NCBI RefSeq assembly: GCF_001677475.2
Contig: NZ_CP015229.1
Length of the DNA stretch: 64,000 nucleotides
From: Escherichia coli
GTDB taxonomy: Bacteria; Pseudomonadota; Gammaproteobacteria; Enterobacterales; Enterobacteriaceae
Reading direction: 5' to 3' (one strand)
Shown here: positions 1 through 64,000 of the stretch, one piece after another
Layout: every line of letters begins with the position of its first letter
How positions within the stretch are numbered: the first letter of the stretch is position 1
Notes under the pieces: generated by a model
Told to the model about the DNA's origin: nothing
What the model saw: only the letters and a program-made list of their open reading frames with translations
Databases searched by the model: none
Made by a program: the position numbers and the translations under genes

Positions 1-3000
1 GTTCGTATAGGTACCGACAAAATCAATGCTATAGCCTGACTCTGTAGTCTGAACGCCGTATGAGTCAGTGATTTTGATCATGCCGCGCTGCTGGAAACGG
101 TAGAAATCGTCACAGGAAATGATGTCGTTAATCCCGGCGATGGAGACGCCACCACTGATTTTCTGCATAACAGCATCTTCATCGGGAGTTACATCCACCT
201 GTTTATCCAGCGTCTTCACATCCCAGTTACCCGATTTGGTGCCTTTGAAGGTAAAGATAATCTCCACGTCTGCGCGCTGGCTGTCGAAGTCCAGCGACTT
301 AATGCGAACGATATCACCGGCACAATCGTAGTATTGGCCTACACGCCATGAGCGATCGCCGATAACAAGGAACTCATTCGCATGGTTAACCAGATCAGGA
401 TCAACATCCAGAATGCCTTTATTTATTGCATCCTCCACCAGCGGGCGCAGGCGTTTGATATCCGTCGCGGCCTTCTGAGTACGGTTCAATAATTTCTCAT
501 AGCGGGAAATGGCTTGAGAGATATTAGCCTTGCGCTGAATGGCGCTTTTCAACGACGCGCGATACTGTGCTAACAACATACGGTCTGTGTGATGGACACT
601 CCCCCAGCGGGCCTTCCAGTCTGCGTTATCAGCTGCTTTGGCCATTACCGCCTGTTTGAATTTAGCTACCTCGTCGGTGCTCTTTTCAAATTCCGCTTTG
701 CTTCGCTCTAATTCAGCGGTAAGTACCTCCACATCCTCGCCAGCTGCGTGCTGCGCCTTGATGTAGTTCTGAAGGTCGATAGTAGCCTGTTCTTTCTGGC
801 GAGCGCGTTGCGCGGCTTTCGCCTTATCCATTTGAACCTGCATCATTGCCAGACGTTCGCCATCATCCTTAGCGGTATACATCTGCATTTCGATCATATC
901 GTTGGCGTCGGCGTTCTCCATTTCTGACTTATCTGAACGGAGGATATCGGAGATCCAGCCTGCTTTACGCTTCAGCGTCTTAAGTCGGTATTCATCGAAA
1001 GAACCCTTGCCGCAGTAGTAATGAACGCGAACGCTTGCACGGTTGGAGCCAACTCGGGCACCGCGACCGTTACGCTGTGCGATACTGGCTGGTGTCCATG
1101 GCAACGTCAGATGATGGATGTCAGTCGTTCCTCGATGCAGGTTGATACCCACCTCTGCCTTTTTGTTGCAGATGATGATCGGAGTCCAGCCCTCCTGGAA
1201 GTCGGCTGCAATCTTTTCCAGACCGCCCAACGACATTTCATTTTGCTGCGCGATATAGGCGTCATACAGAGCCATTTGCTCGTTGTATTTCGCTATCTGT
1301 GCATCTGTTGGTTCATCCGGTAGCTCTTTCGGCGGTTTAACAGCTTTCAGTTTCTGACCGGTTTTGCCTGCCTCGGCAACCGTCTGAGCATTCAGGATCC
1401 CCACCTTTGAAGGTTCAAGGTTAAGAGCATTGCAGATAATGCGTTTGAGCTTCTGGTGTTGCGTTTTTTCATCGGTGAAGATGATTTGCTTACCTTCCGG
1501 GAAAAACTCCTTCAGCGTGGCGATCAGCTTCGCGTATTTGGGCGTAACGGGGTGAGTTACGGTCTGTTCGTCAATGCCAAACTTGGCCAGGCGCTTATTC
1601 ACTTCCTGCTCAAACGCTTCCGGAACCTGCAACTGAATAAACTCGCCCTTATCTATCAGGGAGTATTGCGATTGCTGCGTGATTGAATCATCACTGTCGT
1701 CGTCTTCGCTGGTGGCTTGTTTAGGCAAACTGTCCGCCAGCTGCTGCACCGCATCGGCGTACTCCGGCAGGAAACGATAGGTGATCCGGCGATAGTACAG
1801 GTCCATGTCAGTACATACGCGGTCCATATCCCTGATTATTGAGAAGATCGGACGGGCTTTCTCGTGCTCAATCACGCCGTCTTCATTAACCGAGGTCGTT
1901 ACGCCATTGTTGGCTTTTGCTGCCGCTTCCGCCTGCTGACGCAATTCTTCATACGCCGCCAGTTGTTCTTCAGTAAGTGGTGCATCCTGCTGGTGTTCGT
2001 CCAGCTCCGGGATCTCCACGGTATCCTTAACGTCTTCCGCCGTTTTAAGCGTTACCCAGCGATGGAATATACCGCGCAGCGCATCAAGGTTTTCAAAGCC
2101 CACCAGCGCCATTTTTTCTTCAACTTCACCGCTGATTTTCTGTACCGTTTCCAGCCTGGTCTTGCCGAAGAATTTAACGAAGTCATCAGGACCGTAGATC
2201 CCCATCTTCTGCCAGTATTCCTTCGGCAGAACATGAGAAAGCATGTTGTATGCATCGATCGGGGTGTTAACGACTGGCGTTGCAGTCAGGAGAACCGGTC
2301 CGCGCCCGCCATTCTTTTTCATCAGGTACGCGTTTTTAATTGCCATATCCCGCGCCGATTGCGCCACCGCACTGGTGGGCAGATAGGCCAGTTGTGACGC
2401 TTCGCGACCATTTTTATAGCTATTGCGGTAGTTGTGGCCTTCGTCGGCGATCACGCTGTCGAAGCCCATATCCTCAAAGTACGGATACTTCTCTGCTTTT
2501 TCGGTACCGGTATCTGAATACTCCGACAATACCCGGCGACGCGCCGCCTCTTTGCGATGGGAATCGGAATCCATTGCGCTGGCCACACGTCCGGCAGCAA
2601 CGAAGTCATAAAGCATGTCTTGTGCATGCTCATCTACGGTGTCATCACGTAGCGGAATGCGGGCGTATTGTTCTTTGGTAAACACGACTGCACGGTAATT
2701 TGAGTGCGGGATCGCATTCATCCGCGCCGTGATAGTGGCTTCATCTGCCAGCTTAAGAGCATCGCGCATAACTGGAGTGCCATCAGCACCAAGAACAGGT
2801 TTACCGTTCTCATCGAGCACCGGCACCTGGCGAATCTGATCGCCATCCATCAGCACATCAAGACCGACGAACAGGTAGTTACTGAATGCCTCTTCACTCA
2901 GGAATTCTTTTGCTTCGTAATACCAGTTTTCCAGCACTGATTTAGGCACTACATACGCAGTACGGGTGGAGCGACCGTTCTCATAGTTGAACGCCTCAAG

Positions 3001-5598
3001 TGCCAGCGCGGTCGTGGTTTTACCCAGCCCGGTGCCGAAGCCCAGGATGCCGCGCCCATCTTCGGACAGTCGGCGCACCTCGCTATTCTGGTAATCAAAT
3101 GGCTGACGCTTACCGCTTAATCCCTTCAACCCAAGCGGATCGCCAGAGTGTTCATACGGGATATTGCTATTGAACACATCGTTGTATTTGGCAACCAGCT
3201 CATCGTAGCGATCGTGCGTCTTGATCCACTTATTGAACTGGTCCTCAAGCAGTGCCATCTGCTCGCGGTAGCCGTTCGCCGTCGCGCTATCTTTGCCACC
3301 GATACGCGCACCATTGAGATACTTTTCCAGCTGTGCCGGGAACCCGGTCGCGTTTTCACCTGATTTACGGTCCCACTCGTAGCGGATCTCGCCTGTTTCT
3401 TTATCCTTGCGCTGGACGACACCGTATCGGTGCCCGACGAACAGACCATCACCACCGTGATAGGTGTCAGAAACCATTTCGTCGCCTTCCAGCTGCACTG
3501 ACTGCACATAGCGCAGATCCGGATAGCCGTTTTTCTGCAAAAACTCCAGAATGACGGAGCGGTCGAACCAACGGCTATTGAGCTTAAAGCGGATATTCTC
3601 TGCTGGCGTCTTGATGCGCTTCTCTTCGATCGCTGCCAGCTGATTAAGGACGTTGTTCTTTACTGGACCGTCGGGGAGTGTGGCAAGGAATTCCTGTTTT
3701 GGAGCCACTATCTCGTTAATGTCGCCGCTGGTGGCGCGGGCGAACGGAACAATCCCGCCATACGGTGAAACCGCAATACCAGGGGTGCTGGCCAATAAAT
3801 TAAGCAACTCTTCATCACTGGCTGGCAGTTCGCCGGTAAACGCAAGGCGGAAATCATCGAGCTGGATTGGATCGCGGGTAAGATCGCTATAGAGATAACG
3901 CAGGGTGTCCTGATAGCTGGTGGAGTCATAACTGGCGCTGGAATCATGCGTAACCAGCTTTCCTGTCAGCTCGTCAGAAATAGTGCCATCCAGCTTAATT
4001 GCCCCACGGAAAGCAAACCAGGCGCGCGCACCGCTTCCCGATAATTTAGCTATCGGACCGCGACCGGGGTTACCAAAACGGTCAATCTCTGCCTGCAAAC
4101 GGGATACCAGAGAAAGGCGCTTCTGTTCGATTTGTTCAGCACTATGCCCGGCGGCCTTCATATCCTGATATTCAATTAACATCCGGCCAATCATCGCCCC
4201 GCGATACAAGCGTTCACGGTATTTTTCAGGCTGGCTGTTAATCCAGTCCACCAGCTGCACCATATCGTCGCTGATTGATGTGGTGTACTTATCGCGGACA
4301 TTTGCCATCTGGGTAAATGTCATACCGAGACGGCCTTCTGTTGTAGTCAGGTTACGCTGAAGAGCCTCCCAGCTATCCGCGCCATAACTGGCAGCATCAA
4401 TCTTAAGCTCCTTACCAGCATCAGCTTCAATCCAGCGACCACCAGCATATTTTTGCCATACGCCATTAATCAGGCGCATTTCCCCTTCATCAACAACATC
4501 TGCGGTCGGTGACGGTTCAGCCATATCGAGCAAAGACCAGTCGATACGACTTTCGAAACGATGAATCAGCTTCGCTTTAAGAGCCTGGTTATCAATCTGC
4601 CCGTCGGCACGAACCTCAATACGCCCCTGGAAGCCCTTTTCCTGGGTACCATGAACAAACCGGCGGCCATCCTTTTCAAACCACTTGCCAGAAATAAACG
4701 TTGGCCAAAGCACATTTGCCGATTCAAGAGTGCTTTCATCCACCAGGGGGATTTTCTCAGCCATCTCTGCCGGATGTTTGCGCATCAGCACCACATCAAC
4801 GACTGTACTGGTCCCGTTTGCGTCAAAAGTACCGGTAGGCAAGCGGTGGGCACCAAGAAATTCAGCTTTCCGTGATAGGCGCAGGCGTAACCGCTTCATG
4901 TTTGAACCTGAAACAATGGACGGCGGCACAATCACGCACATGAATCCGCCTGGCTTTATCTTGTCCAGCATGCGGAGCATGAAGTAAGAACCCATGTCCG
5001 TTTCTTCTGCGTAAGGCTTATCGATGTTGCGTGTGTTATCACGACCGCCGAACGGAACGTTACCCACAACATGGTCGAATGAATCGTTAGGTGTGCTTAT
5101 AGCCAGCTGTTCGAACGGGGAAATCTGTACGCTGTCTTCCGGGTGTAACAACTGGTTTATACGACCGGAAACACTGCTGATCTCAGTCGCGGTCATCACC
5201 GTACCAACCGGTTTTGTCTCATTAAAAACGCCAGTTCCCGCCGATGGTTCCAGAGTGTTACCTACGTCCGCGCCGTAGAGCTTCATGATCTCCCAGACAC
5301 CTTCAGCGATCGGCTTTGGTGTGTAATATTCGGAGACGGACCCGCCAATGCCGCCTTCACCGGTGTACCCAGCCAGGATCTGGCGCTGTTCATCTGTCAG
5401 TGTCGCGCCGTCCACCAGCGAATTAAGCAAATCTATCGCCTTCTGATTCGCCTCCCGGCGCAGTCGGTCATAGCTTTTGCCTTCCACCTTTTCCACGCCG
5501 TATTTAATCGGCGCTCGGTGAGATGTTATTGCCCTAATGTATTTCAATATTTCGCTGACACTTGAACAGCGAAACACCCCCATAGATAGCTTGTTCAT
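1..5598 (-). CDS. darB: DarB-like antirestriction protein, N-terminal methyltransferase plus helicase domains; partial, C-terminus lies beyond window start
   Basis: Reverse-strand frame opens at ATG 5598 behind an AAGGA RBS and stays open to position 1; it is absent from the ORF track because it has no stop in the window. Translation shows an amino-methyltransferase-like motif (GNVPFG), Walker A (GFGTGLGKTT) and DEGH helicase motif. Position next to portal/protease/lyz/ssb matches P1 order. Confidence 0.75.
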   Translation of the reverse strand, partial: MNKLSMGVFRCSSVSEILKYIRAITSHRAPIKYGVEKVEGKSYDRLRREANQKAIDLLNSLVDGATLTDEQRQILAGYTGEGGIGGSVSEYYTPKPIAEGVWEIMKLYGADVGNTLEPSAGTGVFNETKPVGTVMTATEISSVSGRINQLLHPEDSVQISPFEQLAISTPNDSFDHVVGNVPFGGRDNTRNIDKPYAEETDMGSYFMLRMLDKIKPGGFMCVIVPPSIVSGSNMKRLRLRLSRKAEFLGAHRLPTGTFDANGTSTVVDVVLMRKHPAEMAEKIPLVDESTLESANVLWPTFISGKWFEKDGRRFVHGTQEKGFQGRIEVRADGQIDNQALKAKLIHRFESRIDWSLLDMAEPSPTADVVDEGEMRLINGVWQKYAGGRWIEADAGKELKIDAASYGADSWEALQRNLTTTEGRLGMTFTQMANVRDKYTTSISDDMVQLVDWINSQPEKYRERLYRGAMIGRMLIEYQDMKAAGHSAEQIEQKRLSLVSRLQAEIDRFGNPGRGPIAKLSGSGARAWFAFRGAIKLDGTISDELTGKLVTHDSSASYDSTSYQDTLRYLYSDLTRDPIQLDDFRLAFTGELPASDEELLNLLASTPGIAVSPYGGIVPFARATSGDINEIVAPKQEFLATLPDGPVKNNVLNQLAAIEEKRIKTPAENIRFKLNSRWFDRSVILEFLQKNGYPDLRYVQSVQLEGDEMVSDTYHGGDGLFVGHRYGVVQRKDKETGEIRYEWDRKSGENATGFPAQLEKYLNGARIGGKDSATANGYREQMALLEDQFNKWIKTHDRYDELVAKYNDVFNSNIPYEHSGDPLGLKGLSGKRQPFDYQNSEVRRLSEDGRGILGFGTGLGKTTTALALEAFNYENGRSTRTAYVVPKSVLENWYYEAKEFLSEEAFSNYLFVGLDVLMDGDQIRQVPVLDENGKPVLGADGTPVMRDALKLADEATITARMNAIPHSNYRAVVFTKEQYARIPLRDDTVDEHAQDMLYDFVAAGRVASAMDSDSHRKEAARRRVLSEYSDTGTEKAEKYPYFEDMGFDSVIADEGHNYRNSYKNGREASQLAYLPTSAVAQSARDMAIKNAYLMKKNGGRGPVLLTATPVVNTPIDAYNMLSHVLPKEYWQKMGIYGPDDFVKFFGKTRLETVQKISGEVEEKMALVGFENLDALRGIFHRWVTLKTAEDVKDTVEIPELDEHQQDAPLTEEQLAAYEELRQQAEAAAKANNGVTTSVNEDGVIEHEKARPIFSIIRDMDRVCTDMDLYYRRITYRFLPEYADAVQQLADSLPKQATSEDDDSDDSITQQSQYSLIDKGEFIQLQVPEAFEQEVNKRLAKFGIDEQTVTHPVTPKYAKLIATLKEFFPEGKQIIFTDEKTQHQKLKRIICNALNLEPSKVGILNAQTVAEAGKTGQKLKAVKPPKELPDEPTDAQIAKYNEQMALYDAYIAQQNEMSLGGLEKIAADFQEGWTPIIICNKKAEVGINLHRGTTDIHHLTLPWTPASIAQRNGRGARVGSNRASVRVHYYCGKGSFDEYRLKTLKRKAGWISDILRSDKSEMENADANDMIEMQMYTAKDDGERLAMMQVQMDKAKAAQRARQKEQATIDLQNYIKAQHAAGEDVEVLTAELERSKAEFEKSTDEVAKFKQAVMAKAADNADWKARWGSVHHTDRMLLAQYRASLKSAIQRKANISQAISRYEKLLNRTQKAATDIKRLRPLVEDAINKGILDVDPDLVNHANEFLVIGDRSWRVGQYYDCAGDIVRIKSLDFDSQRADVEIIFTFKGTKSGNWDVKTLDKQVDVTPDEDAVMQKISGGVSIAGINDIISCDDFYRFQQRGMIKITDSYGVQTTESGYSIDFVGTYTN

Positions 5599-5664
5599 TG
5601 GTAATCCTTAACAAGTGACTAGTGTTAAATTCCGTTAAAACACGATGCGAATTATTCTAATTAA

Positions 5665-8395
<2,731 letters not shown>

Positions 8396-8424
8396 CCACC
8401 AAAAATAACCCCGGCGGCTGCCGG
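8396..8424. terminator. bidirectional intrinsic terminator between convergent pro-like and lysis genes
   Basis: GC-rich hairpin CCCCGGC-GGCT-GCCGGGG flanked by A/T runs on both strands. Confidence 0.6.
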
Positions 8425-8439
8425 GGTTCTCGTTAACTA

Positions 8440-8694
8440 TTATCTCCTTCGCCTGCGTGCCATATATTTGCGCACCGCGCGGCGTGGACAATCTGAAGCA
8501 GTTTCTTTCTGCTGCATCAATCTCGCAGCCATGCTCAAAAATGTCAGGCACAGCCGAAGCCCGGCATACAATAGCGGTTCCAGTGGCCACGTCTCATTGA
8601 GCACATATACCGCCATGAAAATCGAGTCAAAAACTATCGCCGCCAGCGATAACTTCATTGTCGAAAGTCGGCGGAGCTGCCGGAGTTTATTCAT
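8440..8694 (-). CDS. hypothetical small membrane protein with Arg-rich C-terminal tail, downstream of lyz
   Basis: Track ORF with hydrophobic stretches; ends just before the terminator; could be spurious. Confidence 0.3.
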   Translation of the reverse strand: MNKLRQLRRLSTMKLSLAAIVFDSIFMAVYVLNETWPLEPLLYAGLRLCLTFLSMAARLMQQKETASDCPRRAVRKYMARRRRR

Positions 8695-9244
8695 TGACCA
8701 GTCCCGTCAGGCAAAGCTGGCGTTCTTTTTCACGGCGAATCTTTAAACCTCGCAGGGGCACGCCGTTACTGTTCACGAAATCAGGGAGATGGTTACACAT
8801 ATTCACCCATTCCCCTTTCTGCGCCCACTTGTGGATGGACGTTTCAACTCGCATGCCTCGCGCTTTGCTGTAGTAGGTCCGTAAGCTATTGCATCCCATA
8901 TTGAATGCCGCGCTTGTCATTGCACTGAAGGCATTATCGGGCATGTCTTTGCCCCGGAAGTGCTGATTAATACAGCGTTCAGCGATCAGGATATTCTTTT
9001 CCCAATCAGCGGCGATTTGCTGGTCTGTTTTTCGCACACCCGGCGTTACCCCGTGTGTATTACCGATCCCGTCAGTCCATACCCCCGCCGGGCACATGTA
9101 TGGATCACGTCGGCAACCTTCAGCGTTTCCGATAAGCTCAAGCCCCGCCTGGTTGGTTCGCACATTGCCATTACCCATCACGATGGTAATCATCACCGCG
9201 ATAGCGCAAATTGCACCGCCTCCTGCGGCTGTTTTTCCCTTCAT
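8687..9244 (-). CDS. lyz: SAR endolysin (T4-lysozyme-like muramidase with N-terminal signal-anchor-release segment), 185 aa
   Basis: Track ORF trimmed to internal ATG behind a GAGG RBS; N-terminal Gly/Ala-rich hydrophobic SAR segment (AAGGGAICAIAVMITIVMG) followed by catalytic Glu/Asp/Thr motifs (GNAEGC, RRDPY, WTDGIGNT); length equals P1 Lyz. Confidence 0.85.
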   Translation of the reverse strand: MKGKTAAGGGAICAIAVMITIVMGNGNVRTNQAGLELIGNAEGCRRDPYMCPAGVWTDGIGNTHGVTPGVRKTDQQIAADWEKNILIAERCINQHFRGKDMPDNAFSAMTSAAFNMGCNSLRTYYSKARGMRVETSIHKWAQKGEWVNMCNHLPDFVNSNGVPLRGLKIRREKERQLCLTGLVNE

Positions 9245-9377
9245 AAAGACCTCATAAGCGAATTTTTTACGCTCCAGGACAAACACCCATTCACAGCCAA
9301 TACCGACTGACTCGATCCCTTTAGAAGGTACAGGATAATGCAAATCACTTGTTAGCTACGTTTCAAAGATATACATT

Positions 9378-9394
9378 ATTGCTCTAATTAATTT
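9378..9394 (+). promoter_or_regulatory. P1 C1-repressor operator-like site upstream of ssb
   Basis: ATTGCTCTAATTAATTT matches the recalled C1 operator consensus ATTGCTCTAATAAATTT at 16 of 17 positions. Confidence 0.5.
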
Positions 9395-9413
9395 ATTTTA
9401 TTAGGTAAGATAA

Positions 9414-10046
9414 GTGGCACAACGCGGTGTAAACAAAGTCATCCTGATTGGTACCCTGGGGCAAGACCCGGAGATCAGGTATATACCAAATGGCGGCGCG
9501 GTCGGAAGACTCAGCATCGCAACGAATGAATCATGGCGCGACAAGCAAACGGACCAACAGAAAGAGCAAACAGAATGGCATAAAGTCGTTTTGTTCGGAA
9601 AACTTGCTGAAATTGCGAGTGAGTATTTACGAAAAGGTTCTCAGGTCTACATCGAAGGGAAACTTAAAACCCGTAAGTGGACAGATGACGCCGGTGTAGA
9701 ACGTTACACGACGGAAATTATCGTCAGCCAGGGCGGCACCATGCAAATGATCGGCGCTCGCCGTGACGATTCACAGTCCTCAAATGGCTGGGGGCAATCA
9801 AACCAACCTCAAAACCACCAGCAATACAGTGGTGGCGGTAAACCTCAGAGCAACGCCAATAACGAACCTCCAATGGACTTTGACGACGATATTCAAAAAC
9901 GACTGAAAGAAAAGCGGTGGTCCAGACGCCGACAAAAGCACGAACTCGCTAAAAAACGCCAAAGCTGGCAATGGCACGCGCTTTTCACGAAAAGAACACC
10001 CCGAGGCATTGCTTTCGCTGGTGGGAAAACATTCCTCCCCACCTGA
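9414..10046 (+). CDS. ssb: single-stranded DNA-binding protein with non-canonical C-terminus (basic 50-aa extension after DFDDDI instead of terminal PF)
   Basis: Track ORF; OB-fold region closely resembles E. coli/P1 SSB (VNKVILIG...TEWH...MDFDDDI); reading continues [14 protein letters not shown]... to a stop at 10046. Confidence 0.85.
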
Positions 10047-10083
10047 AGGCGCAATACATCAAATTTTAAGCAGAGAAAAGACT

Positions 10084-10737
10084 ATGAATAAAATGGCAAC
10101 GAAAGAGCTTTTTAAGTTCCTTCCCAAATACAAAGCTCACAAAATCGTTAGTGCATCGAAAATCAAAGATATCGAGATTATCTCATTGATTGATAATACC
10201 CCTGCTTGTGGCTATATCACATTAATGGACCCCCAAGGCGTAACGGTTCGTGTTGATGCAGCGTTTTTGCAAAAACACCGACCAGATACTGGCGGCTATC
10301 TGCTCGGTTATGAGGACGGTTATCTGTCCTATTCACCAGAAAAAACATTTGAAGAAGGCTTTAGTCGGACTAACGACTTCTTCGAAAATGAGGTATCGCT
10401 TAGCATTGAAGGTCACAATGGGGTGACATTCATTACAGCCAGGGACGTAACTATTGCTGCCGGTGGCATCATTACCACACAAGAAGAAATCGACCTTGAA
10501 GCAGCCGACTTCTCTGACGCGCTAATGTGGTTGAAGGAAGGCAAGAAAGTTGCCCGACGCGAGTGGAAAGGCGAAAAGCAATTCTGCTGGTTAGTTCTCG
10601 CTGGAAGCGTCAATTTACACGGCATTCACGTTCCTTATGGTGACCATTTTGTATTGAAAGATGCACAAAATATGGACAGCGTTTGGTTGCCGTCTGTGGA
10701 TGATTTACTGGCATGTGACTGGTTTGTAGTGGAGTGA
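10084..10737 (+). CDS. two-domain protein: unknown N-terminal domain plus C-terminal DUF2829-like (Tad2-family-like) domain
   Basis: Track ORF 10009-10737 trimmed to the ATG in frame; C-terminal motif ALMWLKEGKKVARREWKG ... DWFVVE resembles DUF2829. Confidence 0.55.
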   Translation: MNKMATKELFKFLPKYKAHKIVSASKIKDIEIISLIDNTPACGYITLMDPQGVTVRVDAAFLQKHRPDTGGYLLGYEDGYLSYSPEKTFEEGFSRTNDFFENEVSLSIEGHNGVTFITARDVTIAAGGIITTQEEIDLEAADFSDALMWLKEGKKVARREWKGEKQFCWLVLAGSVNLHGIHVPYGDHFVLKDAQNMDSVWLPSVDDLLACDWFVVE

Positions 10738-10743
10738 TTTAAC

Positions 10744-11526
10744 GTGGAAAATACTAAAGCAATTCAATACCGCCTGCGTAATGGTCAGAGTGTCGAAGTG
10801 ACCATCAATAATGATGGTGTGCCTGGCGAAAAGGTTTCGATCTCTGATCTGGCTATCGAAAAAACCATCATGTGCCACCTTGGCTTTACTGAAGAAGTGA
10901 GCAAAAAGCATGGTGTAGCAATCTGGAGCGCAATGGATACTGGTATGCGCAGATTCATTACTGCTCGTACCCCAGGGATGACCATGATGGACCTCATGCA
11001 GATTGCGCCGCTGTTTGAATGTGAGCCTTTAGATGTATTCAGCAATCCAGCTATCTGCCAGCAGTTATATGGTGAGATGAAACTCGCGGTTACCCCCATT
11101 GTGCTGCATGAAGGATCGCTTGCTGGCGTGTGGAAAGTGGAGCGTATTTCAAGCTACATGCCTTTCCATGTCAACGGCGTAATCACTGGTGAAAATCAAC
11201 CTGTTTCCGTTATAAAGTCAGACCTCAAGCGCGCAATTCTTGAAGCAAGTTGTCGAGTTGTCGGCCTGGGCAAACAGTCTTATGTTTCCTTCCCGGCTGG
11301 CCCTGAAGGCCCGGCAGAAATTCTGATTATGGATGCCGATCTGCTATGGCAAATACAGTTTCTGATTGGCAAAAGCATCATCCGCGCTGAAGAACTCGAT
11401 CAGTACATTACCTGCACGATGACGGATGAAGTCAAAAGTGTGGCTATAGCCAATGCCCGGAACCTATGTCGTGCTGCATTAACAGAACTGCAAGAAAACA
11501 CCACGGAAGAGGTGGAAAGTGATTAA
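10744..11526 (+). CDS. hypothetical protein, 260 aa
   Basis: Track ORF; GTG start behind a GGAG RBS; tightly packed with neighbours. Confidence 0.5.
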   Translation: MENTKAIQYRLRNGQSVEVTINNDGVPGEKVSISDLAIEKTIMCHLGFTEEVSKKHGVAIWSAMDTGMRRFITARTPGMTMMDLMQIAPLFECEPLDVFSNPAICQQLYGEMKLAVTPIVLHEGSLAGVWKVERISSYMPFHVNGVITGENQPVSVIKSDLKRAILEASCRVVGLGKQSYVSFPAGPEGPAEILIMDADLLWQIQFLIGKSIIRAEELDQYITCTMTDEVKSVAIANARNLCRAALTELQENTTEEVESD

Positions 11527-12613
11527 TCGTATACAGAATGAATCTGCCTGGTTAGCACTGATAGAACGGTATAAAGACAATTGGGAACTGGCAGCAAAAG
11601 AGTTGCTTGATATTGAGTTAACACCTCATCAAGCAAAAATTATTAACGCGATAAAGAACACCGGAGCCAAAGTCACTGCCACCACACCACATGGTATTGG
11701 GGAAACCTCTATTGTGGCAGTGATTAGCATCCTGCAAACAATACTGTATTCGTGTTCCCGTACAGTGGTTGTTTCTCCTGCGATTAACGATAGTCGAAAA
11801 ACAATAATTGACTATATGTTCCGTTATTGGGAGCGAGTTACCCAAAAACACCCTTTTCTTGGCAATTATTTCAGAATACACCCTGACAAAGGGTTGGTGC
11901 ATATCAGTGAAACATGGGGATGCGTCTATATAACCTATTGTCTGAATAACGAAGAGTCTCTGGCTGGTTTTACTGGACCGCACGATCTTTTCATCGTTAT
12001 TAACTCGGCGGAAATCAGCGATCGCGCTCATGCAGTGATAACTGGCAATTTAACCAATTATGACTCGCGCCTGCTGTTGCTGTCGAAACCATCGGAACGC
12101 GAGAAAGGGTACTTTTATGATTCGCATCACCGGTTGGCCCATAGTAAAAACAATCCTGCTGGTTTTTTCACGGCGATAACTCTAAACACAGAGGATTCAC
12201 CTCTCGTTTCTGAAGCATATCTTGAATTCAAAGCCAAAGAGTTTGGTGGACGCAATAGCGATGAATATCGCCGATTGATCTTGGGGAAATTCCCCGGGAT
12301 TCGGGAGTTGATGGAAAAGTCATCTGTTCCCCGTAATATGCACTTCACAATGACTGACGGTAGTAAATGGGTAGTGCCTACGATCGTGATCGCCAAACAC
12401 CATGCGAAACATCACGCTCAAAAACACAACTCCAGCACATTAGACTGGCTGAAGGCCTATACAATACCGTTATTCTCGGCAAACCATAACGCTATAACTG
12501 AATGGGCTAAACAAATCCCCTGGCAGGATGTGGCTGAAGAGGCGTTTGTCGAAAAACCACCAAGAGATTTGCACGAGCACTGTTGGCTGACATCAGAAAA
12601 AAGCTTCTCGTGA
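11519..12613 (+). CDS. hypothetical protein with terminase-large-subunit-ATPase-like region and non-canonical P-loop (GIGETS)
   Basis: Track ORF; local pattern LTPHQ ... TTPHGIGETS ... DLFIVINSAE ... ITGN parallels the Q-motif/Walker A/Walker B/motif III spacing of large terminases, but the Walker A lysine is replaced by Glu. Confidence 0.45.
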   Translation: MINRIQNESAWLALIERYKDNWELAAKELLDIELTPHQAKIINAIKNTGAKVTATTPHGIGETSIVAVISILQTILYSCSRTVVVSPAINDSRKTIIDYMFRYWERVTQKHPFLGNYFRIHPDKGLVHISETWGCVYITYCLNNEESLAGFTGPHDLFIVINSAEISDRAHAVITGNLTNYDSRLLLLSKPSEREKGYFYDSHHRLAHSKNNPAGFFTAITLNTEDSPLVSEAYLEFKAKEFGGRNSDEYRRLILGKFPGIRELMEKSSVPRNMHFTMTDGSKWVVPTIVIAKHHAKHHAQKHNSSTLDWLKAYTIPLFSANHNAITEWAKQIPWQDVAEEAFVEKPPRDLHEHCWLTSEKSFS

Positions 12614-12616
12614 GGT

Positions 12617-12643
12617 AAAAATCCCGCCGATTGGCGGGATTTC
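12617..12643. terminator. bidirectional intrinsic terminator between the accessory module and the dar operon end
   Basis: Hairpin ATCCCGCC-GATT-GGCGGGAT with flanking A and T runs. Confidence 0.6.
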
Positions 12644-12644
12644 T

Positions 12645-12953
12645 TCAATATACGATCTGGTCTACATGATCACCAAAATCATCGTCGTCGTCCTCATCGC
12701 CACCATCTACTGCTGGCCAATCAACAAACCAGCCAGCGTAAAGATGCAGCGTTCGGAGAACATCACTTGCGGGAGCATCAAGGGTGTTAACGAATCCCAT
12801 ATAGCTATTGGGATTTGCTCCAGCTATGGCTTCAGCGATCATGTCCTCGGTAATGTCACCGGAGATAATGCTTAAACGCCCGGAAACTTCTTCATTATCA
12901 TCAAATTCGATAATGGCATCTCCACCTAATGGCGCTGCGATTTTAATCTGCAT
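12645..12953 (-). CDS. small highly acidic protein (C-terminal DGGDEDDDDDFGDHVDQIVY), last gene of the dar operon
   Basis: Track ORF; overlaps the ddrB-like stop by 11 nt; function unknown. Confidence 0.5.
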   Translation of the reverse strand: MQIKIAAPLGGDAIIEFDDNEEVSGRLSIISGDITEDMIAEAIAGANPNSYMGFVNTLDAPASDVLRTLHLYAGWFVDWPAVDGGDEDDDDDFGDHVDQIVY

Positions 12954-13724
12954 TATTTAGCTCCTTTGCCACACCTAATAACAGTTCCAGCAATCCGTCA
13001 CCATTCATCAGTGATGCGGCAGCGGCCTCTTTGTCATGATACAACTGAAGAGCCATAGAGAATACTTCCGTTGCTGACGTTTTGGAAATAGTCGGTGATT
13101 TCTGCCGAATTTTCCCGGTGTTACTTACTGAGGCTGGCGGGTATACCTTCGCCATATAAATATTACTCAATCGAGATCTGAAGCACCATTCAGGCTTGCC
13201 ACGCCCACCGATATTGACGAAAGATGGCTTATCCCCTTCAACATTGGCCTTCAGGAATGACCGGGCTTTCTCTAACAAACCAGGGTTACTGTACTCAAGA
13301 TGATGACCCAGCTCGTGCCACAGTGCACTTGCATTTTCATCGTTCAAATTGACAGCAACAACACCATTTAGATTTGCATATGCCCTTCCCTGGTGGTGAA
13401 CTACCTTTGATAAGGTCGATATTTTCCCGCCGGTCAGGCGATAAATATCAGCAAGTTCCTTGCGCAGGTCTATCCCACCATTCTGTCCAGCGCGGGCTTC
13501 TTCCACTTCTTCTGTGATAAAAGAGTCGGCCCACTCAAGAGCTTTTTCTTCAGATACGGATGAGTTTGCGATCGCACTGTTCATGGCAGATAACACTTTC
13601 TCGTGGACCGAACCCATACTTCGCTGATTCATTTGCCAGCGTGTCTGCGGGTTATATGAGAATCGCTTAAGTAGTTGGTCAAGCTGCTCAAGTTCTTCTT
13701 CACTGACATACTTTTTAGCCTCAC
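12943..13724 (-). pseudogene. ddrB: 3' fragment of IS-interrupted ddrB-like gene (carries HELGHH zincin-like motif)
   Basis: Reading across the IS target duplication rejoins this frame to the upstream fragment (...PGIIGE|AKKYVSEEELEQL...). Confidence 0.6.
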
Positions 13725-13789
13725 TATTAGACGTCAACTAGTTTTGCCGACTCGCGCCAACTATACTGGCCGCACCCTTCAGGGCGACA

Positions 13790-14545
13790 TCAAGTCGCGC
13801 TTGTTACTGCCTTCGCTGTCTTTTTCCTGTAGCTTTCCCCTTTCAGTTCGAACATATATCCGTGATGGATCAGCCTGTCTGCCGCAGCCACCGCCATAGT
13901 CTCATCCACGAAGATGCTGCCCCACATGCTGAACGGATGGTTACTGGTTATCACCAGGCTCCCACGTTCATAGCGATGCGCTATTAACTCGAACAGCACA
14001 CCCGTTTCGGCACTATCGCGTTTGACATAGCCAAGATCATCCACCACTATCACCCGGTAGCGATCCAGTTTCAGTAGCAGCTCATTCAGTTTCAACTGAG
14101 CTCTGGCTTTACGTAGTTCCTGCAACAGCTCTCCTGCGCTGTAGAACCGGGCCCGGTAGCCCTGACCTACTACGCCATCCACGATCGCTGCCGCCAGATG
14201 GCTTTTCCCCAACCCGCTGGCTCCGAACAGCAGAACGTTTTCTCCTGCATCAACCCAGTCTGTCGTTTCACAGAGTTGCCGGAACTGAGCTCCATTCAGT
14301 TCCGGCACCTGACTGAAGTCGTATTCGCTCAGCGTTTTGGCAACTGGCAACCGGGCCTCCTTTTTATAACGACGCAGTTTTTCACTCTCGCGCCACAGGA
14401 GTTCTTCATTGCATAGCGTCAGAAGATAGCGCGATGGTGTCCAGCCTTCTGCCAGCGCTCGTTTTTCCAGAGCGTGCCATTCAGCTCCAACTCGTGTCAG
14501 GCGTAGTTTACGCAGGCTATGTTCAAGGTGATGGATATTGCTCAC
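13790..14545 (-). CDS. istB: IS21-family helper ATPase IstB
   Basis: Walker A GASGLGKSH, Walker B VIVVDDLGY, ITSNHPFSMW motif typical of IstB/DnaC-like AAA+ proteins. Confidence 0.9.
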   Translation of the reverse strand: MSNIHHLEHSLRKLRLTRVGAEWHALEKRALAEGWTPSRYLLTLCNEELLWRESEKLRRYKKEARLPVAKTLSEYDFSQVPELNGAQFRQLCETTDWVDAGENVLLFGASGLGKSHLAAAIVDGVVGQGYRARFYSAGELLQELRKARAQLKLNELLLKLDRYRVIVVDDLGYVKRDSAETGVLFELIAHRYERGSLVITSNHPFSMWGSIFVDETMAVAAADRLIHHGYMFELKGESYRKKTAKAVTSAT

Positions 14546-16041
14546 TGCGAACCTCCCTTGCCACGCAGTAGTTGCTCATAACTGCTCAGGTTATGCTGTA
14601 TCACATTGACTACCGGCAACGCCTTTTCTTTTATACCCAGGAAGCGCATCAGCCGGTGCAGATCCACGTTTCCCGGGGTATTCAGCATCTGCTCCATACC
14701 TTTTGCCACGACTGAGATATCGTCGTATCCTGCAGCCAGTTTCAGGGCATGTACCATCAGCCTTCCTGCCATATCGGGCTCCAGATGATTACATAAGCGA
14801 CGCCACAGCCTCCGCCATTCATCGTCCGGCAGGATGTCATTTCTCAGCGTTGCATGGCAGAACGCACCGGGCTTTTTTGCCAGACTGTCGATCACATGTC
14901 GGAAGTCGATACGACGGGCCCGCGTCTTCCCTTTTTCTGGTCTGACGCGAGGGCAGCTCATGACCTCGCTGCTGCCAACGTAACAGCTCAGACGATCGTC
15001 CCATAACCTGACCCGTAACAGTTGACCTACAAGCCGGGAAGGTACGCTGTAGACGACGTGCTTCACATTGATGGTACTGCTGCGACTAACCCTCACAGTC
15101 AGCTCATCATAGTCAGCACTGCGACGAAGCGGCAGCGGTTTCAGATGAAGACGTTCTTCCTTGACCAGATCCTGATTGTTACGGTTGTGCCGCATAACCT
15201 GCTGAGTGATGAAGGCCTGATATTCTTCTATGGTGCTGAAGTCGTTACTGCCCCGCAGTATCAGCGCCTGACAGATACGCCTTTTCAGATGTCCGTGGGC
15301 ACTTTCAACCGAGCCATTTTCGTGGCCCCGACCGGCATTATTGTGTACGCCCTGCATTCCGTAGTGCTGACAGAGAGTAGCATAACGCTCAGTCAGCTCG
15401 CGGCGTCCATCTTCGCCCTGTTGTTTCCATGCTGCCCTCAGGCTGTCCGTTTTATGTTCTACCGGCACTCCGCCCAGTTGTCCGAGGGCTTCCTGCAGGC
15501 CTTCAGCCAGAGCAGAGAAGCTCTCACCACCCAGAACAACCCGCATCCAGCTCCAGTGGCTCCATTCCAGACGGAAGTGATACAACTTATGCGCCAACAA
15601 CTTACCGGCGATGGTGACAACTACACCTTTCAGTTCAGTAAAGTCCGACAGGCCTCGCAGGCCGGGCTGATGTTGCTGGCGGAACATGACCTCCTGCTCT
15701 GTACCATACTGTAGTTTCCATTCGCGAACCCGCCGTTGCATTGTTCTTCGAAGGCTGTTGGGGTACTGGCCGGGATATTTATCCTGTAGCATCTCCAGTA
15801 GAGTTGTTGGTGTCAGAGCCGGCCTCTCTTTCAACAGAGGAACAAGCATGCTGTCCCACACAGCTTCCAGAGGATCTTTGCGTGTGCGCCAGTGCCGAAC
15901 ACTGTTTTTTGCCCACTCTCCTTTTTCGATCCGACGACCAGAACGGACTGAGATACCAGCCTTCATGGCCGAGATATGCTGAGTTATACCTTTCTTACGC
16001 TGAGTCATATAGTAACTGACCTGAGAAGTATTGAGCGTCAC
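14542..16041 (-). CDS. istA: IS21-family transposase IstA (true start may be an internal ATG)
   Basis: N-terminal HTH pattern like IS21 IstA, overlaps istB start in the typical istA-istB arrangement. Confidence 0.8.
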   Translation of the reverse strand: MTLNTSQVSYYMTQRKKGITQHISAMKAGISVRSGRRIEKGEWAKNSVRHWRTRKDPLEAVWDSMLVPLLKERPALTPTTLLEMLQDKYPGQYPNSLRRTMQRRVREWKLQYGTEQEVMFRQQHQPGLRGLSDFTELKGVVVTIAGKLLAHKLYHFRLEWSHWSWMRVVLGGESFSALAEGLQEALGQLGGVPVEHKTDSLRAAWKQQGEDGRRELTERYATLCQHYGMQGVHNNAGRGHENGSVESAHGHLKRRICQALILRGSNDFSTIEEYQAFITQQVMRHNRNNQDLVKEERLHLKPLPLRRSADYDELTVRVSRSSTINVKHVVYSVPSRLVGQLLRVRLWDDRLSCYVGSSEVMSCPRVRPEKGKTRARRIDFRHVIDSLAKKPGAFCHATLRNDILPDDEWRRLWRRLCNHLEPDMAGRLMVHALKLAAGYDDISVVAKGMEQMLNTPGNVDLHRLMRFLGIKEKALPVVNVIQHNLSSYEQLLRGKGGSQ

Positions 16042-16129
16042 GCCATTTCCTGTTGGATCATGTAAATGACACTCAGGTTACAAAACCGGCCAGAATAATC
16101 GGCGCCAGGCGGACTGAGTTATTGTCGTC

Positions 16130-18346
16130 TCATACCTCACCAATAATGCCAGGGAGAATATTGCCGTTAGGATTAAACGCTCGCGAAAGGAAGAGTTTCA
16201 GCGCCCCCATGCCCTCCGATGCTTCAATATCACCAATAACCCGGTTAACAATGGCCGCACTCTTCGGATTAGCATCCGCCAACGCTCTGGCTACAATTTG
16301 CAGGGACGATACGACCTCACGCTGCATATCCGTCCTGATCTCATCAATAAACTCTGGCGTTATGCCGTGCTCTTTAAGAATATCCCTGCCTTCCGCCGTT
16401 ACCCCATCGATATCACCGACATGTTTATTAACCCGACTTTGCAATGCCTTAAATGCCTTCAGAATTCCACGGGAATCATCCGCTTTACTAACGGCCTTCC
16501 TGAATGCTGGCAAGAAGTCTGAGTTAACCTCATTTTGTTGATCGGCCCACTGAATGGAGGCTTCTTTCATCTCGTCCAGAGTCAGATCACCCAACGCGGT
16601 ATGGTCTGTGAATATGAGCGACAACCTCTGAACCATTTCTGCCAATGGTGATGCCGAATGCGCCGCGCTAAGGAATGCTTTCACCCTGGTTGGGCGAATG
16701 GAAAACCAGTCAATAGCTGGTGGCATATCTCCGTTTTGTATCGCCTGCGCTATCTCATCAAAGCCGTCGCGCCCAAGGGAGGATGCGTGATTTAACAATC
16801 CGCGAAGTAACGAATTGCTGATACCGAATAATCGGCACCATTTATTCACGTCGGCAACAGGCATTCGAACAAAATGCGCAAGCACTTGTACAAGCTGTTC
16901 ATCCTGGGGATCTGTACGGGAAAGCAGCCTGATCAGATGAATAATGTCTTTGATGCCGGATGCCCGATGTAATAGCAAGCTGGTATATGGAGCAACACCG
17001 TTGTAACTACCGCCGGAAACGGACTCGAAAAGACCGCCGGATATCCCTTGCATGCCTTCGTTTTCCAGTTCCTGAGACACCTGGCGAAGGATATCCTGTA
17101 ACGACACATCGCCGCCGCCAAACATATCCCCCAGCGCCTGGCCCTGGTGCTGTAACTCATCATTGATACGTTGAGCCATCAACTTAAAGGCGGTGGCCAT
17201 ACGCTTCGCGCTACGGTTATTCGCGACGATGAACAACGCGAGTGCTTTCACTTCCGGGGCCGTTTCGCTGAACATATCCCCCTGAGCAATAACATCGGTA
17301 ATATGCTGGCCTGACTCCTTCGATTGCCTTACCAGGTCTACCGCATCTTTCAATGCCGCCAGCGCCTTTTTATCGAGGCTATCCGCTGTCTCAATGCCAT
17401 CAACAATAGTTGTCACAGCCTGCTTGTGCGCTTCTCCTGATAAAGCCTGCATCTGGACAAAATCATTGGCTGCCGCATTAAGCGCCGTCAGAACATTACG
17501 CATATCCGGATCAGGTTCTTCTGCAACCATCCTTACCAGGCGCGCATCCTTATATGCCTTGGCAAAGATCGCGTTTTGTATACGGTCAACAAGTTGCCGC
17601 GTTGGTCGCCCATCTTCCGTTACAAGGCCAGCAGCCTGTGTGGCACCAACTTGCGTCATGAATCCGCGAATAAACGCGTCATTACTGCGGCTAAGCAGAT
17701 CTCCGCTTTCTGACGGATTAAACAGCGCCATCATCGCCGGTGTTATGCTGTCGGCATCAACAAAAGCCTTTTCACTGGCTGCCATTTCCTGAAGATCAGA
17801 AATATTTGAGTCCTTGGCAAACTGAACGCGGTCAACCTTAGTTAACCGGCGGCGCACCAATACAGGAGCCGTCATTGATTCAACCTTTTCAGGTCGTATG
17901 CCGAATTCGGTCGCATGTTCAATCAGGTACTCACGATACCGATCCGCATTGCCGTCCTGATAGGCTTTAATGATTCCCATGGTCCGTCCATTACCTGACT
18001 CAACGGCATTGTCCTCACCAATTATCGGCGCGCCATGGCTGGATAAACCGGAATCGGTAAGCTGAGCAGGCCGCAAATCTTTGGATATCTGGTTAACCTG
18101 AAGAAGGCTGGATGCGCGGGTCCGGTCGCGCGGCTGAAGTTCCTGGGGATAGTCAGGATTAATTTTCCCATCCAGAGTATTGGATACCAAAAGAGCTGAG
18201 GCATCGACGATATCAAACGCTGTTTTTACCTCGTCTCCCTTCGCTGTCACCACATACGAAACCCGCCCATAATCGGGCAGGTTCTTAAGCAGCTCGATCA
18301 GCGTTTCTATGCTGGTGGCAATTACCACCTGATCGCTTAAGCTCAT
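16130..18346 (-). pseudogene. ddrB: 5' fragment of IS-interrupted ddrB-like gene; 738-codon ORF ending with an IS-encoded Val-stop
   Basis: ORF runs from the dar operon into the IS terminus and stops 2 codons inside; position after darA-ddrA matches P1. Confidence 0.6.
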
Positions 18347-18358
18347 CCCTGTTACGCC

Positions 18359-18724
18359 TTATGCTGCCTCTTCAATGTTGGCGGCTATCCATGCCGCCGT
18401 GTGCTGTTTAACCTGGTCCAGGTCGATGTATGTGCCAACATATTGACTCAAGTCCTGCAAGGTACCGATAAATGCATCTGTGCTCTGATCGACGAATTTA
18501 TCAGCCAGGAAATCAGCAACCAGTTTTGGCACACCATCATGTTCCGAAGGTTGTTTTTCCTCGCCACTACCACCGCCGGACGCGCCGTACCCCATCTGTT
18601 GCATGATCTGGTCAATTTCATCGCTGATATCCAGCAACTCCATGCCACTCGCGGTAGCAGCTTTGGACATCAGAGAATCCAACTTGTCGCTGAGGTCCAT
18701 TAACTCAATAGCTGATAGTGTCAT
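18359..18724 (-). CDS. DdrA-like small acidic protein
   Basis: Track ORF, overlaps darA stop; assigned by position. Confidence 0.4.
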   Translation of the reverse strand: MTLSAIELMDLSDKLDSLMSKAATASGMELLDISDEIDQIMQQMGYGASGGGSGEEKQPSEHDGVPKLVADFLADKFVDQSTDAFIGTLQDLSQYVGTYIDLDQVKQHTAAWIAANIEEAA

Positions 18725-20640
18725 GCCGCTACCCCCGCTTTCTGGATTGCTACCAGCAGATCAGCCAGGTGGCGAGCAGCGCCATTAACCAGCTCTTCGT
18801 TTTCCTCAAAACGCCCGGCAGCCTGAAGGGCTGCAATCGCTTCCCGGACATTACCCCGGGCGTTACGGATCTCCGCCATGTCAGTGCTTTGCATATCCAT
18901 CACGTTATTGAGATATTCAATGGCTTTATTAGCCTCTGCATCTGCTTCGCTAACCGTTTCATCAGGCTGTGCCGGGGCAGGTTCTGGCTGAGTAATCTCA
19001 CCGACTTCGGCCTGCAATGCATTGATCATGCTCTGCACCATTTTCTCGGTGCCAGCGCCCCCCGGAAACGCAATATTGGGGAAAGTTTTTTGAAACTGAG
19101 TTTTCAGCATTACGCGGAACTCGTCTGGTGAGCTGGTGGCCAGCTCCAGAGCTTTTTGTGCATATTTGCCAAACGGACCATTAGTAAGTGTCTTCGCCAG
19201 GAAGTCGAAAGAATCCTCGCGAGGCAATAACTTCAGGTCGTACTCACTCATTTGCTGATCAGAAAGCGGGGTATCGTAAGTAGCAATGCCGTAGCGTGCA
19301 TATTCATAATACGGGTCACCTTCATCAGGGCGCGGCAGAATTGCTTTGTTACCTTCAGGTATTGCGCCAGGGGCCGCCGGACGCATTTGCAGGGCATATC
19401 GATATGCACCTACAGAGACTTCTGGTTCAGGCGAAGAGCTACCGGTATCCTCCGCTGGTTCAGGTTCGACGTTTTCCGGTTTATGTTCTTCTGGTTGGAC
19501 CAGGTATTCCGATACATTACCCGCTTTATAGGCTTTAAACAGCTTGCCGATCGCATCTGCCATGTCCACACCCTGTATGGATTTAGCCTTGATCATGTAC
19601 ACGCTGCCATCCGAATCGGTTAACTGGATATACCCTTCGCCGTCCTCAATGAATTGCTTCATTGATGCTCCATTACTGAGCGTCACTTCCCCGTTCATAT
19701 GCATACGATTTTTGATACTGGCAAGGCGATCCGTCAGCGCGCGCGAGTGCCCACCAGTCATCCCCGCTGGATCAATGGTATCGCGCCCACCTGTGCGATT
19801 GAGCTGATCAATCTCCGTCTGCAAACGCTCATTCTCTTCATAAAGAGAATCCGCTTCCGATGCAACAGCGTTAATTTTCTGCTCCAGATCTACCTTCTGC
19901 CCTTCTACCGCTGCCACCTGATCCGCGAGGTCGCTCATGGCATCCTCTTTCTGGTCACTGTCAGCCTGTAGTTGGGTTATTTCATCAACCAGGGCTTTTT
20001 TCTTCTTCTGCGCACGCTGGAATTTTGCCGAGTTTTTCTCTGCAAGGTTGGCAAGTTTCATGGTGACCTGCGCCAGCGTCATATCACGTCCACTCATCGG
20101 AGCAACGGTGTGAGTAACGTCTTTTTTATTCAGTAAGAACTGGAAAGCAACCAGCGTATCGCTATTGGTGATCCGGTTTTCCGCTGTCGGGCTATGAAAC
20201 AGAATGCTGATAGTCTGACCATCACTGAGCGGAATAATGGCTGGCAGGACCGGCAGCCCGTTAACGTTACGTGCCCGGCCAATTTCAGCACCGCCGATCG
20301 CGCGCGCGCCGCTCTGGGCCACCTCCCCCGTTTTATCACTCCCCGCAGAGATTCCGGTACCATTCAGCTTCTGGTTCAATGCCCGGACAAATGCCTGCAT
20401 GGTCCGGTGTAACTGCAAACGAGTAGAACTAATCGCCTCCAGTAAATCCGTAGCACACCAGTGGATCGGCGTGTCATAGAAGAACGTAGCCTCGATTTCC
20501 TCCAGGGTGTTGGATTCCGTCATCAGATAGCGGTCCTCACCGGCCATTAATGCGCGATATTCATCATCAGTCACTGGCGGGGGAAGCACGTCAAGCCCAG
20601 GCTTGATCGTCACCCCTTTATTGATATTTAACTGTTCCAT
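18721..20640 (-). CDS. darA: DarA-like capsid-delivered antirestriction protein, 639 aa
   Basis: Size and position (hdf-darA-ddrA-ddrB) match P1; coiled-coil central region. Confidence 0.6.
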   Translation of the reverse strand: MEQLNINKGVTIKPGLDVLPPPVTDDEYRALMAGEDRYLMTESNTLEEIEATFFYDTPIHWCATDLLEAISSTRLQLHRTMQAFVRALNQKLNGTGISAGSDKTGEVAQSGARAIGGAEIGRARNVNGLPVLPAIIPLSDGQTISILFHSPTAENRITNSDTLVAFQFLLNKKDVTHTVAPMSGRDMTLAQVTMKLANLAEKNSAKFQRAQKKKKALVDEITQLQADSDQKEDAMSDLADQVAAVEGQKVDLEQKINAVASEADSLYEENERLQTEIDQLNRTGGRDTIDPAGMTGGHSRALTDRLASIKNRMHMNGEVTLSNGASMKQFIEDGEGYIQLTDSDGSVYMIKAKSIQGVDMADAIGKLFKAYKAGNVSEYLVQPEEHKPENVEPEPAEDTGSSSPEPEVSVGAYRYALQMRPAAPGAIPEGNKAILPRPDEGDPYYEYARYGIATYDTPLSDQQMSEYDLKLLPREDSFDFLAKTLTNGPFGKYAQKALELATSSPDEFRVMLKTQFQKTFPNIAFPGGAGTEKMVQSMINALQAEVGEITQPEPAPAQPDETVSEADAEANKAIEYLNNVMDMQSTDMAEIRNARGNVREAIAALQAAGRFEENEELVNGAARHLADLLVAIQKAGVAA

Positions 20641-20641
20641 G

Positions 20642-21253
20642 TTAATTTCCTGCTTTCAGTTGCTTAAGACGACGTTTGAGTTCGCCATTCCGTGCCTTTT
20701 CGTTATTGAGTCGGCCCGTCTCCTTATCCAGCTTCGCCCGCAAATCAGTGATCTGCTGTTGATTGAAAGACACCGAATTCTGCGCGGACTTATAAGCGGC
20801 AACCACCTGAGCATTCCGCTGTTTTGCTTCTTGCAGGCGCTGAAAGTTGGATTTAACTGCCGGTTTCTTGTCTACCGGATTGGCAACACGCTTCGCTTTG
20901 GCGATCAGTGATTTCTGGAATTTTGCGGAGTTTTTGCGGGCCGCCTGTCCCATGACGGTACCAAGCGTCTTGATATCCGGCGACTGAGCGTTAGGAATAG
21001 CTTTTCCATTCAGTTTCACAGACGATATATCGCCAGTATCGTTTACCTGTATGGCAAGAATTTGTCCGTCGTTAAGAACCAGCTTTGCGGTTTTAACTTT
21101 AACGCCATCTTTCGTTGTTGCGCGGTTGCTGGAGTCAACCTCAATTACCGTAACACCGGTTTTATTGATCGCCGCGATAAGGGATTTCAGCCCCTTTTCA
21201 TTAACCTGGTCAAAATCGACCGTTGCATACTTATTTTTCGTCATCTGACACAT
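20642..21253 (-). CDS. Hdf-like protein (dar operon)
   Basis: Track ORF directly upstream of darA; coiled-coil basic protein. Confidence 0.45.
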   Translation of the reverse strand: MCQMTKNKYATVDFDQVNEKGLKSLIAAINKTGVTVIEVDSSNRATTKDGVKVKTAKLVLNDGQILAIQVNDTGDISSVKLNGKAIPNAQSPDIKTLGTVMGQAARKNSAKFQKSLIAKAKRVANPVDKKPAVKSNFQRLQEAKQRNAQVVAAYKSAQNSVSFNQQQITDLRAKLDKETGRLNNEKARNGELKRRLKQLKAGN

Positions 21254-21674
21254 CCTGTGCGAGATTTATTACGTAACTTCTGCGGATTTGCTGAGTAACA
21301 GGGAAAATCCGATACAACGGGTTAATGAACGAGTCGCCATGCGTAACCATGACGTTGAAATGCCACAGTCGCTCTCCTTTACCCATATATTCAGTGGGTA
21401 TGTACAACCATTCACTGTTTTCGCCCTGTTCAGCTGACGTCAGACAACGTTGTTCGCCTTCAATCACTGTCGTCGGCTTCTGAACATCGCGGATCCAATA
21501 TCTGACCGTTGCGCCGCGCAAAAACGGGAATTTAGACCGGTATTTGAACGGCACCCGGATGAAACCCGGTTTAATTTCCACATCACCAAGTTCTAAATGC
21601 GTGATGTCCTTGCGTTTTAGCAAATAGCGATCGGCTAAGGCTAACGCAAGAACGCATACACCCCAGCCAATCAT
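21231..21674 (-). CDS. LydB-like putative antiholin/lysis regulator with N-terminal signal-anchor
   Basis: Position after holin-like gene at the head of the dar operon. Confidence 0.4.
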   Translation of the reverse strand: MIGWGVCVLALALADRYLLKRKDITHLELGDVEIKPGFIRVPFKYRSKFPFLRGATVRYWIRDVQKPTTVIEGEQRCLTSAEQGENSEWLYIPTEYMGKGERLWHFNVMVTHGDSFINPLYRIFPVTQQIRRSYVINLAQDVSDDEK

Positions 21675-22000
21675 TTCCCGCCTCCCTTTTTCACCAAACT
21701 TGTAAGAACATTCAGAATGCTATCGATATTCACTCGTTTCATCCCTGAAATCACCTCATGACCGTTATTGCTGGCTATCGTTACCATTAAGTACGTAATT
21801 GATAACTCCCAGCCCTCGTGTTGCCCCAATAGGTACGCCACCGCGCCAGCTGTCACTGCAACAAAGATCTCCGTAACCAATCCCAACAAATTGCCAGACT
21901 GGCGACCGTCTCGGACATCCATCAGGAACGTGCCTATCCCACCAATTACTGAAAGCAGGAGCGCAATAGCAACTGGAGCTAATTCCTGTGTGTCAAGCAC
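21671..22000 (-). CDS. putative holin (LydA-like), three predicted transmembrane segments
   Basis: 109 aa, hydrophobic helices, charged C-terminus. Confidence 0.5.
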   Translation of the reverse strand: MLDTQELAPVAIALLLSVIGGIGTFLMDVRDGRQSGNLLGLVTEIFVAVTAGAVAYLLGQHEGWELSITYLMVTIASNNGHEVISGMKRVNIDSILNVLTSLVKKGGGK

Positions 22001-22060
22001 AAGTTCCCTCCTACGTTGTCAGGAGGTAATGGTATGCAAAGTAACTTCTCATCTGGTTGT

Positions 22061-22345
22061 TCATAATTTGCCAATACATTCGTAAATCAAGTGAAAAACC
22101 CATATTTTGGTTATTCTTAATACAAAATGGCTATTCCAACTACATATCAAAAAAGCAACCACATTCAAAAATGAGTTTCCCCACTGAACTTCTGCAAGAC
22201 AAAAACCAACAAAACCACCTTTTATGGCAAGCAGCCATGCTTCAAGCCAATGTAAAAAACATGGCTTATAAGCTCCACGCCTAACTCCAGTAAGAAATAA
22301 ATAGGTTCCACTAATAATGGACATTAAAAAAATCAAAATCTGCAT
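22061..22345 (-). CDS. hypothetical small membrane protein
   Basis: ATG behind a strong GGGAGGAG RBS; three hydrophobic segments; sits in the AT-rich region upstream of the dar operon. Confidence 0.45.
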   Translation of the reverse strand: MQILIFLMSIISGTYLFLTGVRRGAYKPCFLHWLEAWLLAIKGGFVGFCLAEVQWGNSFLNVVAFLICSWNSHFVLRITKIWVFHLIYECIGKL

Positions 22346-22466
22346 AAGCTCCTCCCGGATCTAACAAAAATCAAGCAGGAACCTATTCAGATTGTTATTT
22401 CTGTGCATAACGCTTTGTTCTTTAAAATTCGCAGACTCATAAGAACAACGCATTAGAGTAAAAATC

Positions 22467-23027
22467 ATGCTGATCGGCTATGTACGCGTATCAACAAATG
22501 AACAAAACACTGCTTTGCAACGAAATGCCCTTGAAAGCGCAGGATGTGAGCTAATTTTTGAGGATAAGGCGAGCGGCAAAAAGACTGAACGCCCTGGGCT
22601 AAAAAAGGTTTTGCGTATGCTTTCCAGAGGTGACACCCTGGTCGTATGGAAGTTAGATCGTCTTGGGCGCAGCATGCGTCACTTGGTTGTGCTGGTGGAA
22701 GAGCTGCGTGACAGAGGAATTAATTTCCGGAGTCTCACTGACTCTATCGACACCAGTACACCAATGGGGCGTTTTTTCTTTCACGTAATGGGGGCGCTGG
22801 CTGAAATGGAACGCGAGCTTATCGTTGAACGTACACGCGCTGGACTTGATGCAGCTCGCGCAGAAGGTCGAATAGGAGGCCGTCGGCCTAAATACCAAGA
22901 AGAAACATGGCAGCAAATGCGTCGATTGCTGGAGAATGGCATCCCCCGTAAGCAGGTTGCAATCATCTATGATGTTGCTGTTTCCACGCTTTATAAAAAG
23001 TTTCCTGCGTCATCATTTCAATCCTAA
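22467..23027 (+). CDS. cin: Cin/Gin/Hin-family serine DNA invertase, 186 aa
   Basis: Resolvase catalytic N-terminus (GYVRVSTNEQ), C-terminal HTH; sits beside an invertible tail-fibre segment. Confidence 0.95.
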   Translation: MLIGYVRVSTNEQNTALQRNALESAGCELIFEDKASGKKTERPGLKKVLRMLSRGDTLVVWKLDRLGRSMRHLVVLVEELRDRGINFRSLTDSIDTSTPMGRFFFHVMGALAEMERELIVERTRAGLDAARAEGRIGGRRPKYQEETWQQMRRLLENGIPRKQVAIIYDVAVSTLYKKFPASSFQS

Positions 23028-23046
23028 ACCTTGGTTTAAGAGAACT
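23020..23046. other. cix-like recombination site (left)
   Basis: Imperfect palindrome TCCTAAACC-TT-GGTTTAAGA resembling gix/cix crossover sites, at the exact point where Sv-prime homology to S begins. Confidence 0.65.
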
Positions 23047-23074
23047 CGGTACCAGCGGTGAAAAGATCCCCCTG

Positions 23075-24676
23075 TTGAGCACGGCTAACACATGGAGTGC
23101 GCGCCAGACTTTCAACGGCGGGATCACCGGAGCGCTGACAGGGAACGCCGATACCGCAACGAAATTGAAAACAGCCAGAAACATTAATGGCGTCAGGTTC
23201 GATGGTTCTGGTGACATTAATATCAATACTATGGTATCGCGTGGTCGCGTAACGGCTCTGGGGGCGAATGCACAGGGGACATCCGGGATTCAGCTGTATG
23301 AGGCATACAACAATGGCTACCCTTCCCCCTATGGCAATGTGCTTCACCTTAAAGGTGCCACCGCTGCTGGCGAAGGTGAGTTATTCATTGGCTGGAGTGG
23401 CACGAGTGGTGACCATGCGCCCGTACATATCCGTTCGCGGCGGGATACTGATTCTGCTAACTGGTCTGAATGGGCGCAGGTCTATACGTCAAAAGATTCC
23501 GTTCCCGGCGTTAATGCCAAAGGGAATCAGGACACCTCTGGTAATGCGGCTACAGCGACTAAATTGCAGACAGCATGTACTATTAACGGTGTCTCGTTTG
23601 ATGGTTCTAAAAACATTGAGTTAACGGCGGAAGATTTAAATCTACAGGAATTCATTAATAAAGCAAATAATGCCGTTCAGCGTTCAGGCGATATCTTGTC
23701 CGGCGGGCTTACTTTTGAAAATGACTCAATCCTTGCCTGGATTCGAAATACTGACTGGGCAAAGATTGGATTTAAAAATGATGCCGACAGCGATACTGAT
23801 TCATACATGTGGTTTGAAACAGGCGACAACGGAAATGAATATTTCAAATGGAGAAGCCGCCAGAGCACCACAACAAAAGACCTGATGAATCTTAAATGGG
23901 ATGCTTTGTCTGTCCTTGTTAAAGCCCTTTTCAGCAGTGAAGTAAAAATATCGACAGTCAATGCACTGAGGATATTTAATTCATCTTTTGGTGCTATTTT
24001 TCGTCGCTCTGAAGAATGCCTGCATATCATCCCTACACGAGAGAATGAGGGAGAAAATGGTGATATAGGGCCACTACGCCCCTTTACGCTTAATCTCAGA
24101 ACTGGTCGGATAAGCATGGGGCATGGTCTGGATGTTACAGGAGATATAACAACTAACGCCTGGGTGTATGCAAACAGGTTTGCTATTAATAGTGGCTCAA
24201 CCTCATGGATTGATATGCGAAACCAGAATGTCATTTTTGGTAGAAACGCAGTATCAACAAGTTCTGCGCAGGCTTTGTTAAGACAAGACCATGCAGAACG
24301 CAAATTTTTTGTCGGTGGACTTGGTAACTACCAGTTTGGTTTTTACATGATTAATAATTCAAGGACAGCCAATGGCACCGATGGTCAGGCGTACATGGAT
24401 AATAACGGAAACTGGCTTTGCGGTGCGCAAGTTATTCCCGGCAACTATGGCAATTTTGATTCCAGATATGTGAAAGATGTTCGACTTGGTTCACAGCAAT
24501 ATTATGGAGTGAACAACTGGCAAACATGGAATTTCCAGTGCCCGTCAGGTCATGTATTGTCTGGTATTAATGTTCAGGATACAGGGTCCAACTCTGCCGA
24601 TAATATAGCTGGCGTTTATTACAGACCCGTTCAAAAGTATATAAATGGCACCTGGTATAATGTAGCGAGCGTTTAA
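23075..24676 (+). CDS. alternative tail-fibre variable part (Sv-prime), promoterless in this orientation
   Basis: First about 190 aa are about 80 percent identical to the matching region of S; open frame extends upstream to the cix-like site. Confidence 0.75.
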
Positions 24677-24677
24677 T

Positions 24678-25205
24678 ATGATGCACTTAAAGAACATAAA
24701 AGCGGGTAACGCTAAAACACTGGAACAGTATGAGTTAACAAAGAAACACGGAGTTATCTGGCTTTACTCTGAGGACGGAAAAAACTGGTATGAGGAAGTG
24801 AAAAACTTTCAGCCAGACACAATAAAGATTGTTTACGATGCAAATAATATTATTGTCGCCATCACTAAAGATGCCTCCACGCTTAACCCTGAAGGTTTTA
24901 GCGTCGTTGAGGTTCCCGATATAACAGCCAACCGCCGCGCTGATGATTCAGGAAAGTGGATGTTTAAGGATGGAGCTGTAGTTAAACGGATTTATACGGC
25001 AGACGAACAGCAACAACAAGCCGAATCACAAAAGGCCGCATTGCTTTCCGAAGCTGAATCAGTCATTCAGCCGCTGGAACGCGCTGTCAGGCTGAATATG
25101 GCAACAGACGAGGAACGCACACGACTGGAAGCATGGGAACGCTACAGTGTTCTGGTCAGCCGTGTGGATACGGCAAATCCTGAATGGCCACAAAAGCCTG
25201 AATAA
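24678..25205 (+). CDS. alternative tail-fibre assembly chaperone (U-prime)
   Basis: Paralogue of the U protein on the opposite strand (MMHLKNI...NWYEE...[13 protein letters not shown]). Confidence 0.8.
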
Positions 25206-25210
25206 AAATT

Positions 25211-25230
25211 AAGGCCCGCTATCGGGCCTT
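25211..25230. terminator. bidirectional hairpin between convergent U-prime and U
   Basis: AAGGCCCG-CTAT-CGGGCCTT. Confidence 0.55.
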
Positions 25231-25233
25231 GTC

Positions 25234-25767
25234 TCATTCAGGTTGTTCGGGAAATGTTACTGGCAGGCTGGAGGTGTCTGTAGATTCGACTTTCTGCGCA
25301 TAGAGCATCCACTCGGTTAATTTTTGTTTATTCTCGTCGGAAAGGATGCCCAGCCGTAGCTGTGAGTCCCATAGCTGGGTTTTATCCCTGACAAGTTGCA
25401 ACAGGCTTTGCTTTTCATTCTCTGCCTGCTGCCTCTGTTCCTCCTCGGTATAAGTTCGCTTTATCACTACGCCATCTTTGAACATCCATTTACCCGAAAT
25501 ATCAGCCCGGCGATTTGCTGTAATATCAGGAACCTCAACGACGCTTGCGCCTTCTGGATTAATTGCTGAAACATCCTTTTCAATACAAATAATAACGTTG
25601 TTGTGGTCATAGACCATTTTCAACGTATCAGGCTGAAAGTTCTTTTGTTCCTCATACCAGTTTTTCCCATCCTCTGTATAAAGCCATTTGATGTTAAATT
25701 GTTTCGTTAGCTGGTATTGCTCTTTTGTTTTAGGGTTGCCAGCAGTAATATTTTTTAAGTGCATCAT
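25234..25767 (-). CDS. tail-fibre assembly chaperone (U)
   Basis: Downstream of S, paralogous to U-prime. Confidence 0.8.
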
Positions 25768-25769
25768 AA

Positions 25770-28691
25770 TTAAATACTCCCCGCGTTATACCACGTTCCA
25801 TTAATGCAATACTGAATTGGCCTTGCCTGAGTTGTATCAATTAATTCATCACGGTTTCCGTTAACTGAACCCGTAACGACATAACCTGACCTGTCAGACC
25901 AGCCGGGACCATTCCATGTCTGAACAGATGACAGACCGCCAAGGCGAATACCTGTAATAAACCTTGAGTTACATTCTGCCTGCGTATATGCACCAACATC
26001 TCCTGCTGATGGCTTGCGTGTTGTGGTGTAAAATTCTGACCAGTCAGCTTCGAATCCGTAACCATCACGCGCTGAACGATAAAAAATACCACCGTTCCTG
26101 TAATTCACGCGGAACTGTACAGCAGGGCAGCTCCCCGTATTCATATTGAAGTGGAGGATTAATGTCGATGCGCCACCAATGATTGCGTTATAGACCCCGC
26201 TATTCCAGTTCCAGCCAACAGCTTTATCATTTCCGACAGTGCTTCCTGTTTGCCCTAAAGCAAATGCAGGTTGCTGATTTTTCGTGTTGTAGTCACGCCG
26301 CCAGCCTGGCGCATAATCTCCACCGTGGTTTATATAAGTAAATTGTGCATTAGTAGTTCCGCCACCGCTGGAAGTGCTTGGTGTTGTTACACGGATGGTC
26401 ATGGCACCTTTATTACCCATAACCTCAATAACGCAACCTGCAAGATGAATAGTTCCACAGCCAGTATCGGTAATAATTTTATTATTGCCGTATGACCATG
26501 AACATTTGCACATCCAGTATGGGTGATTGAATGCCCCTTGAGAATCCAGCCATTCAATCAATTGTGCTGTTGTCCAGTTACCTGCCCCTGTACTAATAGC
26601 ACTGTGAAAAGCGCGACATGCACCAATATTTTTGGTGAAGGTATCTTTTCCTGGAATATCCGCGCCGTTCTGGTTTTTCTGTAATGCTCCTACGGCTAAT
26701 TCTACGGTTTGCTCAAGATTTAAATCTTCCGCCGTTAGCTCAATGTTTTTAGAACCATCAAACGAGACACCGTTAATAGTACGTGCTGTCTGCAATTTGG
26801 TCGCTGTAGCCGCATTACCAGAGGTGTCCTGATTCCCTTTGGCATTAACGCCGGGAACGGAGTCTTTTGACGTATAGATCTGTGCCCATTCGGACCATGC
26901 CGCAGCAGTGCTATCTCTTTTGGATCGAATGAAAGCAGGTGCATGAGCGCCATTTGTGCCACTCCAGCCAATGAGCAACTCGCCTTCACCAGTTGATGCA
27001 GCTCCCTTCAGGTGAAGTACATTCCCGTAAGTCGTCGGATAACCATTGTTGTATGCCTCATACATCTGCAATCCAGTAGCAGCACCTTGCGTTGTACCGG
27101 TAAGCGCAGTAACGCGTCCTCTAGACGTAATTGTTGGTATCGAAATGTTCGTAGAACCATCGAACCTGACGCCATTAATATTTATGGCTGTTTTTAATTT
27201 CGTCGCGGTGTCGGCGTTCCCTGTCAGCGCCCCGGTGATCCCGCCGTTGAAAGTCTGGCGCGCACTCCATGTGTTAGCCGTACTCAACAGGGGGATCTTT
27301 TCACCGCTGGTACCGAGTTCTCTTAAACCAAGGTATTGGATAACGGCCAGTGTGCTTGTTTTAGCCAGAATATCGCGACCGACTGACGTTAAATCAGTCT
27401 GAGCTACCGTATCCTTACCAGTAAAATAAGGCAGTTTGTTTGCACCAGTCGCAAGGGCCGCGAGAGCGGTTAAAGTTGCATCCAGAGGCTGTTTGCCTGC
27501 CAGCGCATTTGTCATTGTTGTCGCAAAGTTCGGGTCATTGCCAAGTGCTGCGGCAAGCTCATTCAGGGTATCAAGAGCTTCTGGTGATGAACCAACCAGT
27601 GCGGATATGGCAGCTCTTACATAAGCGGTCGTAGCAATCTGCGTATTATTTGTGCCCTGTGCGGCGGTCGGCGCAGTAGGGACACCCGTTAATGCAGGGC
27701 TTGCCAAAGGCGCTTTGAGAGCCAGGGCATTGTTGATAGTTGTGCTGAAATTCGGGTCGTTATTGATCGCAGCCGCTATTTCTTTCAGCGTATCCAGTGT
27801 GCCAGGCGCACCGTTGATAAGTGCAGTTATAGCTGCCTTAACAAAGGCTGTATTTGCGATCTGCGTGCTGTTTGTACCTTGCGCTGCCGTCGGCGCGGTT
27901 GGCGTTCCTGTCAGACTCGGGCTTTCTATTGGCGCTTTGGTATCAGCCAGATCCTTTACAGACTTAACGGCTTTAGGGGTCGCCGCCATTGTTTCGCTGT
28001 CGCTGTTAGTTTCGCTACTGAGCTGAACTAATCCCTTTTGCGTTGTGCTTGCATCCTGCGCCGTATACTTGCTTTTTGCCAGATCGTAGGCTTTTTTAAC
28101 TGCCAGCGAACTTGCAGCAACATCACTTCTACTACTGGTTACAGAGTCTGAAATATCAATGCCGATCGTGCGGTTAATACGCTCGGATGTATCAATCATC
28201 TCCTGGGTAATGGCTGATACGCCAGCAGGGATATTCACCGTACAAACAAGCAGCTCCCCATCTCCTAACTGATATGAATCGGTATAGGTTCTGGCAACAA
28301 ATTCAGCCGCATGAATATGTGACGCGGTATTAACCTGATAGGTATCCTCTCCAAGGAGGTATCTTCCCTTCAGCACAATTGCATATTTCTTGCCTGCACT
28401 AAGTGCAAGAGAAATATCCTTACGGTGCTGAATAGTTACCTGGTAGAATTCACCAATATCCACCGACGCCGCGCCTGCGGTTTTATCACCATCCACTGAG
28501 GTGATTAACAGGTTCATCCCACCGCCAGGCTTAGGTAAGAAACCGGCATAAAATCCCGGGTCAACAATCCCCCTGAATTTTCGGTTTAGCGCGGCTGACA
28601 GATATGGTTCGTGGTATTGCACATCAGCCACCAGAGCCAACGACTCGGGTGATGGGGAAGTAACCGATGTGACAACTGTAACGTCATTCAT
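25770..28691 (-). CDS. tail fibre protein S (constant N-terminal part plus variable part), about 973 aa
   Basis: Track ORF trimmed to the ATG behind an AAGGA RBS; internal tandem Ala/Thr-rich repeats; crosses the right cix-like site. Confidence 0.8.
27316..27343. other. cix-like recombination site (right), inside S
   Basis: TTCTCTTAAACC-AA-GGTATTGGATAAC, inverted relative to the left site. Confidence 0.65.
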
Positions 28692-28702
28692 CAAACATAT
28701 CC

Positions 28703-29137
28703 TTATGCTGTAGTCGTGTTTATGGCCATAACTGCGGTATATGTTTTGCCCACATACAGCGAGTCTTCCTGGACACAAATAATGGCGATTGGCTTGTTCT
28801 CGTTATCCAGAACAACCAGAGTGTTGAATGGGTAGTTTTTCCCTTCCTGCAACTGGCTTTGATCAAGGTCCATTCGGACAGTAATTATCCCGCCTGAGTA
28901 GGTTGGGACGAGGTTGATGGTGCAAAATTGACTGGTCAGTTCTGCCAGATCGAAAGCCTTTGGCAGTTCTCCAATCTCATAAGTGCCATCTCCTTTCTTA
29001 GTAACCAGTGAACTGGTACCGAAAACGGCCTTGCTGATTAAAAATCGAGAGCCTTTGTTAATGGACGATTCAGCGCGCCGCTGATAGTAATAGTCCAACA
29101 ACTGACTCTTATAGAGGTTTGTTGAGACGTCAGACAT
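28703..29137 (-). CDS. tail fibre-associated protein (P1 R position)
   Basis: Track ORF immediately upstream of S. Confidence 0.45.
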   Translation of the reverse strand: MSDVSTNLYKSQLLDYYYQRRAESSINKGSRFLISKAVFGTSSLVTKKGDGTYEIGELPKAFDLAELTSQFCTINLVPTYSGGIITVRMDLDQSQLQEGKNYPFNTLVVLDNENKPIAIICVQEDSLYVGKTYTAVMAINTTTA

Positions 29138-29215
29138 GATTTTCCCTAATCAATGTTGTGAAGCCTCATTGTAAGAGAAGTAACTTGTCACCCCGCCCTG
29201 CGGACGGGGTGATTG

Positions 29216-30055
29216 TCAGGCGTCGCTATCCAGCAACAAATCATCTGCGCGTGTGCGATCAAACGTAGGTGTCGCTTTCACAATAGTGCCACCCGGCGTT
29301 GCGGTGATAGGGGCGCTAATCGACGTAACTCCAGTAAGCGAAGTTGTATCCGAAGTTTCAAACCAGCAGAATGCTTTTTCGGTATCAGAAATCTCGTTCA
29401 AGGTGATCATGTCGGCCTGTTCATTTACAACAACCGACAAATAGAGCGTAAGCCCATCAAACACTATATGCAGTGGCAGTAGAGGCTTTACGAACTGATT
29501 AAACTTTCTGAGAATTTCTTCTGTAATTGCTGACTGATCTATCGTGCCAGTAATACCCATTGTCCGGGCCAGGTCGTTTATGGGAATACTGATCATCCCT
29601 CTGGAAGTCAGAAACATCTCGCCGAATGTGCCGCCGGTAGTCTCCAGTGTGCTTTCTGGTATTAGAACTGTGCCATAGGGATGACGCTCAAGGTCCACCG
29701 GTGCATATATCGGATCCCATAAAACAGAAATACCGTTAAATTCGCGGTAAATTGTCTGGTTTATAGGGCGTTCAGTTCCCTTAAAGTGAATCTCATCAAG
29801 ACGCTGTTGTAACAACATCGGAACGGAAGATGAGTTCGACGTTCTGATAGTAAAGAACTGGCCAAGTTCATTTGTCCTGGTCTCCAGATCCTCCTTGCTC
29901 ATGGAAAAAATAGACTTCCGGTTGGTAATTCGCTCCAACCATGGGTCAACAAAGGTATCCATCATTAACTGAACCAAATCAGCCAATGATTTATAGAGCA
30001 ATGACTTTTGCTTAGCTGATGTAAGCCGGTTATTAAACCAGGAACGCTGCATCAC
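29216..30055 (-). CDS. baseplate protein (P1 gene 16 position)
   Basis: Synteny only. Confidence 0.45.
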   Translation of the reverse strand: MMQRSWFNNRLTSAKQKSLLYKSLADLVQLMMDTFVDPWLERITNRKSIFSMSKEDLETRTNELGQFFTIRTSNSSSVPMLLQQRLDEIHFKGTERPINQTIYREFNGISVLWDPIYAPVDLERHPYGTVLIPESTLETTGGTFGEMFLTSRGMISIPINDLARTMGITGTIDQSAITEEILRKFNQFVKPLLPLHIVFDGLTLYLSVVVNEQADMITLNEISDTEKAFCWFETSDTTSLTGVTSISAPITATPGGTIVKATPTFDRTRADDLLLDSDA

Positions 30056-31485
30056 TCCTCCTCATACGAAATATTAAAGGTGGAGTTTTCTGTATCCAGA
30101 TAAACGAAATCGTAAAAGCCGTTGGACTCATTCCACTCGACAAATTCCAGATAAAAGTCGCGGAAATAACCCAGCGTTTCGATAAATGCCCAAACGTCTT
30201 TTTTCTTAATCAGGATGTACTTGCCGACACGGTTCGGATCAAAGAAAGTTGAGTCACGCCCAAATTTTGTTTCCAGTGCCGACTTCAGCTCATCGGTCAC
30301 GTTCTCAATGGTCAGGCTTGCCGATATCCGCCCGGTGATGGTGATCTTAAAGGGTAGTTTTCTGACCTCTTTATACGAGAATTTCTTGTTCAACTCATTC
30401 GGCACCTTCTTAAAGGCAGCCAGGATCATTTCTTCAAGCTCTGACTGGCTTTTGTTTGGATGCCATCCTGAAATAAATATCCTATTGATATTCCGAATAT
30501 TATAAGCACCATCTAATTTCTCTTGCTGGCCTTCGCCCCATGCCTTTACCCAGGACAGTCCCGGGATGTTACGCACCAGAAAATACGTATAGTCCCCGCC
30601 CCATACGACCTGATCATCATAGGCAAGGTAATATTGTGCACGGTTACGTGTGATCTCCGTTGTTTCAGCATCGGTACCTGCGGTTATAGGTGTCGTTGTC
30701 TTAACTGAAATCAAATTAGCTAAATTAGCCGCAGAATCGACAGGCGTCAGGTTTTGGCCAGCAACCAGGGTTATATCGCCGTTGGTGCACCATACCTTAA
30801 GCGTAATTGTCGAGCCTTCTGGCGGTATTTGCCCAATTAGCCCATCGCCGAATCGAACCCCCAACTGCTCGGATGGTTTATAAAACTCAACGTAGACCTG
30901 GCTTTTACTACCGGCTAACCGGAACATAGTGCTGGAAGACCACTGCGTGGTCTTACCATCGGTCGTCACGAATACTTCCAGCTTATAGCAGACAGCAGTG
31001 AGAGCCTTTGATAACACGACTTCCAGAAATTCTTTGGCTGCCGTAACGGTATATGTCACCTCCTGGATTTCCAACTGTGCCACTTCTACCGTACCGGTGC
31101 CGTCAACCAATCTGCATACATCCATAGTCATGTAAGGGTACTGGTCGTCAGATATTAAAGGCATGTTTTTGGGGATTACCGCTGGAGCATCTTCACTTGT
31201 GGCTGTGATCTCAATCATCCCCGATGACGGTGTTGGCTTGGTACCAACATAACTGTTCGTTTCTGCCGCAGCCAGGATAGAGGAACGCCGCGTCGCAGTC
31301 GATATAAAGCCTTCAGCCAGCGCAGCATCGGCATATTGAAAACACCTGTATACAATCTGGGTAATAAACAATGTCAGCATCGAGACAAATTGAGAGCCGA
31401 CAAACTTCGACCAGAATGAATCTTTCTCGACAAGCTCTTCAAACTCTGCACGAATACTGTCTTTAGTCGGTGTTGTTTTACTCAT
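30052..31485 (-). CDS. baseplate wedge protein (BplA-like)
   Basis: 477 aa, overlapping starts with neighbours; synteny. Confidence 0.5.
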   Translation of the reverse strand: MSKTTPTKDSIRAEFEELVEKDSFWSKFVGSQFVSMLTLFITQIVYRCFQYADAALAEGFISTATRRSSILAAAETNSYVGTKPTPSSGMIEITATSEDAPAVIPKNMPLISDDQYPYMTMDVCRLVDGTGTVEVAQLEIQEVTYTVTAAKEFLEVVLSKALTAVCYKLEVFVTTDGKTTQWSSSTMFRLAGSKSQVYVEFYKPSEQLGVRFGDGLIGQIPPEGSTITLKVWCTNGDITLVAGQNLTPVDSAANLANLISVKTTTPITAGTDAETTEITRNRAQYYLAYDDQVVWGGDYTYFLVRNIPGLSWVKAWGEGQQEKLDGAYNIRNINRIFISGWHPNKSQSELEEMILAAFKKVPNELNKKFSYKEVRKLPFKITITGRISASLTIENVTDELKSALETKFGRDSTFFDPNRVGKYILIKKKDVWAFIETLGYFRDFYLEFVEWNESNGFYDFVYLDTENSTFNISYEEE

Positions 31486-31841
31486 AGCACCACGTCCTGT
31501 GTGATAGTTATATCCCTGATACGAATGGATATTTTCAACTTATCAAAAGCATCTCCCTCGGCTACTGACAAGCCAGAAATCGGTATGTCGGGTAAATCTA
31601 CCGTCAGTTTTTGCAAAAGCATTGCCTCAACCGCAATTTGAACATACGACAAGTTGGTCGGTTCGTGTTTAAACTGCGGTAAAACATTGCCCCATGACGG
31701 ATCTCCGTATACCTCACCCTGATAAGTGTTTAGCCACTCATATAAACGAGCGCCCCAGGCCTCCTCCTGGGACTCATACGTTTTTACGCCGGATAACTCC
31801 AGCGTCAGTAAAGGATCAATTTCGTTATTGTTGGCCATCAA
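31482..31841 (-). CDS. small baseplate protein (PmgA / gp25-like position)
   Basis: Synteny and size. Confidence 0.45.
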   Translation of the reverse strand: MMANNNEIDPLLTLELSGVKTYESQEEAWGARLYEWLNTYQGEVYGDPSWGNVLPQFKHEPTNLSYVQIAVEAMLLQKLTVDLPDIPISGLSVAEGDAFDKLKISIRIRDITITQDVVL

Positions 31842-34800
31842 TCAACTCTCGCGTAGTCATTCATCAACGGATCATCAATTGACAGTGGCACCGTGCGCAT
31901 AACGCCCGGTTGAGGCGTGCTGACCTTTACGACAGTTCCCTGGCCTTTCGCCGAGTCTTTGGTGTGCTCTTCAATCCTGGCAAGCAATGAGGTCATCTGC
32001 GCAAACAGCCGCTTCGTTTCACCATCAAGTGAAACGGTATTATCAGCCAACTGCATTGTCGGCTTAGCACCGGAACCGCCAAGGTCACTAATAACCTGCC
32101 CGTCTATCTGCATACGACCGGTTGGTTGCTGCAAATCGTTGGCGGCAGTCGTCACCTGGGACGTGGAGGCTGGTTGAGGAGAATTATTTGAGCGCATTCC
32201 CCGGGCATTAATGAGTTTGTCATACAGCCCATCAATCCCCATTTGTGCACCGAGTTGGTCAAAGTAACTTGAGTTGTTTGCTACCGGACGTGCCTCTTCA
32301 ACTGGCATAGGTGTATCAACATACACATTGCCAGCTGCCGTTGCGGTTCCCCTTCCTCGTGCACGTTCTTCGAGGGTTCCCTGAACGACTTCCCGACGCA
32401 TCCCCCGGCCATTCATGAATTTGTTGACCAGATCGTTAACGCCAACAGCATTGCCGATTTTGTCTACCAGACCGCCTTTCTCAAACGGGCTATCACCAGG
32501 GGTAAACGCCAGGCCAGTAGACTGATCGATAACAGCGTTATCAGGCAGTGGTCCCCTCACTCCATATTGCGCCCCACCCTGTGCTCCTGCTCCAGGTGTA
32601 TAGATTTCACCACCCAAATAGCGAGCACGATGAGTATTGACCTTGATCGCGTACTCACGGTTTTCTTTCGATAAGTCACCTGTGCCTTTTTTCCACTTAT
32701 TGATAGTGCCAAACCCAGCGTTATATGCAGTGATGGCCTCGTTTAAGTCTCCATTGGCTTGCTTCAGATACTTGCTCATGAGAAGAGCCGCAGCTTCTGC
32801 CGATTTCACAGGATCAAATGCATCCGGTTCCGATATCCCTGTCTCTTTACGAGCAATACTCGTGAACTGGAACATCCCGAGTGCGCCACCACTTAACTTT
32901 CCATCTGGTGATCTTGTAAGCGGAGACTTTGCGTTAGGATCCCCTCCTGATTCAGTTGCAGCAATCGCGTAAAGAGTGCCTTCTGGAAGACCATATTTAT
33001 TCTCTAGTTCAGCAAAATATGGAGCCAACTTATCGAGATTTGCCTTACCTTCAGCGCCAAGACTTCCTACTTTTACATCCAAGTTGCCATTGTTGTAGGT
33101 ATCCGCAGCTTTCTGAATATCATTCCTGGTTCCAGTAGTATTACGCGACGATGATGACGAGCTATTTTGACCAATGGCTTTATCAATTTTCTGCAACGCG
33201 CGATTGCCCGTTTCTACGGCATTTGCATTGATAATCTGATTAGCAGTTTCTTTAACTGTTTTATTGCTATCTTTCGCCGTATCTAAGGATGCATTTACAA
33301 CACGAGTGACAATATTAGCCTTTTTAGGGGTATATTCAGTCTTAGGAGCATTGCCCTCCTGACGTTCTTTAGCAGGTGTTTTTAATTCAGGTGTAACCTC
33401 TTTCGCATCCGCTTTATTGACTAGCTTTGATGCAACCCAGGCCACAGGGGTGCTCTGAACAGCGGCATCAGCAACCTCACCTGAAAGCTCTTTTGCGGCA
33501 CTCCATAGATTACTGCCAGCCTCTTTAATGTATTTCCCCGGGTTCTTAATGAAATCAATTGCACTATCAATTGCATCACTGAAAACCTTTTTCAGGTTAT
33601 CGACAGTAAAGAAGTCTTTGATGGCGTCTAATTTTTCGTTCAGACTCTTGGTTGTGTCACTGAACCAAGCTGAAATAGCATCGCCAATCTTGGCTGTGTA
33701 ATCGTTGAATGTTGTGGATATGGTGTCACCAAGGTTAGAAATGTATGTTTCTAAATTGGTAATCCCACTATCAATGGCCTGTGCAATACTTTCCGTCGAA
33801 AATGATTGCAACATATTGCCGATATCCTCAAATCCAAGTGATTTGAGAACGCCACCAATGGCACTGCTAATACCAGATACCAGTCCTCCCATATCGAGAA
33901 CGTTAGCCAGTGTATAAGCCGCTTTTTGCTGAAAAGATGGATCTTCCCCATCCTTAAGCCCAAAGGTCCGACGTTGTGCTTCTGTATCATTCCAACCGGT
34001 TACCGCATCATAGATACCTCCAGCCACCGTGCCGACTAGCGGAATTGCGCGTAAAACCCCCTTTGCAAGTGCCTTAACACCTAGTTTCCCCAATCCCTTA
34101 GTTGCAAGTTTTCCGGCACCGCGAGTAGCCAATTCGCCAGCTTCTTTGGCAGCAGCTTTTTTCCCACCAAAGCCCAATAAGCTTGCAACTTTTTTTATAC
34201 CTAAAGCGCCTAGTGCCATCGAGCCAACTTTCTTTAGTGCCCCACGGCCAAAAATGAGGGAAGCAATACCACCGGCCCCCTTCCCTAACAGGCTAAATAA
34301 TTTGGACAGCAAGCCGCCCTTCTTTTTCCCGGTGTTTTTGGCTATCTGATCAAGGGCGCTGAGAATCTTGTCATTGCCCTCTTTAATTTCGCTGGTCTGA
34401 TCCTGAAGTTCCTGAACCGTCCGTTTTTGGGTGTTAACCTGAACGACATCGGCACTACTTTGCGATTTACGCCTAAAAAAACCTTTTTTACGGCTGTTAT
34501 CGTCATTGCCACGAATCACATCGGCAATAGACTTTCTGGCACCATTAAGCGATCCGCCAACTTCTTTTGATATCCCGCCAAGCTCCTTCCCTGCGGCCCA
34601 CAATGGACCAGCAACGGCATAACCTAACGCATCGACGGCACGAGTCTCTGAAGGGTTACCTATGCCTTCAGCTACTTTTGACAGTTTTTTTAATAAACCT
34701 GATTCAGCATTTAGACGCTCATCATCCTCTTTTCGCCTGGCCTTTTCTGCTCGTTCAGCATGGGCATCTTCCGCTGCGGCCTTACTCCCTGACTTTCCAA

Positions 34801-35266
34801 TAAAACGACCACGCGCATCGCGTTGGTTTTGGCTTTTTTGCGCACCGCCTTTTTGACCGAACATTTCGCGAGCGTGTTCGGCTGCTTCGGTCCGTTGCGC
34901 CTTTACATCCTCTGGTATAGCCTTCCTGCGTCGTTTTTTACCCTTTGGTGTGGTTGATTTGGCCCGCTGTTCCTGTTGAGCAACATCTTCCTGAACTACA
35001 CGAGAAACGTCCCCTAAATTAAGCCGTTTCATTGCGTCAACAATAGGGTCTACTGATGGCGCTTTGGCCACAAAGTCAGGCCGGGAATTTTCGATTGTGC
35101 GATTTAATGCCGACACGCTGCGAGAGACAGGATCAACAGTAGCAACTCGCCCACCTTTCAAATCTTCAACAGCTTCCCGGATACCAGCAAGCTCTTCCAG
35201 CTCTTTTGCGCTGGCGGTTTCAACTGTCCTTATAACATCGTCAATGTTGGCGTTTTTTCTTTCCAT
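31838..35266 (-). CDS. sit: tail tape-measure-like injection protein with lytic transglycosylase domain (Sit-like), 1142 aa
   Basis: SLT-like motif (TESGGDPNAKS ... GALGMFQFTS); size matches P1 Sit. Confidence 0.8.
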   Translation of the reverse strand: MERKNANIDDVIRTVETASAKELEELAGIREAVEDLKGGRVATVDPVSRSVSALNRTIENSRPDFVAKAPSVDPIVDAMKRLNLGDVSRVVQEDVAQQEQRAKSTTPKGKKRRRKAIPEDVKAQRTEAAEHAREMFGQKGGAQKSQNQRDARGRFIGKSGSKAAAEDAHAERAEKARRKEDDERLNAESGLLKKLSKVAEGIGNPSETRAVDALGYAVAGPLWAAGKELGGISKEVGGSLNGARKSIADVIRGNDDNSRKKGFFRRKSQSSADVVQVNTQKRTVQELQDQTSEIKEGNDKILSALDQIAKNTGKKKGGLLSKLFSLLGKGAGGIASLIFGRGALKKVGSMALGALGIKKVASLLGFGGKKAAAKEAGELATRGAGKLATKGLGKLGVKALAKGVLRAIPLVGTVAGGIYDAVTGWNDTEAQRRTFGLKDGEDPSFQQKAAYTLANVLDMGGLVSGISSAIGGVLKSLGFEDIGNMLQSFSTESIAQAIDSGITNLETYISNLGDTISTTFNDYTAKIGDAISAWFSDTTKSLNEKLDAIKDFFTVDNLKKVFSDAIDSAIDFIKNPGKYIKEAGSNLWSAAKELSGEVADAAVQSTPVAWVASKLVNKADAKEVTPELKTPAKERQEGNAPKTEYTPKKANIVTRVVNASLDTAKDSNKTVKETANQIINANAVETGNRALQKIDKAIGQNSSSSSSRNTTGTRNDIQKAADTYNNGNLDVKVGSLGAEGKANLDKLAPYFAELENKYGLPEGTLYAIAATESGGDPNAKSPLTRSPDGKLSGGALGMFQFTSIARKETGISEPDAFDPVKSAEAAALLMSKYLKQANGDLNEAITAYNAGFGTINKWKKGTGDLSKENREYAIKVNTHRARYLGGEIYTPGAGAQGGAQYGVRGPLPDNAVIDQSTGLAFTPGDSPFEKGGLVDKIGNAVGVNDLVNKFMNGRGMRREVVQGTLEERARGRGTATAAGNVYVDTPMPVEEARPVANNSSYFDQLGAQMGIDGLYDKLINARGMRSNNSPQPASTSQVTTAANDLQQPTGRMQIDGQVISDLGGSGAKPTMQLADNTVSLDGETKRLFAQMTSLLARIEEHTKDSAKGQGTVVKVSTPQPGVMRTVPLSIDDPLMNDYARVD

Positions 35267-35347
35267 GATCTTATCGCCTACCGTTTCGGTTTAAGTTTTT
35301 CTTCCAGTTTCTCCAACAGGAAAAACGCATAGGATTCAGTGAGCCTT

Positions 35348-36229
35348 TCAGCGTCCTGAATCGGTATACCCCCATACAAAACCAGGTTGGACACTAAGGT
35401 CTGATAGCTTTTCAATCCCCACCTGTGGAATGAAGTCGGTAGCCCGAAAGGGCACCCACAGACGGGTATATGCACCCTCTGTGGACTCCTTTTTATCCTG
35501 ATTTGGGCATTTATGCGGCGGGAGACGAAGACGCATTTCACCTTTATCGATGTAGCACGGTAAACCATGTTCGAGCTTTTCATGAGCCAGTCGGATGTGT
35601 GCCGCCAGCTTCATAAATTCAGTATCAATGGCCATCCGTTTAATCGTTTCATAACGACGCTCAGCCTGATCTTCACGAGTACCGCTAACATCGTTATAAA
35701 GCTCACACTGATAAGCGAATTCCCAAAAACGCAAATCAACGATCGCTTCTTTGAATTCCGCGTCGTCTTCAGGTGGCAATGCTGCACGGCGCATCTCCAG
35801 CATTTCCATTGCCCAACCATCAAGCGGCACGATACGCCATTGATAAGGTACTCCCTCTACAGACACCTCAATATCGTCAATGAAAGGTTCCACTTCCAGG
35901 ACCTGGATATCTTCAGCCAGAGCATTCATATCACAATCGTAATAATGCTCTTTACCACAATGTTTACAGGTGTAGGTGAATGTCTCGACCGGTGTTTCAC
36001 GGGAGCCGGTAAATATCCACCATAACGCGGTAATCCGGTCCTGCGCCGTCCATGTCAGGGGATCATGTTTCGCGGGTTCAGCCAGCAAGGCTTTTAAATA
36101 CGCCGTTGTCTGTTGTTCTTGTTCCTCCGGTGTTATCGAGTTGAAACGCATCGCATCAGCAATATTTGGCTGACGGAACTGGATCAATTCAGTTGGCCGC
36201 GATGGTAGCGGGAAAAGAGGTAAAAGCAT
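35348..36229 (-). CDS. tail morphogenesis protein (PmgB-like position), contains CxxC pair
   Basis: Synteny only. Confidence 0.4.
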   Translation of the reverse strand: MLLPLFPLPSRPTELIQFRQPNIADAMRFNSITPEEQEQQTTAYLKALLAEPAKHDPLTWTAQDRITALWWIFTGSRETPVETFTYTCKHCGKEHYYDCDMNALAEDIQVLEVEPFIDDIEVSVEGVPYQWRIVPLDGWAMEMLEMRRAALPPEDDAEFKEAIVDLRFWEFAYQCELYNDVSGTREDQAERRYETIKRMAIDTEFMKLAAHIRLAHEKLEHGLPCYIDKGEMRLRLPPHKCPNQDKKESTEGAYTRLWVPFRATDFIPQVGIEKLSDLSVQPGFVWGYTDSGR

Positions 36230-36243
36230 CCTTGCTCCTTAAT

Positions 36244-36855
36244 TCAAAGAGAAAAGCTAAAGCCCAGAAGGGAAGCCAAAGAACTTGAGGATTGGTTAAA
36301 CGTGCTGTGCAATGCGAAGGTCATTGGGAATGACTTAAATTCAGTAACCTGATCTCGCGCATAGGTGACATCGCCGGTAGTGACCGGGAATACCGTCATC
36401 TCATTTTCCAGTTTGGTTAAACCGGAAGACAGTAACCGATAAATACGCACATTGAGCAAATATTTAGACGGTATATTCCCAGTACCGTCCGGATTAATCA
36501 CCCGACTTTTTGCCGTCTTAAACCAGTCCAAAACGAGGCCATCAACGGTATCCCTGACCATCATTGTTATCTGCCCAGGCGAACGCTCCGTTGGCTGAAG
36601 GATATTCCCTCCGCCGATTTTAATCGTTTCATATTCGATGCTGTAATCGTGGTAGGTAATGTCTTTGGCAAAGAAGTCTGCCCCCTCCAGTCCATCAACT
36701 TCGACAGAGAACTGCCATCCTTGCGCGAACAGCATTTTGTTCATGATGATTGACGTCAGCTTACCAACTTCCCGCTCACCAACGCCGGAGCCAAATAATG
36801 TCGTCGTTAATGCCGAAGATACATAAGACTTTACTGATGCAACATTAAGTCCCAT
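36244..36855 (-). CDS. putative tail tube protein (Tub-like position)
   Basis: Synteny and size. Confidence 0.4.
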   Translation of the reverse strand: MGLNVASVKSYVSSALTTTLFGSGVGEREVGKLTSIIMNKMLFAQGWQFSVEVDGLEGADFFAKDITYHDYSIEYETIKIGGGNILQPTERSPGQITMMVRDTVDGLVLDWFKTAKSRVINPDGTGNIPSKYLLNVRIYRLLSSGLTKLENEMTVFPVTTGDVTYARDQVTEFKSFPMTFALHSTFNQSSSSLASLLGFSFSL

Positions 36856-36865
36856 ATCAACGACC

Positions 36866-37310
<445 letters not shown>

Positions 37311-37400
37311 GTTATTTCAAGCCTTTTAAGCCCCTTCAAAAATGCCCGCATCTCCTTTTAAAGCGAATTTTAAAGAAGCTCCAAAAGCAGGTCAATTAAG

Positions 37401-37916
37401 TCAACCTGCCTTTGCTTTTACGCTGTGTGAGAGAATACTTGCTTCAATTTCTTCCAAAATCTCTCTGACTTGCTCGTCGGACATATCAACCAACATCAAT
37501 GCAGCCAGGCGTTTACGACCCTCTAGTTGCAGCAGTTCTTGAGTATCTTTGTCCAATAAGCGTAGTACCGTTTCAACGCCTTTCCTTGCGAACATGCTGG
37601 TAAGAGCCTCTCGTTCTTCACTAGTAAGAAACGAGAGCATCTCAGTTAGCTGATCGCCTTGACTTAAACTGCTTTGTGATTCTTGTATTTTTGGTGGGTT
37701 TCCGTTGCCTGTTTTTAACCATTCAAGACTAACACCTTCACTTTCTGCAATGCGTACCAATATGCTTTCTCGAGGTTCTGGTGTGTTTCCCTTTTTAAAA
37801 TAGCTTTGTAACGTATTGATATTTATTCCCCAGGCTCTGGCTGCAGCACTTCTTGATGGATACCGTCTAATAAGATATGCCATGCGCTCTACGATAGGTT
37901 CTTTTGCTTGCTCCAT
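37401..37916 (-). CDS. Mu-like prophage repressor (c-like), N-terminal HTH
   Basis: Leftward gene divergent from ner/A/B; HTH-like segment RSAAARAWGININTLQSY. Confidence 0.6.
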   Translation of the reverse strand: MEQAKEPIVERMAYLIRRYPSRSAAARAWGININTLQSYFKKGNTPEPRESILVRIAESEGVSLEWLKTGNGNPPKIQESQSSLSQGDQLTEMLSFLTSEEREALTSMFARKGVETVLRLLDKDTQELLQLEGRKRLAALMLVDMSDEQVREILEEIEASILSHSVKAKAG

Positions 37917-38107
37917 AAAAGTACCTCTAGGTATTTTTCTGCATAAAGGTTCTTTTCCATCTATCTAATTGAATAGAAAGGAAAATTCAAAAATACAAAC
38001 AAAATACAAAAAATACCTTGTAATGGTACTTTTTGTGATCTACGATTTTATCCATACGGATATCCGACCGGATATCCGCGCGGGTAACTTTGTAGGGTAA
38101 AGGAAAG
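37917..38107. promoter_or_regulatory. divergent early promoter/operator region with tandem palindromes CGGATATCCG and AAATACAAA repeats
   Basis: Two copies of the 10-bp palindrome separated by 2 bp just upstream of ner. Confidence 0.5.
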
Positions 38108-38359
38108 ATGAGACAAAGAGAAGATCGCGACCGCGATTGGCCTTCGCTAAAGATTCAGCTGGCGCTCAAAGATAATGGGTGGTCTTCCTTCCGGGAGCTT
38201 TCACTCCATGCTGGTTATGCTCAGGATTCACTGAAAGCGGTAGTTCGTACACCGAACAAAAAATACGAACGCGTAATTTCTGACGCTATAGGTGTACCGC
38301 CAGAAATCATCTGGCCCAGCCGGTATCGTAACGATGGATTTATCAGGAAGGCGTCGTGA
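38108..38359 (+). CDS. ner: Ner-like DNA-binding protein
   Basis: Pattern DW...L...SL.ALS...GY...L......P...E.II...L...PE.IWPSRY matches Mu Ner/Nlp. Confidence 0.8.
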   Translation: MRQREDRDRDWPSLKIQLALKDNGWSSFRELSLHAGYAQDSLKAVVRTPNKKYERVISDAIGVPPEIIWPSRYRNDGFIRKAS

Positions 38360-38360
38360 T

Positions 38361-40457
38361 ATGCAGTTGTACGTTACCGCAAACGACTTGCTCGGCGTAC
38401 CAGGAATGCCAGTCACTGCAAAAGGTATCCGTCAGGCGTTACAGCGTTTTGCCCATGGGCGCAATGACGTTAGCCGCCGACGTGAAGGCACAAAAGCCAT
38501 TGAATACCACATCGATTGCCTGCCAGAGGTAACTCAAAGGGCACTGCGTGAACGCTATGTGGAACAGCTGGTGGCTACAGAGAACAATGTTTCTGAAGTG
38601 AAGGTTGTTACCAGGAAGGCTCGTAATCCTGATGCAGTCCAGGCAATCGAAGCATATCGCGGTTCTCCACAACTGATGGAAGAACGCCTGAACGCGTTGA
38701 CCGAAAACCAGCGCCGGGTATCTGAAGCAAGATCTGCGCTGGTGGTGGAAGTGCTGAGGCTGGAAAGAGACGGTGATCTCGGGCGACTGAAAGCCATTAA
38801 CTTTCTTGTCGAAAAAGCCCGTAAAGGTGAACTACCGGAACGCCTGCAACAGGCCGCAGTTAACGCCAATGCAAAACGTGGTGCTAATCGCACCATCAGT
38901 CGTGACCCACTTTATCAGTGGGTGCTGAAGTACAACCAGTCACAGAACGCCGCAGAACGGCTGCTGTTACTGGCACCAGGAAAACGCGACGAAATAAAAC
39001 CGGAGGAAATTAGCTGGCTACCTGAATTTCTGGCGCAGTATCGCCAGGCGAATGGCAGACCTATGTCAGAAGCCTACGAAGATTTTGTCGCGGAATGGCA
39101 GCGTCGCCATGCAGACGAACCCTACATGATAGAGGTGATGCCCTCTTACGATGTGGTTCGTTATGCCATGAAGAAATTGCCGGAAGTGGTGAAACAAAAA
39201 GGCCGTGTTACCGGCAGTGAATACCGTCAGCTTGAAGGATTCACCCGCCGCGACTGGACAGCTATGCCGGTGAATTATGTCTGGATTGGTGACGGTCACG
39301 GTATGAAGCTGAAATGTGCGCATCCGATCCACGGGCGTCCATTCTCACCAGAAGTCACGTTTGTGATCGACGGTGGAACCCGGTTTGTTGTTGGCTGGAG
39401 TCTTGATCTTGCCGAGAACGTTTTCGCCGTTGCCGGAGCGATACAGCACGGCATTCGCAACCACGGAAAACCGTTCCTGTATTACTCGGATAACGGTTCT
39501 GGTGAAACGGCTGACATGCTTGACAAAGAGGTCGTGGGTATTCTGCCCCGCCTGGGGATTAAACACCCAACAGGTATTGCCGGTAATCCACAGGGGCGCG
39601 GCATTATTGAACGCCTGAACCGGACACTGCCGATGCGTATAGCCAGGAGGTATCGCACCTATTTTGGCAAGGGTGCTGACCGGGAATCGTTGCGTGTACT
39701 TAACCGTGATCTGCGTTCAGCGTTTAACGCCCTGCAACAGGACAAGCCTCTGAACGACCGCCAGAAAGCTGCAATGCGCGAGCTACCATCGTGGGCGGAG
39801 CTTATTGAGGCTATTCGTGAAGGCGTGGAATGGTACAACAACCGCCCGCATTCTGAGCTGCCTATGAAACCGAACGGGCGGCATTACAGCCCGGCAGAGT
39901 TCAGAAAAAAACGCCTGGCAGAAGAAGACACCGAAATTGAGTGGCTGAGTGATCTTGAGCTGCGCGACATGTTCCGCCCGATGGTGGAGCGTCCGGTAAA
40001 ACGCTGTGAAATCAAATGGCTTGGCAATATTTATTACGCGCCGGAGCTGCGTGACGAACACGGTCGCAAAGTGCTTATCAGTTATGACATTCATGACGCC
40101 GAGCGAATTACGGTACGTCGCAAGGACGGCAGCTTTATCTGTGAGGCGATATGGAACGGCAATAAACGCGCAGCCTTCCCTGTCAGTGCGGAATATCACA
40201 AACAACAGCAGCGTATTAAAGGGATGCGCAAACGCGCTGAGGAAAAAATTCGCGATGCTGAAGATGAAGGTATTCAGATTCTGGAACACAAACAGGCTGA
40301 ACCCTGGCTGGATAATGTTTATCGCCCGGTTGGTAATGTGGTGGCCGTTCAGCAACCGGAATATGAAGAAGAGCATGACGAAGAATTTGAACGCGATTTC
40401 AGACTGGGGATGCAAAAACTTTTTGCCATGCAGGAAGAAGATGATCCGCTGGCCTGA
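38361..40457 (+). CDS. Mu-type DDE transposase A
   Basis: Track ORF 38292-40457 trimmed to the ATG; N-terminus parallels Mu A (PG.P.T..G......KGGKAIEY); about 700 aa. Confidence 0.85.
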   Translation: MQLYVTANDLLGVPGMPVTAKGIRQALQRFAHGRNDVSRRREGTKAIEYHIDCLPEVTQRALRERYVEQLVATENNVSEVKVVTRKARNPDAVQAIEAYRGSPQLMEERLNALTENQRRVSEARSALVVEVLRLERDGDLGRLKAINFLVEKARKGELPERLQQAAVNANAKRGANRTISRDPLYQWVLKYNQSQNAAERLLLLAPGKRDEIKPEEISWLPEFLAQYRQANGRPMSEAYEDFVAEWQRRHADEPYMIEVMPSYDVVRYAMKKLPEVVKQKGRVTGSEYRQLEGFTRRDWTAMPVNYVWIGDGHGMKLKCAHPIHGRPFSPEVTFVIDGGTRFVVGWSLDLAENVFAVAGAIQHGIRNHGKPFLYYSDNGSGETADMLDKEVVGILPRLGIKHPTGIAGNPQGRGIIERLNRTLPMRIARRYRTYFGKGADRESLRVLNRDLRSAFNALQQDKPLNDRQKAAMRELPSWAELIEAIREGVEWYNNRPHSELPMKPNGRHYSPAEFRKKRLAEEDTEIEWLSDLELRDMFRPMVERPVKRCEIKWLGNIYYAPELRDEHGRKVLISYDIHDAERITVRRKDGSFICEAIWNGNKRAAFPVSAEYHKQQQRIKGMRKRAEEKIRDAEDEGIQILEHKQAEPWLDNVYRPVGNVVAVQQPEYEEEHDEEFERDFRLGMQKLFAMQEEDDPLA

Positions 40458-40532
40458 ATAAAAAAACAGTCCGCGGGAACGGACTGTTAAACAAGGAAAA
40501 CAAAGTGAATCTGTAATGATGGAGGAAATACT

Positions 40533-41486
40533 ATGACTGATATTGATGATGTTTTCAACACTATTAATACGTTGATCAACGAGGGCGACAAGCCCCAGGA
40601 AGATATTGCTGATGAGGCCGGAATGTCTCCGGCAACACTCTCGGCTCTGCGTAAAGGAGAATACAAAGGCAATGTCGAAGGTATGCATGACAAATTACAG
40701 GAATGGTATCGGGTCTGGCAAAAAGGGCAGAATTTGTCAGGTGCCCCCGGCGTTGTGAAGACCCAGACATTTTGTGATTTGCATGAGCTGTTTAAAACAG
40801 TGCGCTCACTCGGGATTATCAGTGTTGTTGTTGGCGTACCGGGTGTCGGCAAAACTTTTGCTGCACGGGAATATTGCCGCAAGACAGCTAATGCCTGGAT
40901 GGTGACGCTTGCACCGGCACATTCGAGCGTAACGGAATGCCTCCTTGAAATAGCATATGCGCTGGAAATTAATAATCCGGGAAGAAATAAGGGGAATATA
41001 ACCCGCGCCATTCGCAGAAAACTGGGCGGTGGTAAAGAAACCAGTGGCCGTGTTAACCCCCTGCTGATTATTGATGAAGCTGATCACTTAAGTGTGGATG
41101 GTCTGGAGCAATTACGCGCCATTCAGGATGCTACTGGCGTGGGGATGGTTTTAATTGGCAACCCGAAACAGATGGCGGATGCCACCCGTCGTGGGACTGA
41201 TGAACTGGCTCGTTTGTTCAGCCGTTTTGCCATGACAAAACAACTGCGCAAAGTGAAAAAGACTGATGTGATGGCTGTAGCCAAAGCATGGGGAGTAACA
41301 CAGGAAGATGAGCTGGATCTGCTGATGAGGGTTGCCGAAAAGCCCGGGGGATTGCGTGTATTAACTCACACACTGAATCATGCGTGGCTGGCGGCGAAAG
41401 GTGCTGGTTCATCCCTGAATAAAAGTCACATAAAAGCGGCTTTTAAGGAGGCTTACAGCAACCCTAAGTTGCTGAACTGGCAGTAA
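40533..41486 (+). CDS. Mu B-type AAA+ target-DNA activator
   Basis: Walker A GVPGVGKT, Walker B LLIIDEADHL; directly after transposase. Confidence 0.85.
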   Translation: MTDIDDVFNTINTLINEGDKPQEDIADEAGMSPATLSALRKGEYKGNVEGMHDKLQEWYRVWQKGQNLSGAPGVVKTQTFCDLHELFKTVRSLGIISVVVGVPGVGKTFAAREYCRKTANAWMVTLAPAHSSVTECLLEIAYALEINNPGRNKGNITRAIRRKLGGGKETSGRVNPLLIIDEADHLSVDGLEQLRAIQDATGVGMVLIGNPKQMADATRRGTDELARLFSRFAMTKQLRKVKKTDVMAVAKAWGVTQEDELDLLMRVAEKPGGLRVLTHTLNHAWLAAKGAGSSLNKSHIKAAFKEAYSNPKLLNWQ

Positions 41487-41498
41487 GGGGCATAAACC

Positions 41499-41726
41499 AT
41501 GATGTCACGGAATATCAAAATGGCAACGGAAGTAAAGACCTGGTTACAGGAGCGCGGCAGCCACGTCAACGAATCCTGGCTGGGCGTGGCCCGCCCGGTG
41601 CTTGAAATCACCTGCCCGCCACCAGAGCTGGTCAGAAACGCTGTCAGGATTATGGAGCATAAATCCGGGGTTGCCCGTTCAGTATGGACGGCCCGTCTTA
41701 ATGGTTGTCAGATTATCTGGAGATAA
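41499..41726 (+). CDS. hypothetical early protein (Mu kil position)
   Basis: Position only. Confidence 0.35.
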
Positions 41727-41728
41727 CG

Positions 41729-41959
41729 ATGAGTATCAGGTCTGGAAAATATATTGAGTGGGTTAAACATTGTCAGCGCCACGGAGTGCCTTTGACGACA
41801 TATAAATGCCCAGGATGTGGCAAACAACTTATGACGCAAAGTTCCCCCGAAAATGAAGTATGGGACTCCTTCACATGTTGTCCGTGGTGTAGTGGTGTTT
41901 TCTTTAAACAGGTAGAAGGCGCGAAAATAAAGGTCAGCGCAGTTATTCAGAATCAATAA
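41729..41959 (+). CDS. zinc-ribbon protein (CPGCG ... CCPWCSG)
   Basis: Two Cys pairs; track ORF trimmed to the ATG. Confidence 0.45.
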   Translation: MSIRSGKYIEWVKHCQRHGVPLTTYKCPGCGKQLMTQSSPENEVWDSFTCCPWCSGVFFKQVEGAKIKVSAVIQNQ

Positions 41960-41970
41960 GGAGAAACAAA

Positions 41971-42240
41971 ATGGCAAAAGTAATCTTTGAATTTAACCGC
42001 ATGGAAGATGTTGAGTTTCAGAAAAAAGGAGGTTTCTTTGTAGGAATGAGTGTGCAACTGGAAGAACGGTCTCCTAAGGAGCAAATCGGACCACATGACG
42101 TAATGGCAGGCATTATCAAGAGCATGGCTCCTGAAATTATTGAAAAAGCAACCCAGGAGTTGTTGAAGTCAGCCAGACAACTTGGACTGGAAGCCGAAGG
42201 CGAGTTATTCCGGTATAAACCGGATGCAGCCAAACATTAA
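41971..42240 (+). CDS. hypothetical early protein
   Basis: Track ORF in a tight same-strand array. Confidence 0.4.
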   Translation: MAKVIFEFNRMEDVEFQKKGGFFVGMSVQLEERSPKEQIGPHDVMAGIIKSMAPEIIEKATQELLKSARQLGLEAEGELFRYKPDAAKH

Positions 42241-42260
42241 TTCATAAAGGAACTCTGACA

Positions 42261-42680
42261 ATGAAAGCCAAAATCAGAAACGAAATTCAGGCATTAATTC
42301 GAATTAAAATGCGTAATAACAATGGCAGAGACTTACGCGAGTTTATTTGCGCGCGCGAAGTTGAGGGGTATGGCGAAAAGACTTACCTGATTGCATTTGA
42401 CCATTACAGCATTTGTGCGCGTTATTGCGGGGAGGCGGTATTCCGCGCCATTACGTTTGGCAATGCCTTCAATGTGGATTTATGGGAATACGTCATGGAC
42501 CGCGAATACATCAGCGCGTCAGACCCGGACGCACGGGAGCAGTGGAAGAACATCTGGCGCGATTACCGGCAAATGGCGAAAGGCTGGACGCAGGGGACGT
42601 ATTCTTCCCTTGCCCTGAAAGCGGTTCAGCTATCTGTGCGGCATATGCTGTCGGCACGATTCGAACTCCCGGTGCACTGA
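42261..42680 (+). CDS. hypothetical early protein
   Basis: Track ORF. Confidence 0.4.
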   Translation: MKAKIRNEIQALIRIKMRNNNGRDLREFICAREVEGYGEKTYLIAFDHYSICARYCGEAVFRAITFGNAFNVDLWEYVMDREYISASDPDAREQWKNIWRDYRQMAKGWTQGTYSSLALKAVQLSVRHMLSARFELPVH

Positions 42681-42696
42681 TAAGGAGGGCATCATC

Positions 42697-42984
42697 ATGA
42701 TAATCCCTCGCAAAAGATGGTCACGTGAAGACCGGGAATTTATCGAAGCCAGTGTCGGGAAAATGACTGTTGAAGAAATGGCGAAAAAACTGAACGTTGC
42801 CACAAGCGCCCTGCGGGCACATGCCAGAAGGTACGGAATATCGTTGTGTGTATACAAAATCAGTGAGCACGACAAATATTTGTGTCGTGAACTTTATAAA
42901 GAAGGGGTGGCTATTCATGTCATTGCCCAAAAGATGGAATTAAGCAATCGGGCTGTATCCAGCATTGTATACAGAGAATATTAA
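42697..42984 (+). CDS. hypothetical early protein, possible HTH
   Basis: Track ORF. Confidence 0.4.
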   Translation: MIIPRKRWSREDREFIEASVGKMTVEEMAKKLNVATSALRAHARRYGISLCVYKISEHDKYLCRELYKEGVAIHVIAQKMELSNRAVSSIVYREY

Positions 42985-43004
42985 TTAACAGGAGCTTTAT
43001 TTAT

Positions 43005-43529
43005 ATGGCTAAACCAGCAAAACGAATCAGGAATGCCGCAGCAGCTTATGTTCCTCAATCCCGGGATGCCGTGGTGTGTGATATTCGCTGGATTGGTGAC
43101 CTGCAACGCGAAGCGGTACGACTTGAAACGGAAATGAATGACGCTATTGCTGAAATTACGGAGAAATACGCCTCACGGATTGCGCCGCTTAAAACCCGTA
43201 TTGAAACCCTTTCAAAAGGCGTTCAGGGGTGGTGTGAAGCGAACCGTGACGAACTGACGAACGGCGGCAAGGTGAAGACGGCCAACCTGGTAACCGGCGA
43301 TGTGTCATGGCGTCAGCGCCCACCATCGGTAAGTATTCGCGGTGTGGATGCGGTGATGGAAACGCTGGAGCGTCTTGGCCTGCAACGCTTTATTCGCACG
43401 AAACAGGAAATCAACAAGGAAGCGATTTTACTGGAACCGAAAGCGGTCGCAGGTGTTGCCGGAATTACAGTTAAATCGGGCATTGAAGATTTTTCTATTA
43501 TTCCGTTTGAACAGGAAGCCGGTATTTAA
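43005..43529 (+). CDS. gam: Gam host-nuclease inhibitor (Ku-like DNA end-binding protein), 174 aa
   Basis: Near-identical over most of its length to Mu Gam as recalled (MAKPAKRI ... IIPFEQEAGI). Confidence 0.9.
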   Translation: MAKPAKRIRNAAAAYVPQSRDAVVCDIRWIGDLQREAVRLETEMNDAIAEITEKYASRIAPLKTRIETLSKGVQGWCEANRDELTNGGKVKTANLVTGDVSWRQRPPSVSIRGVDAVMETLERLGLQRFIRTKQEINKEAILLEPKAVAGVAGITVKSGIEDFSIIPFEQEAGI

Positions 43530-43627
43530 TACCACCACAAATATTTAATTAGTTCACTTTCTTTTAATTATGGCGCGATGCGTCAGGGGATTGCTCGCGC
43601 CTGAATCTGATATACGGGATATAAAAA

Positions 43628-44170
43628 ATGATTAATACAAAAGTTCTGAGCGGCGTCAGCACATTATTACAGGTTTACGGGCGTCTGACCTGCGGCGTTC
43701 TGGCTGAAAAAATGAAGATGCCACCTTCCTCAATGGTGTATTTCCTGCGTGATGCGGTTGATGCCGGAGTTCTCACTGAATGCAACGGATTTTATGACGT
43801 TCCGCGCCCTCGTCCAACGCCGCCAGTAAGACGAAACGCAACAACTGAACACCCCGATGTTGATGATGCTCAATGGTGCGCGTTCCGCCGCTCTTTGCCC
43901 TGGCTGGAAGGCAATGCCATTCCGGCACTGGCAAAAGAATTCGCGACAGGCGTACTGACCTGCGAGTCGGTTTACATCGTTGCTGAAGTGGATGACGAGA
44001 TGTGCAAACAGGGAATGCCCCGTTTTGTGATGGCTTATATCGATATCCGGCTGGGTCGTTTTATTTGTGGCTCCAGTGGCTGGAATATCACCGACCACAT
44101 CCTGCGCTATCTCATTCTTGATTATTCACCGGTTCCGGCAGAAACACAGGAAATCAGCGAGCATGGTTAA
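43628..44170 (+). CDS. hypothetical early protein, 180 aa
   Basis: Track ORF. Confidence 0.4.
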   Translation: MINTKVLSGVSTLLQVYGRLTCGVLAEKMKMPPSSMVYFLRDAVDAGVLTECNGFYDVPRPRPTPPVRRNATTEHPDVDDAQWCAFRRSLPWLEGNAIPALAKEFATGVLTCESVYIVAEVDDEMCKQGMPRFVMAYIDIRLGRFICGSSGWNITDHILRYLILDYSPVPAETQEISEHG

Positions 44171-44337
44171 GTCAACTGGCTTTGTCCTGCTGGTTGGCAC
44201 CTGCGGGAATGATGCCTGTGATGCCATTCCGGTAACGGAAAAAATCTGGCCCACAGAGCAGACATGTATGCAGGTGCAGGAACGCTTACAAAAACGCTAT
44301 CCCGGTGAAGTTTTTTATTGCGAAGAGGTATTACGAA

Positions 44338-44700
44338 ATGAGTAAGCATATTTATGACGACCCTAAATATCGGGCTGAAATGCGGGCGCAACTGGTTGTC
44401 AGTGGATATACACCGGAGCAGGCCGATACAACTATGACAGAACTGATGGGACAGCTTCCATTTGATGAAGCTGAATATGAATACTGGCTGAAGCGGTACA
44501 AGCTGGAAATTATGGAAAATACCACACTTCCATCGCTGATCAGAATAATAAAAAGCGTTGTCGACAATGCTTGTTATAGCGGTGATTGTCTGGCCGCAGC
44601 AATTGCGACCCATGCTCTGGTGAATCTGCTGGAGGTTACCGGCGCAGTTTTCCTGAATCCTGAAAAGGTATTAAGAGATGAAAATACAGATGATTACTGA
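44338..44700 (+). CDS. hypothetical early protein
   Basis: Track ORF trimmed to the ATG. Confidence 0.4.
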   Translation: MSKHIYDDPKYRAEMRAQLVVSGYTPEQADTTMTELMGQLPFDEAEYEYWLKRYKLEIMENTTLPSLIRIIKSVVDNACYSGDCLAAAIATHALVNLLEVTGAVFLNPEKVLRDENTDDY

Positions 44701-45013
44701 TGCTGATTTAATGGCTGCAACCTTAGTTTCCAGTGGCATGTCAGAACAAAAGGTAAATGATTTTCTGGATAATGTCGTATACCAACACTATGAGCAGGCC
44801 AGAGAAAATTTAATTTCGGAAAAGCTCACGATGATTGCTGAATCATTAAGCCCTGCATGGATTATCGAAGAGTTGCGGGGAATCATTGCCAGCCATGATA
44901 AAGTGGCGGCAGTTGCCGCCCTCGATGTGCTACAGCGAATGAGTAAAGAGCTATTCAACACTGAATTAATTTTTAAATCCGGGGGACATAATGAGCCGCA
45001 CATCCCTGATTAA
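44678..45013 (+). CDS. hypothetical early protein
   Basis: Track ORF. Confidence 0.4.
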   Translation: MKIQMITDADLMAATLVSSGMSEQKVNDFLDNVVYQHYEQARENLISEKLTMIAESLSPAWIIEELRGIIASHDKVAAVAALDVLQRMSKELFNTELIFKSGGHNEPHIPD

Positions 45014-45542
45014 ATTAATTCATGTTGCCCGTCGGGAGTTGCAACTCGACGATGACACTTACCGCGCCTTTCTGGTGCAGTGCACAGGCAAGACCAGTTG
45101 CCGCGAGCTGACCTTCGCACAACTGGAACTGGTGCTCGATGCCATGAAAGAGCGCGGTTTTAAGAAGCAGAAAAAACATCCCCGCCGTCGCTTTAAGGGG
45201 CATGTCACACCACGCGAGAAGATTTACAAAATCTGGCAGCAGATGTTTCTTGATGGTTTCGTCTCCGATATCAGCGACGCCGCGCTGGACAAATACGTTG
45301 AACGCCTGACGGCCAGACGTAATGGCGGTCAGGGTGTTTCCACGCTGGTCTGGTGTCACGGGGAATCGTTGCAGGTTGTGCTCGAAACGCTCAAGCAGTG
45401 GCACATGCGCTGCATCCGGGAAGCCTTTGCCCGACATGGTGTGCCGTTACCTGCAAGCCCATCCGGGCGGGAACTACGCGGATATGATGCACTGACCAGT
45501 GCATATGCCCGCGCACGAAACAGCGGGAGAATTGCTGTATGA
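44991..45542 (+). CDS. GemA-like regulatory protein (DUF1018-like)
   Basis: Position immediately before the Mor/C-like gene; size. Confidence 0.5.
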   Translation: MSRTSLIKLIHVARRELQLDDDTYRAFLVQCTGKTSCRELTFAQLELVLDAMKERGFKKQKKHPRRRFKGHVTPREKIYKIWQQMFLDGFVSDISDAALDKYVERLTARRNGGQGVSTLVWCHGESLQVVLETLKQWHMRCIREAFARHGVPLPASPSGRELRGYDALTSAYARARNSGRIAV

Positions 45543-45988
45543 AACAGATGAAAGAGCAGGATTTATTCGAAGACCTTCGGGACGACAGCGTTCTGGAATA
45601 TCTTCATGATTACCAGGAAAACACCGCTTATCCGGCGTTACTTTCTGAACTGAACGCACTGCTGCGTAAAGAGCTGGCCCGGATTGGCGCAGACCCTGCT
45701 CATTCCCTTGAGCTGGTTGTGGCGATTTGTCGCCATATCGGCGGGATGCAGGTTTATGTTCCGAGGGGGAATATTCTGGAGAATCTTGTCCGGGATATGC
45801 GTATCTGGCGTGATTTTAACGGTCATAATATTCCTGAACTGGTTCAGCGTTACGGGGTGACGTATAAAACCGTCTACAAGGCCATCAAACGGATGCGACG
45901 TCTGGAGCGCAATAAATACCAGCCGGATTTGTTTTACCCCTCCCCGAACCTGCCTCACCCCGTTCGTCGTCCACCACGACGCCCTTAA
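45539..45988 (+). CDS. Mor/C-family transcriptional activator
   Basis: C-terminal HTH with preceding Gly-rich turn, position before the lysis/late block. Confidence 0.65.
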   Translation: MKQMKEQDLFEDLRDDSVLEYLHDYQENTAYPALLSELNALLRKELARIGADPAHSLELVVAICRHIGGMQVYVPRGNILENLVRDMRIWRDFNGHNIPELVQRYGVTYKTVYKAIKRMRRLERNKYQPDLFYPSPNLPHPVRRPPRRP

Positions 45989-45993
45989 TCAAT

Positions 45994-46018
45994 GAAGCCG
46001 GTAAATCCGGCTTTTTTT
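45994..46018 (+). terminator. intrinsic terminator after the early operon
   Basis: GAAGCCGG-TAAA-TCCGGCTT followed by a run of seven T. Confidence 0.75.
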
Positions 46019-46073
46019 ATGCCTCCGGCACCATGAAGCAGACCACGTTTAAATCTGCTTCACAGGTGCTTTT

Positions 46074-46670
46074 ATGGAAAATCAAAAATTCTCCCCGGCC
46101 TTTGAACATGCGCTGAATTTCATTCTGCGTCCCGATATCGAAGGCGTCTATGCCAATGACCCCACTGACCGTGGCGGTGAAACCAAATACGGCATTTCTG
46201 ACCGCCGCGACGGTGTGACTGACGGCAAAACCGATGTCAACGGCGACGGCAAACCGGATACCCGCATCAGGGATTTAACCCGCGAACAGGTTGCTCAGAT
46301 TTACTGGCGCGATTACTGGCTGCCTGCCGGATGTGACCAGTGGCCTGATGGCGTGGCGATGTTTGTGTTCGATGCGGCGGTTCAGCATGGCGTTAAAAAA
46401 GCTATCAGGATTTTGCAGGAAGCCGCGGATGTGGATGCTGACGGCATCATCGGCCCCCGTACCCGTAAGGCCGTGAGCCTGTCCACCCCGGACTGGCTGC
46501 TGGCCCGCTGCATTGTCCGTCGTTCCCGCTTTTATGCCGACATCATCAAGTCCAAACCCGCCCAGGGCAAATACCTGAACGGCTGGTTTAACCGCATGGA
46601 AAAGCTGACCGACGCCTGTCTGGAAATCATCGATACCCCTCCAGGCATCATGTCCGCCACGCGGGGGTGA
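46074..46670 (+). CDS. endolysin, GH108-type muramidase with peptidoglycan-binding C-terminal region
   Basis: N-terminal motif ANDPTDRGGETKYGI typical of glycoside hydrolase family 108. Confidence 0.7.
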   Translation: MENQKFSPAFEHALNFILRPDIEGVYANDPTDRGGETKYGISDRRDGVTDGKTDVNGDGKPDTRIRDLTREQVAQIYWRDYWLPAGCDQWPDGVAMFVFDAAVQHGVKKAIRILQEAADVDADGIIGPRTRKAVSLSTPDWLLARCIVRRSRFYADIIKSKPAQGKYLNGWFNRMEKLTDACLEIIDTPPGIMSATRG

Positions 46671-46897
46671 TATGGGCAAAGGCTGGGATGCCTCTCTGAA
46701 AGCCGGGCGGCGCGACCGCCTGCGTCAGGAGGTTCTGCACCGCATGGCCGGAGGTCCGCCCCCGAAACCGCTGGACTATACCGGCCATGACGGCACACAC
46801 GCCAGCTACTACATGCGTGGCTGGAACTCCGTGGATACACGGGACATTTTCTGGCAGTGCCAGAAGTACAGGGAAAAATTCAATGTGGAAAAAGGTT

Positions 46898-47308
46898 ATG
46901 AACAAAATTTTAAAACTGTGTGACTGGCTGATTTGTTCCCGACTGATGAGAACCCCATGGCCGCTGGCCGGACTGACGCTCTGTATGTTCATCATCAGCA
47001 TGTTATGTGGCTGGCGATCGTTCGTGTTGATGTTGTTGTCCTTTGCCGGGGTGGTGTTGTTTTCATACAGCGCAAGCCTCGGGAATGTGCCATTTCGCCT
47101 GCTGCCTGAGGTCCGTTACCGGGCTTTTGGTCGCCACATCATCGTGTGGTCATGGGTGGTCTGGGCGCTGGGATATTTCTGCTGCGTCTTCAGCACGCTG
47201 ATGATGATGTCACCGGCACACCCGGTGTTCTGGCTGTGTGGTGGCGGTTGCGGCGCTCTGCTCTGTCTTCAGCGTTATCTGTATGGAGGTTTCCCGTGGA
47301 TCCGTTAA
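46898..47308 (+). CDS. putative holin / lysis membrane protein
   Basis: Track ORF trimmed to the ATG behind a GTGGAAAAAGG RBS; multiple transmembrane segments. Confidence 0.4.
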   Translation: MNKILKLCDWLICSRLMRTPWPLAGLTLCMFIISMLCGWRSFVLMLLSFAGVVLFSYSASLGNVPFRLLPEVRYRAFGRHIIVWSWVVWALGYFCCVFSTLMMMSPAHPVFWLCGGGCGALLCLQRYLYGGFPWIR

Positions 47309-47904
47309 CCCTTTCAGGCATCGCCTCCGTTCTGCTGAAAGCCGGGCCGGGGCTGATTCGTTCCGTCGGGCGCTGGTTTGGTGGCGGTACATCTGCCGCC
47401 GCTGACTCGGTGGCCGGTATGGTGGAAAGCGTCCGGGAAAGCCTGCCGGTGGCTGAACAGCAGCGCGTTCTGGAACAGAAGATGGCGATGTTACCACCGG
47501 AACAACAGATACAACTGGAAACCCTGAAAATTCAGCTGCAACAACTGGAGGTGGAGCGGCAGAAGCTGGTGCTGGCTGACCAGCAGGCCGCACACCACGA
47601 ACAGCAGGAAACCATCCGCAATGGTGACAACGCCACGGACAGCTATGTGCGCCAGACGCGCCCGCTGCTGGCCCGCCTTTCCTGTTACAGCGGTCTGGCC
47701 TATGTGCTGTTGCTCTCCTGCGGCCAGATTGCCGGAGCCGTTGCCGGTGCCAGAGGTATCACGCTGCATATGCCAACACCGGACTGGGATATCACGCTGA
47801 TGTTGCTTACCCCTGCGCTGGGCTATCTCGGCGTGCGAACCCTTGACGGCTTTGCCCGTTACAGCAAATCAAGCCGTCACAAAATGTCTGCGGGGCTGAA
47901 ATGA
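47296..47904 (+). CDS. membrane protein with coiled-coil, possible spanin-like lysis component
   Basis: GTG after a GGAGG RBS; N- and C-terminal hydrophobic segments flank a Gln/Glu-rich coil. Confidence 0.35.
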   Translation: MDPLTLSGIASVLLKAGPGLIRSVGRWFGGGTSAAADSVAGMVESVRESLPVAEQQRVLEQKMAMLPPEQQIQLETLKIQLQQLEVERQKLVLADQQAAHHEQQETIRNGDNATDSYVRQTRPLLARLSCYSGLAYVLLLSCGQIAGAVAGARGITLHMPTPDWDITLMLLTPALGYLGVRTLDGFARYSKSSRHKMSAGLK

Positions 47905-48128
47905 CCGATGAAATCGACCGCATCAGTGAAGTGGTTCTGAACGAGCGTCAGTGCGTCGTTAAAGCCTGGCAGACGCGGACAAAAGAAGCGCCCCACAGTC
48001 GGGGCTTCTGCAATGACTGCGGGAACGTTATTCCGGCACAGCGCCTTGCGGCGCTGCCGGATGTGGTGACCTGTATTGACTGCCAGCAGATGCGTGAGCG
48101 CAGGAGGAAGACATGTCCTGGGAAGTGA
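47901..48128 (+). CDS. TraR/DksA-family C4 zinc-finger protein
   Basis: CNDCG ... CIDCQ spacing. Confidence 0.6.
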   Translation: MTDEIDRISEVVLNERQCVVKAWQTRTKEAPHSRGFCNDCGNVIPAQRLAALPDVVTCIDCQQMRERRRKTCPGK

Positions 48129-48418
48129 TCCGGGCCAACTGGCCCATTTTATGGGCGCTGTTGATGACAGCGATAAATTTGCTTCAGCTGATTCTGGCAA
48201 AGACTTACGTCAAACGCGAAGAGTTTGATTCGCTGCGTTCCCGTGTGTCGGTGATGGAAGGTCTGGTGAATCAGCTCCCCGACCGCAATGAATTTCACCG
48301 CCTGCAACTGGATATCAGCAACCTGCGGGGCGAAATCCGGGAACTGGGGCCATCCATACGCCAGGTTTCCCGCATCAGTGATTTGTTATTAGAGAACGAG
48401 TTAAAGGTAAAAAATTAA
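48113..48418 (+). CDS. small membrane protein
   Basis: Track ORF, N-terminal TM helix. Confidence 0.4.
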   Translation: MSWEVIRANWPILWALLMTAINLLQLILAKTYVKREEFDSLRSRVSVMEGLVNQLPDRNEFHRLQLDISNLRGEIRELGPSIRQVSRISDLLLENELKVKN

Positions 48419-48711
48419 TGGCGATGAAAGAGATCCTCACTGAAGACCGTCGTCTGGTGTTGCTGCGTTCCCTGCTGGACTGTGGCGACAGCGCGAATGA
48501 ATCCGTGTTGCAGACCTGCCTTCAGGCTTATGGTCATAAGGTATCCCGTGATGTGGTGCGCACCCAGCTTGCATGGCTTCGCGAGCAGGGGTTGGTTCGT
48601 CTGTCTGATGTGGGCGGCTGTTACGTGGCTGAAATCACCGGCAGCGGCGAGGATGTGGCAAACGGCCTGTCCAGCGTTCCGGGCGTTAAAAAACCCCGTG
48701 CGAGGGGCTGA
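48418..48711 (+). CDS. hypothetical protein
   Basis: Track ORF. Confidence 0.4.
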   Translation: MAMKEILTEDRRLVLLRSLLDCGDSANESVLQTCLQAYGHKVSRDVVRTQLAWLREQGLVRLSDVGGCYVAEITGSGEDVANGLSSVPGVKKPRARG

Positions 48712-48713
48712 GC

Positions 48714-49013
48714 ATGGCCCGAAAACTGAAGCCGTTAAGTCGCGGAGAACGGGCCGTCGTGCGGCAACTGGCGTACTGCCTTGTGCTGGCAGATATTGAG
48801 CAAAACGCCATTGTCCGTGCATACGAACAACAGACCGGAAAGCCCTGGAGCCCGGATGCACCGGACAGCCCCATGAAACGCTTTCTGCGGTCATCACCGG
48901 CATGTGCGCGGCTGTGGAAGCTGCTGGGTAAGGATATCCGGTCCGTTCGCGAAGAAATATACGCCGGTCTGAAAACACCGGGAACTGAAGACGGGGGCCG
49001 TCGTGAACCGTAA
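48714..49013 (+). CDS. hypothetical protein
   Basis: Track ORF. Confidence 0.4.
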   Translation: MARKLKPLSRGERAVVRQLAYCLVLADIEQNAIVRAYEQQTGKPWSPDAPDSPMKRFLRSSPACARLWKLLGKDIRSVREEIYAGLKTPGTEDGGRREP

Positions 49014-49129
49014 AAAGAATCCGATAAGTAAAGCGTCCCGTGATGAACTCCGCCGTCTGGCGCACAACCTGACATGGCGGGAAATCCAGAGCGGCGCGCT
49101 GAAATCTGCATACGAAAGTTTACAGCGTA

Positions 49130-49732
49130 GTGAGCAACAGGAGGGCAAACATGGAAAATGAACAACGCCCCACCCGTGGCCGTCTTTCCAAAGTGGATTT
49201 ACTCCCGGACAGCATCCGGGAGCAGTTGCATCAGATGCTGCGGGAAAAGCGGCACACGCAGGAAGAAATCCGCGAAGCCATCAACGCCCTGATTGACGAA
49301 CACAACCTGCCGGAAGAGATGCAGTTAAGCCGGACGGGTTTAAACCGTTATGCCAGCCGCATGGAAAAAGTCGGGGCCAAAATCCGCGCCTCCCGCGAAA
49401 TGGCCGAAGTCTGGGCGGCAAAGCTGGGTTCCGCGCCAACATCAGACGTCGGCAGGCTGCTGATGGAGTTTGTAAAAACGCTGGCCTTTGAAACGTCCAT
49501 GTCGATGGCAGAAGACGACAAACCTGTAGCACCAAAGGCGCTGGGGCAACTGGCGCTGGTTGCCCAGCGTCTGGAAGCGGCAGCCATGACCAGCCATAAA
49601 CGCGAGAAAGCGATCCGCGATGCGTTTGCACAGGAGATGGCTGAGAAAACCGAAGAGCTGGTCAGAACGGGTGGTCTGTCAGGCGGTGCGGCTGACACCA
49701 TCAAACGAGACATTCTGGGGATTAGCGCATGA
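49130..49732 (+). CDS. putative terminase small subunit (Mu gp27-like position)
   Basis: Immediately upstream of and overlapping the large terminase. Confidence 0.5.
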   Translation: MSNRRANMENEQRPTRGRLSKVDLLPDSIREQLHQMLREKRHTQEEIREAINALIDEHNLPEEMQLSRTGLNRYASRMEKVGAKIRASREMAEVWAAKLGSAPTSDVGRLLMEFVKTLAFETSMSMAEDDKPVAPKALGQLALVAQRLEAAAMTSHKREKAIRDAFAQEMAEKTEELVRTGGLSGGAADTIKRDILGISA

Positions 49733-51264
49733 CACAGATGAACACGTTCAGTGAATCCGATGTTCTGCTGCCGTATCAGAAACGCTGGGTGGCGGATGAT
49801 TCAAAACTGAAAATCGCCGAGAAATCACGCCGTACCGGGTTAACCTGGGCGGAAGCGGCAGATGCAGCACTGACCGCATCACTGAAGAAGGAAAACGGCG
49901 GGCGCGATCACTTTTATATCGGTTCGAATAAGGAGATGGCCCGCGAATTTATCGACGCCGTAGCGATGTGGGCGAAAGCGTTTAATGCGGCAGCGGAAGA
50001 AATCCGCGAGGAAGTGATCACCGACGAAGACATGGACATTCTGACGTTCGTCGTGTACTTCGCCAGCGGTTTTAAGGTCAAGGCGCTGTCCAGCAATCCG
50101 GGCAACATTCGCGGGATGCAGGGGAATGTCACCATCGACGAAGCGGCGTTTCATGAAAAACTGGATGAGGTACTCAAGGCGGTCACACCACTGACCACGT
50201 GGGGCGGTAAGGTTCGCCTTATCTCCACCCATGACGGCGTGGACAACCCGTTTAACCAGCTGATTCAGGAGAGCCGCGCAGGCAAAAAAGATTACCGTAT
50301 TCACACCATCACGCTGGATGACGCCTGCAGTGACGGGCTGTACCGGCGTATCTGTCAGGTACGCGGCATGGAGTGGTCACCGGAGGCCGAGGCGGAATGG
50401 AAAGAAGGCCTGCTGCGAAATACCGCCACCCGCGAAGACGCCCTGGAGGAATATTACTGCGTCCCGAAAAACGGCGGCGGCACGTATATCCCCCGCTCAA
50501 TGCGTGAACGTGCAGCCCGTGGCACCGGAAAAGTGTTGCGCTTTACCGGCACACCGGAATTTAACGCACTGACGGAAAGCCAGCGCCGGGCAGATATCCG
50601 GGAATGGCTGGAAACGGTGGTGCGCCCTGAACTGGAAAAACTCCCACAGAACCTGCGCCACTGTCTGGGGGAAGACTTTGCGCGTTCGGGTGACCTGACT
50701 GTGCTGGCCCCGGTGACGGTGAACGACGACACCACCCGCGAGGTGCCGTTCCTGGTTGAGCTTGCCAATGTGCCGTTTAAACAGCAGGAGCAGGTACTGT
50801 TCTGGCTTTGCGATCGTCTGCCCCGTCGTGACGGCATCAAAATGGATGCGCGGGGGAATGGTCAGTATCTGGCAGAACAGGCGGCGGAGCGGTACGGCGA
50901 CGAGGTGGAACAGGTGATGCTGTCCGTGGCGTTTTACCGTGAAAACATGCCCCGTTTCCGTGCGGCGTTTGAAGATGATGAGCTGATCCTTCCGAAGCAT
51001 GAAGACGTGATCAATGACCTCGGGGCCATTCAGTTACTGCGTGGCGTTCCCGGCATTGATGATTCACGAACCAGAGGCAGCGACGGTCACAAACGTCACG
51101 GCGACGCCGCTGTGGCCATTTTCCTGGGCTTCCTTGCCAGTAAAGATGACTGCCACCGTTACGAACTGCACCGTCTGAACCGCCCGGCGAAACCGGAAGA
51201 ACGCAACGCGCGCCGCCAGCTGAAGCTGACGCGCGGCCTGAAAAATGAGGGAGGTTTACTGTGA
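49729..51264 (+). CDS. terminase large subunit
   Basis: N-terminal LPYQKRW motif, 511 aa, followed by portal. Confidence 0.7.
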   Translation: MTQMNTFSESDVLLPYQKRWVADDSKLKIAEKSRRTGLTWAEAADAALTASLKKENGGRDHFYIGSNKEMAREFIDAVAMWAKAFNAAAEEIREEVITDEDMDILTFVVYFASGFKVKALSSNPGNIRGMQGNVTIDEAAFHEKLDEVLKAVTPLTTWGGKVRLISTHDGVDNPFNQLIQESRAGKKDYRIHTITLDDACSDGLYRRICQVRGMEWSPEAEAEWKEGLLRNTATREDALEEYYCVPKNGGGTYIPRSMRERAARGTGKVLRFTGTPEFNALTESQRRADIREWLETVVRPELEKLPQNLRHCLGEDFARSGDLTVLAPVTVNDDTTREVPFLVELANVPFKQQEQVLFWLCDRLPRRDGIKMDARGNGQYLAEQAAERYGDEVEQVMLSVAFYRENMPRFRAAFEDDELILPKHEDVINDLGAIQLLRGVPGIDDSRTRGSDGHKRHGDAAVAIFLGFLASKDDCHRYELHRLNRPAKPEERNARRQLKLTRGLKNEGGLL

Positions 51265-52832
51265 ACCAGAAACAACAGGCCGGGGCCGCACGCCGTCTGC
51301 TGAACCCGGCAACCGGTGAGGAAGACACGCTGAAAAAAGAGGCGCTCAACGAAGCACAGGCCCGTCCGCGTCAGGCTGGCGTGCGTCCGGCCTCGCCGGG
51401 CATCAGCATCGCCTCCGGGCTGAATCCCGGCAGGCTGGCAGGCATTCTGCGCAATGCCGCCAACGGTATCACGCGTGATTTTTTTATCCTTGCCGAAGAG
51501 ATGGAAGAACGCGATTTGCATTACGCCTCGGTGCTGCGCACCCGCAAGCTGACGGTGGCGGGTATTGAACCGGTGGTGGTGGCTGCCAGTGATGACGATG
51601 CCGACGTACAGCTGGCGGATGCCATACGTGCGCTGATGGAAGCCCCGCAAATCCCCGAGCTGATGTTTGATTTGCTCGACGGGCTGGGAAAAGGCGTGGC
51701 GGTCTGTGAAATTTTGTGGAACACCCGCAACAACCACTGGGTGCCCCGTGATTATGAGTGGGTTGATCCCCGTTTTCTGAAAGCCGAAAAGCCCACTCTG
51801 CGCCGGTTCCGCCTGCTGACTGACGATGAACCGGTGGATGGCGTACCGCTGACACCGGGAAAATTCATTGTTCACCAGCCGCGTCTGAAATCCGGTCTGC
51901 CGCTGCGTAACGGTCTGGCCCGTCTGGTGGCTGTGATGTATATGCTGAAATCCTTTACCGTGCGTGACTGGTGGGCATTTGCGGAAAAATTCGGCATTCC
52001 GGTTACGGTGGGGAAATACGGTCCCAACGCCACGGAGGAGCAAATCCGCGTGCTGATTGATGCGATTGCCTCCATTGCCTCAGATGCCGGGTGTGCCATT
52101 CCGCAGTCCATGCAACTGGAGATGCAGGAAACCGCCAGCCGGAATAACGGCGGCGCGCTGTTCCGTGAAATGGCTGAATGGTGCGATGCGCAAATCAGTA
52201 AAGCCGTACTGGGGCAGACCATGACCACAGATAATGGCAGTTCGCGTTCACAGGCGGACGTGCACAATCAGGTGCGCATGGACATTGTGCGCTGGGACGC
52301 GCGACAGCTGGCTAACACGCTGAATGAATATCTGGTGCGTCCCTACATCGAGGCCAACTACGGGCCACAGGCGCACTATCCCCGTGTTGTTCTGCGTATC
52401 AGTGAAGCCGAAGATCTGAAGGCGCTGACTGATGCTCTGGTGCCACTGATTGACCGGGGGATGCGGGTTCAGGAATCGGAGCTGCGGGATCGGTTCGGCC
52501 TGGCGGAACCGGACGAAGGGGCTGATGTTCTGCATCCGGTGTCTGCCGGAATGTCAGGTGATATGGCGATGAACCACGAGCGCGTCGCCCTGAACCGGGA
52601 ACACCCCGACGAACTGGCACAGATGGTGGATGATGCCCTGCGTGACTGGCAGAAAACCGGCGAGGCGTTCACAAACCCGGTGCTGACACTGGCGCAGGAA
52701 TGCGACAGTTTTGATGACTTTCTGAAACGCCTGCCTGAGCTTCAGGAAACGCTGAACGCGGACGACTTTGCCCTGCAACTGGCGGAGGTGTGCTTTAAGG
52801 CCCGTGCGCTGGGAGACACTGGTCATGCGTGA
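51261..52832 (+). CDS. portal protein (Mu gp29/DUF935-like)
   Basis: 523 aa between terminase and F-like gene. Confidence 0.7.
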   Translation: MNQKQQAGAARRLLNPATGEEDTLKKEALNEAQARPRQAGVRPASPGISIASGLNPGRLAGILRNAANGITRDFFILAEEMEERDLHYASVLRTRKLTVAGIEPVVVAASDDDADVQLADAIRALMEAPQIPELMFDLLDGLGKGVAVCEILWNTRNNHWVPRDYEWVDPRFLKAEKPTLRRFRLLTDDEPVDGVPLTPGKFIVHQPRLKSGLPLRNGLARLVAVMYMLKSFTVRDWWAFAEKFGIPVTVGKYGPNATEEQIRVLIDAIASIASDAGCAIPQSMQLEMQETASRNNGGALFREMAEWCDAQISKAVLGQTMTTDNGSSRSQADVHNQVRMDIVRWDARQLANTLNEYLVRPYIEANYGPQAHYPRVVLRISEAEDLKALTDALVPLIDRGMRVQESELRDRFGLAEPDEGADVLHPVSAGMSGDMAMNHERVALNREHPDELAQMVDDALRDWQKTGEAFTNPVLTLAQECDSFDDFLKRLPELQETLNADDFALQLAEVCFKARALGDTGHA

Positions 52833-53589
52833 AACCCTCATCCCGAAAGAGGCGCTGGCGTGGCTGAAGGCGAAGAAGCTGCGCCCCGGTTTTGATTACC
52901 GGGATGTGTGGCGGGAAGAACACCGGAACAGCTTCACCGTGGCAAAAATGCTGCAACTGGATTTGTTGTCGGATGTGAAATCCCTTGTGGAAGACGCCCT
53001 GCAAAGCGGGCAGACGTTCAGCGAGTTCCGGGAGATGCTGCAACCGCTGCTGATAAAACGCGGATGGTGGGGCGTACAGGAGATGGATGATCCGCTGACG
53101 GGCGAAAGGCGCACCGTGCAACTGGGCAGCGACCGCCGCCTCCGCACGATTTTTGACACCAACATGCGCACCGCCCGCGCGGCGGGCCAGTGGGAACGCA
53201 TTCAGCGGACAAAGCGGGCCATGCCGTATCTGATTTATGAGCTGGGGCCATCCCGCGAGCACCGGGCGGAGCATGTGAAATGGGCGCGTCTGTGTCTGCC
53301 TGTAGACCACCCGTTCTGGCAGACGCATTTCGCCCCTAACGGCTGGGGCTGCAAATGCACCATCCGTCAGGTCAGCCGTGGTGAGTATGCGCAACTGGCG
53401 GCACAGGGCACCATTCACACCGAAGCGCCGGAAATCAGGACTGTCCGCTGGGTGAACAAACGTACGGGCGAAGAGGAAGAGGTGCCGGAAGGGATTGATC
53501 CGGGCTGGAACTACAATCCCGGTATAAACCGTGAGCAGGAGCTGGCGCGCCAGCTGGCGACAAAACAGGCCCGTTTTGACAGTGAGTAA
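52825..53589 (+). CDS. Mu F-like head morphogenesis protein
   Basis: C-terminal GWGCKC motif typical of the phage Mu F-like family. Confidence 0.65.
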   Translation: MRETLIPKEALAWLKAKKLRPGFDYRDVWREEHRNSFTVAKMLQLDLLSDVKSLVEDALQSGQTFSEFREMLQPLLIKRGWWGVQEMDDPLTGERRTVQLGSDRRLRTIFDTNMRTARAAGQWERIQRTKRAMPYLIYELGPSREHRAEHVKWARLCLPVDHPFWQTHFAPNGWGCKCTIRQVSRGEYAQLAAQGTIHTEAPEIRTVRWVNKRTGEEEEVPEGIDPGWNYNPGINREQELARQLATKQARFDSE

Positions 53590-63300: not shown

Positions 63301-64000
63301 TGGGATCCGTGATTCTTACCGTTGACGGCAAACTGTGGGAAGGCTGGACGGAAATGTCTGTCAGTCGTTCCCTGAAGGCGATTGCCGGTGAGTTTGAGCT
63401 CAGTGTAACAACCCGCTGGTCATCGGCGGCACCGCGCGTGATTCGTGAGGGGCAACCCTGCACGGTCAGGCTGGGTGCAGATACCGTGCTGACGGGGTAT
63501 ATCGATGATTTTATCCCCAGCTATGACGCAAACAGCGTGGAGATTCGCGTCATGGGGCGCGATAAAACCGGCGACCTGGTGGACTGCTCTGTGGTGCATT
63601 CGTCCGGGAAATGGAAAGGCGTGCGGCTTGAACAGGTGGCGGCTGATGTCTGCCGCCCGTTCGGGATAACCGTCATCACGGAAAACCCGACCGGGGAGGC
63701 GTTTGCGTCCGTTGTTCTGGAACAGGGTGAAACGGGTTTTGAACTGCTCGACCGGCTGGCAAAACAGCGCGGCGTTCTGCTGACGTCTGACGGGGCGGGT
63801 AATCTGATTATCACCCGCGCCTCTTCCGTTCGCGCGGGCGTGTCACTGGTGCTGGGAAAAAATATCCTCGCCGCCCGTGGGCGCTTCAGCTGGCGGGAGC
63901 GTAACAGTCAGTACATCATCAAGGGCACCACCAGTGCCGGTGGCAGAGTGTGGGACAGCCAGCCTGCCCCGATGGTGGGCGGTCGCCAGTACATCATCGA
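63300..64000 (+). CDS. baseplate hub protein (Mu gp44 / P2 gpD-like), partial, continues beyond window
   Basis: ATG overlapping the previous stop; frame open to the window end. Confidence 0.55.
   Translation, partial: MGSVILTVDGKLWEGWTEMSVSRSLKAIAGEFELSVTTRWSSAAPRVIREGQPCTVRLGADTVLTGYIDDFIPSYDANSVEIRVMGRDKTGDLVDCSVVHSSGKWKGVRLEQVAADVCRPFGITVITENPTGEAFASVVLEQGETGFELLDRLAKQRGVLLTSDGAGNLIITRASSVRAGVSLVLGKNILAARGRFSWRERNSQYIIKGTTSAGGRVWDSQPAPMVGGRQYII

Follow-up and report, generated by a model that had tools for sequence, protein, structure and literature searches.

Phage P1 carries the 'defence against restriction' (Dar) system, of which DarB is an internal head protein of ~250 kDa. The Dar proteins are packaged in the head and ejected together with the DNA (PMC9024508, PMC12810830). 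Their packaging is ordered, with Hdf and DarA starting the process, DdrA, DdrB and Ulx being needed, and DarB being added last (PMC12810830). About 40 copies of DarB per virion are loaded into the prohead via the first 30 residues, and these N-terminal 30 residues are enough to send a reporter protein into P1 heads (PMC9024508). The P1 system counters type I restriction by EcoKI and EcoBI; what darB, ulx and ddrB contribute against EcoB and EcoK has been described (PMC12810830). Protection acts in cis, covering only the DNA that the proteins arrived with (PMC12707154). The darB gene is archetypal: it has been sequenced and annotated since 2004, its genetics were addressed in 1987, 2017 and 2022, and hundreds of P1-like plasmids from Enterobacteriaceae carry it.

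The window analysed here, a 64,000-nucleotide stretch of Escherichia coli DNA, is a composite: a P1-like plasmid prophage whose ddrB holds an ISEc10 element and whose pmgC holds a Mu-like transposable phage. Judged by alignment, positions 1-5598 are the 5' 83% of darB from a P1-type (Punavirus) plasmid prophage, and represent P1 darB itself, beyond a mere "DarB-like" gene:

1..5598, minus strand: darB, codons 1-1866 of an expected 2255, from the open frame and the alignment to P1; the 3' 389 codons lie past the left edge.

An earlier sequence-only reading had described more than 1,860 codons that do not reach the C-terminus, and translation bears this out. From the ATG at 5598..5596 to the left edge of the window, 1866 codons follow one another on the minus strand with no in-frame stop (the chance of this in random codons, computed for the darB frame, is ~1e-39), and the C-terminus is expected 389 codons past that edge. 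Comparison with P1 DarB (2255 aa), which that reading had proposed, identifies a gapless ortholog over residues 1-1866, with 98.87% amino acid identity and 21 substitutions; across the same residues, the codon differences are 80 synonymous and 21 non-synonymous. At the nucleotide level, the stretch is 98.2% identical to sequence annotated as darB in P1, P7 and 17 other punaviruses, and 1356 PLSDB records match the region. The product also matches PHROG 1685 end to end, as well as a PHROG named 'DarB-like antirestriction', the latter with a good match over aa 91-295 only. Against ten relatives, seven of the 21 substitutions are private (K493, K689, Q1415, W1471, S1640, D1642 and N1866), including the lineage-private R1471W within the Helicase_C region of the second SNF2 lobe. 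The gene here is an already known one, ordinary apart from its damaged host element.

The domain architecture agrees with this identity:

5509..5598, minus strand: capsid-targeting sequence, codons 1-30 of darB; no difference from P1 DarB in the first 40 residues.
4714..5343, minus strand: gamma-class N6-adenine methyltransferase domain, aa ~86-295, from Pfam N6_Mtase and Eco57I and from HsdM structures.
2419..3102, minus strand: first lobe of an SNF2-type ATPase, aa ~833-1060, from Pfam SNF2-rel_dom and ResIII and from the translation.
934..1260, minus strand: second lobe of the SNF2-type ATPase, aa ~1447-1555, from Pfam Helicase_C and the translation.

Profile searches place the methyltransferase and helicase domains above curated Pfam cut-offs: N6_Mtase at aa 145-291 (2e-8, 34.4 bits, cut-off 20.4), Eco57I methylase at aa 166-244 (32.3 bits, cut-off 25.3), SNF2-rel_dom at aa 849-910 (3e-11, 43.3 bits, cut-off 24.9), ResIII at aa 833-904 and Helicase_C at aa 1455-1517. 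The predicted order of N-terminal amino-methyltransferase and then SF2 helicase motifs can be read directly. The methyltransferase motifs are TP at aa 93-94, EPSAGTG at aa 117-123 (nt 5230-5250) and NVPF at aa 180-183 (nt 5050-5061); the first ATPase lobe carries the Walker A motif GLGKT at aa 857-861 and DEGH at aa 1052-1055, and the second carries motif VI, QRNGRGAR, at aa 1508-1515 (nt 1054-1077). In full-length P1 DarB, all domains visible to Pfam lie at aa 145-1517, a stretch that the window covers. The solved structures best matched by aa 86-267 are the type I HsdM 7eew_A and the EcoKI M entries 2y7c_B and 2ar0_A (E-values 1e-4 to 4e-4).

Such a combination could also be read as a cellular or plasmid defence enzyme of the type I/III restriction-modification, DISARM DrmD or Dpd kind, rather than as an anti-defence protein. 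Pairs of an adenine methyltransferase and an SF2 helicase are also found in restriction-modification systems, HsdM provides the best solved-structure matches, and there are weak local NCBIfam matches to DISARM DrmD, DpdE, a phospholipase-D anti-phage protein and a dnd restriction enzyme. However, these matches involve the helicase lobes only and reach 29-42 bits where the curated cut-offs lie at 500-1100 (DISARM DrmD 41.8/610, DpdE 30.1/500, dnd restriction enzyme 28.9/600), and no nuclease domain was found by Pfam in either the window part or full-length P1 DarB. With scores so far below the cut-offs, and with orthology (98.9% identity) to the genetically characterised P1 DarB, this reading is effectively refuted and retains next to no probability.

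A second alternative places the anti-restriction effect in the darB DNA rather than in its protein, with Chi and EcoKI sites triggering ClpXP-dependent restriction alleviation. Plasmids carrying darB, or only its first 350 codons, alleviated EcoKI restriction even with premature stops, via recombination dependent on Chi and EcoKI sites (PMC11109961), and the darB part of the window holds eight Chi sites whose relative positions match those in P1. Yet this effect acts in trans, within plasmid-carrying cells, and was offered by its authors as a caution on plasmid assays and not as the Dar mechanism (PMC11109961). Phage Dar, by contrast, protects in cis the DNA that comes from Dar+ heads, and needs packaged proteins (PMC12707154, PMC12810830). 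As an explanation of this gene, a DNA effect is very unlikely.

How the DarB protein itself would act has been stated to be biochemically undefined (PMC11109961). A hypothesis of translocation by a methylase-helicase has been put forward (PMC5512222), and we found in the literature neither a newer mechanism nor a report of methyltransferase or ATPase activity for DarB. From its motifs, the SNF2-type ATPase (GLGKT, DEGH, QRNGRGAR) would drive DarB along the incoming duplex, and the fused EcoKI/TaqI-like gamma-class N6-adenine methyltransferase (EPSAGTG, NVPF) would then render type I sites refractory. Methylation on the fly is a mode to which we give roughly even weight; occlusion or eviction of the restriction complex is a credible but less probable one, and something else altogether is improbable. 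That protection is seen only against EcoK and EcoB, and not against EcoA, speaks against adenine methylation being indiscriminate. The question of real interest here is how type I restriction is blocked by DarB in cis, and the present sequence adds nothing to its answer.

The surroundings of darB are also those of P1:

5599..5673, no strand: darB-prt divergent control region; 73 of 75 bases identical to P1 17237-17311.
5674..7383, plus strand: prt, portal protein, 569 aa; 99.1% identical to P1 Prt.
22029..22047, minus strand: late promoter LPdar of the lydA-lydB-hdf-darA-ddrA-ddrB operon, by position from P1 31212-31230 in the collinear alignment.
20642..21253, minus strand: hdf, Dar component and head-size determinant, 203 aa; 99.0% identical to P1 Hdf, with Pfam DarA_N.
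18721..20640, minus strand: darA, 639 aa; 97.8% identical to P1 DarA, with Pfam DarA_N and DarA_C.
18359..18724, minus strand: ddrA, 121 aa; 96.7% identical to P1 DdrA.

As the sequence-only reading had noted, darB is divergent from the portal gene, with prt starting at 5674 on the plus strand after a 75-bp spacer. In P1, this region holds the late promoter LPpro and a predicted sigma-70 promoter, PdarB (AF234172 annotation), and the LPdar site is nearly identical in sequence to that of P1. The exact Prt protein of the window is present in 3492 collection blocks. None of the ten Prt matches listed is a copy identical to the window; these are 96-98% relatives. In all eight darB-bearing relatives with identical Prt, darB has 2255 codons and ulx and lxc come after it; two others (L005 and L014) lack darB and ulx altogether. 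The DarB C-termini compared in ten relatives all differ from one another.

The same reading had joined darB and the darA operon into a 'complete Dar-type system'. This stands in part: the operon does lie at 12.6-22 kb and its hdf, darA and ddrA genes are intact, but ddrB is split after codon 737, so that the six Dar genes (Hdf, DarA, DdrA, DdrB, DarB and Ulx) are not all intact. Of the other two genes, darB is covered to codon 1866, so that a stop, frameshift or deletion further on is possible, and ulx, like lxc, would lie left of position 1, outside the window; the system as a whole may therefore not be called complete. The break in ddrB consists of the following:

16130..18346, minus strand: ddrB 5' part; 737 native codons run into the insertion sequence, which adds one foreign codon and a stop; 98.2% identical to P1 DdrB aa 1-737.
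13725..16134, minus strand: IS21-like insertion sequence of the ISEc10 family, 2410 bp, inside ddrB, from the break in P1 collinearity and the junction sequences.
14542-16041, minus strand: istA, within the ISEc10-family element, which has an NCBIfam IS21 family transposase match.
13790-14545, minus strand: istB, within the ISEc10-family element, which has a Pfam IstB_IS21 match.
12943..13724, minus strand: ddrB 3' remnant, P1 DdrB aa ~738-995; 97.3% identical to P1 DdrB aa 732-995.

The insertion is flanked by a 6-bp target duplication (CCTCAC at 13719-13724 and 16135-16140), and full-length copies of the element elsewhere in E. coli are 99.9% identical and belong to the ISEc10 family by annotation. 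It leaves the ParB-like domain (Pfam ddrB-ParB, aa 36-167) in the 5' part, while the 3' remnant carries the HELGH metallopeptidase motif (P1 residue 872). DarB-type protection against EcoB and EcoK is reported to need ddrB (PMC12810830, PMC9024508). The disruption may nevertheless not be a null, as the 737-residue stub would be near in size to the mature virion form of DdrB, which is ~76 kDa (PMC5512222). The ddrB::ISEc10 allele is therefore a small natural experiment, in which the ParB-like N-terminal part has been parted from the metallopeptidase predicted to process it.

Further damage lies at the other end of the P1-like DNA:

36866..37152, minus strand: pmgC 3' remnant; P1/RCS47 homology stops at 37152, inside pmgC.
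37153..64000, plus strand: Mu-like transposable prophage, left end onward, from Pfam and from an E. coli RM9088 chromosomal prophage.
37401-37916, minus strand: Mu-like repressor (Pfam).
38292-40457, plus strand: MuA (Pfam).
40533-41486, plus strand: MuB (Pfam).
43005-43529, plus strand: Gam (Pfam).
51261-52832, plus strand: Mu-type portal (Pfam).
57767-59311, plus strand: Mu-like sheath (Pfam).
60161-62026, plus strand: Mu-like tape measure (Pfam).

The prophage is 96.6% identical to the RM9088 chromosomal prophage, whose left end aligns from 37153, and copies of the Mu-like phage at other sites are 100% identical, suggesting that the insertion is very recent. The tail gene pmgC was scored as essential in P1 (PMC10695390), and within the 37 kb of P1-like genome that is visible, this essential morphogenesis gene is not intact. 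Because the Mu-like prophage is inserted in it, the P1-like element is probably unable to build virions, and capsid delivery of DarB by virions currently working in this copy appears doubtful.

The damaged element is not confined to one isolate. Using the truncated DdrB and the Mu-like repressor proteins as lineage probes, both the ddrB::IS and the pmgC::Mu-like junctions were found again, with 100% identity, in public assemblies that are independent, and both occur in sequencing run SRR24416076. The 100%-identical contigs come from SRR24416076, SRR3929499, SRR11608754, GCA_012665465.1 and GCA_018683295.1. None of these contigs reaches darB, those with ddrB stopping at the insertion sequence, and no record in complete E. 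coli genomes or PLSDB spans the P1/Mu junction.

These findings raise the question of whether darB is a decaying relic, a gene on its way to becoming a pseudogene on a defective plasmid derived from P1, currently functionless and with its frame open only as the damage is recent. Consistent with this, insertions interrupt both the essential pmgC and ddrB, the presence of the damaged element in several assemblies implies that it is kept as a plasmid with no need for virions, darB is non-essential in P1 (PMC10695390), and L005 and L014 do without darB and ulx despite an identical Prt. On the other hand, 5598 bases run on with neither stop nor frameshift, the 80:21 ratio of synonymous to non-synonymous differences from P1 indicates purifying selection over most of the gene's history, and the Mu-like insertion is so recent that decay is not to be expected yet. 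We consider a functionless relic possible, if rather unlikely. The spread of the element to several isolates, with darB still open on a plasmid whose pmgC is cut and whose ddrB is broken, also invites the proposal that DarB, perhaps with the 737-residue DdrB stub, is used independently of P1 virions and that selection keeps the gene, its open frame then reflecting more than a lack of time for decay. DarB might, for example, act intracellularly on DNA of the plasmid or DNA that enters, or be recruited by another resident phage; we hold such use to be very unlikely. The whole is, with high confidence, best explained as a P1-type darB that was recently stranded, its visible frame still open, on a crippled P1-like plasmid. 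For annotation, this settles what the first 5.6 kb of the window are and corrects the idea of a complete Dar system.

Among described systems, the gene is closest to P1 DarB (AAQ13985.1; AF234172 10469..17236) and to its counterparts in P7, RCS47 and other punaviruses, with which it shares the start codon, the N-terminal targeting sequence, the methyltransferase and SNF2 motifs, prt as divergent neighbour and the pattern of Chi sites. Compared over residues 1-1866, it differs from the P1 locus in its 21 substitutions (seven of them private), in the broken ddrB and in a host phage cut in pmgC. It also shares its plan with the DarB-like methylase-helicase 'polyvalent proteins' found in other phages and in conjugative elements (Iyer et al. 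2017, PMC5512222), in which an N-terminal helical region is followed by a gamma-class adenine methyltransferase and a SWI2/SNF2 ATPase, and for all of which entry into the cell together with DNA has been predicted (PMC5512222). However, these, such as the giant proteins of Bcep22-like, PEp14 and Parlo podophages, are distant, larger (3,000-4,600 aa) and multi-domain, whereas the protein in the window is the archetype. With HsdM (EcoKI M, PDB 2y7c and 2ar0; 7eew), DarB has in common a gamma-class catalytic core, these being the closest structures by sequence for aa 86-267; unlike HsdM, it lacks HsdS and HsdR partners, carries an SNF2 ATPase in the same polypeptide and counteracts type I restriction. 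Finally, phage T4 internal protein I (IPI*) and other capsid-delivered anti-restriction proteins resemble DarB in having an N-terminal capsid-targeting sequence and in being injected with DNA against a host restriction enzyme (PMC9024508). IPI*, however, is unrelated to DarB in sequence: it is small and inhibits a single enzyme stoichiometrically, as against DarB with its 250 kDa, predicted enzymatic nature and action in cis on DNA.

By sequence comparison, the gene at window 1-5598 (minus strand) is P1 darB, the archetype rather than a remote DarB-like protein. Translation from an ATG at 5598-5596 to the left window edge gives 1866 stop-free codons, an open run with a computed chance of about 1e-39. 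Both the coordinates and the codon count (more than 1,860) given in the sequence-only reading are exact, and no in-frame stop appeared on re-translation; the ORF is missing from the ORF list since that listing omits ORFs running off an end. The 5.7-kb region matches P1, P7, RCS47, SJ46 and other punaviruses over its full length at 98.0-98.4% nucleotide identity, and the matching punavirus records annotate the gene as darB. Residues 1-1866 form a gapless alignment with P1 DarB (AF234172 10469..17236, 2255 aa) that contains 21 substitutions (98.87% identity), the codon differences over these residues being 80 synonymous and 21 non-synonymous. Residues 1-40 do not differ from P1, the first 30 being the experimentally defined capsid-targeting signal (PMC9024508). 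Compared with ten relatives, seven residues are private to the window lineage; none lies in a catalytic motif, while one substitution, R1471W, falls within the Helicase_C match. Family matches occur in 1356 PLSDB plasmid records.

The proposed order of an N-terminal amino-methyltransferase followed by helicase motifs is borne out by a Pfam search, in which all matches exceed curated cut-offs, and by motifs read from the translation:

aa 117-123, SAM-binding motif EPSAGTG (translation)
aa 145-291, N6_Mtase (Pfam)
aa 166-244, Eco57I methylase (Pfam)
aa 180-183, catalytic motif NVPF (translation)
aa 833-904, ResIII (Pfam)
aa 849-910, SNF2-related domain (Pfam)
aa 857-861, Walker A GLGKT (translation)
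aa 1052-1055, DEGH (translation)
aa 1455-1517, Helicase_C (Pfam)
aa 1508-1515, motif VI QRNGRGAR (translation)

In full-length P1 DarB, every domain that Pfam detects falls between residues 145 and 1517, a span covered by the window, and Pfam recognises none in the C-terminal 389 residues beyond it. A reading as a defence enzyme (R-M, DISARM or Dpd) was rejected: the NCBIfam matches score 29-42 bits where the cut-offs are 500-1100, and are confined to the helicase lobes.

The neighbouring genes are also P1-like. As the earlier reading had it, darB diverges from the portal gene and the darA operon lies at 12.6-22 kb (identities to P1 in brackets):

5674 onwards, plus strand, prt (portal, 569 aa; 99.1%)
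12645-12953, hxr (98.0%)
12943-13724, ddrB 3' part, HELGH metallopeptidase portion
13725-16134, IS21-like ISEc10-family insertion sequence inside ddrB (2410 bp)
16130-18346, ddrB 5' part, ParB-like portion
18359-18724, ddrA (96.7%)
18721-20640, darA (97.8%)
20642-21253, hdf (99.0%)
21231-21674, lydB (98.6%)
21671-22000, lydA (100%)

The 75-bp darB-prt spacer shares 73 of 75 bases with P1, where the equivalent is annotated with the late promoter LPpro and a predicted promoter, PdarB. In P1 and all eight darB-bearing relatives examined, ulx lies directly 3' of darB; its expected place here is left of position 1. Two P1-like relatives with an identical Prt (L005 and L014) lack darB and ulx altogether (at ~9440-10000 of those loci), with lxc about 300 bp from prt, and this absence shows that the DarB arm of Dar is dispensable and at times lost in the P1-like plasmid family.

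Two other regions vary. Between ssb and hxr, where P1 has isaA, IS1 and isaB, window 10060-10737 (plus strand) encodes a protein whose C-terminal domain is Tad2-like (Thoeris anti-defence 2-like, PF11195/DUF2829), and this gene is common among P1-like plasmids; it is followed 3' by ORFs of 260 and 364 aa, neither with a family match. At 22461-28200, the cin invertase and invertible tail-fibre C-segment show rearranged matches at 88-96% identity to P1, compared with 97-99% for the rest of the P1-like part, a divergence expected as normal for a host-range cassette.

The claim of a complete Dar-type system is not supported. P1 collinearity is interrupted at 13724/16135 by the ISEc10-family element, which codes for IstA (499 aa; an IS21 transposase by NCBIfam) and IstB (251 aa; IstB_IS21 by Pfam). 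Six bases of P1 sequence, CCTCAC, are duplicated with one copy on each side of the element, and it is 99.9% identical to full-length family members elsewhere in E. coli. The DdrB frame is split after codon 737, continuing for one foreign codon and a stop, which parts the ParB-like N-terminal region from the C-terminal HELGH motif (residue 872). PMC9024508 lists DdrB as helping DarB into the capsid, and protection against EcoB and EcoK reportedly requires ddrB (PMC12810830); with ddrB broken, the window does not show a complete system. Nevertheless, the 738-residue stub may keep some function, because its size is near that of mature DdrB, which in virions is reported to be a processed polypeptide of ~76 kDa (~700 residues) (PMC5512222).

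A second lesion lies in the P1 tail gene pmgC, where homology to P1 and RCS47 stops at 37152:

37153-64000 (window end; right end beyond), Mu-like transposable phage
37401-37916, Mu-like repressor
38292-40457, MuA-type transposase
40533-41486, MuB
43005-43529, Gam
further along, terminase, Mu-type portal, sheath and tape measure

At the left end of this phage ATTCAAGATAA motifs recur, and from 37153 onward it aligns with the left end of a prophage that sits in nrfA of E. coli RM9088 and is 96.6% identical. An assembly artefact at the junction is ruled out by its recurrence in several public assemblies: exact-protein look-ups recovered the order repressor, pmgC remnant, tub, pmgB and sit at 100% identity in GCA_012665465.1, SRR24416076 and SRR11608754, and GCA_018683295.1 has the same repressor-to-sit arrangement with one mismatch to the window. 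The exact truncated DdrB occurs in six public contigs, one from SRR24416076. Since both lesions recur in this way, they belong to one circulating lineage. Other assemblies have this Mu-like phage beside unrelated chromosomal genes, with 100% identity up to 37152, so it was recently active. A temperate Mu-like phage is thus nested within a plasmid prophage (junction 37152/37153; pmgC remnant from 36866); across complete E. coli genomes, phages of this type occupy 400 chromosomal places and only one on a plasmid.

As pmgC is essential to P1 plaque formation (PMC10695390) and is cut here, the P1-like element is most probably unable to produce infectious P1 particles. DarB delivery would then not operate at present, and the open darB frame would reflect the recency of the insertions. 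That darB is instead a decaying relic is less likely; its sequence alone would fit a relic and a recently stranded intact gene alike.

Functional knowledge of Dar has been demonstrated for P1 only. There, DarB is a ~250-kDa head protein of about 40 copies, with its N-terminus as the targeting signal (PMC9024508). It joins the capsid after the other Dar proteins; Hdf and DarA are required for its incorporation, which DdrB and Ulx assist (PMC9024508, PMC12810830). Dar proteins exit the head together with the DNA and protect that DNA only (PMC12707154), and P1 without darB becomes sensitive to EcoB and EcoK (PMC11109961). The SNF2-type ATPase may carry DarB along the entering duplex, where the fused adenine methyltransferase would methylate DNA on the fly, as proposed previously (PMC5512222), or the DarB complex might block or evict the type I enzyme. 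Methylation-coupled translocation is favoured, at roughly even confidence, for a mechanism explicitly called undefined in 2024 (PMC11109961). That protection extends only to EcoK and EcoB speaks against methylation of an indiscriminate kind. It is very improbable that anti-restriction is instead a DNA-level effect of Chi sites in darB: such an effect is genuine on plasmids (PMC11109961) and eight sites are conserved in window darB, but it works in trans and leaves cis protection unexplained. These Chi sites (GCTGGTGG; 442-5419, three on the plus and five on the minus strand) keep their relative places in P1 darB, whose full gene has 11. The P1-like 37 kb of the window holds 17 Chi, three EcoKI, six EcoBI and no EcoAI sites.

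In summary, the darB feature is real but already known, and the ISEc10 cut mimicking DdrB processing, the nested Mu-like phage and the Tad2-like protein tell more than darB itself. Of the solved structures, those nearest to DarB by sequence are HsdM methyltransferases of type I systems, the EcoKI M protein among them; this agrees with the published assignment of the DarB methyltransferase to the gamma class, EcoKI/TaqI-like (PMC5512222).

Follow-up and report, generated by a model that had tools for sequence, protein, structure and literature searches.

Organization of the ssb locus

The DNA analysed here, referred to as the window, is a 64-kb (64,000-nucleotide) stretch of an Escherichia coli contig whose P1-like part corresponds to P1 coordinates ~11.6-46.3 kb. 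In this part lyz and ssb are arranged divergently, and a 17-bp operator-like site lies between them, matching the arrangement annotated in P1 and P7 (Table 1). Transfer of the P1 annotation placed a sigma-70 promoter immediately upstream of the site, which starts at the base directly after the -10 hexamer and spans about -6 to +11. With 8 of 12 hexamer positions matching the sigma-70 consensus the promoter is weak by consensus, and it was not listed by a generic promoter scan because this score falls below the scan threshold. On the other side, the -22 box of the late promoter of lyz adjoins the ssb -35.

Table 1. Features of the ssb control region, the genes behind ssb and the insertions elsewhere in the element (positions in the window)
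Feature	Position	Strand	Description
lyz	8687-9244	-	Phage lysozyme, divergent from ssb; Pfam PF00959, homology to P1 lyz
LPlyz	9332-9350	-	Lpa-dependent late promoter for lyz; P1/P7 annotation transferred, sequence conserved
ssb promoter (P1 Pr21 = P2ssb)	9349-9377	+	Sigma-70 promoter, transferred from P1 annotation (offset 5600); sequence identical to P1
Pr21/P2ssb -35	9349-9354	+	TTGTTA; P1 annotation
Pr21/P2ssb -10	9372-9377	+	TACATT, after 17-nt spacer; P1 annotation
C1 operator	9378-9394	+	Very likely ortholog of P1 Op21 = Ossb, monovalent; 100% identity to annotated P1/P7 operator
ssb RBS	9398-9406	+	Annotated in AF125376.2, identical in the window; AGG at 9403-9405, 8 nt before GTG 9414
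ssb	9414-10046	+	210-aa ORF; residues 1-160 99% identical to P1 Ssb
Tad2-like gene	10084-10737	+	217 aa, first gene after ssb; C-terminal Tad2-like domain (DUF2829), Pfam PF11195
isaA-like gene	10744-11526	+	phrog_2326; annotated isaA in SJ46
364-aa ORF	11519-12613	+	phrog_5902; last gene of presumed ssb operon
hxr-like gene	12645-12953	-	Converges on the 364-aa ORF (gene order)
IstB	13790-14545	-	251 aa; IS21-family element
IstA	14542-16041	-	499 aa; IS21-family element
MuA-like transposase	38292-40457		Mu-like prophage
MuB-like protein	40533-41486		Mu-like prophage

Three genes follow ssb on the same strand. The product of the first matched PF11195 with an E-value of 3.7e-18 (66.3 bits; gathering cutoff 25) and the Tad2 chains of the Protein Data Bank with E-values of ~1e-10 for 9EIB and 8V3E and 5e-6 for 8SME, making the 217-aa protein a candidate anti-Thoeris sponge. 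Tad2 has been described in 56% of P1-group and 93% of D6-group phage-plasmids (bioRxiv 10.1101/2025.09.12.675607). A PADLOC scan of the three proteins encoded downstream of ssb returned zero matches. The 364-aa ORF shows weak similarity to a terminase large-subunit ATPase (phrog_2, E=3.6e-9) and looks like the intact form of a gene that is split by IS1 in P1, where its parts are the end of isaA, and isaB.

Disruptions of ssb and of the surrounding element

The ssb coding sequence carries an in-frame 15-bp deletion (junction 9894/9895), which eliminates the stop codon and the two codons before it (Pro-Phe, the end of the DDDIPF tip) and yields a 210-aa SSB with a basic 50-residue fused tail. 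Partner proteins of E. coli SSB dock at its acidic tip, which ends in Ile-Pro-Phe; since the end of this tip is deleted, the SSB encoded in the window is probably crippled, or else the deletion is an assembly error. In the best 12 of 425 PLSDB records and the best 6 of 426 records drawn from 5,426 complete E. coli genomes, the deletion junction aligned in two pieces. Since a record with the same deletion would be expected at the top of the ranking, the deletion appears, on these top-ranked matches, to be unique to this copy; three GTDB-representative contigs, retrieved by an exact scan for the -10 plus the operator, do not contain the junction at all. The ORF that starts 30 nt after ssb in P1 (the N-terminus of isaA) and in SJ46 (J46_0048) is broken in the window by a TAA at 9950-9952 and also by a 1-bp deletion near 10037. 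As this upstream ORF of the P1/SJ46 type is broken here, the Tad2-like gene most likely starts at ATG 10084.

Two insertions lie further along the element. An IS21-family element (~13724-16135) interrupts ddrB and splits it into 12943-13737 and 16130-18346. Homology to P1 stops at 37152 inside pmgC, and a Mu-like transposable prophage occupies 37153 to the window end (64000). The kil-gam region of this prophage is 84-86% identical to D108 and SfMu, and three ATTCAAGATAA/G repeats lie at its end. A query for the canonical Mu left end had no match in the window, and the inserted phage has different ends; complete E. coli genomes do not contain the junction between pmgC and the Mu-like prophage (37152/37153). 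Because of the IS21-family insertion, the Mu-like prophage and the truncated ssb tip, the element may be a decaying prophage.

Identity of the 17-mer upstream of ssb

Positions 9378-9394 of the plus strand read ATTGCTCTAATTAATTT, an asymmetric 17-mer that matches the P1 C1 operator consensus ATTGCTCTAATAAATTT (quoted in PMC8546580) at 16 of 17 positions, the sole mismatch being A to T at position 12. The same consensus is also the majority sequence of the annotated P1 operators extracted from the GenBank annotation. The preliminary description had placed a C1-operator-like site at these coordinates with this number of matches, and both were exact on recount. Across both strands of the whole window this is the only site with one mismatch or fewer.

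Comparison with the annotated P1 operators, proposed earlier as a check, revealed that the 17-mer is identical to Op21/Ossb of P1 (AF125376.2, 5683-5699; AF234172, 21015-21031) and to Op(ssb) of P7 (AF503408, 24773-24789); all three records annotate a C1 binding site there, and the GenBank wording for Op21/Ossb is "monovalent C1-controlled operator". The surroundings are equally close to P1. A megablast search with 8600-10900 retrieved Punavirus genomes at 94-98% identity, among them P1, P7, SJ46 and RCS47, and between lyz and ssb the sequence agrees with P1 and P7 at ~99% of positions (alignment of 9300-9440; 140-240 bp around the site). The region is covered by 499 plasmid records in PLSDB, all of them at least 95% identical, beyond which only the ssb coding sequence matches, at ~70%. 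Eight of nine aligned P1-like elements, which are 99% identical to one another, carry the identical 17-mer, with two changes in phage Ro157c2; as P1-like elements are so uniform (~99%), this conservation of the operator adds no independent weight. Taken together, we are highly confident that 9378-9394 represents Op21/Ossb in a plasmid-prophage of the P1 type (Punavirus), with C1 control and downstream read-through predicted for the window. Judged by its sequence, the site is no new member or variant of the set but the operator already known from P1, in a close relative of that phage; Op21/Ossb has figured for decades in GenBank annotation and in work on P1. In annotation terms, the site identifies the window as part of a P1-family plasmid-prophage and ssb as an early, repressor-controlled gene.

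A consensus scan of both strands of the 64-kb window for further C1 operators found only one other candidate, at 5528-5544 on the plus strand (ATTGCCCTAATGTATTT, three mismatches), and the lack of others is explained by the end of the P1-like part at 37152, where the Mu-like prophage is inserted. This second 17-mer is antisense to darB, lying within its first few codons ~110 bp downstream of PdarB, and is identical in P1, where no operator is annotated. It may be a chance match, with ~0.1 sites of this kind expected in each window (dinucleotide shuffles of the 64-kb window gave a mean of 0.11 sites with three mismatches or fewer).

Predicted control of ssb by C1

In P1, C1 represses the lytic genes via 22 dispersed operators per genome; it is inactivated by Coi and by the Ant1/2 complex, and Lxc strengthens its binding (PMC8546580). 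Ronayne et al. (PMC4713147) followed transcripts by rt-qPCR in a P1 c1.100 lysogen after heat inactivation of C1.100 and count ssb among the genes under C1 control, strongly induced by this inactivation; ref rose 73-fold, yet less than ssb, dmt and kilA, and with a slightly later peak. Induction of ssb on inactivation of C1 has thus already been measured for P1, and there is little new in it here.

In P1, where the identical sequence is annotated in GenBank as an identified C1 binding site, the C1 repressor binds the asymmetric 17-mer. Because the operator covers about -6 to +11 of the ssb promoter, bound C1 blocks RNA polymerase at Pr21/P2ssb, leaving ssb silent in the P1 lysogen, and inactivation of C1 (by Coi, by the Ant1/2 antirepressor or, for c1.100, by heat) allows ssb to be transcribed as an early gene. 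The same control would operate in this window provided that the element encodes C1 outside it. Since promoter, operator and RBS match P1 base for base, P1-like control of ssb by C1 is expected here, and repression of ssb by C1 in this copy, an extrapolation by identity with P1, is the best-supported expectation. The proposal in the preliminary description that ssb is off in the prophage and on at induction therefore holds by homology, given the identical P1 control region and the rt-qPCR data.

C1 may nevertheless not be the sole input. Reporter assays by Lehnherr et al. in 1999 reportedly found P1 ssb to be transcribed mainly in stationary phase, so the activity of the ssb promoter may be set by C1 plus other input.

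Alternative readings of the site

Could the site be a chance match in an AT-rich intergenic region that binds no repressor? The region is indeed AT-rich, and the generic promoter scan flagged no promoter at the operator; however, from base composition only 3e-4 sites with one mismatch or fewer are expected by chance per 64-kb window, and the 17-mer with its flanking bases is the same in P1, where the site is on record as an identified C1 binding site. A chance origin is therefore refuted in practice, and we attach almost no probability to it. A different objection accepts the Op21 sequence and supposes that the C1 circuit has gone, with c1 lost or inactive, the site unoccupied and ssb either constitutive or otherwise silent. 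A tblastn search with P1 C1 and Coi found neither c1 nor coi in the 64-kb window, and the element bears three lesions that would suit such decay, namely the IS21-family insertion in ddrB, the Mu-like prophage in pmgC and the 15-bp deletion destroying the C-terminal tip of SSB. Absence of c1 from the window is nevertheless expected because c1 of P1, at 93.2-94.1 kb, falls outside the P1 coordinates covered, and neither promoter nor operator is damaged or differs from P1. Moreover, a P1 plasmid-prophage without C1 that still had kilA and repL would not be stably maintained, which also counts against an unoccupied relic. We consider loss of the circuit improbable, and a functional Op21/Ossb remains our preferred reading, with regulation in this particular copy an extrapolation because c1 is not in the window and the element is disrupted in several places.

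The reach of this control beyond ssb is less firmly set. The preliminary description had proposed that read-through from ssb brings the genes behind it under the same switch; the transcript from Pr21 would then continue through the Tad2-like, isaA-like and 364-aa genes. The alternative is that these genes have one or more promoters of their own and that Op21 controls ssb only. It draws on the ~180 nt that separate the position of the normal ssb stop from the ATG of the Tad2-like gene, on a single promoter-like site within the Tad2-like gene (10614-10641, 9 of 12), and on phage D6, where the DUF2829 and isaA pair lies elsewhere, with no C1-consensus site within 3.5 kb of the pair and no C1-type operator found upstream of the DUF2829 gene; from this D6 arrangement the pair appears to be a movable cassette that is not intrinsically tied to Op21. 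Against separate promoters, scans detected no promoter-like site in the gap between ssb and the Tad2-like gene (9900-10084) and no terminator-like site on the plus strand in 9400-12650, and the P1 annotation likewise has neither a promoter nor a terminator between ssb and isaA. The RNA of the ssb-Tad2 gap folds no better than shuffled sequences (z = -0.87); the following gene junctions are tight, with a 6-nt gap between the Tad2-like and isaA-like genes and an 8-nt overlap between the latter and the 364-aa ORF; and in P1 and SJ46 the annotated ORF that begins 30 nt past the ssb stop runs into the next gene. Published RNA-seq data for P1vir (PMC8201110, Table S1) also bear on the question. In the order of wild type at 10 and 30 min and dksA at 10 and 30 min, logFC values were 7.53, 11.66, 6.03 and 10.35 for ssb and 7.37, 11.92, 6.22 and 10.97 for isaA, so that isaA closely parallels ssb in all four conditions, early and late; isaB reached 6.39 at 10 min, whereas the flanking late genes were lower in the wild type at 10 min (4.2-5.0 for prt, pro, lydD, hxr and ddrB; 6.05 for lyz). 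This co-variation fits one early transcript and is compatible with it, though no proof of a single transcript. On balance, we find co-transcription of ssb with the Tad2-like, isaA-like and 364-aa genes plausible and fairly likely, and separate promoters for the downstream genes rather unlikely.

Implications of the proposed read-through

If co-transcription holds, the candidate anti-Thoeris function would join the C1-controlled early regulon via read-through from ssb. A more specific proposal can be made for this P1-like sub-lineage, on which we are evenly divided: the Tad2-domain fusion would have no promoter of its own and would depend for its expression entirely on read-through from the ssb promoter under C1/Op21 control, while in this copy the 15-bp deletion would produce a tip-less SSB fusion whose translation spans the ssb-Tad2 gap. 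If true, the prophage immunity switch would include an anti-defence gene among its immediate-early functions. The slot behind ssb holds variable cargo, with the Tad2-like gene here, IS1 in P1 and nmpC in P7, and the prediction that follows, an only mildly novel angle, is that whatever occupies this slot inherits C1 control.

Comparison with known systems

The other P1 C1 operators (Oc1a-e, also named Op99a-e, and those of ref, kilA/repL, dmt, ban and lpa) resemble the site in the window in their asymmetric 17-bp recognition sequence, in using the same repressor and in overlapping promoters of early lytic genes. Some of them are bivalent, as in Oc1ab, and they lie 1-5 or more positions off the consensus; none of them occurs in the window, where P1-like sequence runs only to P1 ~46.3 kb.

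Among the downstream genes, the Tad2 domain (DUF2829; PDB 8SME, 8V3E, 9EIB) is matched by the C-terminal 80 residues of the 217-aa protein, which carries an extra N-terminal domain of ~135 aa, whereas characterised Tad2 proteins comprise ~90 aa. Phage D6 has the DUF2829 and isaA pair at a different locus, after cre and dut.

The closest counterparts are the ssb control regions of P7 and P1. The operator of P7 Op(ssb), annotated as monovalent, C1-controlled and controlling ssb, is identical to that in the window; the leader and RBS region of ssb shows two substitutions in P7, whose cargo after ssb also differs (nmpC). Relative to P1, the window differs downstream, where its ssb lacks the last two codons and is followed by the Tad2-like gene that P1 does not have, and by two substitutions at 9329-9330, upstream of the promoter. 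The control region itself is without differences: compared with Op21/Ossb and Pr21/P2ssb of P1 (M25412, AF125376.2, AF234172), the 17-mer, the -35, the -10, the RBS, the position between lyz and ssb and the orientation are all identical.

What the first reader, a model, noticed from the sequence alone, without database searches (positions are those of the whole stretch)
9414..10046. ssb gene whose conserved C-terminal tip is replaced by a 50-aa basic extension
The protein follows the SSB OB-fold and acidic tail up to DFDDDI. Instead of the universally conserved terminal Pro-Phe that docks SSB partner proteins, it continues [15 protein letters not shown]... for 50 residues. The change begins exactly where the variable cargo region starts, so it looks like a recombination junction. 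Such an SSB could bind ssDNA but fail to recruit, or could compete with, host repair and replication factors.
Basis: partly seen in the sequence, partly recalled or inferred. Interest (0 to 1): 0.55.

Follow-up and report, generated by a model that had tools for sequence, protein, structure and literature searches.

The report
P1-type ssb gene with 15-bp tip deletion
A P1-like phage-plasmid lineage carries a real 15-base deletion that removes the last two codons and stop codon of its accessory ssb gene, so the DNA-binding protein loses its partner-docking tip and gains a 50-residue basic tail read from the spacer DNA; it is most likely a tolerated loss-of-function mutation.

Summary
ORF 9414-10046 encodes a P1 Ssb that is 159/160 identical to P1 up to ...PPMDFDDDI. 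It then runs on for 50 basic residues instead of ending Pro-Phe-stop.

The cause is a clean 15-bp deletion (CGTTTTGAATGTGTA) after window base 9894. It joins ssb in frame to the roughly 190-bp leader that follows ssb in P1-type elements.

It is not an assembly artefact. The exact 210-aa protein is on at least 9 contigs assembled independently from different sequencing runs, and in two NCBI assemblies, all 99.98-100% identical to the window.

It is not a recombination junction. A sister contig (SRR18272945) is identical over 1,366 bp on both sides but keeps the 15 bp and a normal ...DDDIPF stop.

The allele is rare. No copy turned up in about 425 PLSDB plasmids, about 426 complete E. coli genome records, IMG/VR or the GTDB representative genomes.

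Published work predicts such a protein binds ssDNA but cannot dock host partner proteins, and may be dominant-negative. The gene keeps P1's C1 operator, so it is probably silent in lysogens.

The lineage also carries G47D at a near-invariant glycine. My reading is a tolerated, degenerative lesion in a dispensable gene; an adaptive role is unproven. Interest is low to moderate.

The parts
9349..9411 (+). ssb promoters (P2ssb, P1ssb) and the C1 repressor operator Ossb/Op21 (operator about 9378-9394)
   Evidence: Window 9330-9425 is 96/96 identical to P1. The features are taken from the P1 record annotation, with coordinates transferred by the alignment.
9414..9893 (+). ssb codons 1-160: OB fold, Gly/Gln/Pro-rich linker and the acidic stretch ...PPMDFDDDI
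   Evidence: PF00436 is on record for this product and it matches PHROG 44 at E=9e-59. It is 159/160 identical to P1 Ssb. W41, W55, H56, F61 and W89 are invariant in the alignment.
9552..9554 (+). codon 47, GAC (Asp), where 84 of 84 other SSBs fetched have Gly; lineage-specific G47D
   Evidence: The sister allele L093 has GGC.
9894..9895 (+). deletion junction: 15 bp (CGTTTTGAATGTGTA = the last two bases of the Pro codon, Phe, TGA, then ATGTGTA) are missing between these two bases; the placement is unique and there is no microhomology
   Evidence: Alignments with P1, SJ46 and pMTY1586 and with the sister contig L093.
9894..10046 (+). 50-codon read-through extension plus TGA stop (10044-10046); predicted long helix over residues 156-192
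   Evidence: The AlphaFold2 model gives helix 156-192 with pLDDT about 75 and the rest disordered.
9895..10083 (+). the leader between ssb and the next gene, conserved in P1-type elements; frame 2 is an unannotated open frame of about 60 codons in relatives ([11 protein letters not shown]...), and the fusion reads that frame
   Evidence: There is no PHROG match, no Rfam match and no RNA-structure signal.
10036..10037 (+). 1-bp indel plus substitution relative to P1 (CCTGACCC -> CCT-CCCC); it is shared with the sister allele and places the stop of the fusion at 10044
10084..10737 (+). next gene (context): DUF2829/Tad2-like protein, 217 aa, a divergent allele
   Evidence: PF11195 is on record and it matches PHROG 872. 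It is 84% identical in protein to the pMTY1586 homologue, which is among the closest DNA matches to this segment.

Best explanation
This is the ssb gene of a P1-like phage-plasmid in which a recent, simple 15-bp deletion removed the last two codons (Pro-Phe), the TGA stop and the first 7 bases of the spacer. In P1-type elements the downstream leader is open in the frame that follows the TGA, so the deletion fuses ssb in frame to 50 codons of leader. The result is an SSB with an intact OB fold, linker and DFDDDI, no terminal Pro-Phe, and a strongly basic, probably helical tail.

Shown: the deletion, its ancestral state, its presence in many independent assemblies, and its rarity.

Inferred from published SSB biochemistry: the protein should still tetramerise and bind ssDNA but cannot dock the SSB-interacting proteins. 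The basic tail may neutralise the acidic stretch or add non-specific DNA affinity.

Inferred from context: P1 ssb is an accessory gene behind a C1-repressed promoter, so the aberrant protein is made only after induction. The host SSB supplies the essential function. The lesion is therefore tolerated, neutral or mildly deleterious, rather than a designed feature. A second lineage-specific hit (G47D) fits relaxed constraint.
For: The 15-bp gap is seen against P1, SJ46 and pMTY1586. The sister contig L093 is identical over window 9554-10919 except for these 15 bp, and it encodes a 162-aa ...DDDIPF protein with G47. The exact 210-aa protein is on 9 contigs (SRR22006506, SRR11608754, ERR10434848, SRR3929499 and others) and in GCA_018683295.1 and GCA_025810455.1, all 99.98-100% identical to the window. 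One of these contigs still has an intact 995-aa ddrB, whereas the window has an IS21-family insertion there, so the ssb deletion predates that insertion and has been inherited. The allele is absent from about 425 PLSDB and about 426 complete-E. coli records that hold the region, from IMG/VR and from the GTDB representatives. The promoter and operator are 100% identical to P1. ssb is otherwise under purifying selection in the family: 37 synonymous against 27 non-synonymous polymorphisms, 38 of 62 variable sites at third codon positions, and all other 38 haplotypes end IPF-stop. Literature: the Phe side chain and alpha-carboxyl are the key contacts, and the deltaF and deltaC8 mutants abolish partner binding and are lethal as the sole SSB (PMC10164576). 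A C-terminal GFP fusion fails to bind ExoI, needs a wild-type copy and is dominant-negative from a plasmid (PMC7293020). P1 SSB complements ssb-1 (PMC3208561). A second independent tip-less allele of the same gene exists in Salmonella (P0009...GGGKPF, 17 contigs).
Against: No experiment shows that the fusion protein is made, is stable, binds ssDNA or fails to bind partners. Among the contigs read, about 10 carry this Tad2-like allele next to the 210-aa SSB and only one carries it next to the intact 162-aa SSB, so the deletion is not obviously costly and could even be favoured. Two independent tip-loss alleles, plus a sister clade with a conserved cap after IPF at the orthologous locus, could mean that masking the tip is useful to these elements rather than neutral. 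That P1 ssb is non-essential for the phage rests on my memory of Lehnherr et al. 1999, which I could not read here.
Confidence: 0.72

Rival explanations
1. Adaptive neomorph. A tip-less, basic-tailed SSB is selected because it coats ssDNA after induction without recruiting host repair or restart factors (or competes with host SSB), or because it escapes a host defence system that senses phage SSB.
For: The lineage has been sampled repeatedly and has persisted through later events. A second independent tip loss exists in the same gene. A conserved 15-aa cap after IPF sits at the orthologous lyz-ssb-hxr-ddrB locus of Salmonella P1-like elements and in Cronobacter phage JK004. Phage SSBs are sensed by, or required to activate, Retron-Eco8, DARNA and AbpAB, and phages escape by SSB mutations.
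Against: The extension is unselected read-through of a leader whose own reading frame is not well conserved. The allele is very rare: 0 of about 850 complete records. The sensing systems described respond to T7, T4 and T5-type SSBs, and at least Retron-Eco8 and DARNA do not respond to the E. coli SSB, of which P1 Ssb is a close relative. G47D at a near-invariant Gly looks like decay.
Confidence: 0.13
2. In-frame fusion of ssb to a genuine small gene. The 60-codon basic ORF that starts at the ATG abutting the ssb TGA in P1 would be a real gene, which would give a bifunctional protein.
For: The frame is open in 17 of 17 leader haplotypes, most with an ATG next to the ssb stop. Polymorphisms are 8 synonymous, 16 non-synonymous and 0 stops, whereas the other two frames acquire stops. 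Third-position changes are slightly in excess (11, against 8 and 4).
Against: The synonymous fraction (33%) is only slightly above the random expectation (22%) and far below that of ssb (58%). The ATG and the frame relative to ssb are not conserved, because the spacer is 15, 20 or 22 nt. The C-terminus is frameshifted in the sister allele. There is no PHROG family. In 5.8 billion proteins only two partial clusters call it.
Confidence: 0.1
3. One reading: the change is a recombination junction where variable cargo was joined to ssb.
For: The ssb stop is a module boundary in the family. Divergence from the closest complete plasmids jumps from 0.2% in ssb to 5% in the leader and 20% in the next gene.
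Against: The sister contig L093 has the same divergent leader and the identical downstream gene with the 15 bp intact. The mosaic patch was therefore already in place, and the deletion is a later, separate event. Both sides of the junction are collinear with P1.
Confidence: 0.03
4. A sequencing or assembly artefact.
For: None beyond the general prior. Many database SSBs do carry frameshifted tails.
Against: A 15-bp loss outside any homopolymer or repeat is not a typical error. The identical allele is found in at least 9 independently assembled contigs from different runs and in 2 NCBI assemblies.
Confidence: 0.02

Closest known systems
Bacteriophage P1 Ssb (YP_006485.1; Lehnherr et al. 1999)
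   Same: It sits at the same locus (lyz - ssb - variable region 2). The promoter, C1 operator, ribosome-binding site and GTG start are identical, and 159 of the first 160 residues are identical.
   Different: The window protein has G47D, has lost Pro-Phe-stop, and has gained 50 basic residues. It is 210 aa against 162 aa.
Laboratory SSB tip mutants and C-terminal fusions (E. coli SSB deltaF177, deltaC8, ssb-113, SSB-C-term-GFP)
   Same: The SSB-Ct is absent or not at the free C-terminus. These constructs lose partner binding while keeping ssDNA binding, and the GFP fusion is dominant-negative from a plasmid (PMC10164576, PMC7293020).
   Different: The window allele is natural, inherited and sits in an accessory phage-plasmid gene. 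The appended sequence is a highly basic predicted helix, not a folded tag. It has not been tested.
P0009, a 145-aa allele of P1-like Ssb in Salmonella (...YSGGGKPF)
   Same: An independent natural loss of the acidic tip in the same gene cluster, seen on 17 contigs.
   Different: It is a 51-bp in-frame deletion that keeps a terminal Pro-Phe and adds nothing.
Phage SSBs with a conserved 15-aa add-on after IPF (for example P0040 in Salmonella P1-like elements, Cronobacter phage JK004, Vibrio phage V039C, Escherichia phage BUCT618)
   Same: They are bacterial-type phage SSBs in which IPF is not the C-terminus, and some occupy the orthologous lyz-ssb-hxr-ddrB locus.
   Different: They keep IPF and add a conserved motif, A[PT]xxL(P/Q/M)(F/Y/H)...(L/I). 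The window allele deletes PF and adds unrelated, unconserved sequence.
Naturally tip-less SSB paralogues such as SsbB of Bacillus subtilis and Streptococcus pneumoniae (from my own knowledge, not tested here)
   Same: An OB-fold SSB that protects ssDNA without the canonical partner-docking tip.
   Different: Those are old, conserved paralogues with a dedicated role in competence. This is a recent mutation in one plasmid lineage.

Membership tests
Bacterial-type SSB (Pfam PF00436) | N-terminal OB-fold SSB domain | tested here: met
   PF00436 is on record for the exact product. It matches PHROG 44 at E=9e-59. The AlphaFold2 model shows a beta-barrel over residues 7-114.
Bacterial-type SSB (Pfam PF00436) | Conserved ssDNA-binding and tetramer residues (Trp41, Trp55, His56, Phe61, Trp89 in this numbering) | tested here: met
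   All five are invariant columns in the 15-sequence alignment and are present in the window protein. One lineage-specific change, G47D, lies at a near-invariant Gly.
Bacterial-type SSB (Pfam PF00436) | Acidic SSB-Ct ending in ...DDDIPF with a free alpha-carboxyl on the terminal Phe | tested here: not met
   DFDDDI is present, but Pro-Phe is deleted and 50 residues follow.
Bacterial-type SSB (Pfam PF00436) | Tetramer formation, ssDNA binding and recruitment of SSB-interacting proteins | not testable with these tools
   Needs biochemistry: gel shift, ITC with ExoI, chi and PriA, and genetic complementation.
P1 ssb orthologue | Position between lyz and variable region 2, divergent from lyz, behind the C1-controlled operator Ossb (Op21) | tested here: met
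   The flanks are collinear with P1 at 97.7% over 2.3 kb. The 96-bp regulatory region is 100% identical. Features come from the P1 record.
Phage SSBs with the conserved post-IPF add-on | IPF retained and followed by the 15-aa motif A[PT]xxL(P/Q/M)(F/Y/H)...(L/I) | tested here: not met
   The alignment shows that the window tail has no similarity to the motif and lacks PF.

The most novel reading that the evidence does not exclude
Uncoupling the phage-plasmid SSB from the host's SSB-interacting proteins may be recurrently favoured in the P1 family. It would be reached by at least three routes: this 15-bp deletion with a basic read-through tail, the 51-bp in-frame tip deletion in Salmonella elements, and the conserved 15-aa cap after IPF in a sister clade. 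On this reading the window allele is a functional tip-masked SSB, made on induction, that sequesters ssDNA away from host repair, restart or defence sensors.
Probability: 0.12. Interest if true: 0.55.

Novelty: new variant of a known kind. Interest (0 to 1): 0.22.

Why it matters
If the fusion protein is made, it is a natural counterpart of the laboratory SSB tip mutants. Its isogenic intact sister allele is available in public data. The pair could show what a phage-plasmid gains or loses when its SSB cannot recruit host partners, and whether a basic tail next to the acidic stretch changes ssDNA binding. Taken alone it is most likely one tolerated lesion in a dispensable gene. It also warns annotators that this 210-aa 'SSB' lacks the functional tip. 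The more general point, found in passing, is that a terminal IPF is not universal among phage SSBs.

Tried and rejected
- An exact 41-nt junction search in IMG/VR and in the GTDB representative genomes gave no hits. I did not run the metagenome scan, because independent occurrence was already shown by the exact-protein look-up.
- Megablast of a 100-nt junction probe against PLSDB and the complete E. coli genomes returned only two-piece matches among the top-ranked hits, including the only 100%-identical one, meaning the spacer is present.
- Promoter and terminator scans of 9250-10250 found nothing above shuffled expectation.
- Rfam gave no match on 9200-10300. Folding the leader as RNA gave z = -0.36, so there is no structure signal.
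- A PHROG search with the 60-aa leader ORF found no family.
- The leader ORF was tested for coding signal. It is open in all haplotypes, but the synonymous excess is weak, so I did not accept it as a gene.
- P1's annotated long isaA start (GTG in the leader) was considered as the frame being read. It is a different frame, and it is interrupted by TAG in many relatives.
- I looked for microhomology at the deletion ends and found none; the placement is unique.
- A word-indexed protein search for the post-IPF family returned only fragments.
- The representative search was dominated by frameshifted singletons, so it cannot give frequencies.
- The Lehnherr 1999, Bendtsen 2002 and Lobocka 2004 papers are not held.

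Full report
**Observation.** The window region is part of a P1-like phage-plasmid. The lysozyme gene lyz lies at 8687-9343 on the minus strand, and ssb diverges from it at 9414-10046 on the plus strand. Residues 1-160 are identical to P1 Ssb apart from G47D. After ...PPMDFDDDI the protein continues [50 protein letters not shown]. This tail has 50 residues, 16 Lys/Arg, a net charge of about +14 and a pI of 12. The OB-fold domain is recognised (PF00436 on record; PHROG 44 at E=9e-59). The invariant Trp, His and Phe residues are all present.

**What happened at the DNA level.** Aligned with P1, SJ46 and the plasmid pMTY1586, the window lacks 15 bp, CGTTTTGAATGTGTA, after base 9894. The deleted stretch holds the last two bases of the Pro codon, the Phe codon, the TGA stop and ATGTGTA. 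Everything after the gap stays collinear with P1 for another 193 bp, up to the ATG of the next gene. In P1-type elements the frame that follows the TGA is open for about 60 codons ([11 protein letters not shown]...AQYISF). A deletion of a multiple of three therefore fuses ssb to it in frame. A 1-bp indel near 10036, relative to P1, sets the stop at 10044. The basic extension is thus the family's own leader read through, not imported cargo.

**Is it real?** The exact 210-aa sequence is in the protein collection. It is encoded on 9 contigs assembled independently from different sequencing runs: SRR22006506, SRR11608754, ERR10434848, SRR3929499 and others. It is also in NCBI assemblies GCA_018683295.1 and GCA_025810455.1. 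These contigs are 99.98-100% identical to the window over 3.6-6.6 kb. A 15-bp loss outside any repeat, seen in this many independent assemblies, is not an artefact. One of these contigs still has an intact 995-aa ddrB, whereas the window and two others carry an IS21-family insertion in ddrB. The ssb deletion is therefore older than that insertion and has been inherited through later diversification.

**How common is it?** The allele is rare.
- No record in PLSDB (about 425 with this region) carries it, and none among the complete E. coli genomes (about 426). The top-ranked matches, including the only 100%-identical one, are in two pieces, meaning the spacer is present.
- It is absent from IMG/VR and from the GTDB representative genomes.

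**Is it a recombination junction?** The ssb stop codon is a module boundary in this family.
- Seventeen of the P1-like IMG/VR loci fetched lose homology to the window exactly at 9894.
- The few bases after the stop are hypervariable: spacers of 15, 20 or 22 nt, with all three stop codons in use.
- The literature lists isaA-IS1-isaB, next to ssb, as variable region 2 (PMC9603915).
- Against the closest complete plasmid, mismatches jump from 1 in 481 in ssb to 10 in 193 in the leader and 20% in the first 300 bp of the next gene. They then drop back to under 1%.

This made a junction plausible, but a direct test rejects it. I looked up the exact downstream protein (217 aa, DUF2829/Tad2-like) and found a sister contig, L093 from SRR18272945. 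L093 is identical to the window from 9554 to 10919, a span of 1,366 bp. That span includes every lineage-specific leader substitution and the 1-bp indel. The only difference is that L093 retains the 15 bp. Its SSB is 162 aa, ends ...DDDIPF and has Gly47. The divergent patch was therefore already present, and the 15-bp deletion is a later, simple event in that background. There is no microhomology at the ends, and the placement of the gap is unique.

**Likely consequence.** This part is inferred, not tested here.
- SSB-interacting proteins bind the SSB tip through a hydrophobic pocket for the terminal Phe side chain and a basic lip that holds its alpha-carboxyl group. Deleting the Phe or the last eight residues abolishes binding and is lethal when it is the only SSB (PMC10164576).
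- The window protein lacks Pro-Phe altogether and buries DFDDDI in front of a strongly basic segment. AlphaFold2 models residues 156-192 as one long helix, with pLDDT about 75 and the rest disordered.

The protein should therefore bind ssDNA but not recruit partners. The tail may neutralise the acidic stretch or add non-specific nucleic-acid affinity.

**Why it would be tolerated.**
- The 96 bp upstream, carrying P2ssb, P1ssb and the C1 operator Ossb/Op21, are 100% identical to P1. The gene is expected to be repressed in the lysogen.
- P1 SSB can replace E. coli SSB (PMC3208561). From my memory of Lehnherr et al. 1999, it is dispensable for the phage.
- The host SSB supplies the essential function, so the cost of the lesion should be small.

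**Decay or adaptation?** In the P1 family ssb is under purifying selection. There are 37 synonymous against 27 non-synonymous polymorphisms, and 38 of 62 variable sites fall at third codon positions. All other 38 haplotypes end IPF-stop. Relative to its sister, the deletion lineage has three differences in ssb: the tip deletion, G47D at a Gly that is invariant in the 84 other SSBs examined, and one synonymous change. Two hits on invariant features look like relaxed constraint. The same element has also taken an IS21-family insertion in ddrB and a Mu-like prophage insertion. I therefore favour a tolerated degenerative lesion (confidence about 0.7).

Several observations keep an adaptive reading alive at about 0.1-0.15:
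- Among the contigs read, about 10 carry this Tad2-like allele next to the 210-aa SSB and only one carries it next to the intact 162-aa SSB.
- A second, independent tip-less allele of the same gene exists in Salmonella (...GGGKPF, 17 contigs).
- A sister clade carries a conserved 15-aa cap after IPF at the orthologous locus.
- Phage SSBs are known triggers of defence systems, with escape by SSB mutation.

**The leader ORF.** The frame read by the extension is open in all 17 leader haplotypes, usually with an ATG abutting the ssb stop. Its polymorphisms are 8 synonymous, 16 non-synonymous and no stops, whereas the other two frames acquire stops. Several results argue against it being a gene.
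- The synonymous excess is small.
- The start codon and its frame relative to ssb are not conserved.
- The C-terminus is frameshifted in the sister allele.
- There is no PHROG family, and gene callers almost never report it.

I treat it as unproven. The same analysis shows that P1's annotated long isaA start lies in a frame that many relatives interrupt with TAG.

**Comparison with known things.** By domain the protein is a bacterial-type SSB, and by locus it is the P1 ssb orthologue. It fails the family's defining C-terminal feature. It works like the laboratory tip mutants and C-terminal fusions, and it resembles naturally tip-less paralogues such as SsbB. It is not a member of the post-IPF add-on family. 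I class it as a new variant of a known kind, of low to moderate interest. It is a well-documented natural allele with an isogenic control in public data, but most probably a tolerated loss-of-function mutation.

Noticed in passing
L055, L056, L057, L058, L062, L064, L085 (SSB at 1501 onward); L096:4001-4537; L097, L098, L099: A widespread family of phage and phage-plasmid bacterial-type SSBs keeps ...DFDDDIPF but continues with a conserved 15-aa add-on (APVTLPFPRHAIHAL, APIGLPYPRHTVYCL, APVGLQYGRNLLHVI and similar). It occurs in Salmonella, Enterobacter, Hafnia, Buttiauxella, Cronobacter, E. coli and Vibrio phages. One version (P0040) is listed in 804 blocks of the collection and sits at the orthologous lyz-ssb-hxr-ddrB locus of Salmonella P1-like elements. 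The DNA downstream differs between members, so the motif is conserved as protein. A motif search of the literature found nothing. A terminal IPF is therefore not universal.
   Followed up: partly
protein P0009 (same 90% cluster as the window SSB): A second independent tip-less allele of P1-like Ssb exists: 145 aa ending ...YSGGGKPF, from a 51-bp in-frame deletion of [17 protein letters not shown]. It is found on 17 contigs of several Salmonella isolates.
   Followed up: partly
window 13738-16130: An IS21-family element (IstA 14542-16041, IstB 13790-14545, both on the minus strand) is inserted in ddrB. It splits ddrB into aa 1-737 (18346-16136) and aa 737-995 (13722-12946). A contig of the same lineage (L007) still has an intact ddrB.
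   Followed up: partly
window about 37155-64000: P1-like homology stops inside a P1 gene at about 37153. What follows is a Mu-like transposable prophage. Its end starts with TG and carries repeated ATTCAAGATAA motifs. It encodes a repressor-like ORF, a 721-aa transposase and a 317-aa B-like protein; DNA matches in PLSDB are annotated Mor, terminase, DUF935 and gpT head protein. It is only 72-85% identical to anything in PLSDB. The right end lies outside the window.
   Followed up: partly
window 10084-10737: The gene after ssb is a DUF2829/Tad2-like protein (PF11195, the family of the Thoeris anti-defence protein Tad2). Its first 300 bp are only about 79% identical to the closest complete plasmids, while the flanks are more than 99% identical, so it is a small mosaic patch. 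The nearest full matches in PLSDB and complete E. coli genomes are 90.2% identical.
   Followed up: partly
window 11519-12613: A 364-aa ORF in the variable region has no NCBIfam match but shows 36% identity to PacB (terminase large subunit) residues 11-274 of a P1-like plasmid. It is present in the deletion lineage and absent from P1, pMTY1586 and the sister contig L093.
   Followed up: no
window 9895-10083 and L001:2104-2300: The spacer right after the ssb stop is hypervariable among P1-like elements: 15, 20 or 22 nt, with TGA, TAG or TAA. A 60-codon basic ORF in the leader stays open in all haplotypes. P1's annotated long isaA start (GTG at L001:2133) lies in a frame that many relatives interrupt with TAG, so that start is probably mis-annotated.
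   Followed up: partly
proteins P0086-P0235: Many 50%-identity cluster representatives near this SSB have frameshifted C-terminal tails (for example ...[15 protein letters not shown], the +1 frame of [13 protein letters not shown]). Aberrant SSB tails are over-represented among representatives, so such libraries cannot be used to estimate how often the tip is lost.
   Followed up: no

Follow-up and report, generated by a model that had tools for sequence, protein, structure and literature searches.

The interval 10084-12613 of the window (the whole 64,000-nucleotide stretch of DNA analysed here) is a three-gene accessory operon of a P1-like phage-plasmid. As judged from sequence, the product of its third gene, ORF3, is an ancient paralogue of the PacB ATPase domain that has degenerated at its catalytic residues and carries an added C-terminal domain of about 100 amino acids, which is a new result. 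The second gene, ORF2, is isaA, and the first, ORF1, carries what its homology indicates to be a bona fide Tad2-like domain. We propose, at a probability of roughly 40%, that the operon might serve counter-defence, with ORF1 acting as a signal sponge and ORF3 together with IsaA as a mimic of the terminase ATPase, all made early. The genes and control elements of the locus are as follows.

9378-9394, + strand: operator Ossb (Op21) of the C1 repressor, overlapping the ssb promoters; its sequence, ATTGCTCTAATTAATTT, matches the annotated P1 operator at every position
9414-10046, + strand: ssb, which opens the presumed operon; its product shares 99% identity with P1 Ssb over 150 aa
10084-10737, + strand: ORF1, ATG start, 217 aa
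10744-11526, + strand: ORF2 (isaA), GTG start, 260 aa
11519-12613, + strand: ORF3, GTG start here and ATG in other alleles, 364 aa
12617-12645, both strands: bidirectional intrinsic-terminator-like hairpin between ORF3 and hxr, with a G+C-rich stem of 10-12 bp
12645-12953, - strand: hxr, last gene of the convergent dar operon and boundary of the module; 98-100% identical to Hxr of P1 and P1-like elements

As initially annotated, the three ORFs are co-oriented on the + strand and tightly packed, with 6 nt between ORF1 and ORF2 and an overlap of 8 nt, GTGATTAA, between ORF2 and ORF3. The initial annotation also credited all three with good ribosome-binding sites, which is borne out for ORF2 and ORF3, whose starts are preceded at 7-10 nt by GGAG/GAGG Shine-Dalgarno-like motifs, but not for ORF1, where the motif is weaker. 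The locus is known from earlier work as variable region 2 (isaA-IS1-isaB) of P1-like phage-plasmids, and the interval lies within a known variable hotspot of these elements; its description as accessory cargo that adjoins the Dar operon and is absent from, or different in, reference P1 was correct (PMC9603915, PMC6906374). The interval had been equated with the slot of IS1 and the isa genes. This holds for ORF3, which sits where reference P1 carries IS1 and isaB, but isaA itself is present in the interval. The ORF1 gene is a precise 661-nt insert placed exactly at the isaA start codon, after its ATG, so that isaA begins here at a GTG. The annotated start of IsaA in P1 lies about 57-60 codons farther upstream and is probably over-extended. 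IsaB was considered as a remnant of ORF3 and rejected, as there is no similarity between the two and IsaB forms an orphan family (phrog_30162). The neighbours, ssb upstream and hxr-ddrB downstream, are positioned as described, except that ddrB, beyond hxr, is interrupted in this window by an IS21-family element.

The three ORFs recur in hundreds of plasmids, and 580 of 5426 complete E. coli genomes (about 11%) match this P1-like locus. Between 9000 and 13800 we found no Rfam matches and no meaningful repeats or cassette boundaries. None of the three proteins matched NCBIfam, and none matched a component model of PADLOC-DB v2 at E <= 0.1.

Ossb probably controls both ssb and the three ORFs. On the + strand, no second C1 operator and no late promoter (a -22 box paired with a -10 element) was found between 9300 and 12700, and no terminator-like site was reported between 9900 and 12600. 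The module is probably transcribed from the C1-repressed ssb promoters, a timing that we infer from the annotation of P1. The 3' end of ssb is aberrant here, with a 15-bp deletion at 9894/9895 that takes out the Pro-Phe-stop. Downstream of ORF3, the hairpin at 12617-12645 folds with -20.9 kcal/mol on the + strand and -20.3 kcal/mol on the - strand (z of -4.5 and -4.8), and 0 of 200 shuffled sequences fold as well. Because a U-rich tract follows this hairpin on both strands, the term bidirectional terminator, applied to it from the outset, is reasonable.

Three parts of ORF3 carry its assignment as a degenerate PacB paralogue with an added tail.

11684-11707, + strand: degenerate Walker A of ORF3 (aa 56-63, TPHGIGET; SGHGTGKS in PacB)
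11987-12013, + strand: degenerate Walker B of ORF3 (aa 157-165, LFIVINSAE; LYIIDEASG in PacB)
12302-12610, + strand: C-terminal tail of ORF3 (aa 262-364, with the motif KHHAKHHAQKH), matching positions 407-496 of phrog_17928 with E 7e-15

Residues 11-272 of ORF3, its N-terminal ASCE ATPase domain, align with P1 PacB, the large terminase or pacase B subunit, at 35% identity (E 5e-52). Identity to D6-like PacB is 36%, and identity to large terminases (TerLs) other than PacB is at most 28%. In tblastn searches, ORF3 matches the PacB of P1, P7, D6, SJ46 and JK004 with E-values of 1e-45 to 1e-48, and the protein also matches phrog_2 (E 3.6e-9). In neighbour-joining trees, ORF3 and PacB sequences form sister clades, with bootstraps of 200/200. 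An AF2 model of ORF3 has a pLDDT above 90 over residues 1-260, and its best Foldseek matches in the PDB are TerLs (Sf6 gp2 with 4e-9, P74-26, HK97 and T4 gp17), a fold match that is not independent of the sequence homology because the model was built from a TerL-rich alignment. Sequence searches of the PDB gave no match for either ORF3 or PacB, and ORF3 has no Pfam match.

The catalytic residues of the ATPase domain are replaced. The Walker A lysine, conserved in 100% of 70 TerLs, corresponds to E62 in ORF3 and to R in its D6-like orthologue, and the sequence PHGIGETS is present in all 26 P1-like ORF3 alleles examined. In Walker B, the aspartate found in 93% of the 70 TerLs is I161 and the catalytic glutamate (100%) is N162, with which the pairwise alignment to PacB agrees; P1-like ORF3 has IN at this position and the D6-like orthologue has VD. 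The arginine finger has become Ile, and the NPT coupling motif has become KPS. Three motifs are kept in ORF3: the Q-motif, FYDSHH and, where the ATPase domain ends, LG.FP. ORF3 is devoid of the RNase H-like nuclease domain, and the protein stops about 100 aa after the ATPase domain, these residues forming the unrelated tail. The label 'terminase large subunit' that databases attach to ORF3 is corrected by this analysis.

The ORF3 tail has no Pfam or PDB match. Cronobacter phage JK004 encodes a homologue of it as a separate 98-aa protein, a 471-aa protein of a Xanthomonas phage carries one at its C-terminus, and the domain also occurs in phage replication modules. A shrunken nuclease domain, suggested by a MAFFT alignment that put D280 at the catalytic Asp, was ruled out, the tail being an independent, mobile domain that stands alone in JK004 and is fused to an unrelated protein in Xanthomonas phages.

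ORF2 is P1 IsaA (P1_gp017), to which it is 95% identical over 260 aa, and it matches phrog_2326 with E 1.5e-149. IsaA has no Pfam match, and neither its single sequence nor a 16-sequence profile found a match in the PDB. The gene is non-essential in P1 (PMC10695390). IsaA is under strong purifying selection, with a dN/dS of 0.08-0.13 against diverged alleles; the corresponding values are 0.25-0.34 for ORF3 and 0.41-0.53 for ORF1. A PacA-like role, in which IsaA and ORF3 would form a TerS-TerL-like pair, was rejected since IsaA has no similarity to PacA. Homologues of IsaA in other elements do not lie beside TerL genes.

The 8-nt junction between isaA and ORF3 is intact in all 119 ORF3-bearing PLSDB plasmids, and ORF3 is full-length in 118 of them. 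These 119 belong to a set of about 335 isaA-bearing plasmids, and ORF3 is missing from reference P1, P7 and SJ46. Because about two-thirds of the isaA-bearing plasmids are without ORF3, IsaA would have a role of its own. D6-like elements display the same architecture at 52-53% identity, with conservation of the tail equal to or above that of the ATPase part, and PacB itself is 56-59% identical between the P1 and D6 lineages. The isaA and ORF3 genes are inherited together in both lineages, with about 50% identity for the pair in D6-like elements. The dN/dS values, the shared architecture and the invariant PHGIGETS indicate that both genes are maintained and are not decaying.

ORF1 is a hypervariable two-part protein, comprising an N-terminal region (residues 1-135, phrog_11049) without a match in PDB sequence searches, and a C-terminal Tad2-like (DUF2829) domain.

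10507-10731, + strand: Tad2-like domain of ORF1 (aa 142-216), with matches to Pfam PF11195 and to Tad2 structures in the PDB

This domain had been recognised in the initial annotation, and profile and structure databases confirm it (Pfam E 6e-18, PDB Tad2 E about 1e-10). The PF11195 match covers the entire domain (model positions 2-73 of 73, i-E 6.1e-18), and the PDB matches are 9eib ModTad2 (8e-11), 8v3e (1e-10) and 8sme SPO1 gp34.65 (5e-6). Inhibition by Tad2 family proteins extends to CBASS, Pycsar and Thoeris of types I, II and IV (PMC12393519). Tad2 homologues with differing pockets bind differing ligands. SPO1 Tad2 contacts its ligand through W25, N26, W73, S76, T78 and D79 (10.1101/2023.05.01.538930). 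W161, W201, S204 and D207 of ORF1 align with W25, W73, S76 and D79, respectively. N26 is replaced by K162 and T78 by D206 in this allele, and sister alleles keep an N at the N26 position. ORF1 alleles are 59-70% identical to each other in loci that otherwise share 94-99% identity, and the flanking genes are 92-99.7% identical. The alleles differ by an indel in the loop after β2 of the Tad2 domain, which is shorter here than in sister alleles; in ModTad2, the loop region after β2 makes an extra pocket (10.1101/2024.01.03.573942). An anti-defence reading of ORF1 is reasonable by homology. The DUF2829 domain might instead have another role, either as an AcrIIA7-type anti-CRISPR or as a structural or regulatory protein acting via its N-terminal domain. 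The PDB search also matches AcrIIA7, weakly (E 0.007-0.013), phrog_643, a 'transcriptional regulator', matches residues 150-217 (E 4e-6), and the atypical architecture and the change of N26 to K162 would both suit such a role. We consider it unlikely, however: the best-scoring matches are sponges proven by experiment, the W/W/S/D clamp for the ligand is kept, and the group behind the characterisation of Tad2 now reads DUF2829 proteins as sponges of immune signals and not as anti-CRISPRs (10.1101/2023.05.01.538930).

An early counter-defence role of the operon is plausible and fits the adjacent Dar operon. The three ORFs would be co-transcribed with ssb from the C1-repressed early promoters, and this repression would keep them off in the lysogen and place their expression at an early stage of infection or induction. 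ORF1 would sequester a nucleotide that signals immunity in systems of the Thoeris, CBASS or Pycsar type, and allelic variation in its pocket-forming loop might tune which signal is bound. ORF3 is predicted to be unable to hydrolyse ATP or to cut DNA, and would have to act by binding. Together with IsaA, it would most plausibly mimic the terminase ATPase fold without activating the host sensors that detect this fold (Avs1-3, Upx), which would be its targets. Terminase ATPase domains trigger Avs2 and Upx, and small TerL-ATPase-like phage proteins (T4 vs.8 and Ksap1/2) are suspected of anti-defence activity by the authors who reported them (10.64898/2026.04.30.721860).

The more specific idea of a two-protein decoy, in which the early dead mimic would occupy or mislead Avs1-3 and Upx before the late PacB appears, is improbable. 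If true, it would mark the first time that bacterial pattern-recognition immunity is countered by a protein decoy, and standard laboratory P1 would have missed it because IS1 and isaB replace ORF3 there. The TerL-ATPase fold of ORF3 could also trigger Avs2 or Upx instead of blocking them, as T4 vs.8 does. ORF3 may go unrecognised by EcAvs2, because recognition by EcAvs2 uses terminase-bound ATP, which ORF3 probably cannot bind. An anti-defence role is plausible by homology for ORF1 and by context for IsaA and ORF3. The operon had at first been described as anti-defence or defence cargo; anti-defence is reasonable for ORF1, and the defence half of that description finds no counterpart among the PADLOC models.

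IsaA and ORF3 might alternatively modulate the element's own DNA packaging, ORF3 sitting as a non-catalytic PacB-like subunit on PacA, the portal or PacB and regulating when or how specifically pac is cleaved, or how the motor assembles. That pseudo-subunits regulate oligomeric ATPases is a well-established principle, and no paralogue of the PacB ATPase domain is closer than ORF3, which has diverged in step with PacB across the P1 and D6 lineages. No pacB lies in this window, and ORF3 occurs alongside intact pacB in the same genomes, with two matches per record in 813R1 and MH422554. Several observations make a packaging function unlikely nonetheless. ORF3 is dispensable, being absent from reference P1, P7 and SJ46 and present in 119 of about 335 isaA-bearing plasmids. 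P1 pacA-pacB adjoins lpa and c1 behind the late promoter LPpac, which drives it, whereas ORF3 follows ssb and isaA, not next to pacA, in an early C1-controlled context without a late promoter. The tail of ORF3 is shared with replication-module proteins and not with packaging ones, and IsaA does not resemble PacA.

A device for competition or defence, in which the dead terminase subunit would poison the packaging motor of a rival phage or satellite or capture its small terminase, is quite improbable. PICIs and SaPIs do compete via interference with terminase components, and ORF3 retains the TerL fold without its chemistry. Defence genes are also frequent in the variable regions of phage-plasmids (10.1101/2025.09.12.675607). 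Against this, none of the three proteins matched a PADLOC model, and the inferred C1-repressed promoter would silence the genes in lysogens, where exclusion is needed. The likeliest victim would moreover be the element's own PacB motor, since the TerL nearest to ORF3 is its own PacB (35%) and the others reach at most 28%.

That ORF3 is a relic, a decaying partial duplicate of pacB hitch-hiking behind isaA with ORF1 as the only functional cargo, is highly improbable: all catalytic motifs are gone, differently in each lineage (E62 versus R, IN versus VD), and ORF3 is dispensable and replaced by IS1 in P1, but 118 of 119 plasmids carry it intact at full length, and it has a dN/dS of 0.25-0.34, has acquired a conserved extra domain, and keeps its architecture, start overlap and tail at 52% across a P1/D6 split as deep as that of PacB (56-59%).

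Factors that aid the establishment of P1-like phage-plasmids in new hosts are of practical interest because these elements carry resistance and virulence genes. ORF1 is a candidate inhibitor of nucleotide-signalling immunity, and its natural allelic series (loop indels, swapped N-terminal domains) could reveal how ligand specificity changes. Tad2 had already been reported in these elements by a DefenseFinder survey, at frequencies of 56% among P1 and 93% among D6 phage-plasmids (10.1101/2025.09.12.675607), and the three proteins are therefore not all unknowns. The initial view that none of them matches a recognised P1 function does not survive, ORF2 being P1 IsaA (95%) and ORF3 deriving from P1 PacB. 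Nor are the three all well-characterised P1 housekeeping proteins: IsaA is an uncharacterised protein that P1 can do without, and ORF3 is no working terminase. The pair formed by IsaA and the dead PacB is a more original lead than the Tad2-like gene, and no description of it was found in the literature searched. Within an operon singled out early as the best candidate for undescribed biology, this pair is the part most likely to be so, although it was not recognisable from the sequence alone. In ORF3, the phage keeps a non-catalytic copy of the protein most often used by bacterial sensors to detect phage, and the protein would be informative either way, as a decoy against terminase sensors or as a packaging regulator.

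Each of the three genes can be set beside a known system. ORF2 is placed after ssb, as is isaA in P1. ORF1 resembles Tad2 (SPO1 gp34.65, ModTad2, HgmTad2/AcrIIA7) in its location in a phage accessory region and in keeping W25, W73, S76 and D79 of the six SPO1 ligand contacts, and its strong variation among alleles is as expected of an arms-race gene. Unlike the characterised Tad2 proteins, which are single-domain homotetramers of about 90 aa, it extends to 217 aa, some 135 of them in an N-terminal region of no known family; D6-like variants have a 146-aa form. ORF3 is a stand-alone, accessory and lineage-restricted protein that resembles the TerL ATPase domain, as are T4 vs.8, Ksap1 and Ksap2. 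A tblastn search of phages with ORF3 (E <= 1e-3, 55 records) found no T4-like phage among the 40 matches listed and no T4-like host or genus in the organism summary. T4 vs.8 keeps both Walker A and Walker B and activates EcAvs2, whereas ORF3 has lost both motifs. Finally, ORF3 differs from T4 vs.8, Ksap1 and Ksap2 in its origin from PacB, in its extra C-terminal domain and in its coupling to IsaA.

The window belongs to a P1-like phage-plasmid, in which the following features lie in and around the interval between ssb and the Dar antirestriction operon.

9378-9394: C1 repressor operator Ossb, exactly conserved
10084-10737, + strand: ORF1, Tad2-like (DUF2829) fusion, 217 aa
10744-11526, + strand: ORF2, IsaA, 260 aa
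11519-12613, + strand: ORF3, PacB-like protein, 364 aa
12617-12645, both strands: G+C-rich hairpin, about -21 kcal/mol, z -4.5 and -4.8
13725-16134: IS21-family element inserted in ddrB of the Dar operon, apparent 6-bp target duplication
13790-14545, - strand: IstB, NCBIfam score above cutoff
14542-16041, - strand: IstA, NCBIfam score above cutoff

There is a 6-nt gap between ORF1 and ORF2 and an 8-nt overlap between ORF2 and ORF3 (GTGATTAA), and GGAG/GAGG motifs precede the starts of ORF2 and ORF3. The hairpin lies between ORF3 and the convergent hxr, with a U-rich tract after it on either strand. The ORF coordinates, folding energy and U-rich tracts thus bear out the initial annotation, which had proposed three co-oriented ORFs ending at a terminator. 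No + strand terminator-like site was reported within 9900-12600, and neither a second C1 operator nor a late promoter was found ahead of the module; the simplest reading would be that ssb and the module are transcribed as one unit, early and under C1 repression, as far as the hairpin. The G+C content of the module (10000-12700) is 43-48%, versus 49-55% in the head, lysis and IS21 sequences that flank it.

ORF3 resembles PacB, the large terminase of P1. Its residues 11-272 share 35% identity with P1 PacB (E 5e-52), identity to a D6-like PacB is 36%, and the top tblastn ranks among phages are the PacB proteins of P1, P7, D6, SJ46, RCS47 and JK004. Word-indexed searches returned only a 97% identical cluster and a 53% identical metagenomic protein before reaching genuine terminases of about 470 aa. 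Residues 1-260 gave a confident AF2 model with terminases as best PDB matches, a fold match that is not independent evidence as the model was built on a terminase-rich alignment. In a 73-sequence alignment, ORF3 departs from the terminases at catalytic positions that 93-100% of them conserve: it has E62 for the Walker A Lys, I161-N162 for the Walker B Asp-Glu, I138 for the arginine finger, and KPS for NPT. It has no nuclease domain. The same sites are degenerate in the D6-like orthologue, with other residues. The ORF3 clade is sister to the PacB clade (200/200 bootstraps, NJ tree) and its orthologues are about as diverged (49-53% identity) as those of PacB (56-59%); the duplication therefore probably predates the P1/D6 split. 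ORF3 is a maintained gene, as indicated by a dN/dS of 0.25-0.34 and by 118 full-length copies out of 119 in plasmids, against which the rival explanation of a relic gene has to be set. In the P1-type records MH422554.1 and MH445380.1 (database matches H2, H3, H94, H95 and H131), the ORF3 orthologue is labelled 'terminase large subunit'. This label is misleading, since the protein has neither the catalytic ATPase residues nor the nuclease domain, and these genomes encode the genuine PacB at another site; among the tblastn matches listed, pacB is also present in ORF3-bearing phage records.

The last ~100 residues of ORF3 form a separate domain matching the C-terminus of phrog_17928 (E 7e-15). 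This mobile domain (~95 aa) has Trp, Pro and Ala positions that do not vary. In Cronobacter phage JK004 it stands alone (gene_35, L048 3510-3806), its neighbour being a DnaB-like helicase. In Xanthomonas phages such as Tenjo (L049 1385-2800) it ends a 471-aa protein located in a recombination module with a recombinase, an exonuclease and an SSB. Searches of Pfam and the PDB found no relative.

ORF3 is coupled to IsaA. ORF2 is 95% identical to P1 IsaA, and alignment to the reference P1 (NC_005856) showed 9301-10087 and 10748-11527 to be collinear with ssb and isaA, and the sequence from 12647 on to correspond to hxr-ddrB. ORF1 has been inserted, as a segment of 661 nt, precisely behind the isaA ATG, a point occupied by 7 nt in vB_EcoM-813R1-type elements. 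At the position of ORF3, P1 carries 94 nt, IS1 and isaB; IsaB was considered as a relative of ORF3 and found to be unrelated. The isaA-isaB locus has been named variable region 2 or RD-2 of P1-like phage-plasmids (PMC9603915, PMC6906374), and a CRISPRi screen of P1 found neither gene to be essential (PMC10695390). By megablast, the interval matched 538 PLSDB plasmids and 19 phage records. PLSDB plasmids carrying isaA DNA, ORF1-like DNA and ORF3 numbered 335, 227 and 119, respectively, and only 19 carried all three (query coverage of at least 80%). The isaA-ORF3 junction is intact in all 119 ORF3-bearing plasmids, and in isaA plasmids without ORF3 the match ends exactly at the isaA stop codon. 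Both ssb-ORF1-isaA-hxr (SJ46) and ssb-isaA-ORF3-hxr (813R1) arrangements occur. In 12 D6-like IMG/VR loci, an IsaA-like gene (43-48% identity) is followed by an overlapping ORF3-like gene (51-53%), downstream of a Cre-like recombinase and dUTPase rather than ssb; a thirteenth locus lies on a truncated contig. An ORF1-like gene is usually found upstream. From this synteny, IsaA-ORF3 is an old unit and ORF1 an optional, fast-evolving add-on. In one D6-like locus (L042 4400-6000), ORF1 is absent, and IsaA and ORF3 come straight after the dUTPase.

Only 30 relatives of IsaA turned up when 1.84 billion representative proteins were searched exhaustively with HMMER. Where the genomic context is available, they belong to P1- or D6-like elements and have a C1 repressor, a Cre-like recombinase and a dUTPase nearby, and none adjoins a terminase. 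The dN/dS of IsaA is 0.08-0.13. Its AF2 model is confident (pLDDT 87, pTM 0.83), and no informative structural neighbour of it was found. The reference P1 IsaA (L001 2918-3880) is annotated as 320 aa, starting ~57-60 codons upstream of the RefSeq start, versus 260-264 aa in other P1-like plasmids; this is probably an over-extended call, because the ORF runs through the ssb-isaA spacer.

The Pfam Tad2-like model matches ORF1 residues 142-216 over its whole length (E 6e-18), and the same segment matches the solved structures of ModTad2 and Tad2 (E ~1e-10) and SPO1 gp34.65 (E 5e-6). Compared with the SPO1 Tad2 ligand contacts (10.1101/2023.05.01.538930), W161, W201, S204 and D207 are conserved, T78 is replaced by D206, and N26 by K162 in this allele, sister alleles having N. 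Residues 1-135 match only PHROGs of unknown function, with no match in the PDB. ORF1 alleles are 59-70% identical (dN/dS 0.41-0.53) although IsaA and ORF3 of their loci are 92-99.7% identical to those of the window; diverged alleles vary in a patch at residues 33-50 and have an indel in the loop that follows β2 of the Tad2 domain. The closest full-length allele in PLSDB and complete E. coli genomes has ~90% nucleotide identity. Compared with D6-like loci, the Tad2 domain is 96% identical and the N-terminal region just 60%, and some D6-like elements encode a 146-aa form without most of the latter; the two halves are thus shuffled independently. One such form (L034 4779-5219) keeps the first 20 residues, a beta-rich linker and the Tad2 domain, the N-terminal core being missing. 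Tad2 proteins are proven sponges of 3'cADPR, His-ADPR, N7-cADPR, cGAMP and cUMP (PMC12393519, 10.1101/2024.01.03.573942), and a Tad2 call by DefenseFinder is already on record for 56% of P1 and 93% of D6 phage-plasmids (10.1101/2025.09.12.675607). ORF1 is thus a new fusion variant of an established type, and a candidate sponge.

The IS21-family insertion splits DdrB, P1 homology restarting at 16135. In the 3' part of ssb (9880-10046), 15 bp that P1 and five other P1-like loci have are deleted at 9894/9895 (CGTTTTGAATGTGTA). The final Pro-Phe codons and the stop are lost with them, turning the acidic tip DDDIPF into DDDI plus a 51-residue read-through (210 aa versus 162). The stretch has no match of >90% identity in PLSDB or complete E. 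coli records. Since the conserved acidic tip of bacterial SSBs is their partner-docking site, the function of this Ssb may be impaired; alternatively, the deletion could be an error of the assembly.

As a terminase ORF3 cannot be functional, and it would have to act by binding. A counter-defence role is favoured because the operon is probably early, the Dar genes lie next to it and one of its members is Tad2-like. We infer that ORF3, possibly with IsaA, might pose as a terminase ATPase domain to sensors of the Avs1-3 or Upx kind, which such domains trigger (10.64898/2026.04.30.721860); such a mimic might equally trigger these sensors or be invisible to them. As rivals to counter-defence, ORF3 could regulate the packaging of its own element or interfere with competitors. 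The isaA/isaB locus and the Tad2 call were already known. In the literature searched, no prior description was found of ORF3 as a PacB paralogue that is conserved but catalytically dead and is coupled to IsaA. Among known systems, the small TerL-like phage proteins T4 vs.8 and Ksap1/2 are of unknown function and possibly anti-defence (10.64898/2026.04.30.721860).

Follow-up and report, generated by a model that had tools for sequence, protein, structure and literature searches.

Among the chief means that phages use against signalling immunity such as Thoeris, CBASS and Pycsar are sponge proteins. The closest described relatives of the protein analysed here are the Tad2 proteins, represented in structural databases by SPO1 Tad2 (8SME/8SMF), ModTad2 (9EIB/8V3E) and HgmTad2/AcrIIA7 (8KBI). 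Characterised Tad2 proteins stand alone, with 80–105 aa, and in the solved structures helix alpha1 forms the tetramer interface. Their ligands differ by homolog and comprise 3'cADPR, His-ADPR, N7-cADPR, cyclic dinucleotides and cUMP/cCMP.

Fused sponges are also known, namely Acb4-Tad2 from Pasteurella phage Pm86, Tad2-Sequestin and Sequestin-Acb4 (bioRxiv 10.1101/2025.07.12.664507). Tad2 proteins in fused form, such as Acb4-Tad2, are documented as functional, and Sequestin was itself discovered by following fusion partners. Another survey deliberately dropped Tad2 and other sponge proteins that also bear the domain of the phage L protein Dec, PDB 6E3C (Hadary et al. 2025, bioRxiv 10.1101/2025.08.24.671296). 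Dec itself is one of the late structural proteins; it forms trimers and attaches to capsids.

We analysed an open reading frame (ORF) of a P1-like phage-plasmid, contained in a window of 64,000 nucleotides from Escherichia coli (NZ_CP015229.1). Like the fused sponges of bioRxiv 10.1101/2025.07.12.664507, its product carries a Tad2 module and a second small module in one polypeptide; here the partner is a Dec-like OB domain, which was invisible to the Pfam-based fusion search of that study because it has no Pfam entry. On balance, we favour the reading that this is an early-expressed counter-defence protein with two modules, in which a Tad2 sponge would be joined by a second, OB-type anti-signalling module.

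The protein and its locus

The ORF begins with an ATG at 10084, also used as start by RefSeq homologs, and ends with a stop codon at 10735–10737 on the + strand (Table 1). The entire 217-aa product (residues 1–217) matches phrog_872 at E=1.7e-47. A preliminary description had quoted the strings ALMWLKEGKKVARREWKG and DWFVVE as the mark of DUF2829, and both were located at the C-terminus of this product. It had also described an unrelated N-terminal domain of about 140 aa in an architecture that it did not recognise. An additional N-terminal part does exist, but it is not a single domain: a fold of about 90 aa (residues ~11–98, pLDDT ~90) is followed by a linker of about 40 aa. This fold could be placed: it is an OB-fold and a homolog of phage L Dec. 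The linker, unconserved among distant homologs, leads into the Tad2 domain; a BLASTP alignment with Dec runs into it (TAR-x-T motif), the pairwise match being weak (E=4e-4). Nor is the architecture rare, as homologs occur in 241 PLSDB plasmids, where they are labelled 'DUF2829 domain-containing protein'. The combination of OB and Tad2 domains has already been seen before and was left out of the tests of Hadary et al. 2025.

Table 1. Coordinates of the gene, its domains and its neighbours in the window
Feature	Coordinates	Strand	Basis or remark
P2ssb/P1ssb promoters overlapping the C1 repressor operator (Ossb/Op21)	9349..9411	+	coordinates transferred from P1 annotation
ssb, single-stranded DNA-binding protein, upstream gene	9414..10046	+	phrog_44, E=9e-59
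Complete ORF, OB-fold / linker / Tad2-like protein, 217 aa	10084..10737	+	ORF, Pfam, phrog_872, RefSeq start
N-terminal Dec-like OB-fold domain, aa 11–98	10114..10377	+	
Variable linker, aa 99–138, beta-rich	10378..10497	+	pLDDT <50; weak likeness to tail-fibre-repeat-like C-terminus of Dec
C-terminal Tad2-like (PF11195/DUF2829) domain, aa 139–217	10498..10734	+	Pfam, phmmer, AF2 model, Foldseek
Downstream gene, IsaA homolog	10744..11526	+	95% identity to residues 60–320 of P1 IsaA; phrog_2326, E=1.5e-149

Positions 9330–9420 of the window are identical (91/91) to the stretch of P1 (NC_005856) annotated as P2ssb, Ossb and P1ssb, and transcription of the operon to which the gene belongs likely begins at the promoters within them. 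No terminator-like site was found on the + strand between 9300 and 12700, the interval from ssb to the gene included. Early expression of the gene is likely, since it follows ssb downstream of a promoter and C1-operator region identical to that of P1. The IsaA homolog is probably co-transcribed with it. In the upstream ssb, alignment with P1 and Ro157c2YLVW revealed a 15-bp deletion, through which the gene has lost its stop codon along with the two codons before it (Pro-Phe). The possibility that the gene is a truncated or rearranged P1 isaA was rejected, as P1 IsaA matches the next ORF instead. P1-like phage-plasmids occur widely in E. coli, Salmonella and Shigella. The gene is absent altogether from reference P1, and between plasmids it is 81–88% identical, against 99.4% for the flanking genes. 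The domains of the gene have been shuffled independently between plasmids. These features give it an accessory, arms-race character.

The Tad2-like domain

The assignment of the C-terminal region to DUF2829 was borne out. In Pfam-A, residues 142–216 match PF11195 'Tad2-like' over model positions 2–73 of 73 with an i-E of 6.1e-18, far above chance level. When the PDB sequences were searched with phmmer, ModTad2 (9eib/8v3e) was matched at ~1e-10 and SPO1 Tad2 (8sme) at 5e-6, together with HgmTad2. The AF2 model of this domain (pLDDT 73–90) has the Tad2 fold, with helix alpha1 (143–151) followed by an antiparallel beta-sheet. With the AlphaFold model as query, Foldseek returned only Tad2 chains at ranks 1–24 of the PDB, at E-values down to 3e-8 and TM-scores to target of 0.62–0.89. 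The C-terminal 79 aa have the profile, the fold and the W...W-x-P-S-x-x-D pocket signature in common with the solved Tad2 proteins, here as the last third of a 217-aa protein and not as a protein of its own.

Sponge function is the natural reading of this assignment, because of the profile match at E=6e-18 and the exclusively Tad2 structural matches, and the ORF product is a probable anti-defence sponge. By analogy with solved Tad2 proteins, the module would tetramerise through helix alpha1 (DFSDALMWLKEGK), which is invariant or almost so in an alignment of 40 family sequences. The pockets between subunits would then take up a small immune signal of nucleotide origin and keep it sequestered, with ADPR derivatives of TIR/Thoeris systems or cyclic (di)nucleotides of CBASS/Pycsar as candidates, and the host effector would be kept from switching on.

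The pocket of this allele is atypical. W161, W201, S204 and D207 are the equivalents of SPO1 Tad2 W25, W73, S76 and D79, but K162 replaces N26, a phosphate contact of SPO1 Tad2 that is N in >90% of 40 relatives. Further pocket positions differ from SPO1 (T65 to D193, D67 to Q195, H71 to S199 and T78 to D206). In HgmTad2 and ModTad2, a second pocket is built by the insert between beta2 and beta5; in the allele of the window this insert is shortened, and it is the shortest among P1-like alleles. The nearest experimentally tested relative, Tad2_68, is a stand-alone protein with 41% identity to the allele of the window and a 9-residue gap (Hadary et al. 2025, bioRxiv 10.1101/2025.08.24.671296, Table S2); it lies near the common P1-like allele, not near that of the window. 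Atypical though it is, with K for N26 and a short insert, the domain is strongly conserved: its counterparts in other plasmids share 96–100% identity with it even though synonymous differences amount to 25%, and its dN/dS of 0.05 at a dS of 0.31 indicates purifying selection and hence a domain that is maintained and not decaying. Judged from these pocket residues, the ligand is uncertain because the N26 equivalent is K and the insert is short, and gcADPR specificity of the putative sponge cannot be assumed.

The Dec-like OB-fold domain

The N-terminal domain is of the Dec-type OB-fold. It shares its lineage with the capsid-binding domain of Dec and belongs to a much larger subfamily with a near-invariant Tyr/Asp/Ser/His motif, carried here as K20, H65-x-P67, G70-G71-Y72, Y76-x-D78-G79-Y80-x-S82-x-S84-P85 and F89-E90-x-G92. 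This subfamily comprises 2,742 clusters in a 50%-identity library, in which the domain stands alone, in phage proteins of ~90 aa, or occupies N- or C-terminal positions. No match emerged in Pfam or NCBIfam for the single sequence, for an alignment of 48 sequences or for a set of family members, and PHROGs returned only families of 'unknown function'. The Lockin family likewise consists of short beta-rich phage proteins fused to other sponges; the two are non-homologous, and identification of the N-terminal domain as Lockin was rejected with an hhalign probability of 0.4% against LockinA–E. 

The OB domain recurs in fusion with sponges or close to them. Apart from DUF1508, every fusion partner that could be recognised belongs to a known sponge family (Tad2, Acb4, Sequestin, Acb2/Tad1 or Lockin). 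In a set of 98 multidomain members, the significant Pfam partners were Tad2 (6), Acb4/PF13876 (5), Sequestin/PF21825 (3), the Acb2/Tad1 hairpin (1–2) and DUF1508 (1). Triple fusions exist as well, OB-Tad2-Sequestin among relatives of the window protein and OB-Acb4-Lockin in the table of Lockin homologs. A known sponge domain was fused to the OB gene or encoded within 5 kb of it in 17 of 80 IMG/VR loci, and 13 of 16 separate sponge ORFs lay within 1.3 kb (p=6e-6), counts that derive from HMMs built on few seeds and include some near-duplicate loci. On the short contigs retrieved by exact-protein look-up, one stand-alone OB gene has an Acb2/Tad1-hairpin gene 9 bp downstream of it. In cultured phages the contexts are mixed, with an early-type cluster of small genes in Dewey and an OB-Sequestin fusion in LASTA. 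A motif search of the candidate table of the Sorek-lab pipeline recovered no OB-domain protein, the only occurrences being fusions among the Lockin and Sequestin homologs.

These fusion and adjacency statistics establish a functional linkage, not a mechanism. As a further family with an anti-signalling role, the N-terminal OB domain is a credible candidate. In the window protein, the OB module (aa 11–98) would act as an autonomous second module against a conserved ligand or target, and the two modules together would form a two-pronged inhibitor. Extended to the family as a whole, the proposal is tentative: the Dec-like OB domain may represent an unrecognised and very large phage anti-signalling family (2,700 clusters or more in the 50%-identity library) that would either soak up a nucleotide signal or bind a conserved part of the signalling defences. 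Such a family would have been missed because there is no Pfam model for it, and the approach through fusion partners that brought Sequestin to light would reveal it.

Alternative explanations

The OB domain has a single characterised relative, whose binding partner is the capsid and not a small molecule, and in some database records homologs go by the names 'capsid decoration protein' and 'Dec protein'. The OB part, with a short trimeric beta-helix, could decorate a P1-type capsid and display or tether Tad2, or mask what TIR or CD-NTase sensors detect on the capsid. Besides homology to Dec and these labels, the extension of the Dec alignment into the linker and the stand-alone OB gene of Ralstonia phage GP4, placed between the portal and major head genes, speak for such a role. 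We nevertheless judge it improbable. Whereas Dec is a late protein, the gene sits in the C1-controlled ssb operon and not in a late structural operon, and reference P1 forms virions without it. The residues of capsid-binding site 1 of Dec, K30 and Y49, correspond in the alignment to E31 and R56, non-conserved columns in the most variable hairpin of the domain, a hairpin that varies even among plasmids in which the flanking ssb and isaA-like genes are 98.7–99.4% identical. Dec for its part lacks the invariant Y-x-D-G-Y-x-S-x-S-P of the family. Moreover, a sponge bound to the outside of the virion would stay out of the next host. Less easily dismissed, though still somewhat unlikely, is a purely passive OB domain that would assist oligomerisation, solubility or stability and itself bind neither ligand nor target, leaving Tad2 as the only active part. 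OB-folds commonly serve as scaffolds, the linker varies, the order of the two domains is inverted in P0234, and the dN/dS of the OB part (0.4–0.5) is far above that of Tad2. However, about 30% of the top OB-domain matches are stand-alone proteins of ~80–115 aa, which argues for an autonomous role, and K20, H65, Y72, Y76, D78, Y80, S82, S84 and E90 are near-invariant across phages of unrelated hosts; such a polar and aromatic motif is atypical for a mere scaffold. 

With regard to the Tad2-like domain, this allele could have shifted to a new signal or to a non-immune ligand and not be directed against Thoeris. The change at residue 162 from N to K, the short insert and several altered pocket-lining residues compared with the common allele would fit, as would the strong conservation of the variant and the wide range of ligands among Tad2 homologs. 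Retention of the two tryptophans, the serine and the aspartate of the pocket argues against such a shift, which we regard as unlikely; being still a sponge mechanism, it would refine the explanation favoured here and not contradict it. An anti-CRISPR of the AcrIIA7 type or a transcriptional regulator is highly improbable. Weak PDB sequence matches to AcrIIA7 entries (E 0.007–0.013) and a match to phrog_643 'transcriptional regulator' (E=3.8e-6, residues 150–217) suggest these labels, but AcrIIA7 is the same protein as HgmTad2, its Cas9 inhibition was not reproducible, and the phrog_643 label spans the DUF2829 region only. To our knowledge, type II CRISPR is absent from the enterobacterial hosts of P1-like elements, which also counts against AcrIIA7. 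Both labels were rejected as having been transferred through the DUF2829 region.

Meaning for phage counter-defence

As a hypervariable and domain-shuffled cassette in P1-like phage-plasmids, the gene suggests ongoing selection by host defences. Newly characterised sponges also serve as capture tools for unidentified immune signals, and ModTad2 was the tool by which His-ADPR was identified. The 'W-K-G, short-insert' Tad2 allele is unusual yet conserved, and the signal that it recognises may differ from the known ones.

The OB family is large and linked to five known sponge families, and if active it would be a major addition to the anti-defence repertoire. Such activity, if true, would also explain why functional surveys set OB fusions aside. 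The P1-like protein would then represent a natural fusion of two inhibitors, for which P1, devoid of the gene, would provide a ready test chassis.

Membership and pocket of the Tad2 module

The C-terminal strings quoted in the preliminary description are present in the 217-aa translation of the gene, and the assignment to DUF2829/Tad2 made there is borne out by profile and structure. PF11195 'Tad2-like', formerly DUF2829, is matched by residues 142-216 over model positions 2-73 of 73 (i-E=6.1e-18, Pfam-A). A full-length AlphaFold2 model, built on 40 homologs, is confident in the C-terminal domain, and every one of its best 24 Foldseek PDB matches is a Tad2 chain, with E as low as 3e-8 and TM-scores to target of 0.62-0.89. 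Searching PDB chains by sequence retrieved ModTad2 (9EIB/8V3E, E about 1e-10) and SPO1 Tad2 (8SME, E 5e-6), as well as SptTad2 and HgmTad2/AcrIIA7. A match beyond chance is confirmed and family membership is well supported. This part of the protein adds a new member to a known family, and automatic annotation already recognises it: homologs in 241 PLSDB plasmids, mostly non-mobilizable, about 90-100 kb long and from E. coli, Salmonella or Shigella, bear the label 'DUF2829 domain-containing protein', and 'Thoeris anti-defense Tad2 family protein' appears as one UniRef name.

SPO1 Tad2 contacts 1''-3' gcADPR through W25, N26, W73 and D79; I63, T65, D67, H71, S76 and T78 also contribute. In an alignment of the two domains, W25, W73, S76 and D79 are conserved in the window protein (W161, W201, S204 and D207), and N26, T65, D67, H71 and T78 are replaced by K162, D193, Q195, S199 and D206. 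At the position of N26, more than 90% of 40 full-length relatives have N. The segment from beta2 to the next core strand, which in HgmTad2 makes up the pocket for cyclic dinucleotides and in ModTad2 an additional pocket, carries in the window allele the shortest of three insert variants in P1-like proteins. This 'W-K-G, short-insert' domain is not decaying: its identity is 100% with plasmid CP115328 and 96% with NZ_CP067430, where pS is 0.25 and dN/dS 0.05. The window allele is an unusual yet conserved Tad2 variant. It shares only 41% identity with Tad2_68, an entry in Table S2 of Hadary et al. 2025 (10.1101/2025.08.24.671296), against 68% for the commoner P1-like allele P0022 (453-member cluster). 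Characterised Tad2 proteins bind 3'cADPR/2'cADPR, His-ADPR, N7-cADPR, cGG/cGAMP or cUMP/cCMP, and sequence alone therefore does not give the ligand of this allele.

A Dec-like OB domain and its company

The N-terminal domain of about 140 residues proposed earlier is indeed distinct from Tad2, but in the full-length model only residues about 11-98 form a confident domain, residues 99-138 being of low confidence. A dedicated model of residues 1-101, built on 48 homologs, reached a pLDDT of 90.8 and a pTM of 0.82. Several independent comparisons identify the fold as an OB-fold like that of Dec, the phage L decoration protein (PDB 6E3C): the domain profile matches the Dec sequence (E=2.6e-4), hhalign aligns the two with a probability of 95.4% (E=1.7e-8), and Dec comes next after the Tad2 matches in the Foldseek list of the full-length model. 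Searches of Pfam and NCBIfam gave no model for the OB domain; its PHROGs are all of 'unknown function' and its BFVD structural relatives all uncharacterised. Identity with the Lockin sponge was ruled out, hhalign detecting no homology.

The family is large, with 2,742 clusters at E<=1e-3 in a search of 1.84 billion representative proteins. Among the top 154 matches, the domain is N-terminal in 83, C-terminal in 18, internal in 8 and a stand-alone protein (<=115 aa) in 45. A near-invariant motif (K20, H65, P67, G70-G71-Y72, Y76, D78-G79-Y80, S82, S84-P85, F89-E90, G92-Y93) is almost wholly kept in the window protein, whereas Dec is devoid of its Y-x-D-G-Y-x-S-x-S-P part. The capsid-binding K30 and Y49 of Dec align to E31 and R56, at variable positions of the most variable hairpin among P1-like alleles.

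When 98 multidomain members were scanned with Pfam, the significant partners were Tad2 (6), PF13876 (5), PF21825 (3), the PF24729 Acb2/Tad1 hairpin (1-2) and DUF1508 (1). PF13876 and PF21825 are the Acb4 and Sequestin sponges, the latter discovered through frequent Pfam fusions to Tad2 and Acb4 (10.1101/2025.07.12.664507). The homolog tables of that preprint hold one OB-Acb4-Lockin protein as well as OB-Sequestin proteins, and among relatives of the window protein there are triple OB-Tad2-Sequestin fusions and proteins with the reversed Tad2-OB order. Many homologs in its Supplementary Sequestin table begin with a short module, Y-x-G-T-K...G-Y-x-V-K-Y-x-D-G-Y-x-S-W-S-P-K-x-V-F-E-x-A-Y, similar to the OB domain in its conserved C-terminal half; it may be a truncated or related version. 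In the relatives P0066, P0072, P0077 and P0096, a third small domain stands between OB and Tad2 or replaces OB (W-R-K-x-P-V-x-I-E-A ... G-D-W-I-I-x-G-V-x-G-E-x-Y-P-C-K-P-D-I-F-x-A-T-Y-E-P); it is another unannotated module of the same fusion network.

Neighbourhoods were surveyed in 80 IMG/VR ten-kb loci drawn with the OB profile, several of them near-duplicates, using HMMs built from few published sponge sequences each. A known sponge domain was fused to the OB gene or lay within 5 kb in 17/80 loci; 13 of the 16 separate sponge ORFs were within 1.3 kb, mostly on the same strand (binomial p=6e-6). Tad1, Tad2 or Acb2 occurred in 11 of the 80 loci (14%), against a per-scaffold baseline of about 1% (about 19,600 proteins in about 2 million phage scaffolds; Hadary et al., 10.1101/2025.08.24.671296). 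One stand-alone OB gene lies 9 bp upstream of an Acb2/Tad1-hairpin gene. Two loci, L077 and L043, are compact multi-sponge islands with the architecture of the window protein. Such fusions and close positions are evidence of a functional link but do not reveal a mechanism.

Cultured phages show mixed contexts: a small-gene cluster in Dewey, and in LASTA an OB-Sequestin fusion in the early region. In Ralstonia phage GP4, a stand-alone OB gene sits between the gene for the portal and that for the major head protein, beside a CsrA-like regulator gene; this context is unlike the early or accessory ones elsewhere, and in some phages the domain may have a structural role.

Setting, expression and evolution of the locus

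The window belongs to a P1-like phage or phage-plasmid (Punavirus), with flanks 95-98% identical to P1, SJ46, Ro157c2YLVW and others. A lysozyme gene (- strand) is followed by ssb, the OB-Tad2 gene, an isaA homolog and a 364-aa ORF. Over the 91 bp upstream of ssb the window is identical to P1, whose annotation places there promoters P1ssb and P2ssb as well as the C1 repressor operator Ossb/Op21, and no + strand terminator-like site was found from ssb to position 12700. The OB-Tad2 gene would thus be co-transcribed with ssb once C1 repression lifts, hence early.

Coordinates of the features discussed
Feature	Sequence	Coordinates	Strand
ssb ORF	window	9414-10046	
15-bp deletion in ssb (CGTTTTGAATGTGTA)	window	9894-9896	
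OB-Tad2 gene (217 aa)	window	ATG 10084 to stop 10735-10737	+
isaA homolog	window	10744-11526	
364-aa ORF	window	11519-12613	+
Annotated isaA (320 aa)	P1, NC_005856	21569-22531	
Same, in P1 locus	L002	3932-4894	
OB-Tad2 fusion gene, then directly Acb4 (PF13876-like) gene	L077, IMG/VR	3272-4215	
OB-Tad2 fusion gene, then directly Acb4 (PF13876-like) gene	L043, IMG/VR	230-1159	
Stand-alone OB gene	Ralstonia phage GP4, L007	2504-2779	

Reference P1 is wholly devoid of the OB-Tad2 gene; its IsaA is 95% identical to the window's next ORF, the alignment of the two genomes resuming at the start codon. P1 IsaA aligns with that ORF only from residue 60, and its annotated start is probably over-extended, because the first ~59 residues are read from DNA that is intergenic downstream of ssb in the window and Ro157c2YLVW.

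Compared with P1 and Ro157c2YLVW, ssb has lost, through the deletion, its stop codon and the two codons before it, which encode the Pro-Phe of the conserved DFDDDIPF tip; this adds about 50 residues (210 aa vs 162). The C-terminal tip of bacterial SSB is the docking site for partner proteins, so this phage's SSB may function poorly; alternatively, the deletion may stem from an error in the assembly. Part of the same early-looking operon, the 364-aa ORF shares its first 8 bp with the end of the isaA homolog. It weakly matches a terminase-large-subunit ATPase (phrog_2, E=3.6e-9) and also phrog_5902, of unknown function; some P1-like records name it 'terminase large subunit', yet the packaging genes are far away.

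When the window is compared with other P1-like plasmids, DNA identity is 98.7-99.4% for ssb and the isaA homolog, against 81-88% for the OB-Tad2 gene. Window-type Tad2 is found with three OB/linker types of 47-90% amino acid identity: its own, the Ro157c2 type in CP115328 (L089), and a third in NZ_CP067430 (L090), behind dut in a D6-like context. In further alleles, the same OB is paired with medium or long Tad2 inserts, or a dUTPase (P0070) or another small domain takes its place. In these mosaics the domains recombine independently; dN/dS is 0.4-0.5 in the OB domain vs 0.05 in the conserved Tad2 variant. Such a hypervariable, modular accessory gene, missing from some relatives, fits a role in counter-defence.

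A probable two-module counter-defence protein

We consider it fairly probable that the gene encodes an early counter-defence protein of two modules, in which Tad2 would be an oligomeric sponge that takes up an immune signal derived from a nucleotide and the OB domain would provide a second, putative anti-signalling element. That the latter is a mere passive scaffold seems doubtful, given that stand-alone OB proteins exist and that the motif is polar, aromatic and invariant. A shifted ligand specificity of Tad2, which we regard as unlikely, would refine the sponge reading without contradicting it. The Dec-like fold could also point to capsid decoration or masking, and some homologs are labelled 'decoration protein' by transfer from Dec; this is very improbable for a gene sitting in an early operon and missing from P1, with Dec binding residues not conserved and the equivalent hairpin varying across plasmids with near-identical flanking genes. 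An AcrIIA7-type anti-CRISPR or a regulator is scarcely credible, as these labels came by way of the DUF2829 region and the activity of AcrIIA7 on Cas9 could not be reproduced.

The architecture, unfamiliar to the preliminary description, is common in databases, noticed in the literature and uncharacterised. It had been noticed already, since sponge proteins that also carry the 6E3C domain were left out of functional tests in the survey of Hadary et al. (10.1101/2025.08.24.671296); motif searches of the candidate table of 10.1101/2025.07.12.664507 found no OB-domain protein among the tested candidates. P1 is already in use as a test phage on E. coli with Pycsar, and its plating there is rescued by exogenous Tad2 homologs (Hadary et al., 10.1101/2025.08.24.671296), and since it is devoid of the gene, a direct knock-in would be straightforward. 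Going further, the Dec-like OB family might, as a tentative possibility, be a large unrecognised family of anti-signalling or sponge proteins.

Follow-up and report, generated by a model that had tools for sequence, protein, structure and literature searches.

The 64,000-nt stretch of Escherichia coli DNA analyzed here (the window) is a P1-like phage-plasmid (Punavirus) that carries an open reading frame (11519..12613, + strand; GTG start, 364 aa) for a protein that we call the pseudo-terminase. We are highly confident that this protein is an ancient duplicate of the ATPase domain of PacB, the large terminase (pacase B subunit) of P1-type phage-plasmids, that lacks the lysine of Walker A, the Asp-Glu pair of Walker B, motif III, and the nuclease domain, that has gained a C-terminal domain, and that resides in an isaA cassette under purifying selection. 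The alignments indicate that the pseudo-terminase is a paralogue of the P1-type phage-plasmids' own PacB rather than a terminase of foreign origin.

The terminase fold and its catalytic motifs

The ATPase-like domain of the pseudo-terminase (residues 1 to 262; 11519..12304, + strand) is paralogous to residues 11 to 274 of P1 PacB, and it is followed by a C-terminal domain (residues 263 to 364; 12305..12610, + strand) that consists of a beta-hairpin and helices. The AF2 model has pLDDT values of >90 over residues 1 to 260, and Foldseek matches it at a probability of 1.00 to the TerL ATPase domains of Sf6 (gp2), P74-26, D6E, and T4 (gp17), as expected from the original prediction, which had proposed a terminase ATPase fold and named this search as a check. 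The structure of an Avs3-bound terminase (8dgc) is also among the fold matches. The protein belongs to phrog_5902, a family of unknown function (E value of 1.6e-186), and the sole PHROG with an assigned function among its matches is phrog_2 (terminase large subunit), which covers residues 22 to 260 (E value of 3.6e-9). Nothing useful came from searching Pfam, NCBIfam, PADLOC, and the PDB with the protein sequence; PADLOC returned nothing at an E value of ≤1 and, with it, no curated defense or antidefense family. Homology to TerL and PacB stops at approximately residues 262 to 285. The RNase H-like nuclease domain is absent, and residues 263 to 364 have no nuclease-like fold match, so that the nuclease-like half is indeed missing, as had been reported, and a different small domain stands in its place. 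The pI of the whole protein (~7) and its charge are uninformative on DNA mimicry or DNA binding.

The four motif strings from which the fold was originally read all occur in the order given: LTPHQ (residues 34 to 38), TTPHGIGETS (residues 55 to 64), DLFIVINSAE (residues 156 to 165), and ITGN (residues 174 to 177). The substitution of glutamate for the Walker A lysine is likewise correct. In an alignment with 105 active relatives and P1 PacB, Glu62 of the degenerate Walker A motif (TPHGIGETS, residues 56 to 64; 11684..11710, + strand) falls on the column of the lysine, which is 100% conserved in the 105 active relatives. The assignment of the remaining two strings requires amendment. DLFIVINSAE does occupy the Walker B position, but it is itself a dead motif (LFIVINSAE, residues 157 to 165; 11987..12013, + strand) in which hhhhDE has become VINS, with Asn-Ser in place of an Asp-Glu pair whose members are 92% and 100% conserved, respectively, in the active relatives. 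ITGN is not motif III; the equivalent is the degenerate LSKPSE (residues 187 to 192; 12077..12094, + strand), which aligns to LSQPTR of PacB. Read from PacB to the pseudo-terminase, the three alignments run SGHGTGKSD to TPHGIGETS, LYIIDEASG to LFIVINSAE, and LLLSQPTR to LLLSKPSE.

These losses are shared by a clade of proteins, which we refer to as the dead clade. Of 33 columns with a conservation of at least 80% among the 105 active relatives, the dead clade has lost S56, G57, H58, K62, T85, A86, Q91, H152, D161, E162, S164, G165, and T192, 13 residues that are 82 to 100% conserved in the active relatives and that lie around the nucleotide site. It has kept the structural glycine, proline, and aromatic positions, and all 11 members retain Gln38 of the Q motif and the glycines of the P-loop. 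When compared to the features of a functional TerL, the pseudo-terminase fails four of five, the terminase ATPase fold being the one that it has; it neither adjoins a small terminase nor lies in a late packaging module. Judged by these features, the pseudo-terminase cannot be a working terminase, and it should not carry the annotation of a functional large terminase.

Descent from PacB and maintenance of the dead clade

An exhaustive homology search with the pseudo-terminase recovered 746 relatives at an E value of ≤1e-3. The typical relative is 470 to 510 aa long and carries the Walker A motif SGHGTGK[ST], the Walker B motif hhhhDEASG, and the motif III sequence SQPT or GNPT, and the family profile matches solved large terminases (Sf6 gp2 at an E value of 2e-16 and also P74-26 and T4 gp17). 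By BLASTP, the pseudo-terminase is 35% identical to P1 PacB over residues ~11 to 272 (E value of 5e-52). Across all phage records, the best nonself matches come from PacB of P1, P7, phiW39, SJ46, RCS47, D6, and JK004 (34.5 to 35.7% identity). The closest active relative (P0008) occupies the pacB position of another P1-like element, with a pacA-sized gene before it and c1 and cre after it. PacB and the pseudo-terminase, which are encoded in the same genomes, are homologous across the whole ATPase domain and also have the N-terminal helices and a GYFYDSHH...SPLV segment in common. They differ in several respects: the pseudo-terminase has no Walker A lysine, Walker B Asp-Glu, motif III, or RNase H-like nuclease, its C-terminal domain is unrelated, and its gene lies in the putative early operon of ssb, whereas pacB belongs to the late pacA-pacB operon; the pseudo-terminase is accessory and not essential like PacB. 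There is no kinship with the terminase of a Mu-like prophage that is also encoded in the window (49729-51264), which is unrelated to the pseudo-terminase.

The dead proteins are 32 to 43% identical to four PacB orthologues (E values of 1e-46 to 1e-68), whereas the PacB proteins are 56 to 72% identical to one another. We saw no preference of a dead copy for its cognate PacB, its identity to all of the PacB proteins tested being similar, and we therefore reject codivergence of the two. Since the dead copies are equidistant from the PacB proteins, we favor a single old duplication, after which the dead copy evolved faster. Identity to PacB is at its minimum around the P-loop and peaks at 55 to 71% in the noncatalytic segment from residue 168 to 231, a pattern that fits a retained interaction or structural surface. 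In a neighbor-joining tree, 11 clusters (at 50% identity) without the Walker A lysine and the Walker B Asp-Glu form one clade, in which E, R, H, T, M, I, or C stands at the lysine position. The motifs were also lost in P0042, an independent case outside this clade. The C termini of the dead clade vary: there may be none, a ~100-aa domain, or a different domain of ~180 aa.

The pseudo-terminase gene is found in 119 PLSDB plasmids, compared to 335 that carry isaA (approximately one-third), and also in 3 phage records and 21 IMG/VR contigs. Of the 119 plasmids, 118 give a near-full-length match, and none of the 21 IMG/VR loci has a disrupted reading frame; the 21 IMG/VR copies and 14 copies of a 52%-identical type match along essentially their entire length, and orthologues at 30 to 53% identity are still full length. 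Pairwise dN/dS values among four alleles are 0.10 to 0.36, which identifies the pseudo-terminase as a maintained gene; by part, the C-terminal domain (0.06 to 0.20) is the most constrained, below the ATPase-like domain (0.12 to 0.45). The suggestion that the fold had been repurposed fits a protein of this kind, in which catalysis is gone and selection persists. Classic P1 and approximately two-thirds of the isaA-bearing plasmids lack the gene, which is therefore dispensable. Every plasmid record listed labels it a hypothetical protein, while the MH422554 record names it “terminase large subunit” and UniProt “DNA packaging protein.”

Wherever the flanks permitted a check, dead-clade proteins coreside with a live PacB. 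In MH422554, the pacA-pacB operon and the pseudo-terminase gene are both present, and a dead copy occurs together with a canonical PacB-type gene at loci L003, L026, L101, and L082/L083, on the contig of L097/L098, and at 12 of the 13 loci L049 to L061.

Residues 263 to 364 belong to an unannotated, widespread family of ~100-aa early-gene products, most of which stand alone, and we found no structural match for them. Lambdoid prophages encode stand-alone members in their early operon, between the genes for the repressor and the integrase, and other stand-alone members come from accessory regions of Rep3 phage-plasmids. To our knowledge, a PacB-type terminase is not expected in lambdoid prophages. 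Given the stand-alone homologues there, the target of the C-terminal domain is probably not PacAB.

The putative early operon and the isaA cassette

The region from 9400 to 13800 is 96 to 98% identical to phages vB_EcoM-813R1, MH422554, and P1. The genes run in the order prt, pro, lyd, lyz, ssb, a Tad2-like gene, an isaA-like gene, and the pseudo-terminase gene, followed by hxr and ddrB on the other strand. The ssb gene (9414..10046, + strand) is the first gene of a putative operon; in the window, a 15-bp deletion removes its C-terminal Pro-Phe and its stop codon. Within the ssb promoters lies the C1 operator Ossb, ATTGCTCTAATTAATTT (9378..9394, + strand), which is 100% identical to that of P1, as is the ssb promoter region as a whole. 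Next comes a gene with a C-terminal Tad2-like (anti-Thoeris) domain (10084..10737, + strand; PF11195, E value of 6e-18), a facultative third member of the cassette, and then the isaA-like gene (10744..11526, + strand), which encodes a 260-aa acidic protein of an orphan family and is the invariable upstream partner of the pseudo-terminase gene. The start of the latter shares 8 nt with the end of isaA and is preceded, at a distance of 3 nt from the GTG, by a Shine-Dalgarno-like GAGGTGG read from the sequence (11509..11515, + strand). The convergent hxr gene (12645..12953, - strand) forms the right-hand boundary of a variable slot.

Terminator prediction gave none on the + strand between ssb and the pseudo-terminase gene, and Ossb likely controls an operon of ssb, the Tad2-like gene, isaA, and the pseudo-terminase gene. 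By homology to P1, from which its early status is drawn, the pseudo-terminase gene would most likely be the final gene of an early operon that C1 represses. Its position 3' of a C1-repressed promoter speaks against a function in the repressed lysogen, for example, the exclusion of incoming phages.

The isaA-hxr interval is known to vary among P1-like plasmids (PMC6906374, PMC9603915), and we interpret the pseudo-terminase gene as one alternative cargo of this slot, which lies next to the dar anti-restriction genes. The description of the locus as an accessory region is consistent with this placement, and there is no pacA or pacB within the 64,000-nt window; “far from packaging genes” is correct only in part, however, since the P1 portal gene prt (5674-7383) lies 4 kb upstream. 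A relationship to isaB of P1 was considered and rejected. The gene is not an uninterrupted form of the IS1-split isaB, as P1 has no DNA that matches 11528-12646 and its IsaB protein is unrelated to the pseudo-terminase (E value of 0.056). In P1, isaA and isaB are not needed for plaque formation (PMC10695390).

An isaA homologue stands directly upstream of the 364- to 366-aa gene in 34 of 34 IMG/VR loci with enough flanking sequence, and two divergent lineages share this pairing, which is found at two positions in the genome, from ssb to hxr in P1 proper and from cre to phd/doc in the type represented by L003. The Tad2-like gene precedes isaA at 5 of the 21 loci of lineage 1 and at 12 of the 13 loci of lineage 2 (L049 to L061). 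IsaA itself represents an orphan family of acidic proteins (23 clusters) that has no Pfam or PDB match and is unrelated to PacA and TerL. It was considered as a degenerate PacA, which with the pseudo-terminase would make up a duplicated pac operon, and this idea was rejected on the lack of BLASTP or profile similarity and of Pfam and PDB matches.

Possible functions of the pseudo-terminase

As neither ATP hydrolysis nor DNA cutting should be possible, we infer that the pseudo-terminase must act by binding, and it probably works in this way rather than in DNA packaging. We tentatively propose that it is a PacB mimic that occupies a partner of PacB and thereby modulates or poisons P1-type pacase activity, a proposal that we consider plausible, albeit short of probable. 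Produced early from the C1-controlled ssb operon, the pseudo-terminase would occupy PacA, PacB in the motor ring, or the portal, and the activity of a P1-type pacase would then be modulated or poisoned. Pac cleavage by the phage's own enzyme might be delayed as a result, or a coresident P1-type competitor might be placed at a disadvantage. We rank this proposal first because of the PacB origin of the protein, its persistent coresidence with PacB, and its retained noncatalytic surfaces. Inactive paralogues of ring ATPases commonly join or compete with the active assembly, and SaPI Ppi and PICI Rpp, which are satellite-encoded and nonenzymatic, bind the small terminase of the helper. Their binding-based action on a terminase is the mechanism class that we propose for the pseudo-terminase, which differs from both in that it is unrelated to them in sequence and fold. 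Against a PacB mimic, an early inhibitor of the phage's own late pacase would bring no obvious benefit, the Tad2-like and dar neighbors point to an interplay with host defense rather than with packaging, and the gene is dispensable, with a C-terminal domain that probably targets something besides PacAB.

The defense-related neighbors bring up a second explanation, which we regard as possible and somewhat unlikely: the pseudo-terminase may be tied to terminase-sensing immunity, either by engaging Avs1-3, Upx, or other sensors without activating them or by evading them through its dead site. A Tad2-like gene lies upstream in the window and at the loci of both lineages counted above, Dar anti-restriction genes lie downstream, the protein is accessory and (by homology) expressed early, and an Avs3-bound terminase is among its fold matches. 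Precedent comes from T4 vs.8, a 219-aa early accessory protein homologous to the T4 terminase's ATPase domain (bioRxiv 10.64898/2026.04.30.721860), and from the KpAvs2 activators Ksap1 and Ksap2, whose similarity to the terminase ATPase fold has been reported and is weak for Ksap2 (bioRxiv 10.64898/2026.04.30.721860; PMC11564622). All three bind Avs2 and combine a small size with a terminase-ATPase-like fold, and the authors of those studies suggest that they may be antidefense proteins (bioRxiv 10.64898/2026.04.30.721860; PMC11564622).

The recognition modes reported for two of these sensors fit such a role poorly. EcAvs2 contacts the ATP bound by the terminase via a bridging ATP, and SeAvs3 binds the terminase nuclease domain extensively (bioRxiv 10.64898/2026.04.30.721860), so a protein without the P-loop lysine, Walker B, and the nuclease should be a poor ligand for both. 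A binding mimic would be expected, moreover, to trigger a sensor, as vs.8 does, rather than to block it, and the pseudo-terminase matches no PADLOC or antidefense family. The precedents are also imperfect. Like the pseudo-terminase, vs.8 is a small nonessential paralogue of the terminase ATPase domain of its own phage and is encoded by an early accessory gene outside the packaging module. It keeps, however, the Walker A motif GGRQSGKS and the Walker B motif LYIIDEP, neither of which the pseudo-terminase has, and it descends from the T4 gp17 lineage and has no additional C-terminal domain. A vs.8 profile matches the pseudo-terminase family only weakly (hhalign probability of 9%, E value of 0.0036), and this value and the differing Walker motifs do not support membership in the vs.8 family; they point instead to independent origins and to a resemblance by analogy. 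Ksap1 and Ksap2 resemble the pseudo-terminase as lineage-restricted accessory phage proteins, but they are described as far smaller and as lacking detectable sequence homology to terminases, whereas the homology between the pseudo-terminase and PacB is unambiguous. We are doubtful of a scenario for the whole cassette in which an early terminase mimic, mobile together with IsaA and a Tad2-like sponge, would blind or evade sensors in a terminase-sensing arms race.

The pseudo-terminase might also have been neofunctionalized as an early protein outside both packaging and immunity, for example, as a DNA- or protein-binding accessory to replication or recombination in which the dead ATPase would be a scaffold and the C-terminal domain the active part. 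We think this unlikely. In its favor, dead-clade genes recur beside genes of DNA metabolism: directly after ssb in the window and at L007, overlapping a gene for a RecA-dependent nuclease at L022, and near hot and umuC-like genes at L003 and L008. The C-terminal domain, moreover, is the most constrained part of the protein, occurs alone in the early-left operons of lambdoid prophages, and is replaced or absent elsewhere in the dead clade. These neighborhoods are generic accessory regions, however, in which adjacency may be incidental; neither domain has a DNA-binding signature or an unusual charge (pI of ~7), and the C-terminal domain has no structural match.

The remaining explanations fare far worse. 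That the pseudo-terminase is a functionless duplicate, a pseudogene in the making, would agree with the loss of all catalytic motifs and with the absence of the gene from classic P1, but it is highly improbable given the intact frames and near-full-length matches, the dN/dS values of 0.10 to 0.36, the full-length orthologues at 30 to 53% identity, and the conserved structured core. That it is a second, functional terminase or an ATPase whose P-loop is unusual, as its public names and the P-loop glycines and Gln38 of all 11 clade members might suggest, is barely credible, because a glutamate at the lysine position would repel phosphate, this position is unconserved within the clade, the Walker B Asp-Glu and motif III are gone, there is neither a nuclease domain nor an adjacent small subunit, and the same genomes have a real pacA-pacB operon.

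Few phage proteins are as well conserved as large terminases, which are a main target of bacterial pattern-recognition immunity, yet noncatalytic derivatives of them are almost undescribed; T4 vs.8 is the sole comparable case that we found. Our survey of the literature on isaB, decoy terminases, PacB paralogues, and terminase-like proteins of phage-plasmids yielded no description of the pseudo-terminase gene. What is new in the pseudo-terminase is its complete catalytic decay, its fusion to a novel domain, and its organization in a mobile cassette. The public names “terminase large subunit” and “DNA packaging protein” are misleading for it, and both the ~100-aa C-terminal family and IsaA are entirely without annotation. 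Dead paralogues of PacB make up a whole clade that is old, selected, and mobile as a cassette. An immune mimic, if that explanation were true, would be the first counterdefense protein derived from a terminase. P1 is genetically tractable, and whether phages regulate or sabotage packaging by pseudo-terminases and whether terminase mimicry contributes to immune evasion can both be put to the test.

Neighbors of the dead-PacB gene

Directly 5' of every gene encoding a 364- to 366-aa dead-PacB protein, a PacB-like ATPase domain that is catalytically dead and is followed by a small C-terminal domain, lies isaA (window positions 10744-11526; IMG/VR loci L028-L061 and L101). Its product, IsaA, is acidic (pI 4.9) and belongs to an orphan family of 23 clusters. 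The gene can also stand without a dead-PacB gene, as it does in P1, and the contig (L097) that encodes P0010, one of the relatives of the dead-PacB protein, carries an IsaA homologue with 33% identity. Between ssb and isaA in the window, a gene absent from classic P1 has been inserted (10084-10737); the C-terminal part of its product is a Tad2-like (anti-Thoeris sponge) domain (PF11195; E value, 6e-18). Many related loci likewise have this gene 5' of isaA.

Relative to P1 and to MH422554, a phage record that holds both pacA-pacB and the dead-PacB gene, ssb (9414-10046) has a 15-bp deletion at about position 9895 that takes out the stop codon and the final two codons (Pro-Phe). Because of this loss, the SSB encoded in the window is 210 aa long and has an altered end in place of the conserved DDDIPF partner-binding tip. 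An IS21-family element (istB, 13790-14545; istA, 14542-16041) interrupts ddrB (12943-18346), leaving two fragments (12943-13737 and 16130-18346).

A Mu-like prophage at the right end of the window

Homology to P1 ends near position 37153, and the remainder of the window (about 37150-64000; GC content, 57-59%) is a Mu-like transposable prophage. It encodes a MuA-like transposase (38292-40457), Gam (43005-43529), an endolysin (46074-46670), the large terminase (TerL; 49729-51264), a portal protein (51261-52832), the major head protein (54766-55449), a sheath protein (57767-59311), a tape measure protein (60161-62026), and a baseplate hub protein (62026-63300). None of the PLSDB plasmids covered more than 15% of positions 37000-50000. 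The segment represents either a Mu-like phage inserted into the P1-like plasmid or an assembly chimera.

The C-terminal domain family and other dead terminases

The C-terminal domain (12305-12610; loci L013-L019) defines a family of about 238 clusters of unannotated, ~100-aa proteins, for which Pfam, PDB, and fold searches returned no match. Members share the pattern M-P-D-G-S-x-W ... D-W-A-x-N-N-M-N-W; in lambdoid prophages and in Rep3 phage-plasmids, their genes belong to early accessory operons. On different phage-plasmid-like contigs (L004, L018, L019, and L026), DUF5417 genes are repeatedly located a few kilobases 5' of dead-PacB genes as well as of genes for the stand-alone C-terminal domain.

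In another terminase lineage, the 268-aa protein P0042 has independently lost Walker A and Walker B, with S at the Walker A Lys position and SK replacing the Walker B DE. Since P0042 lost these motifs independently and branches among active TerLs in the neighbor-joining tree, dead terminase-ATPase domains may have had more than one origin.
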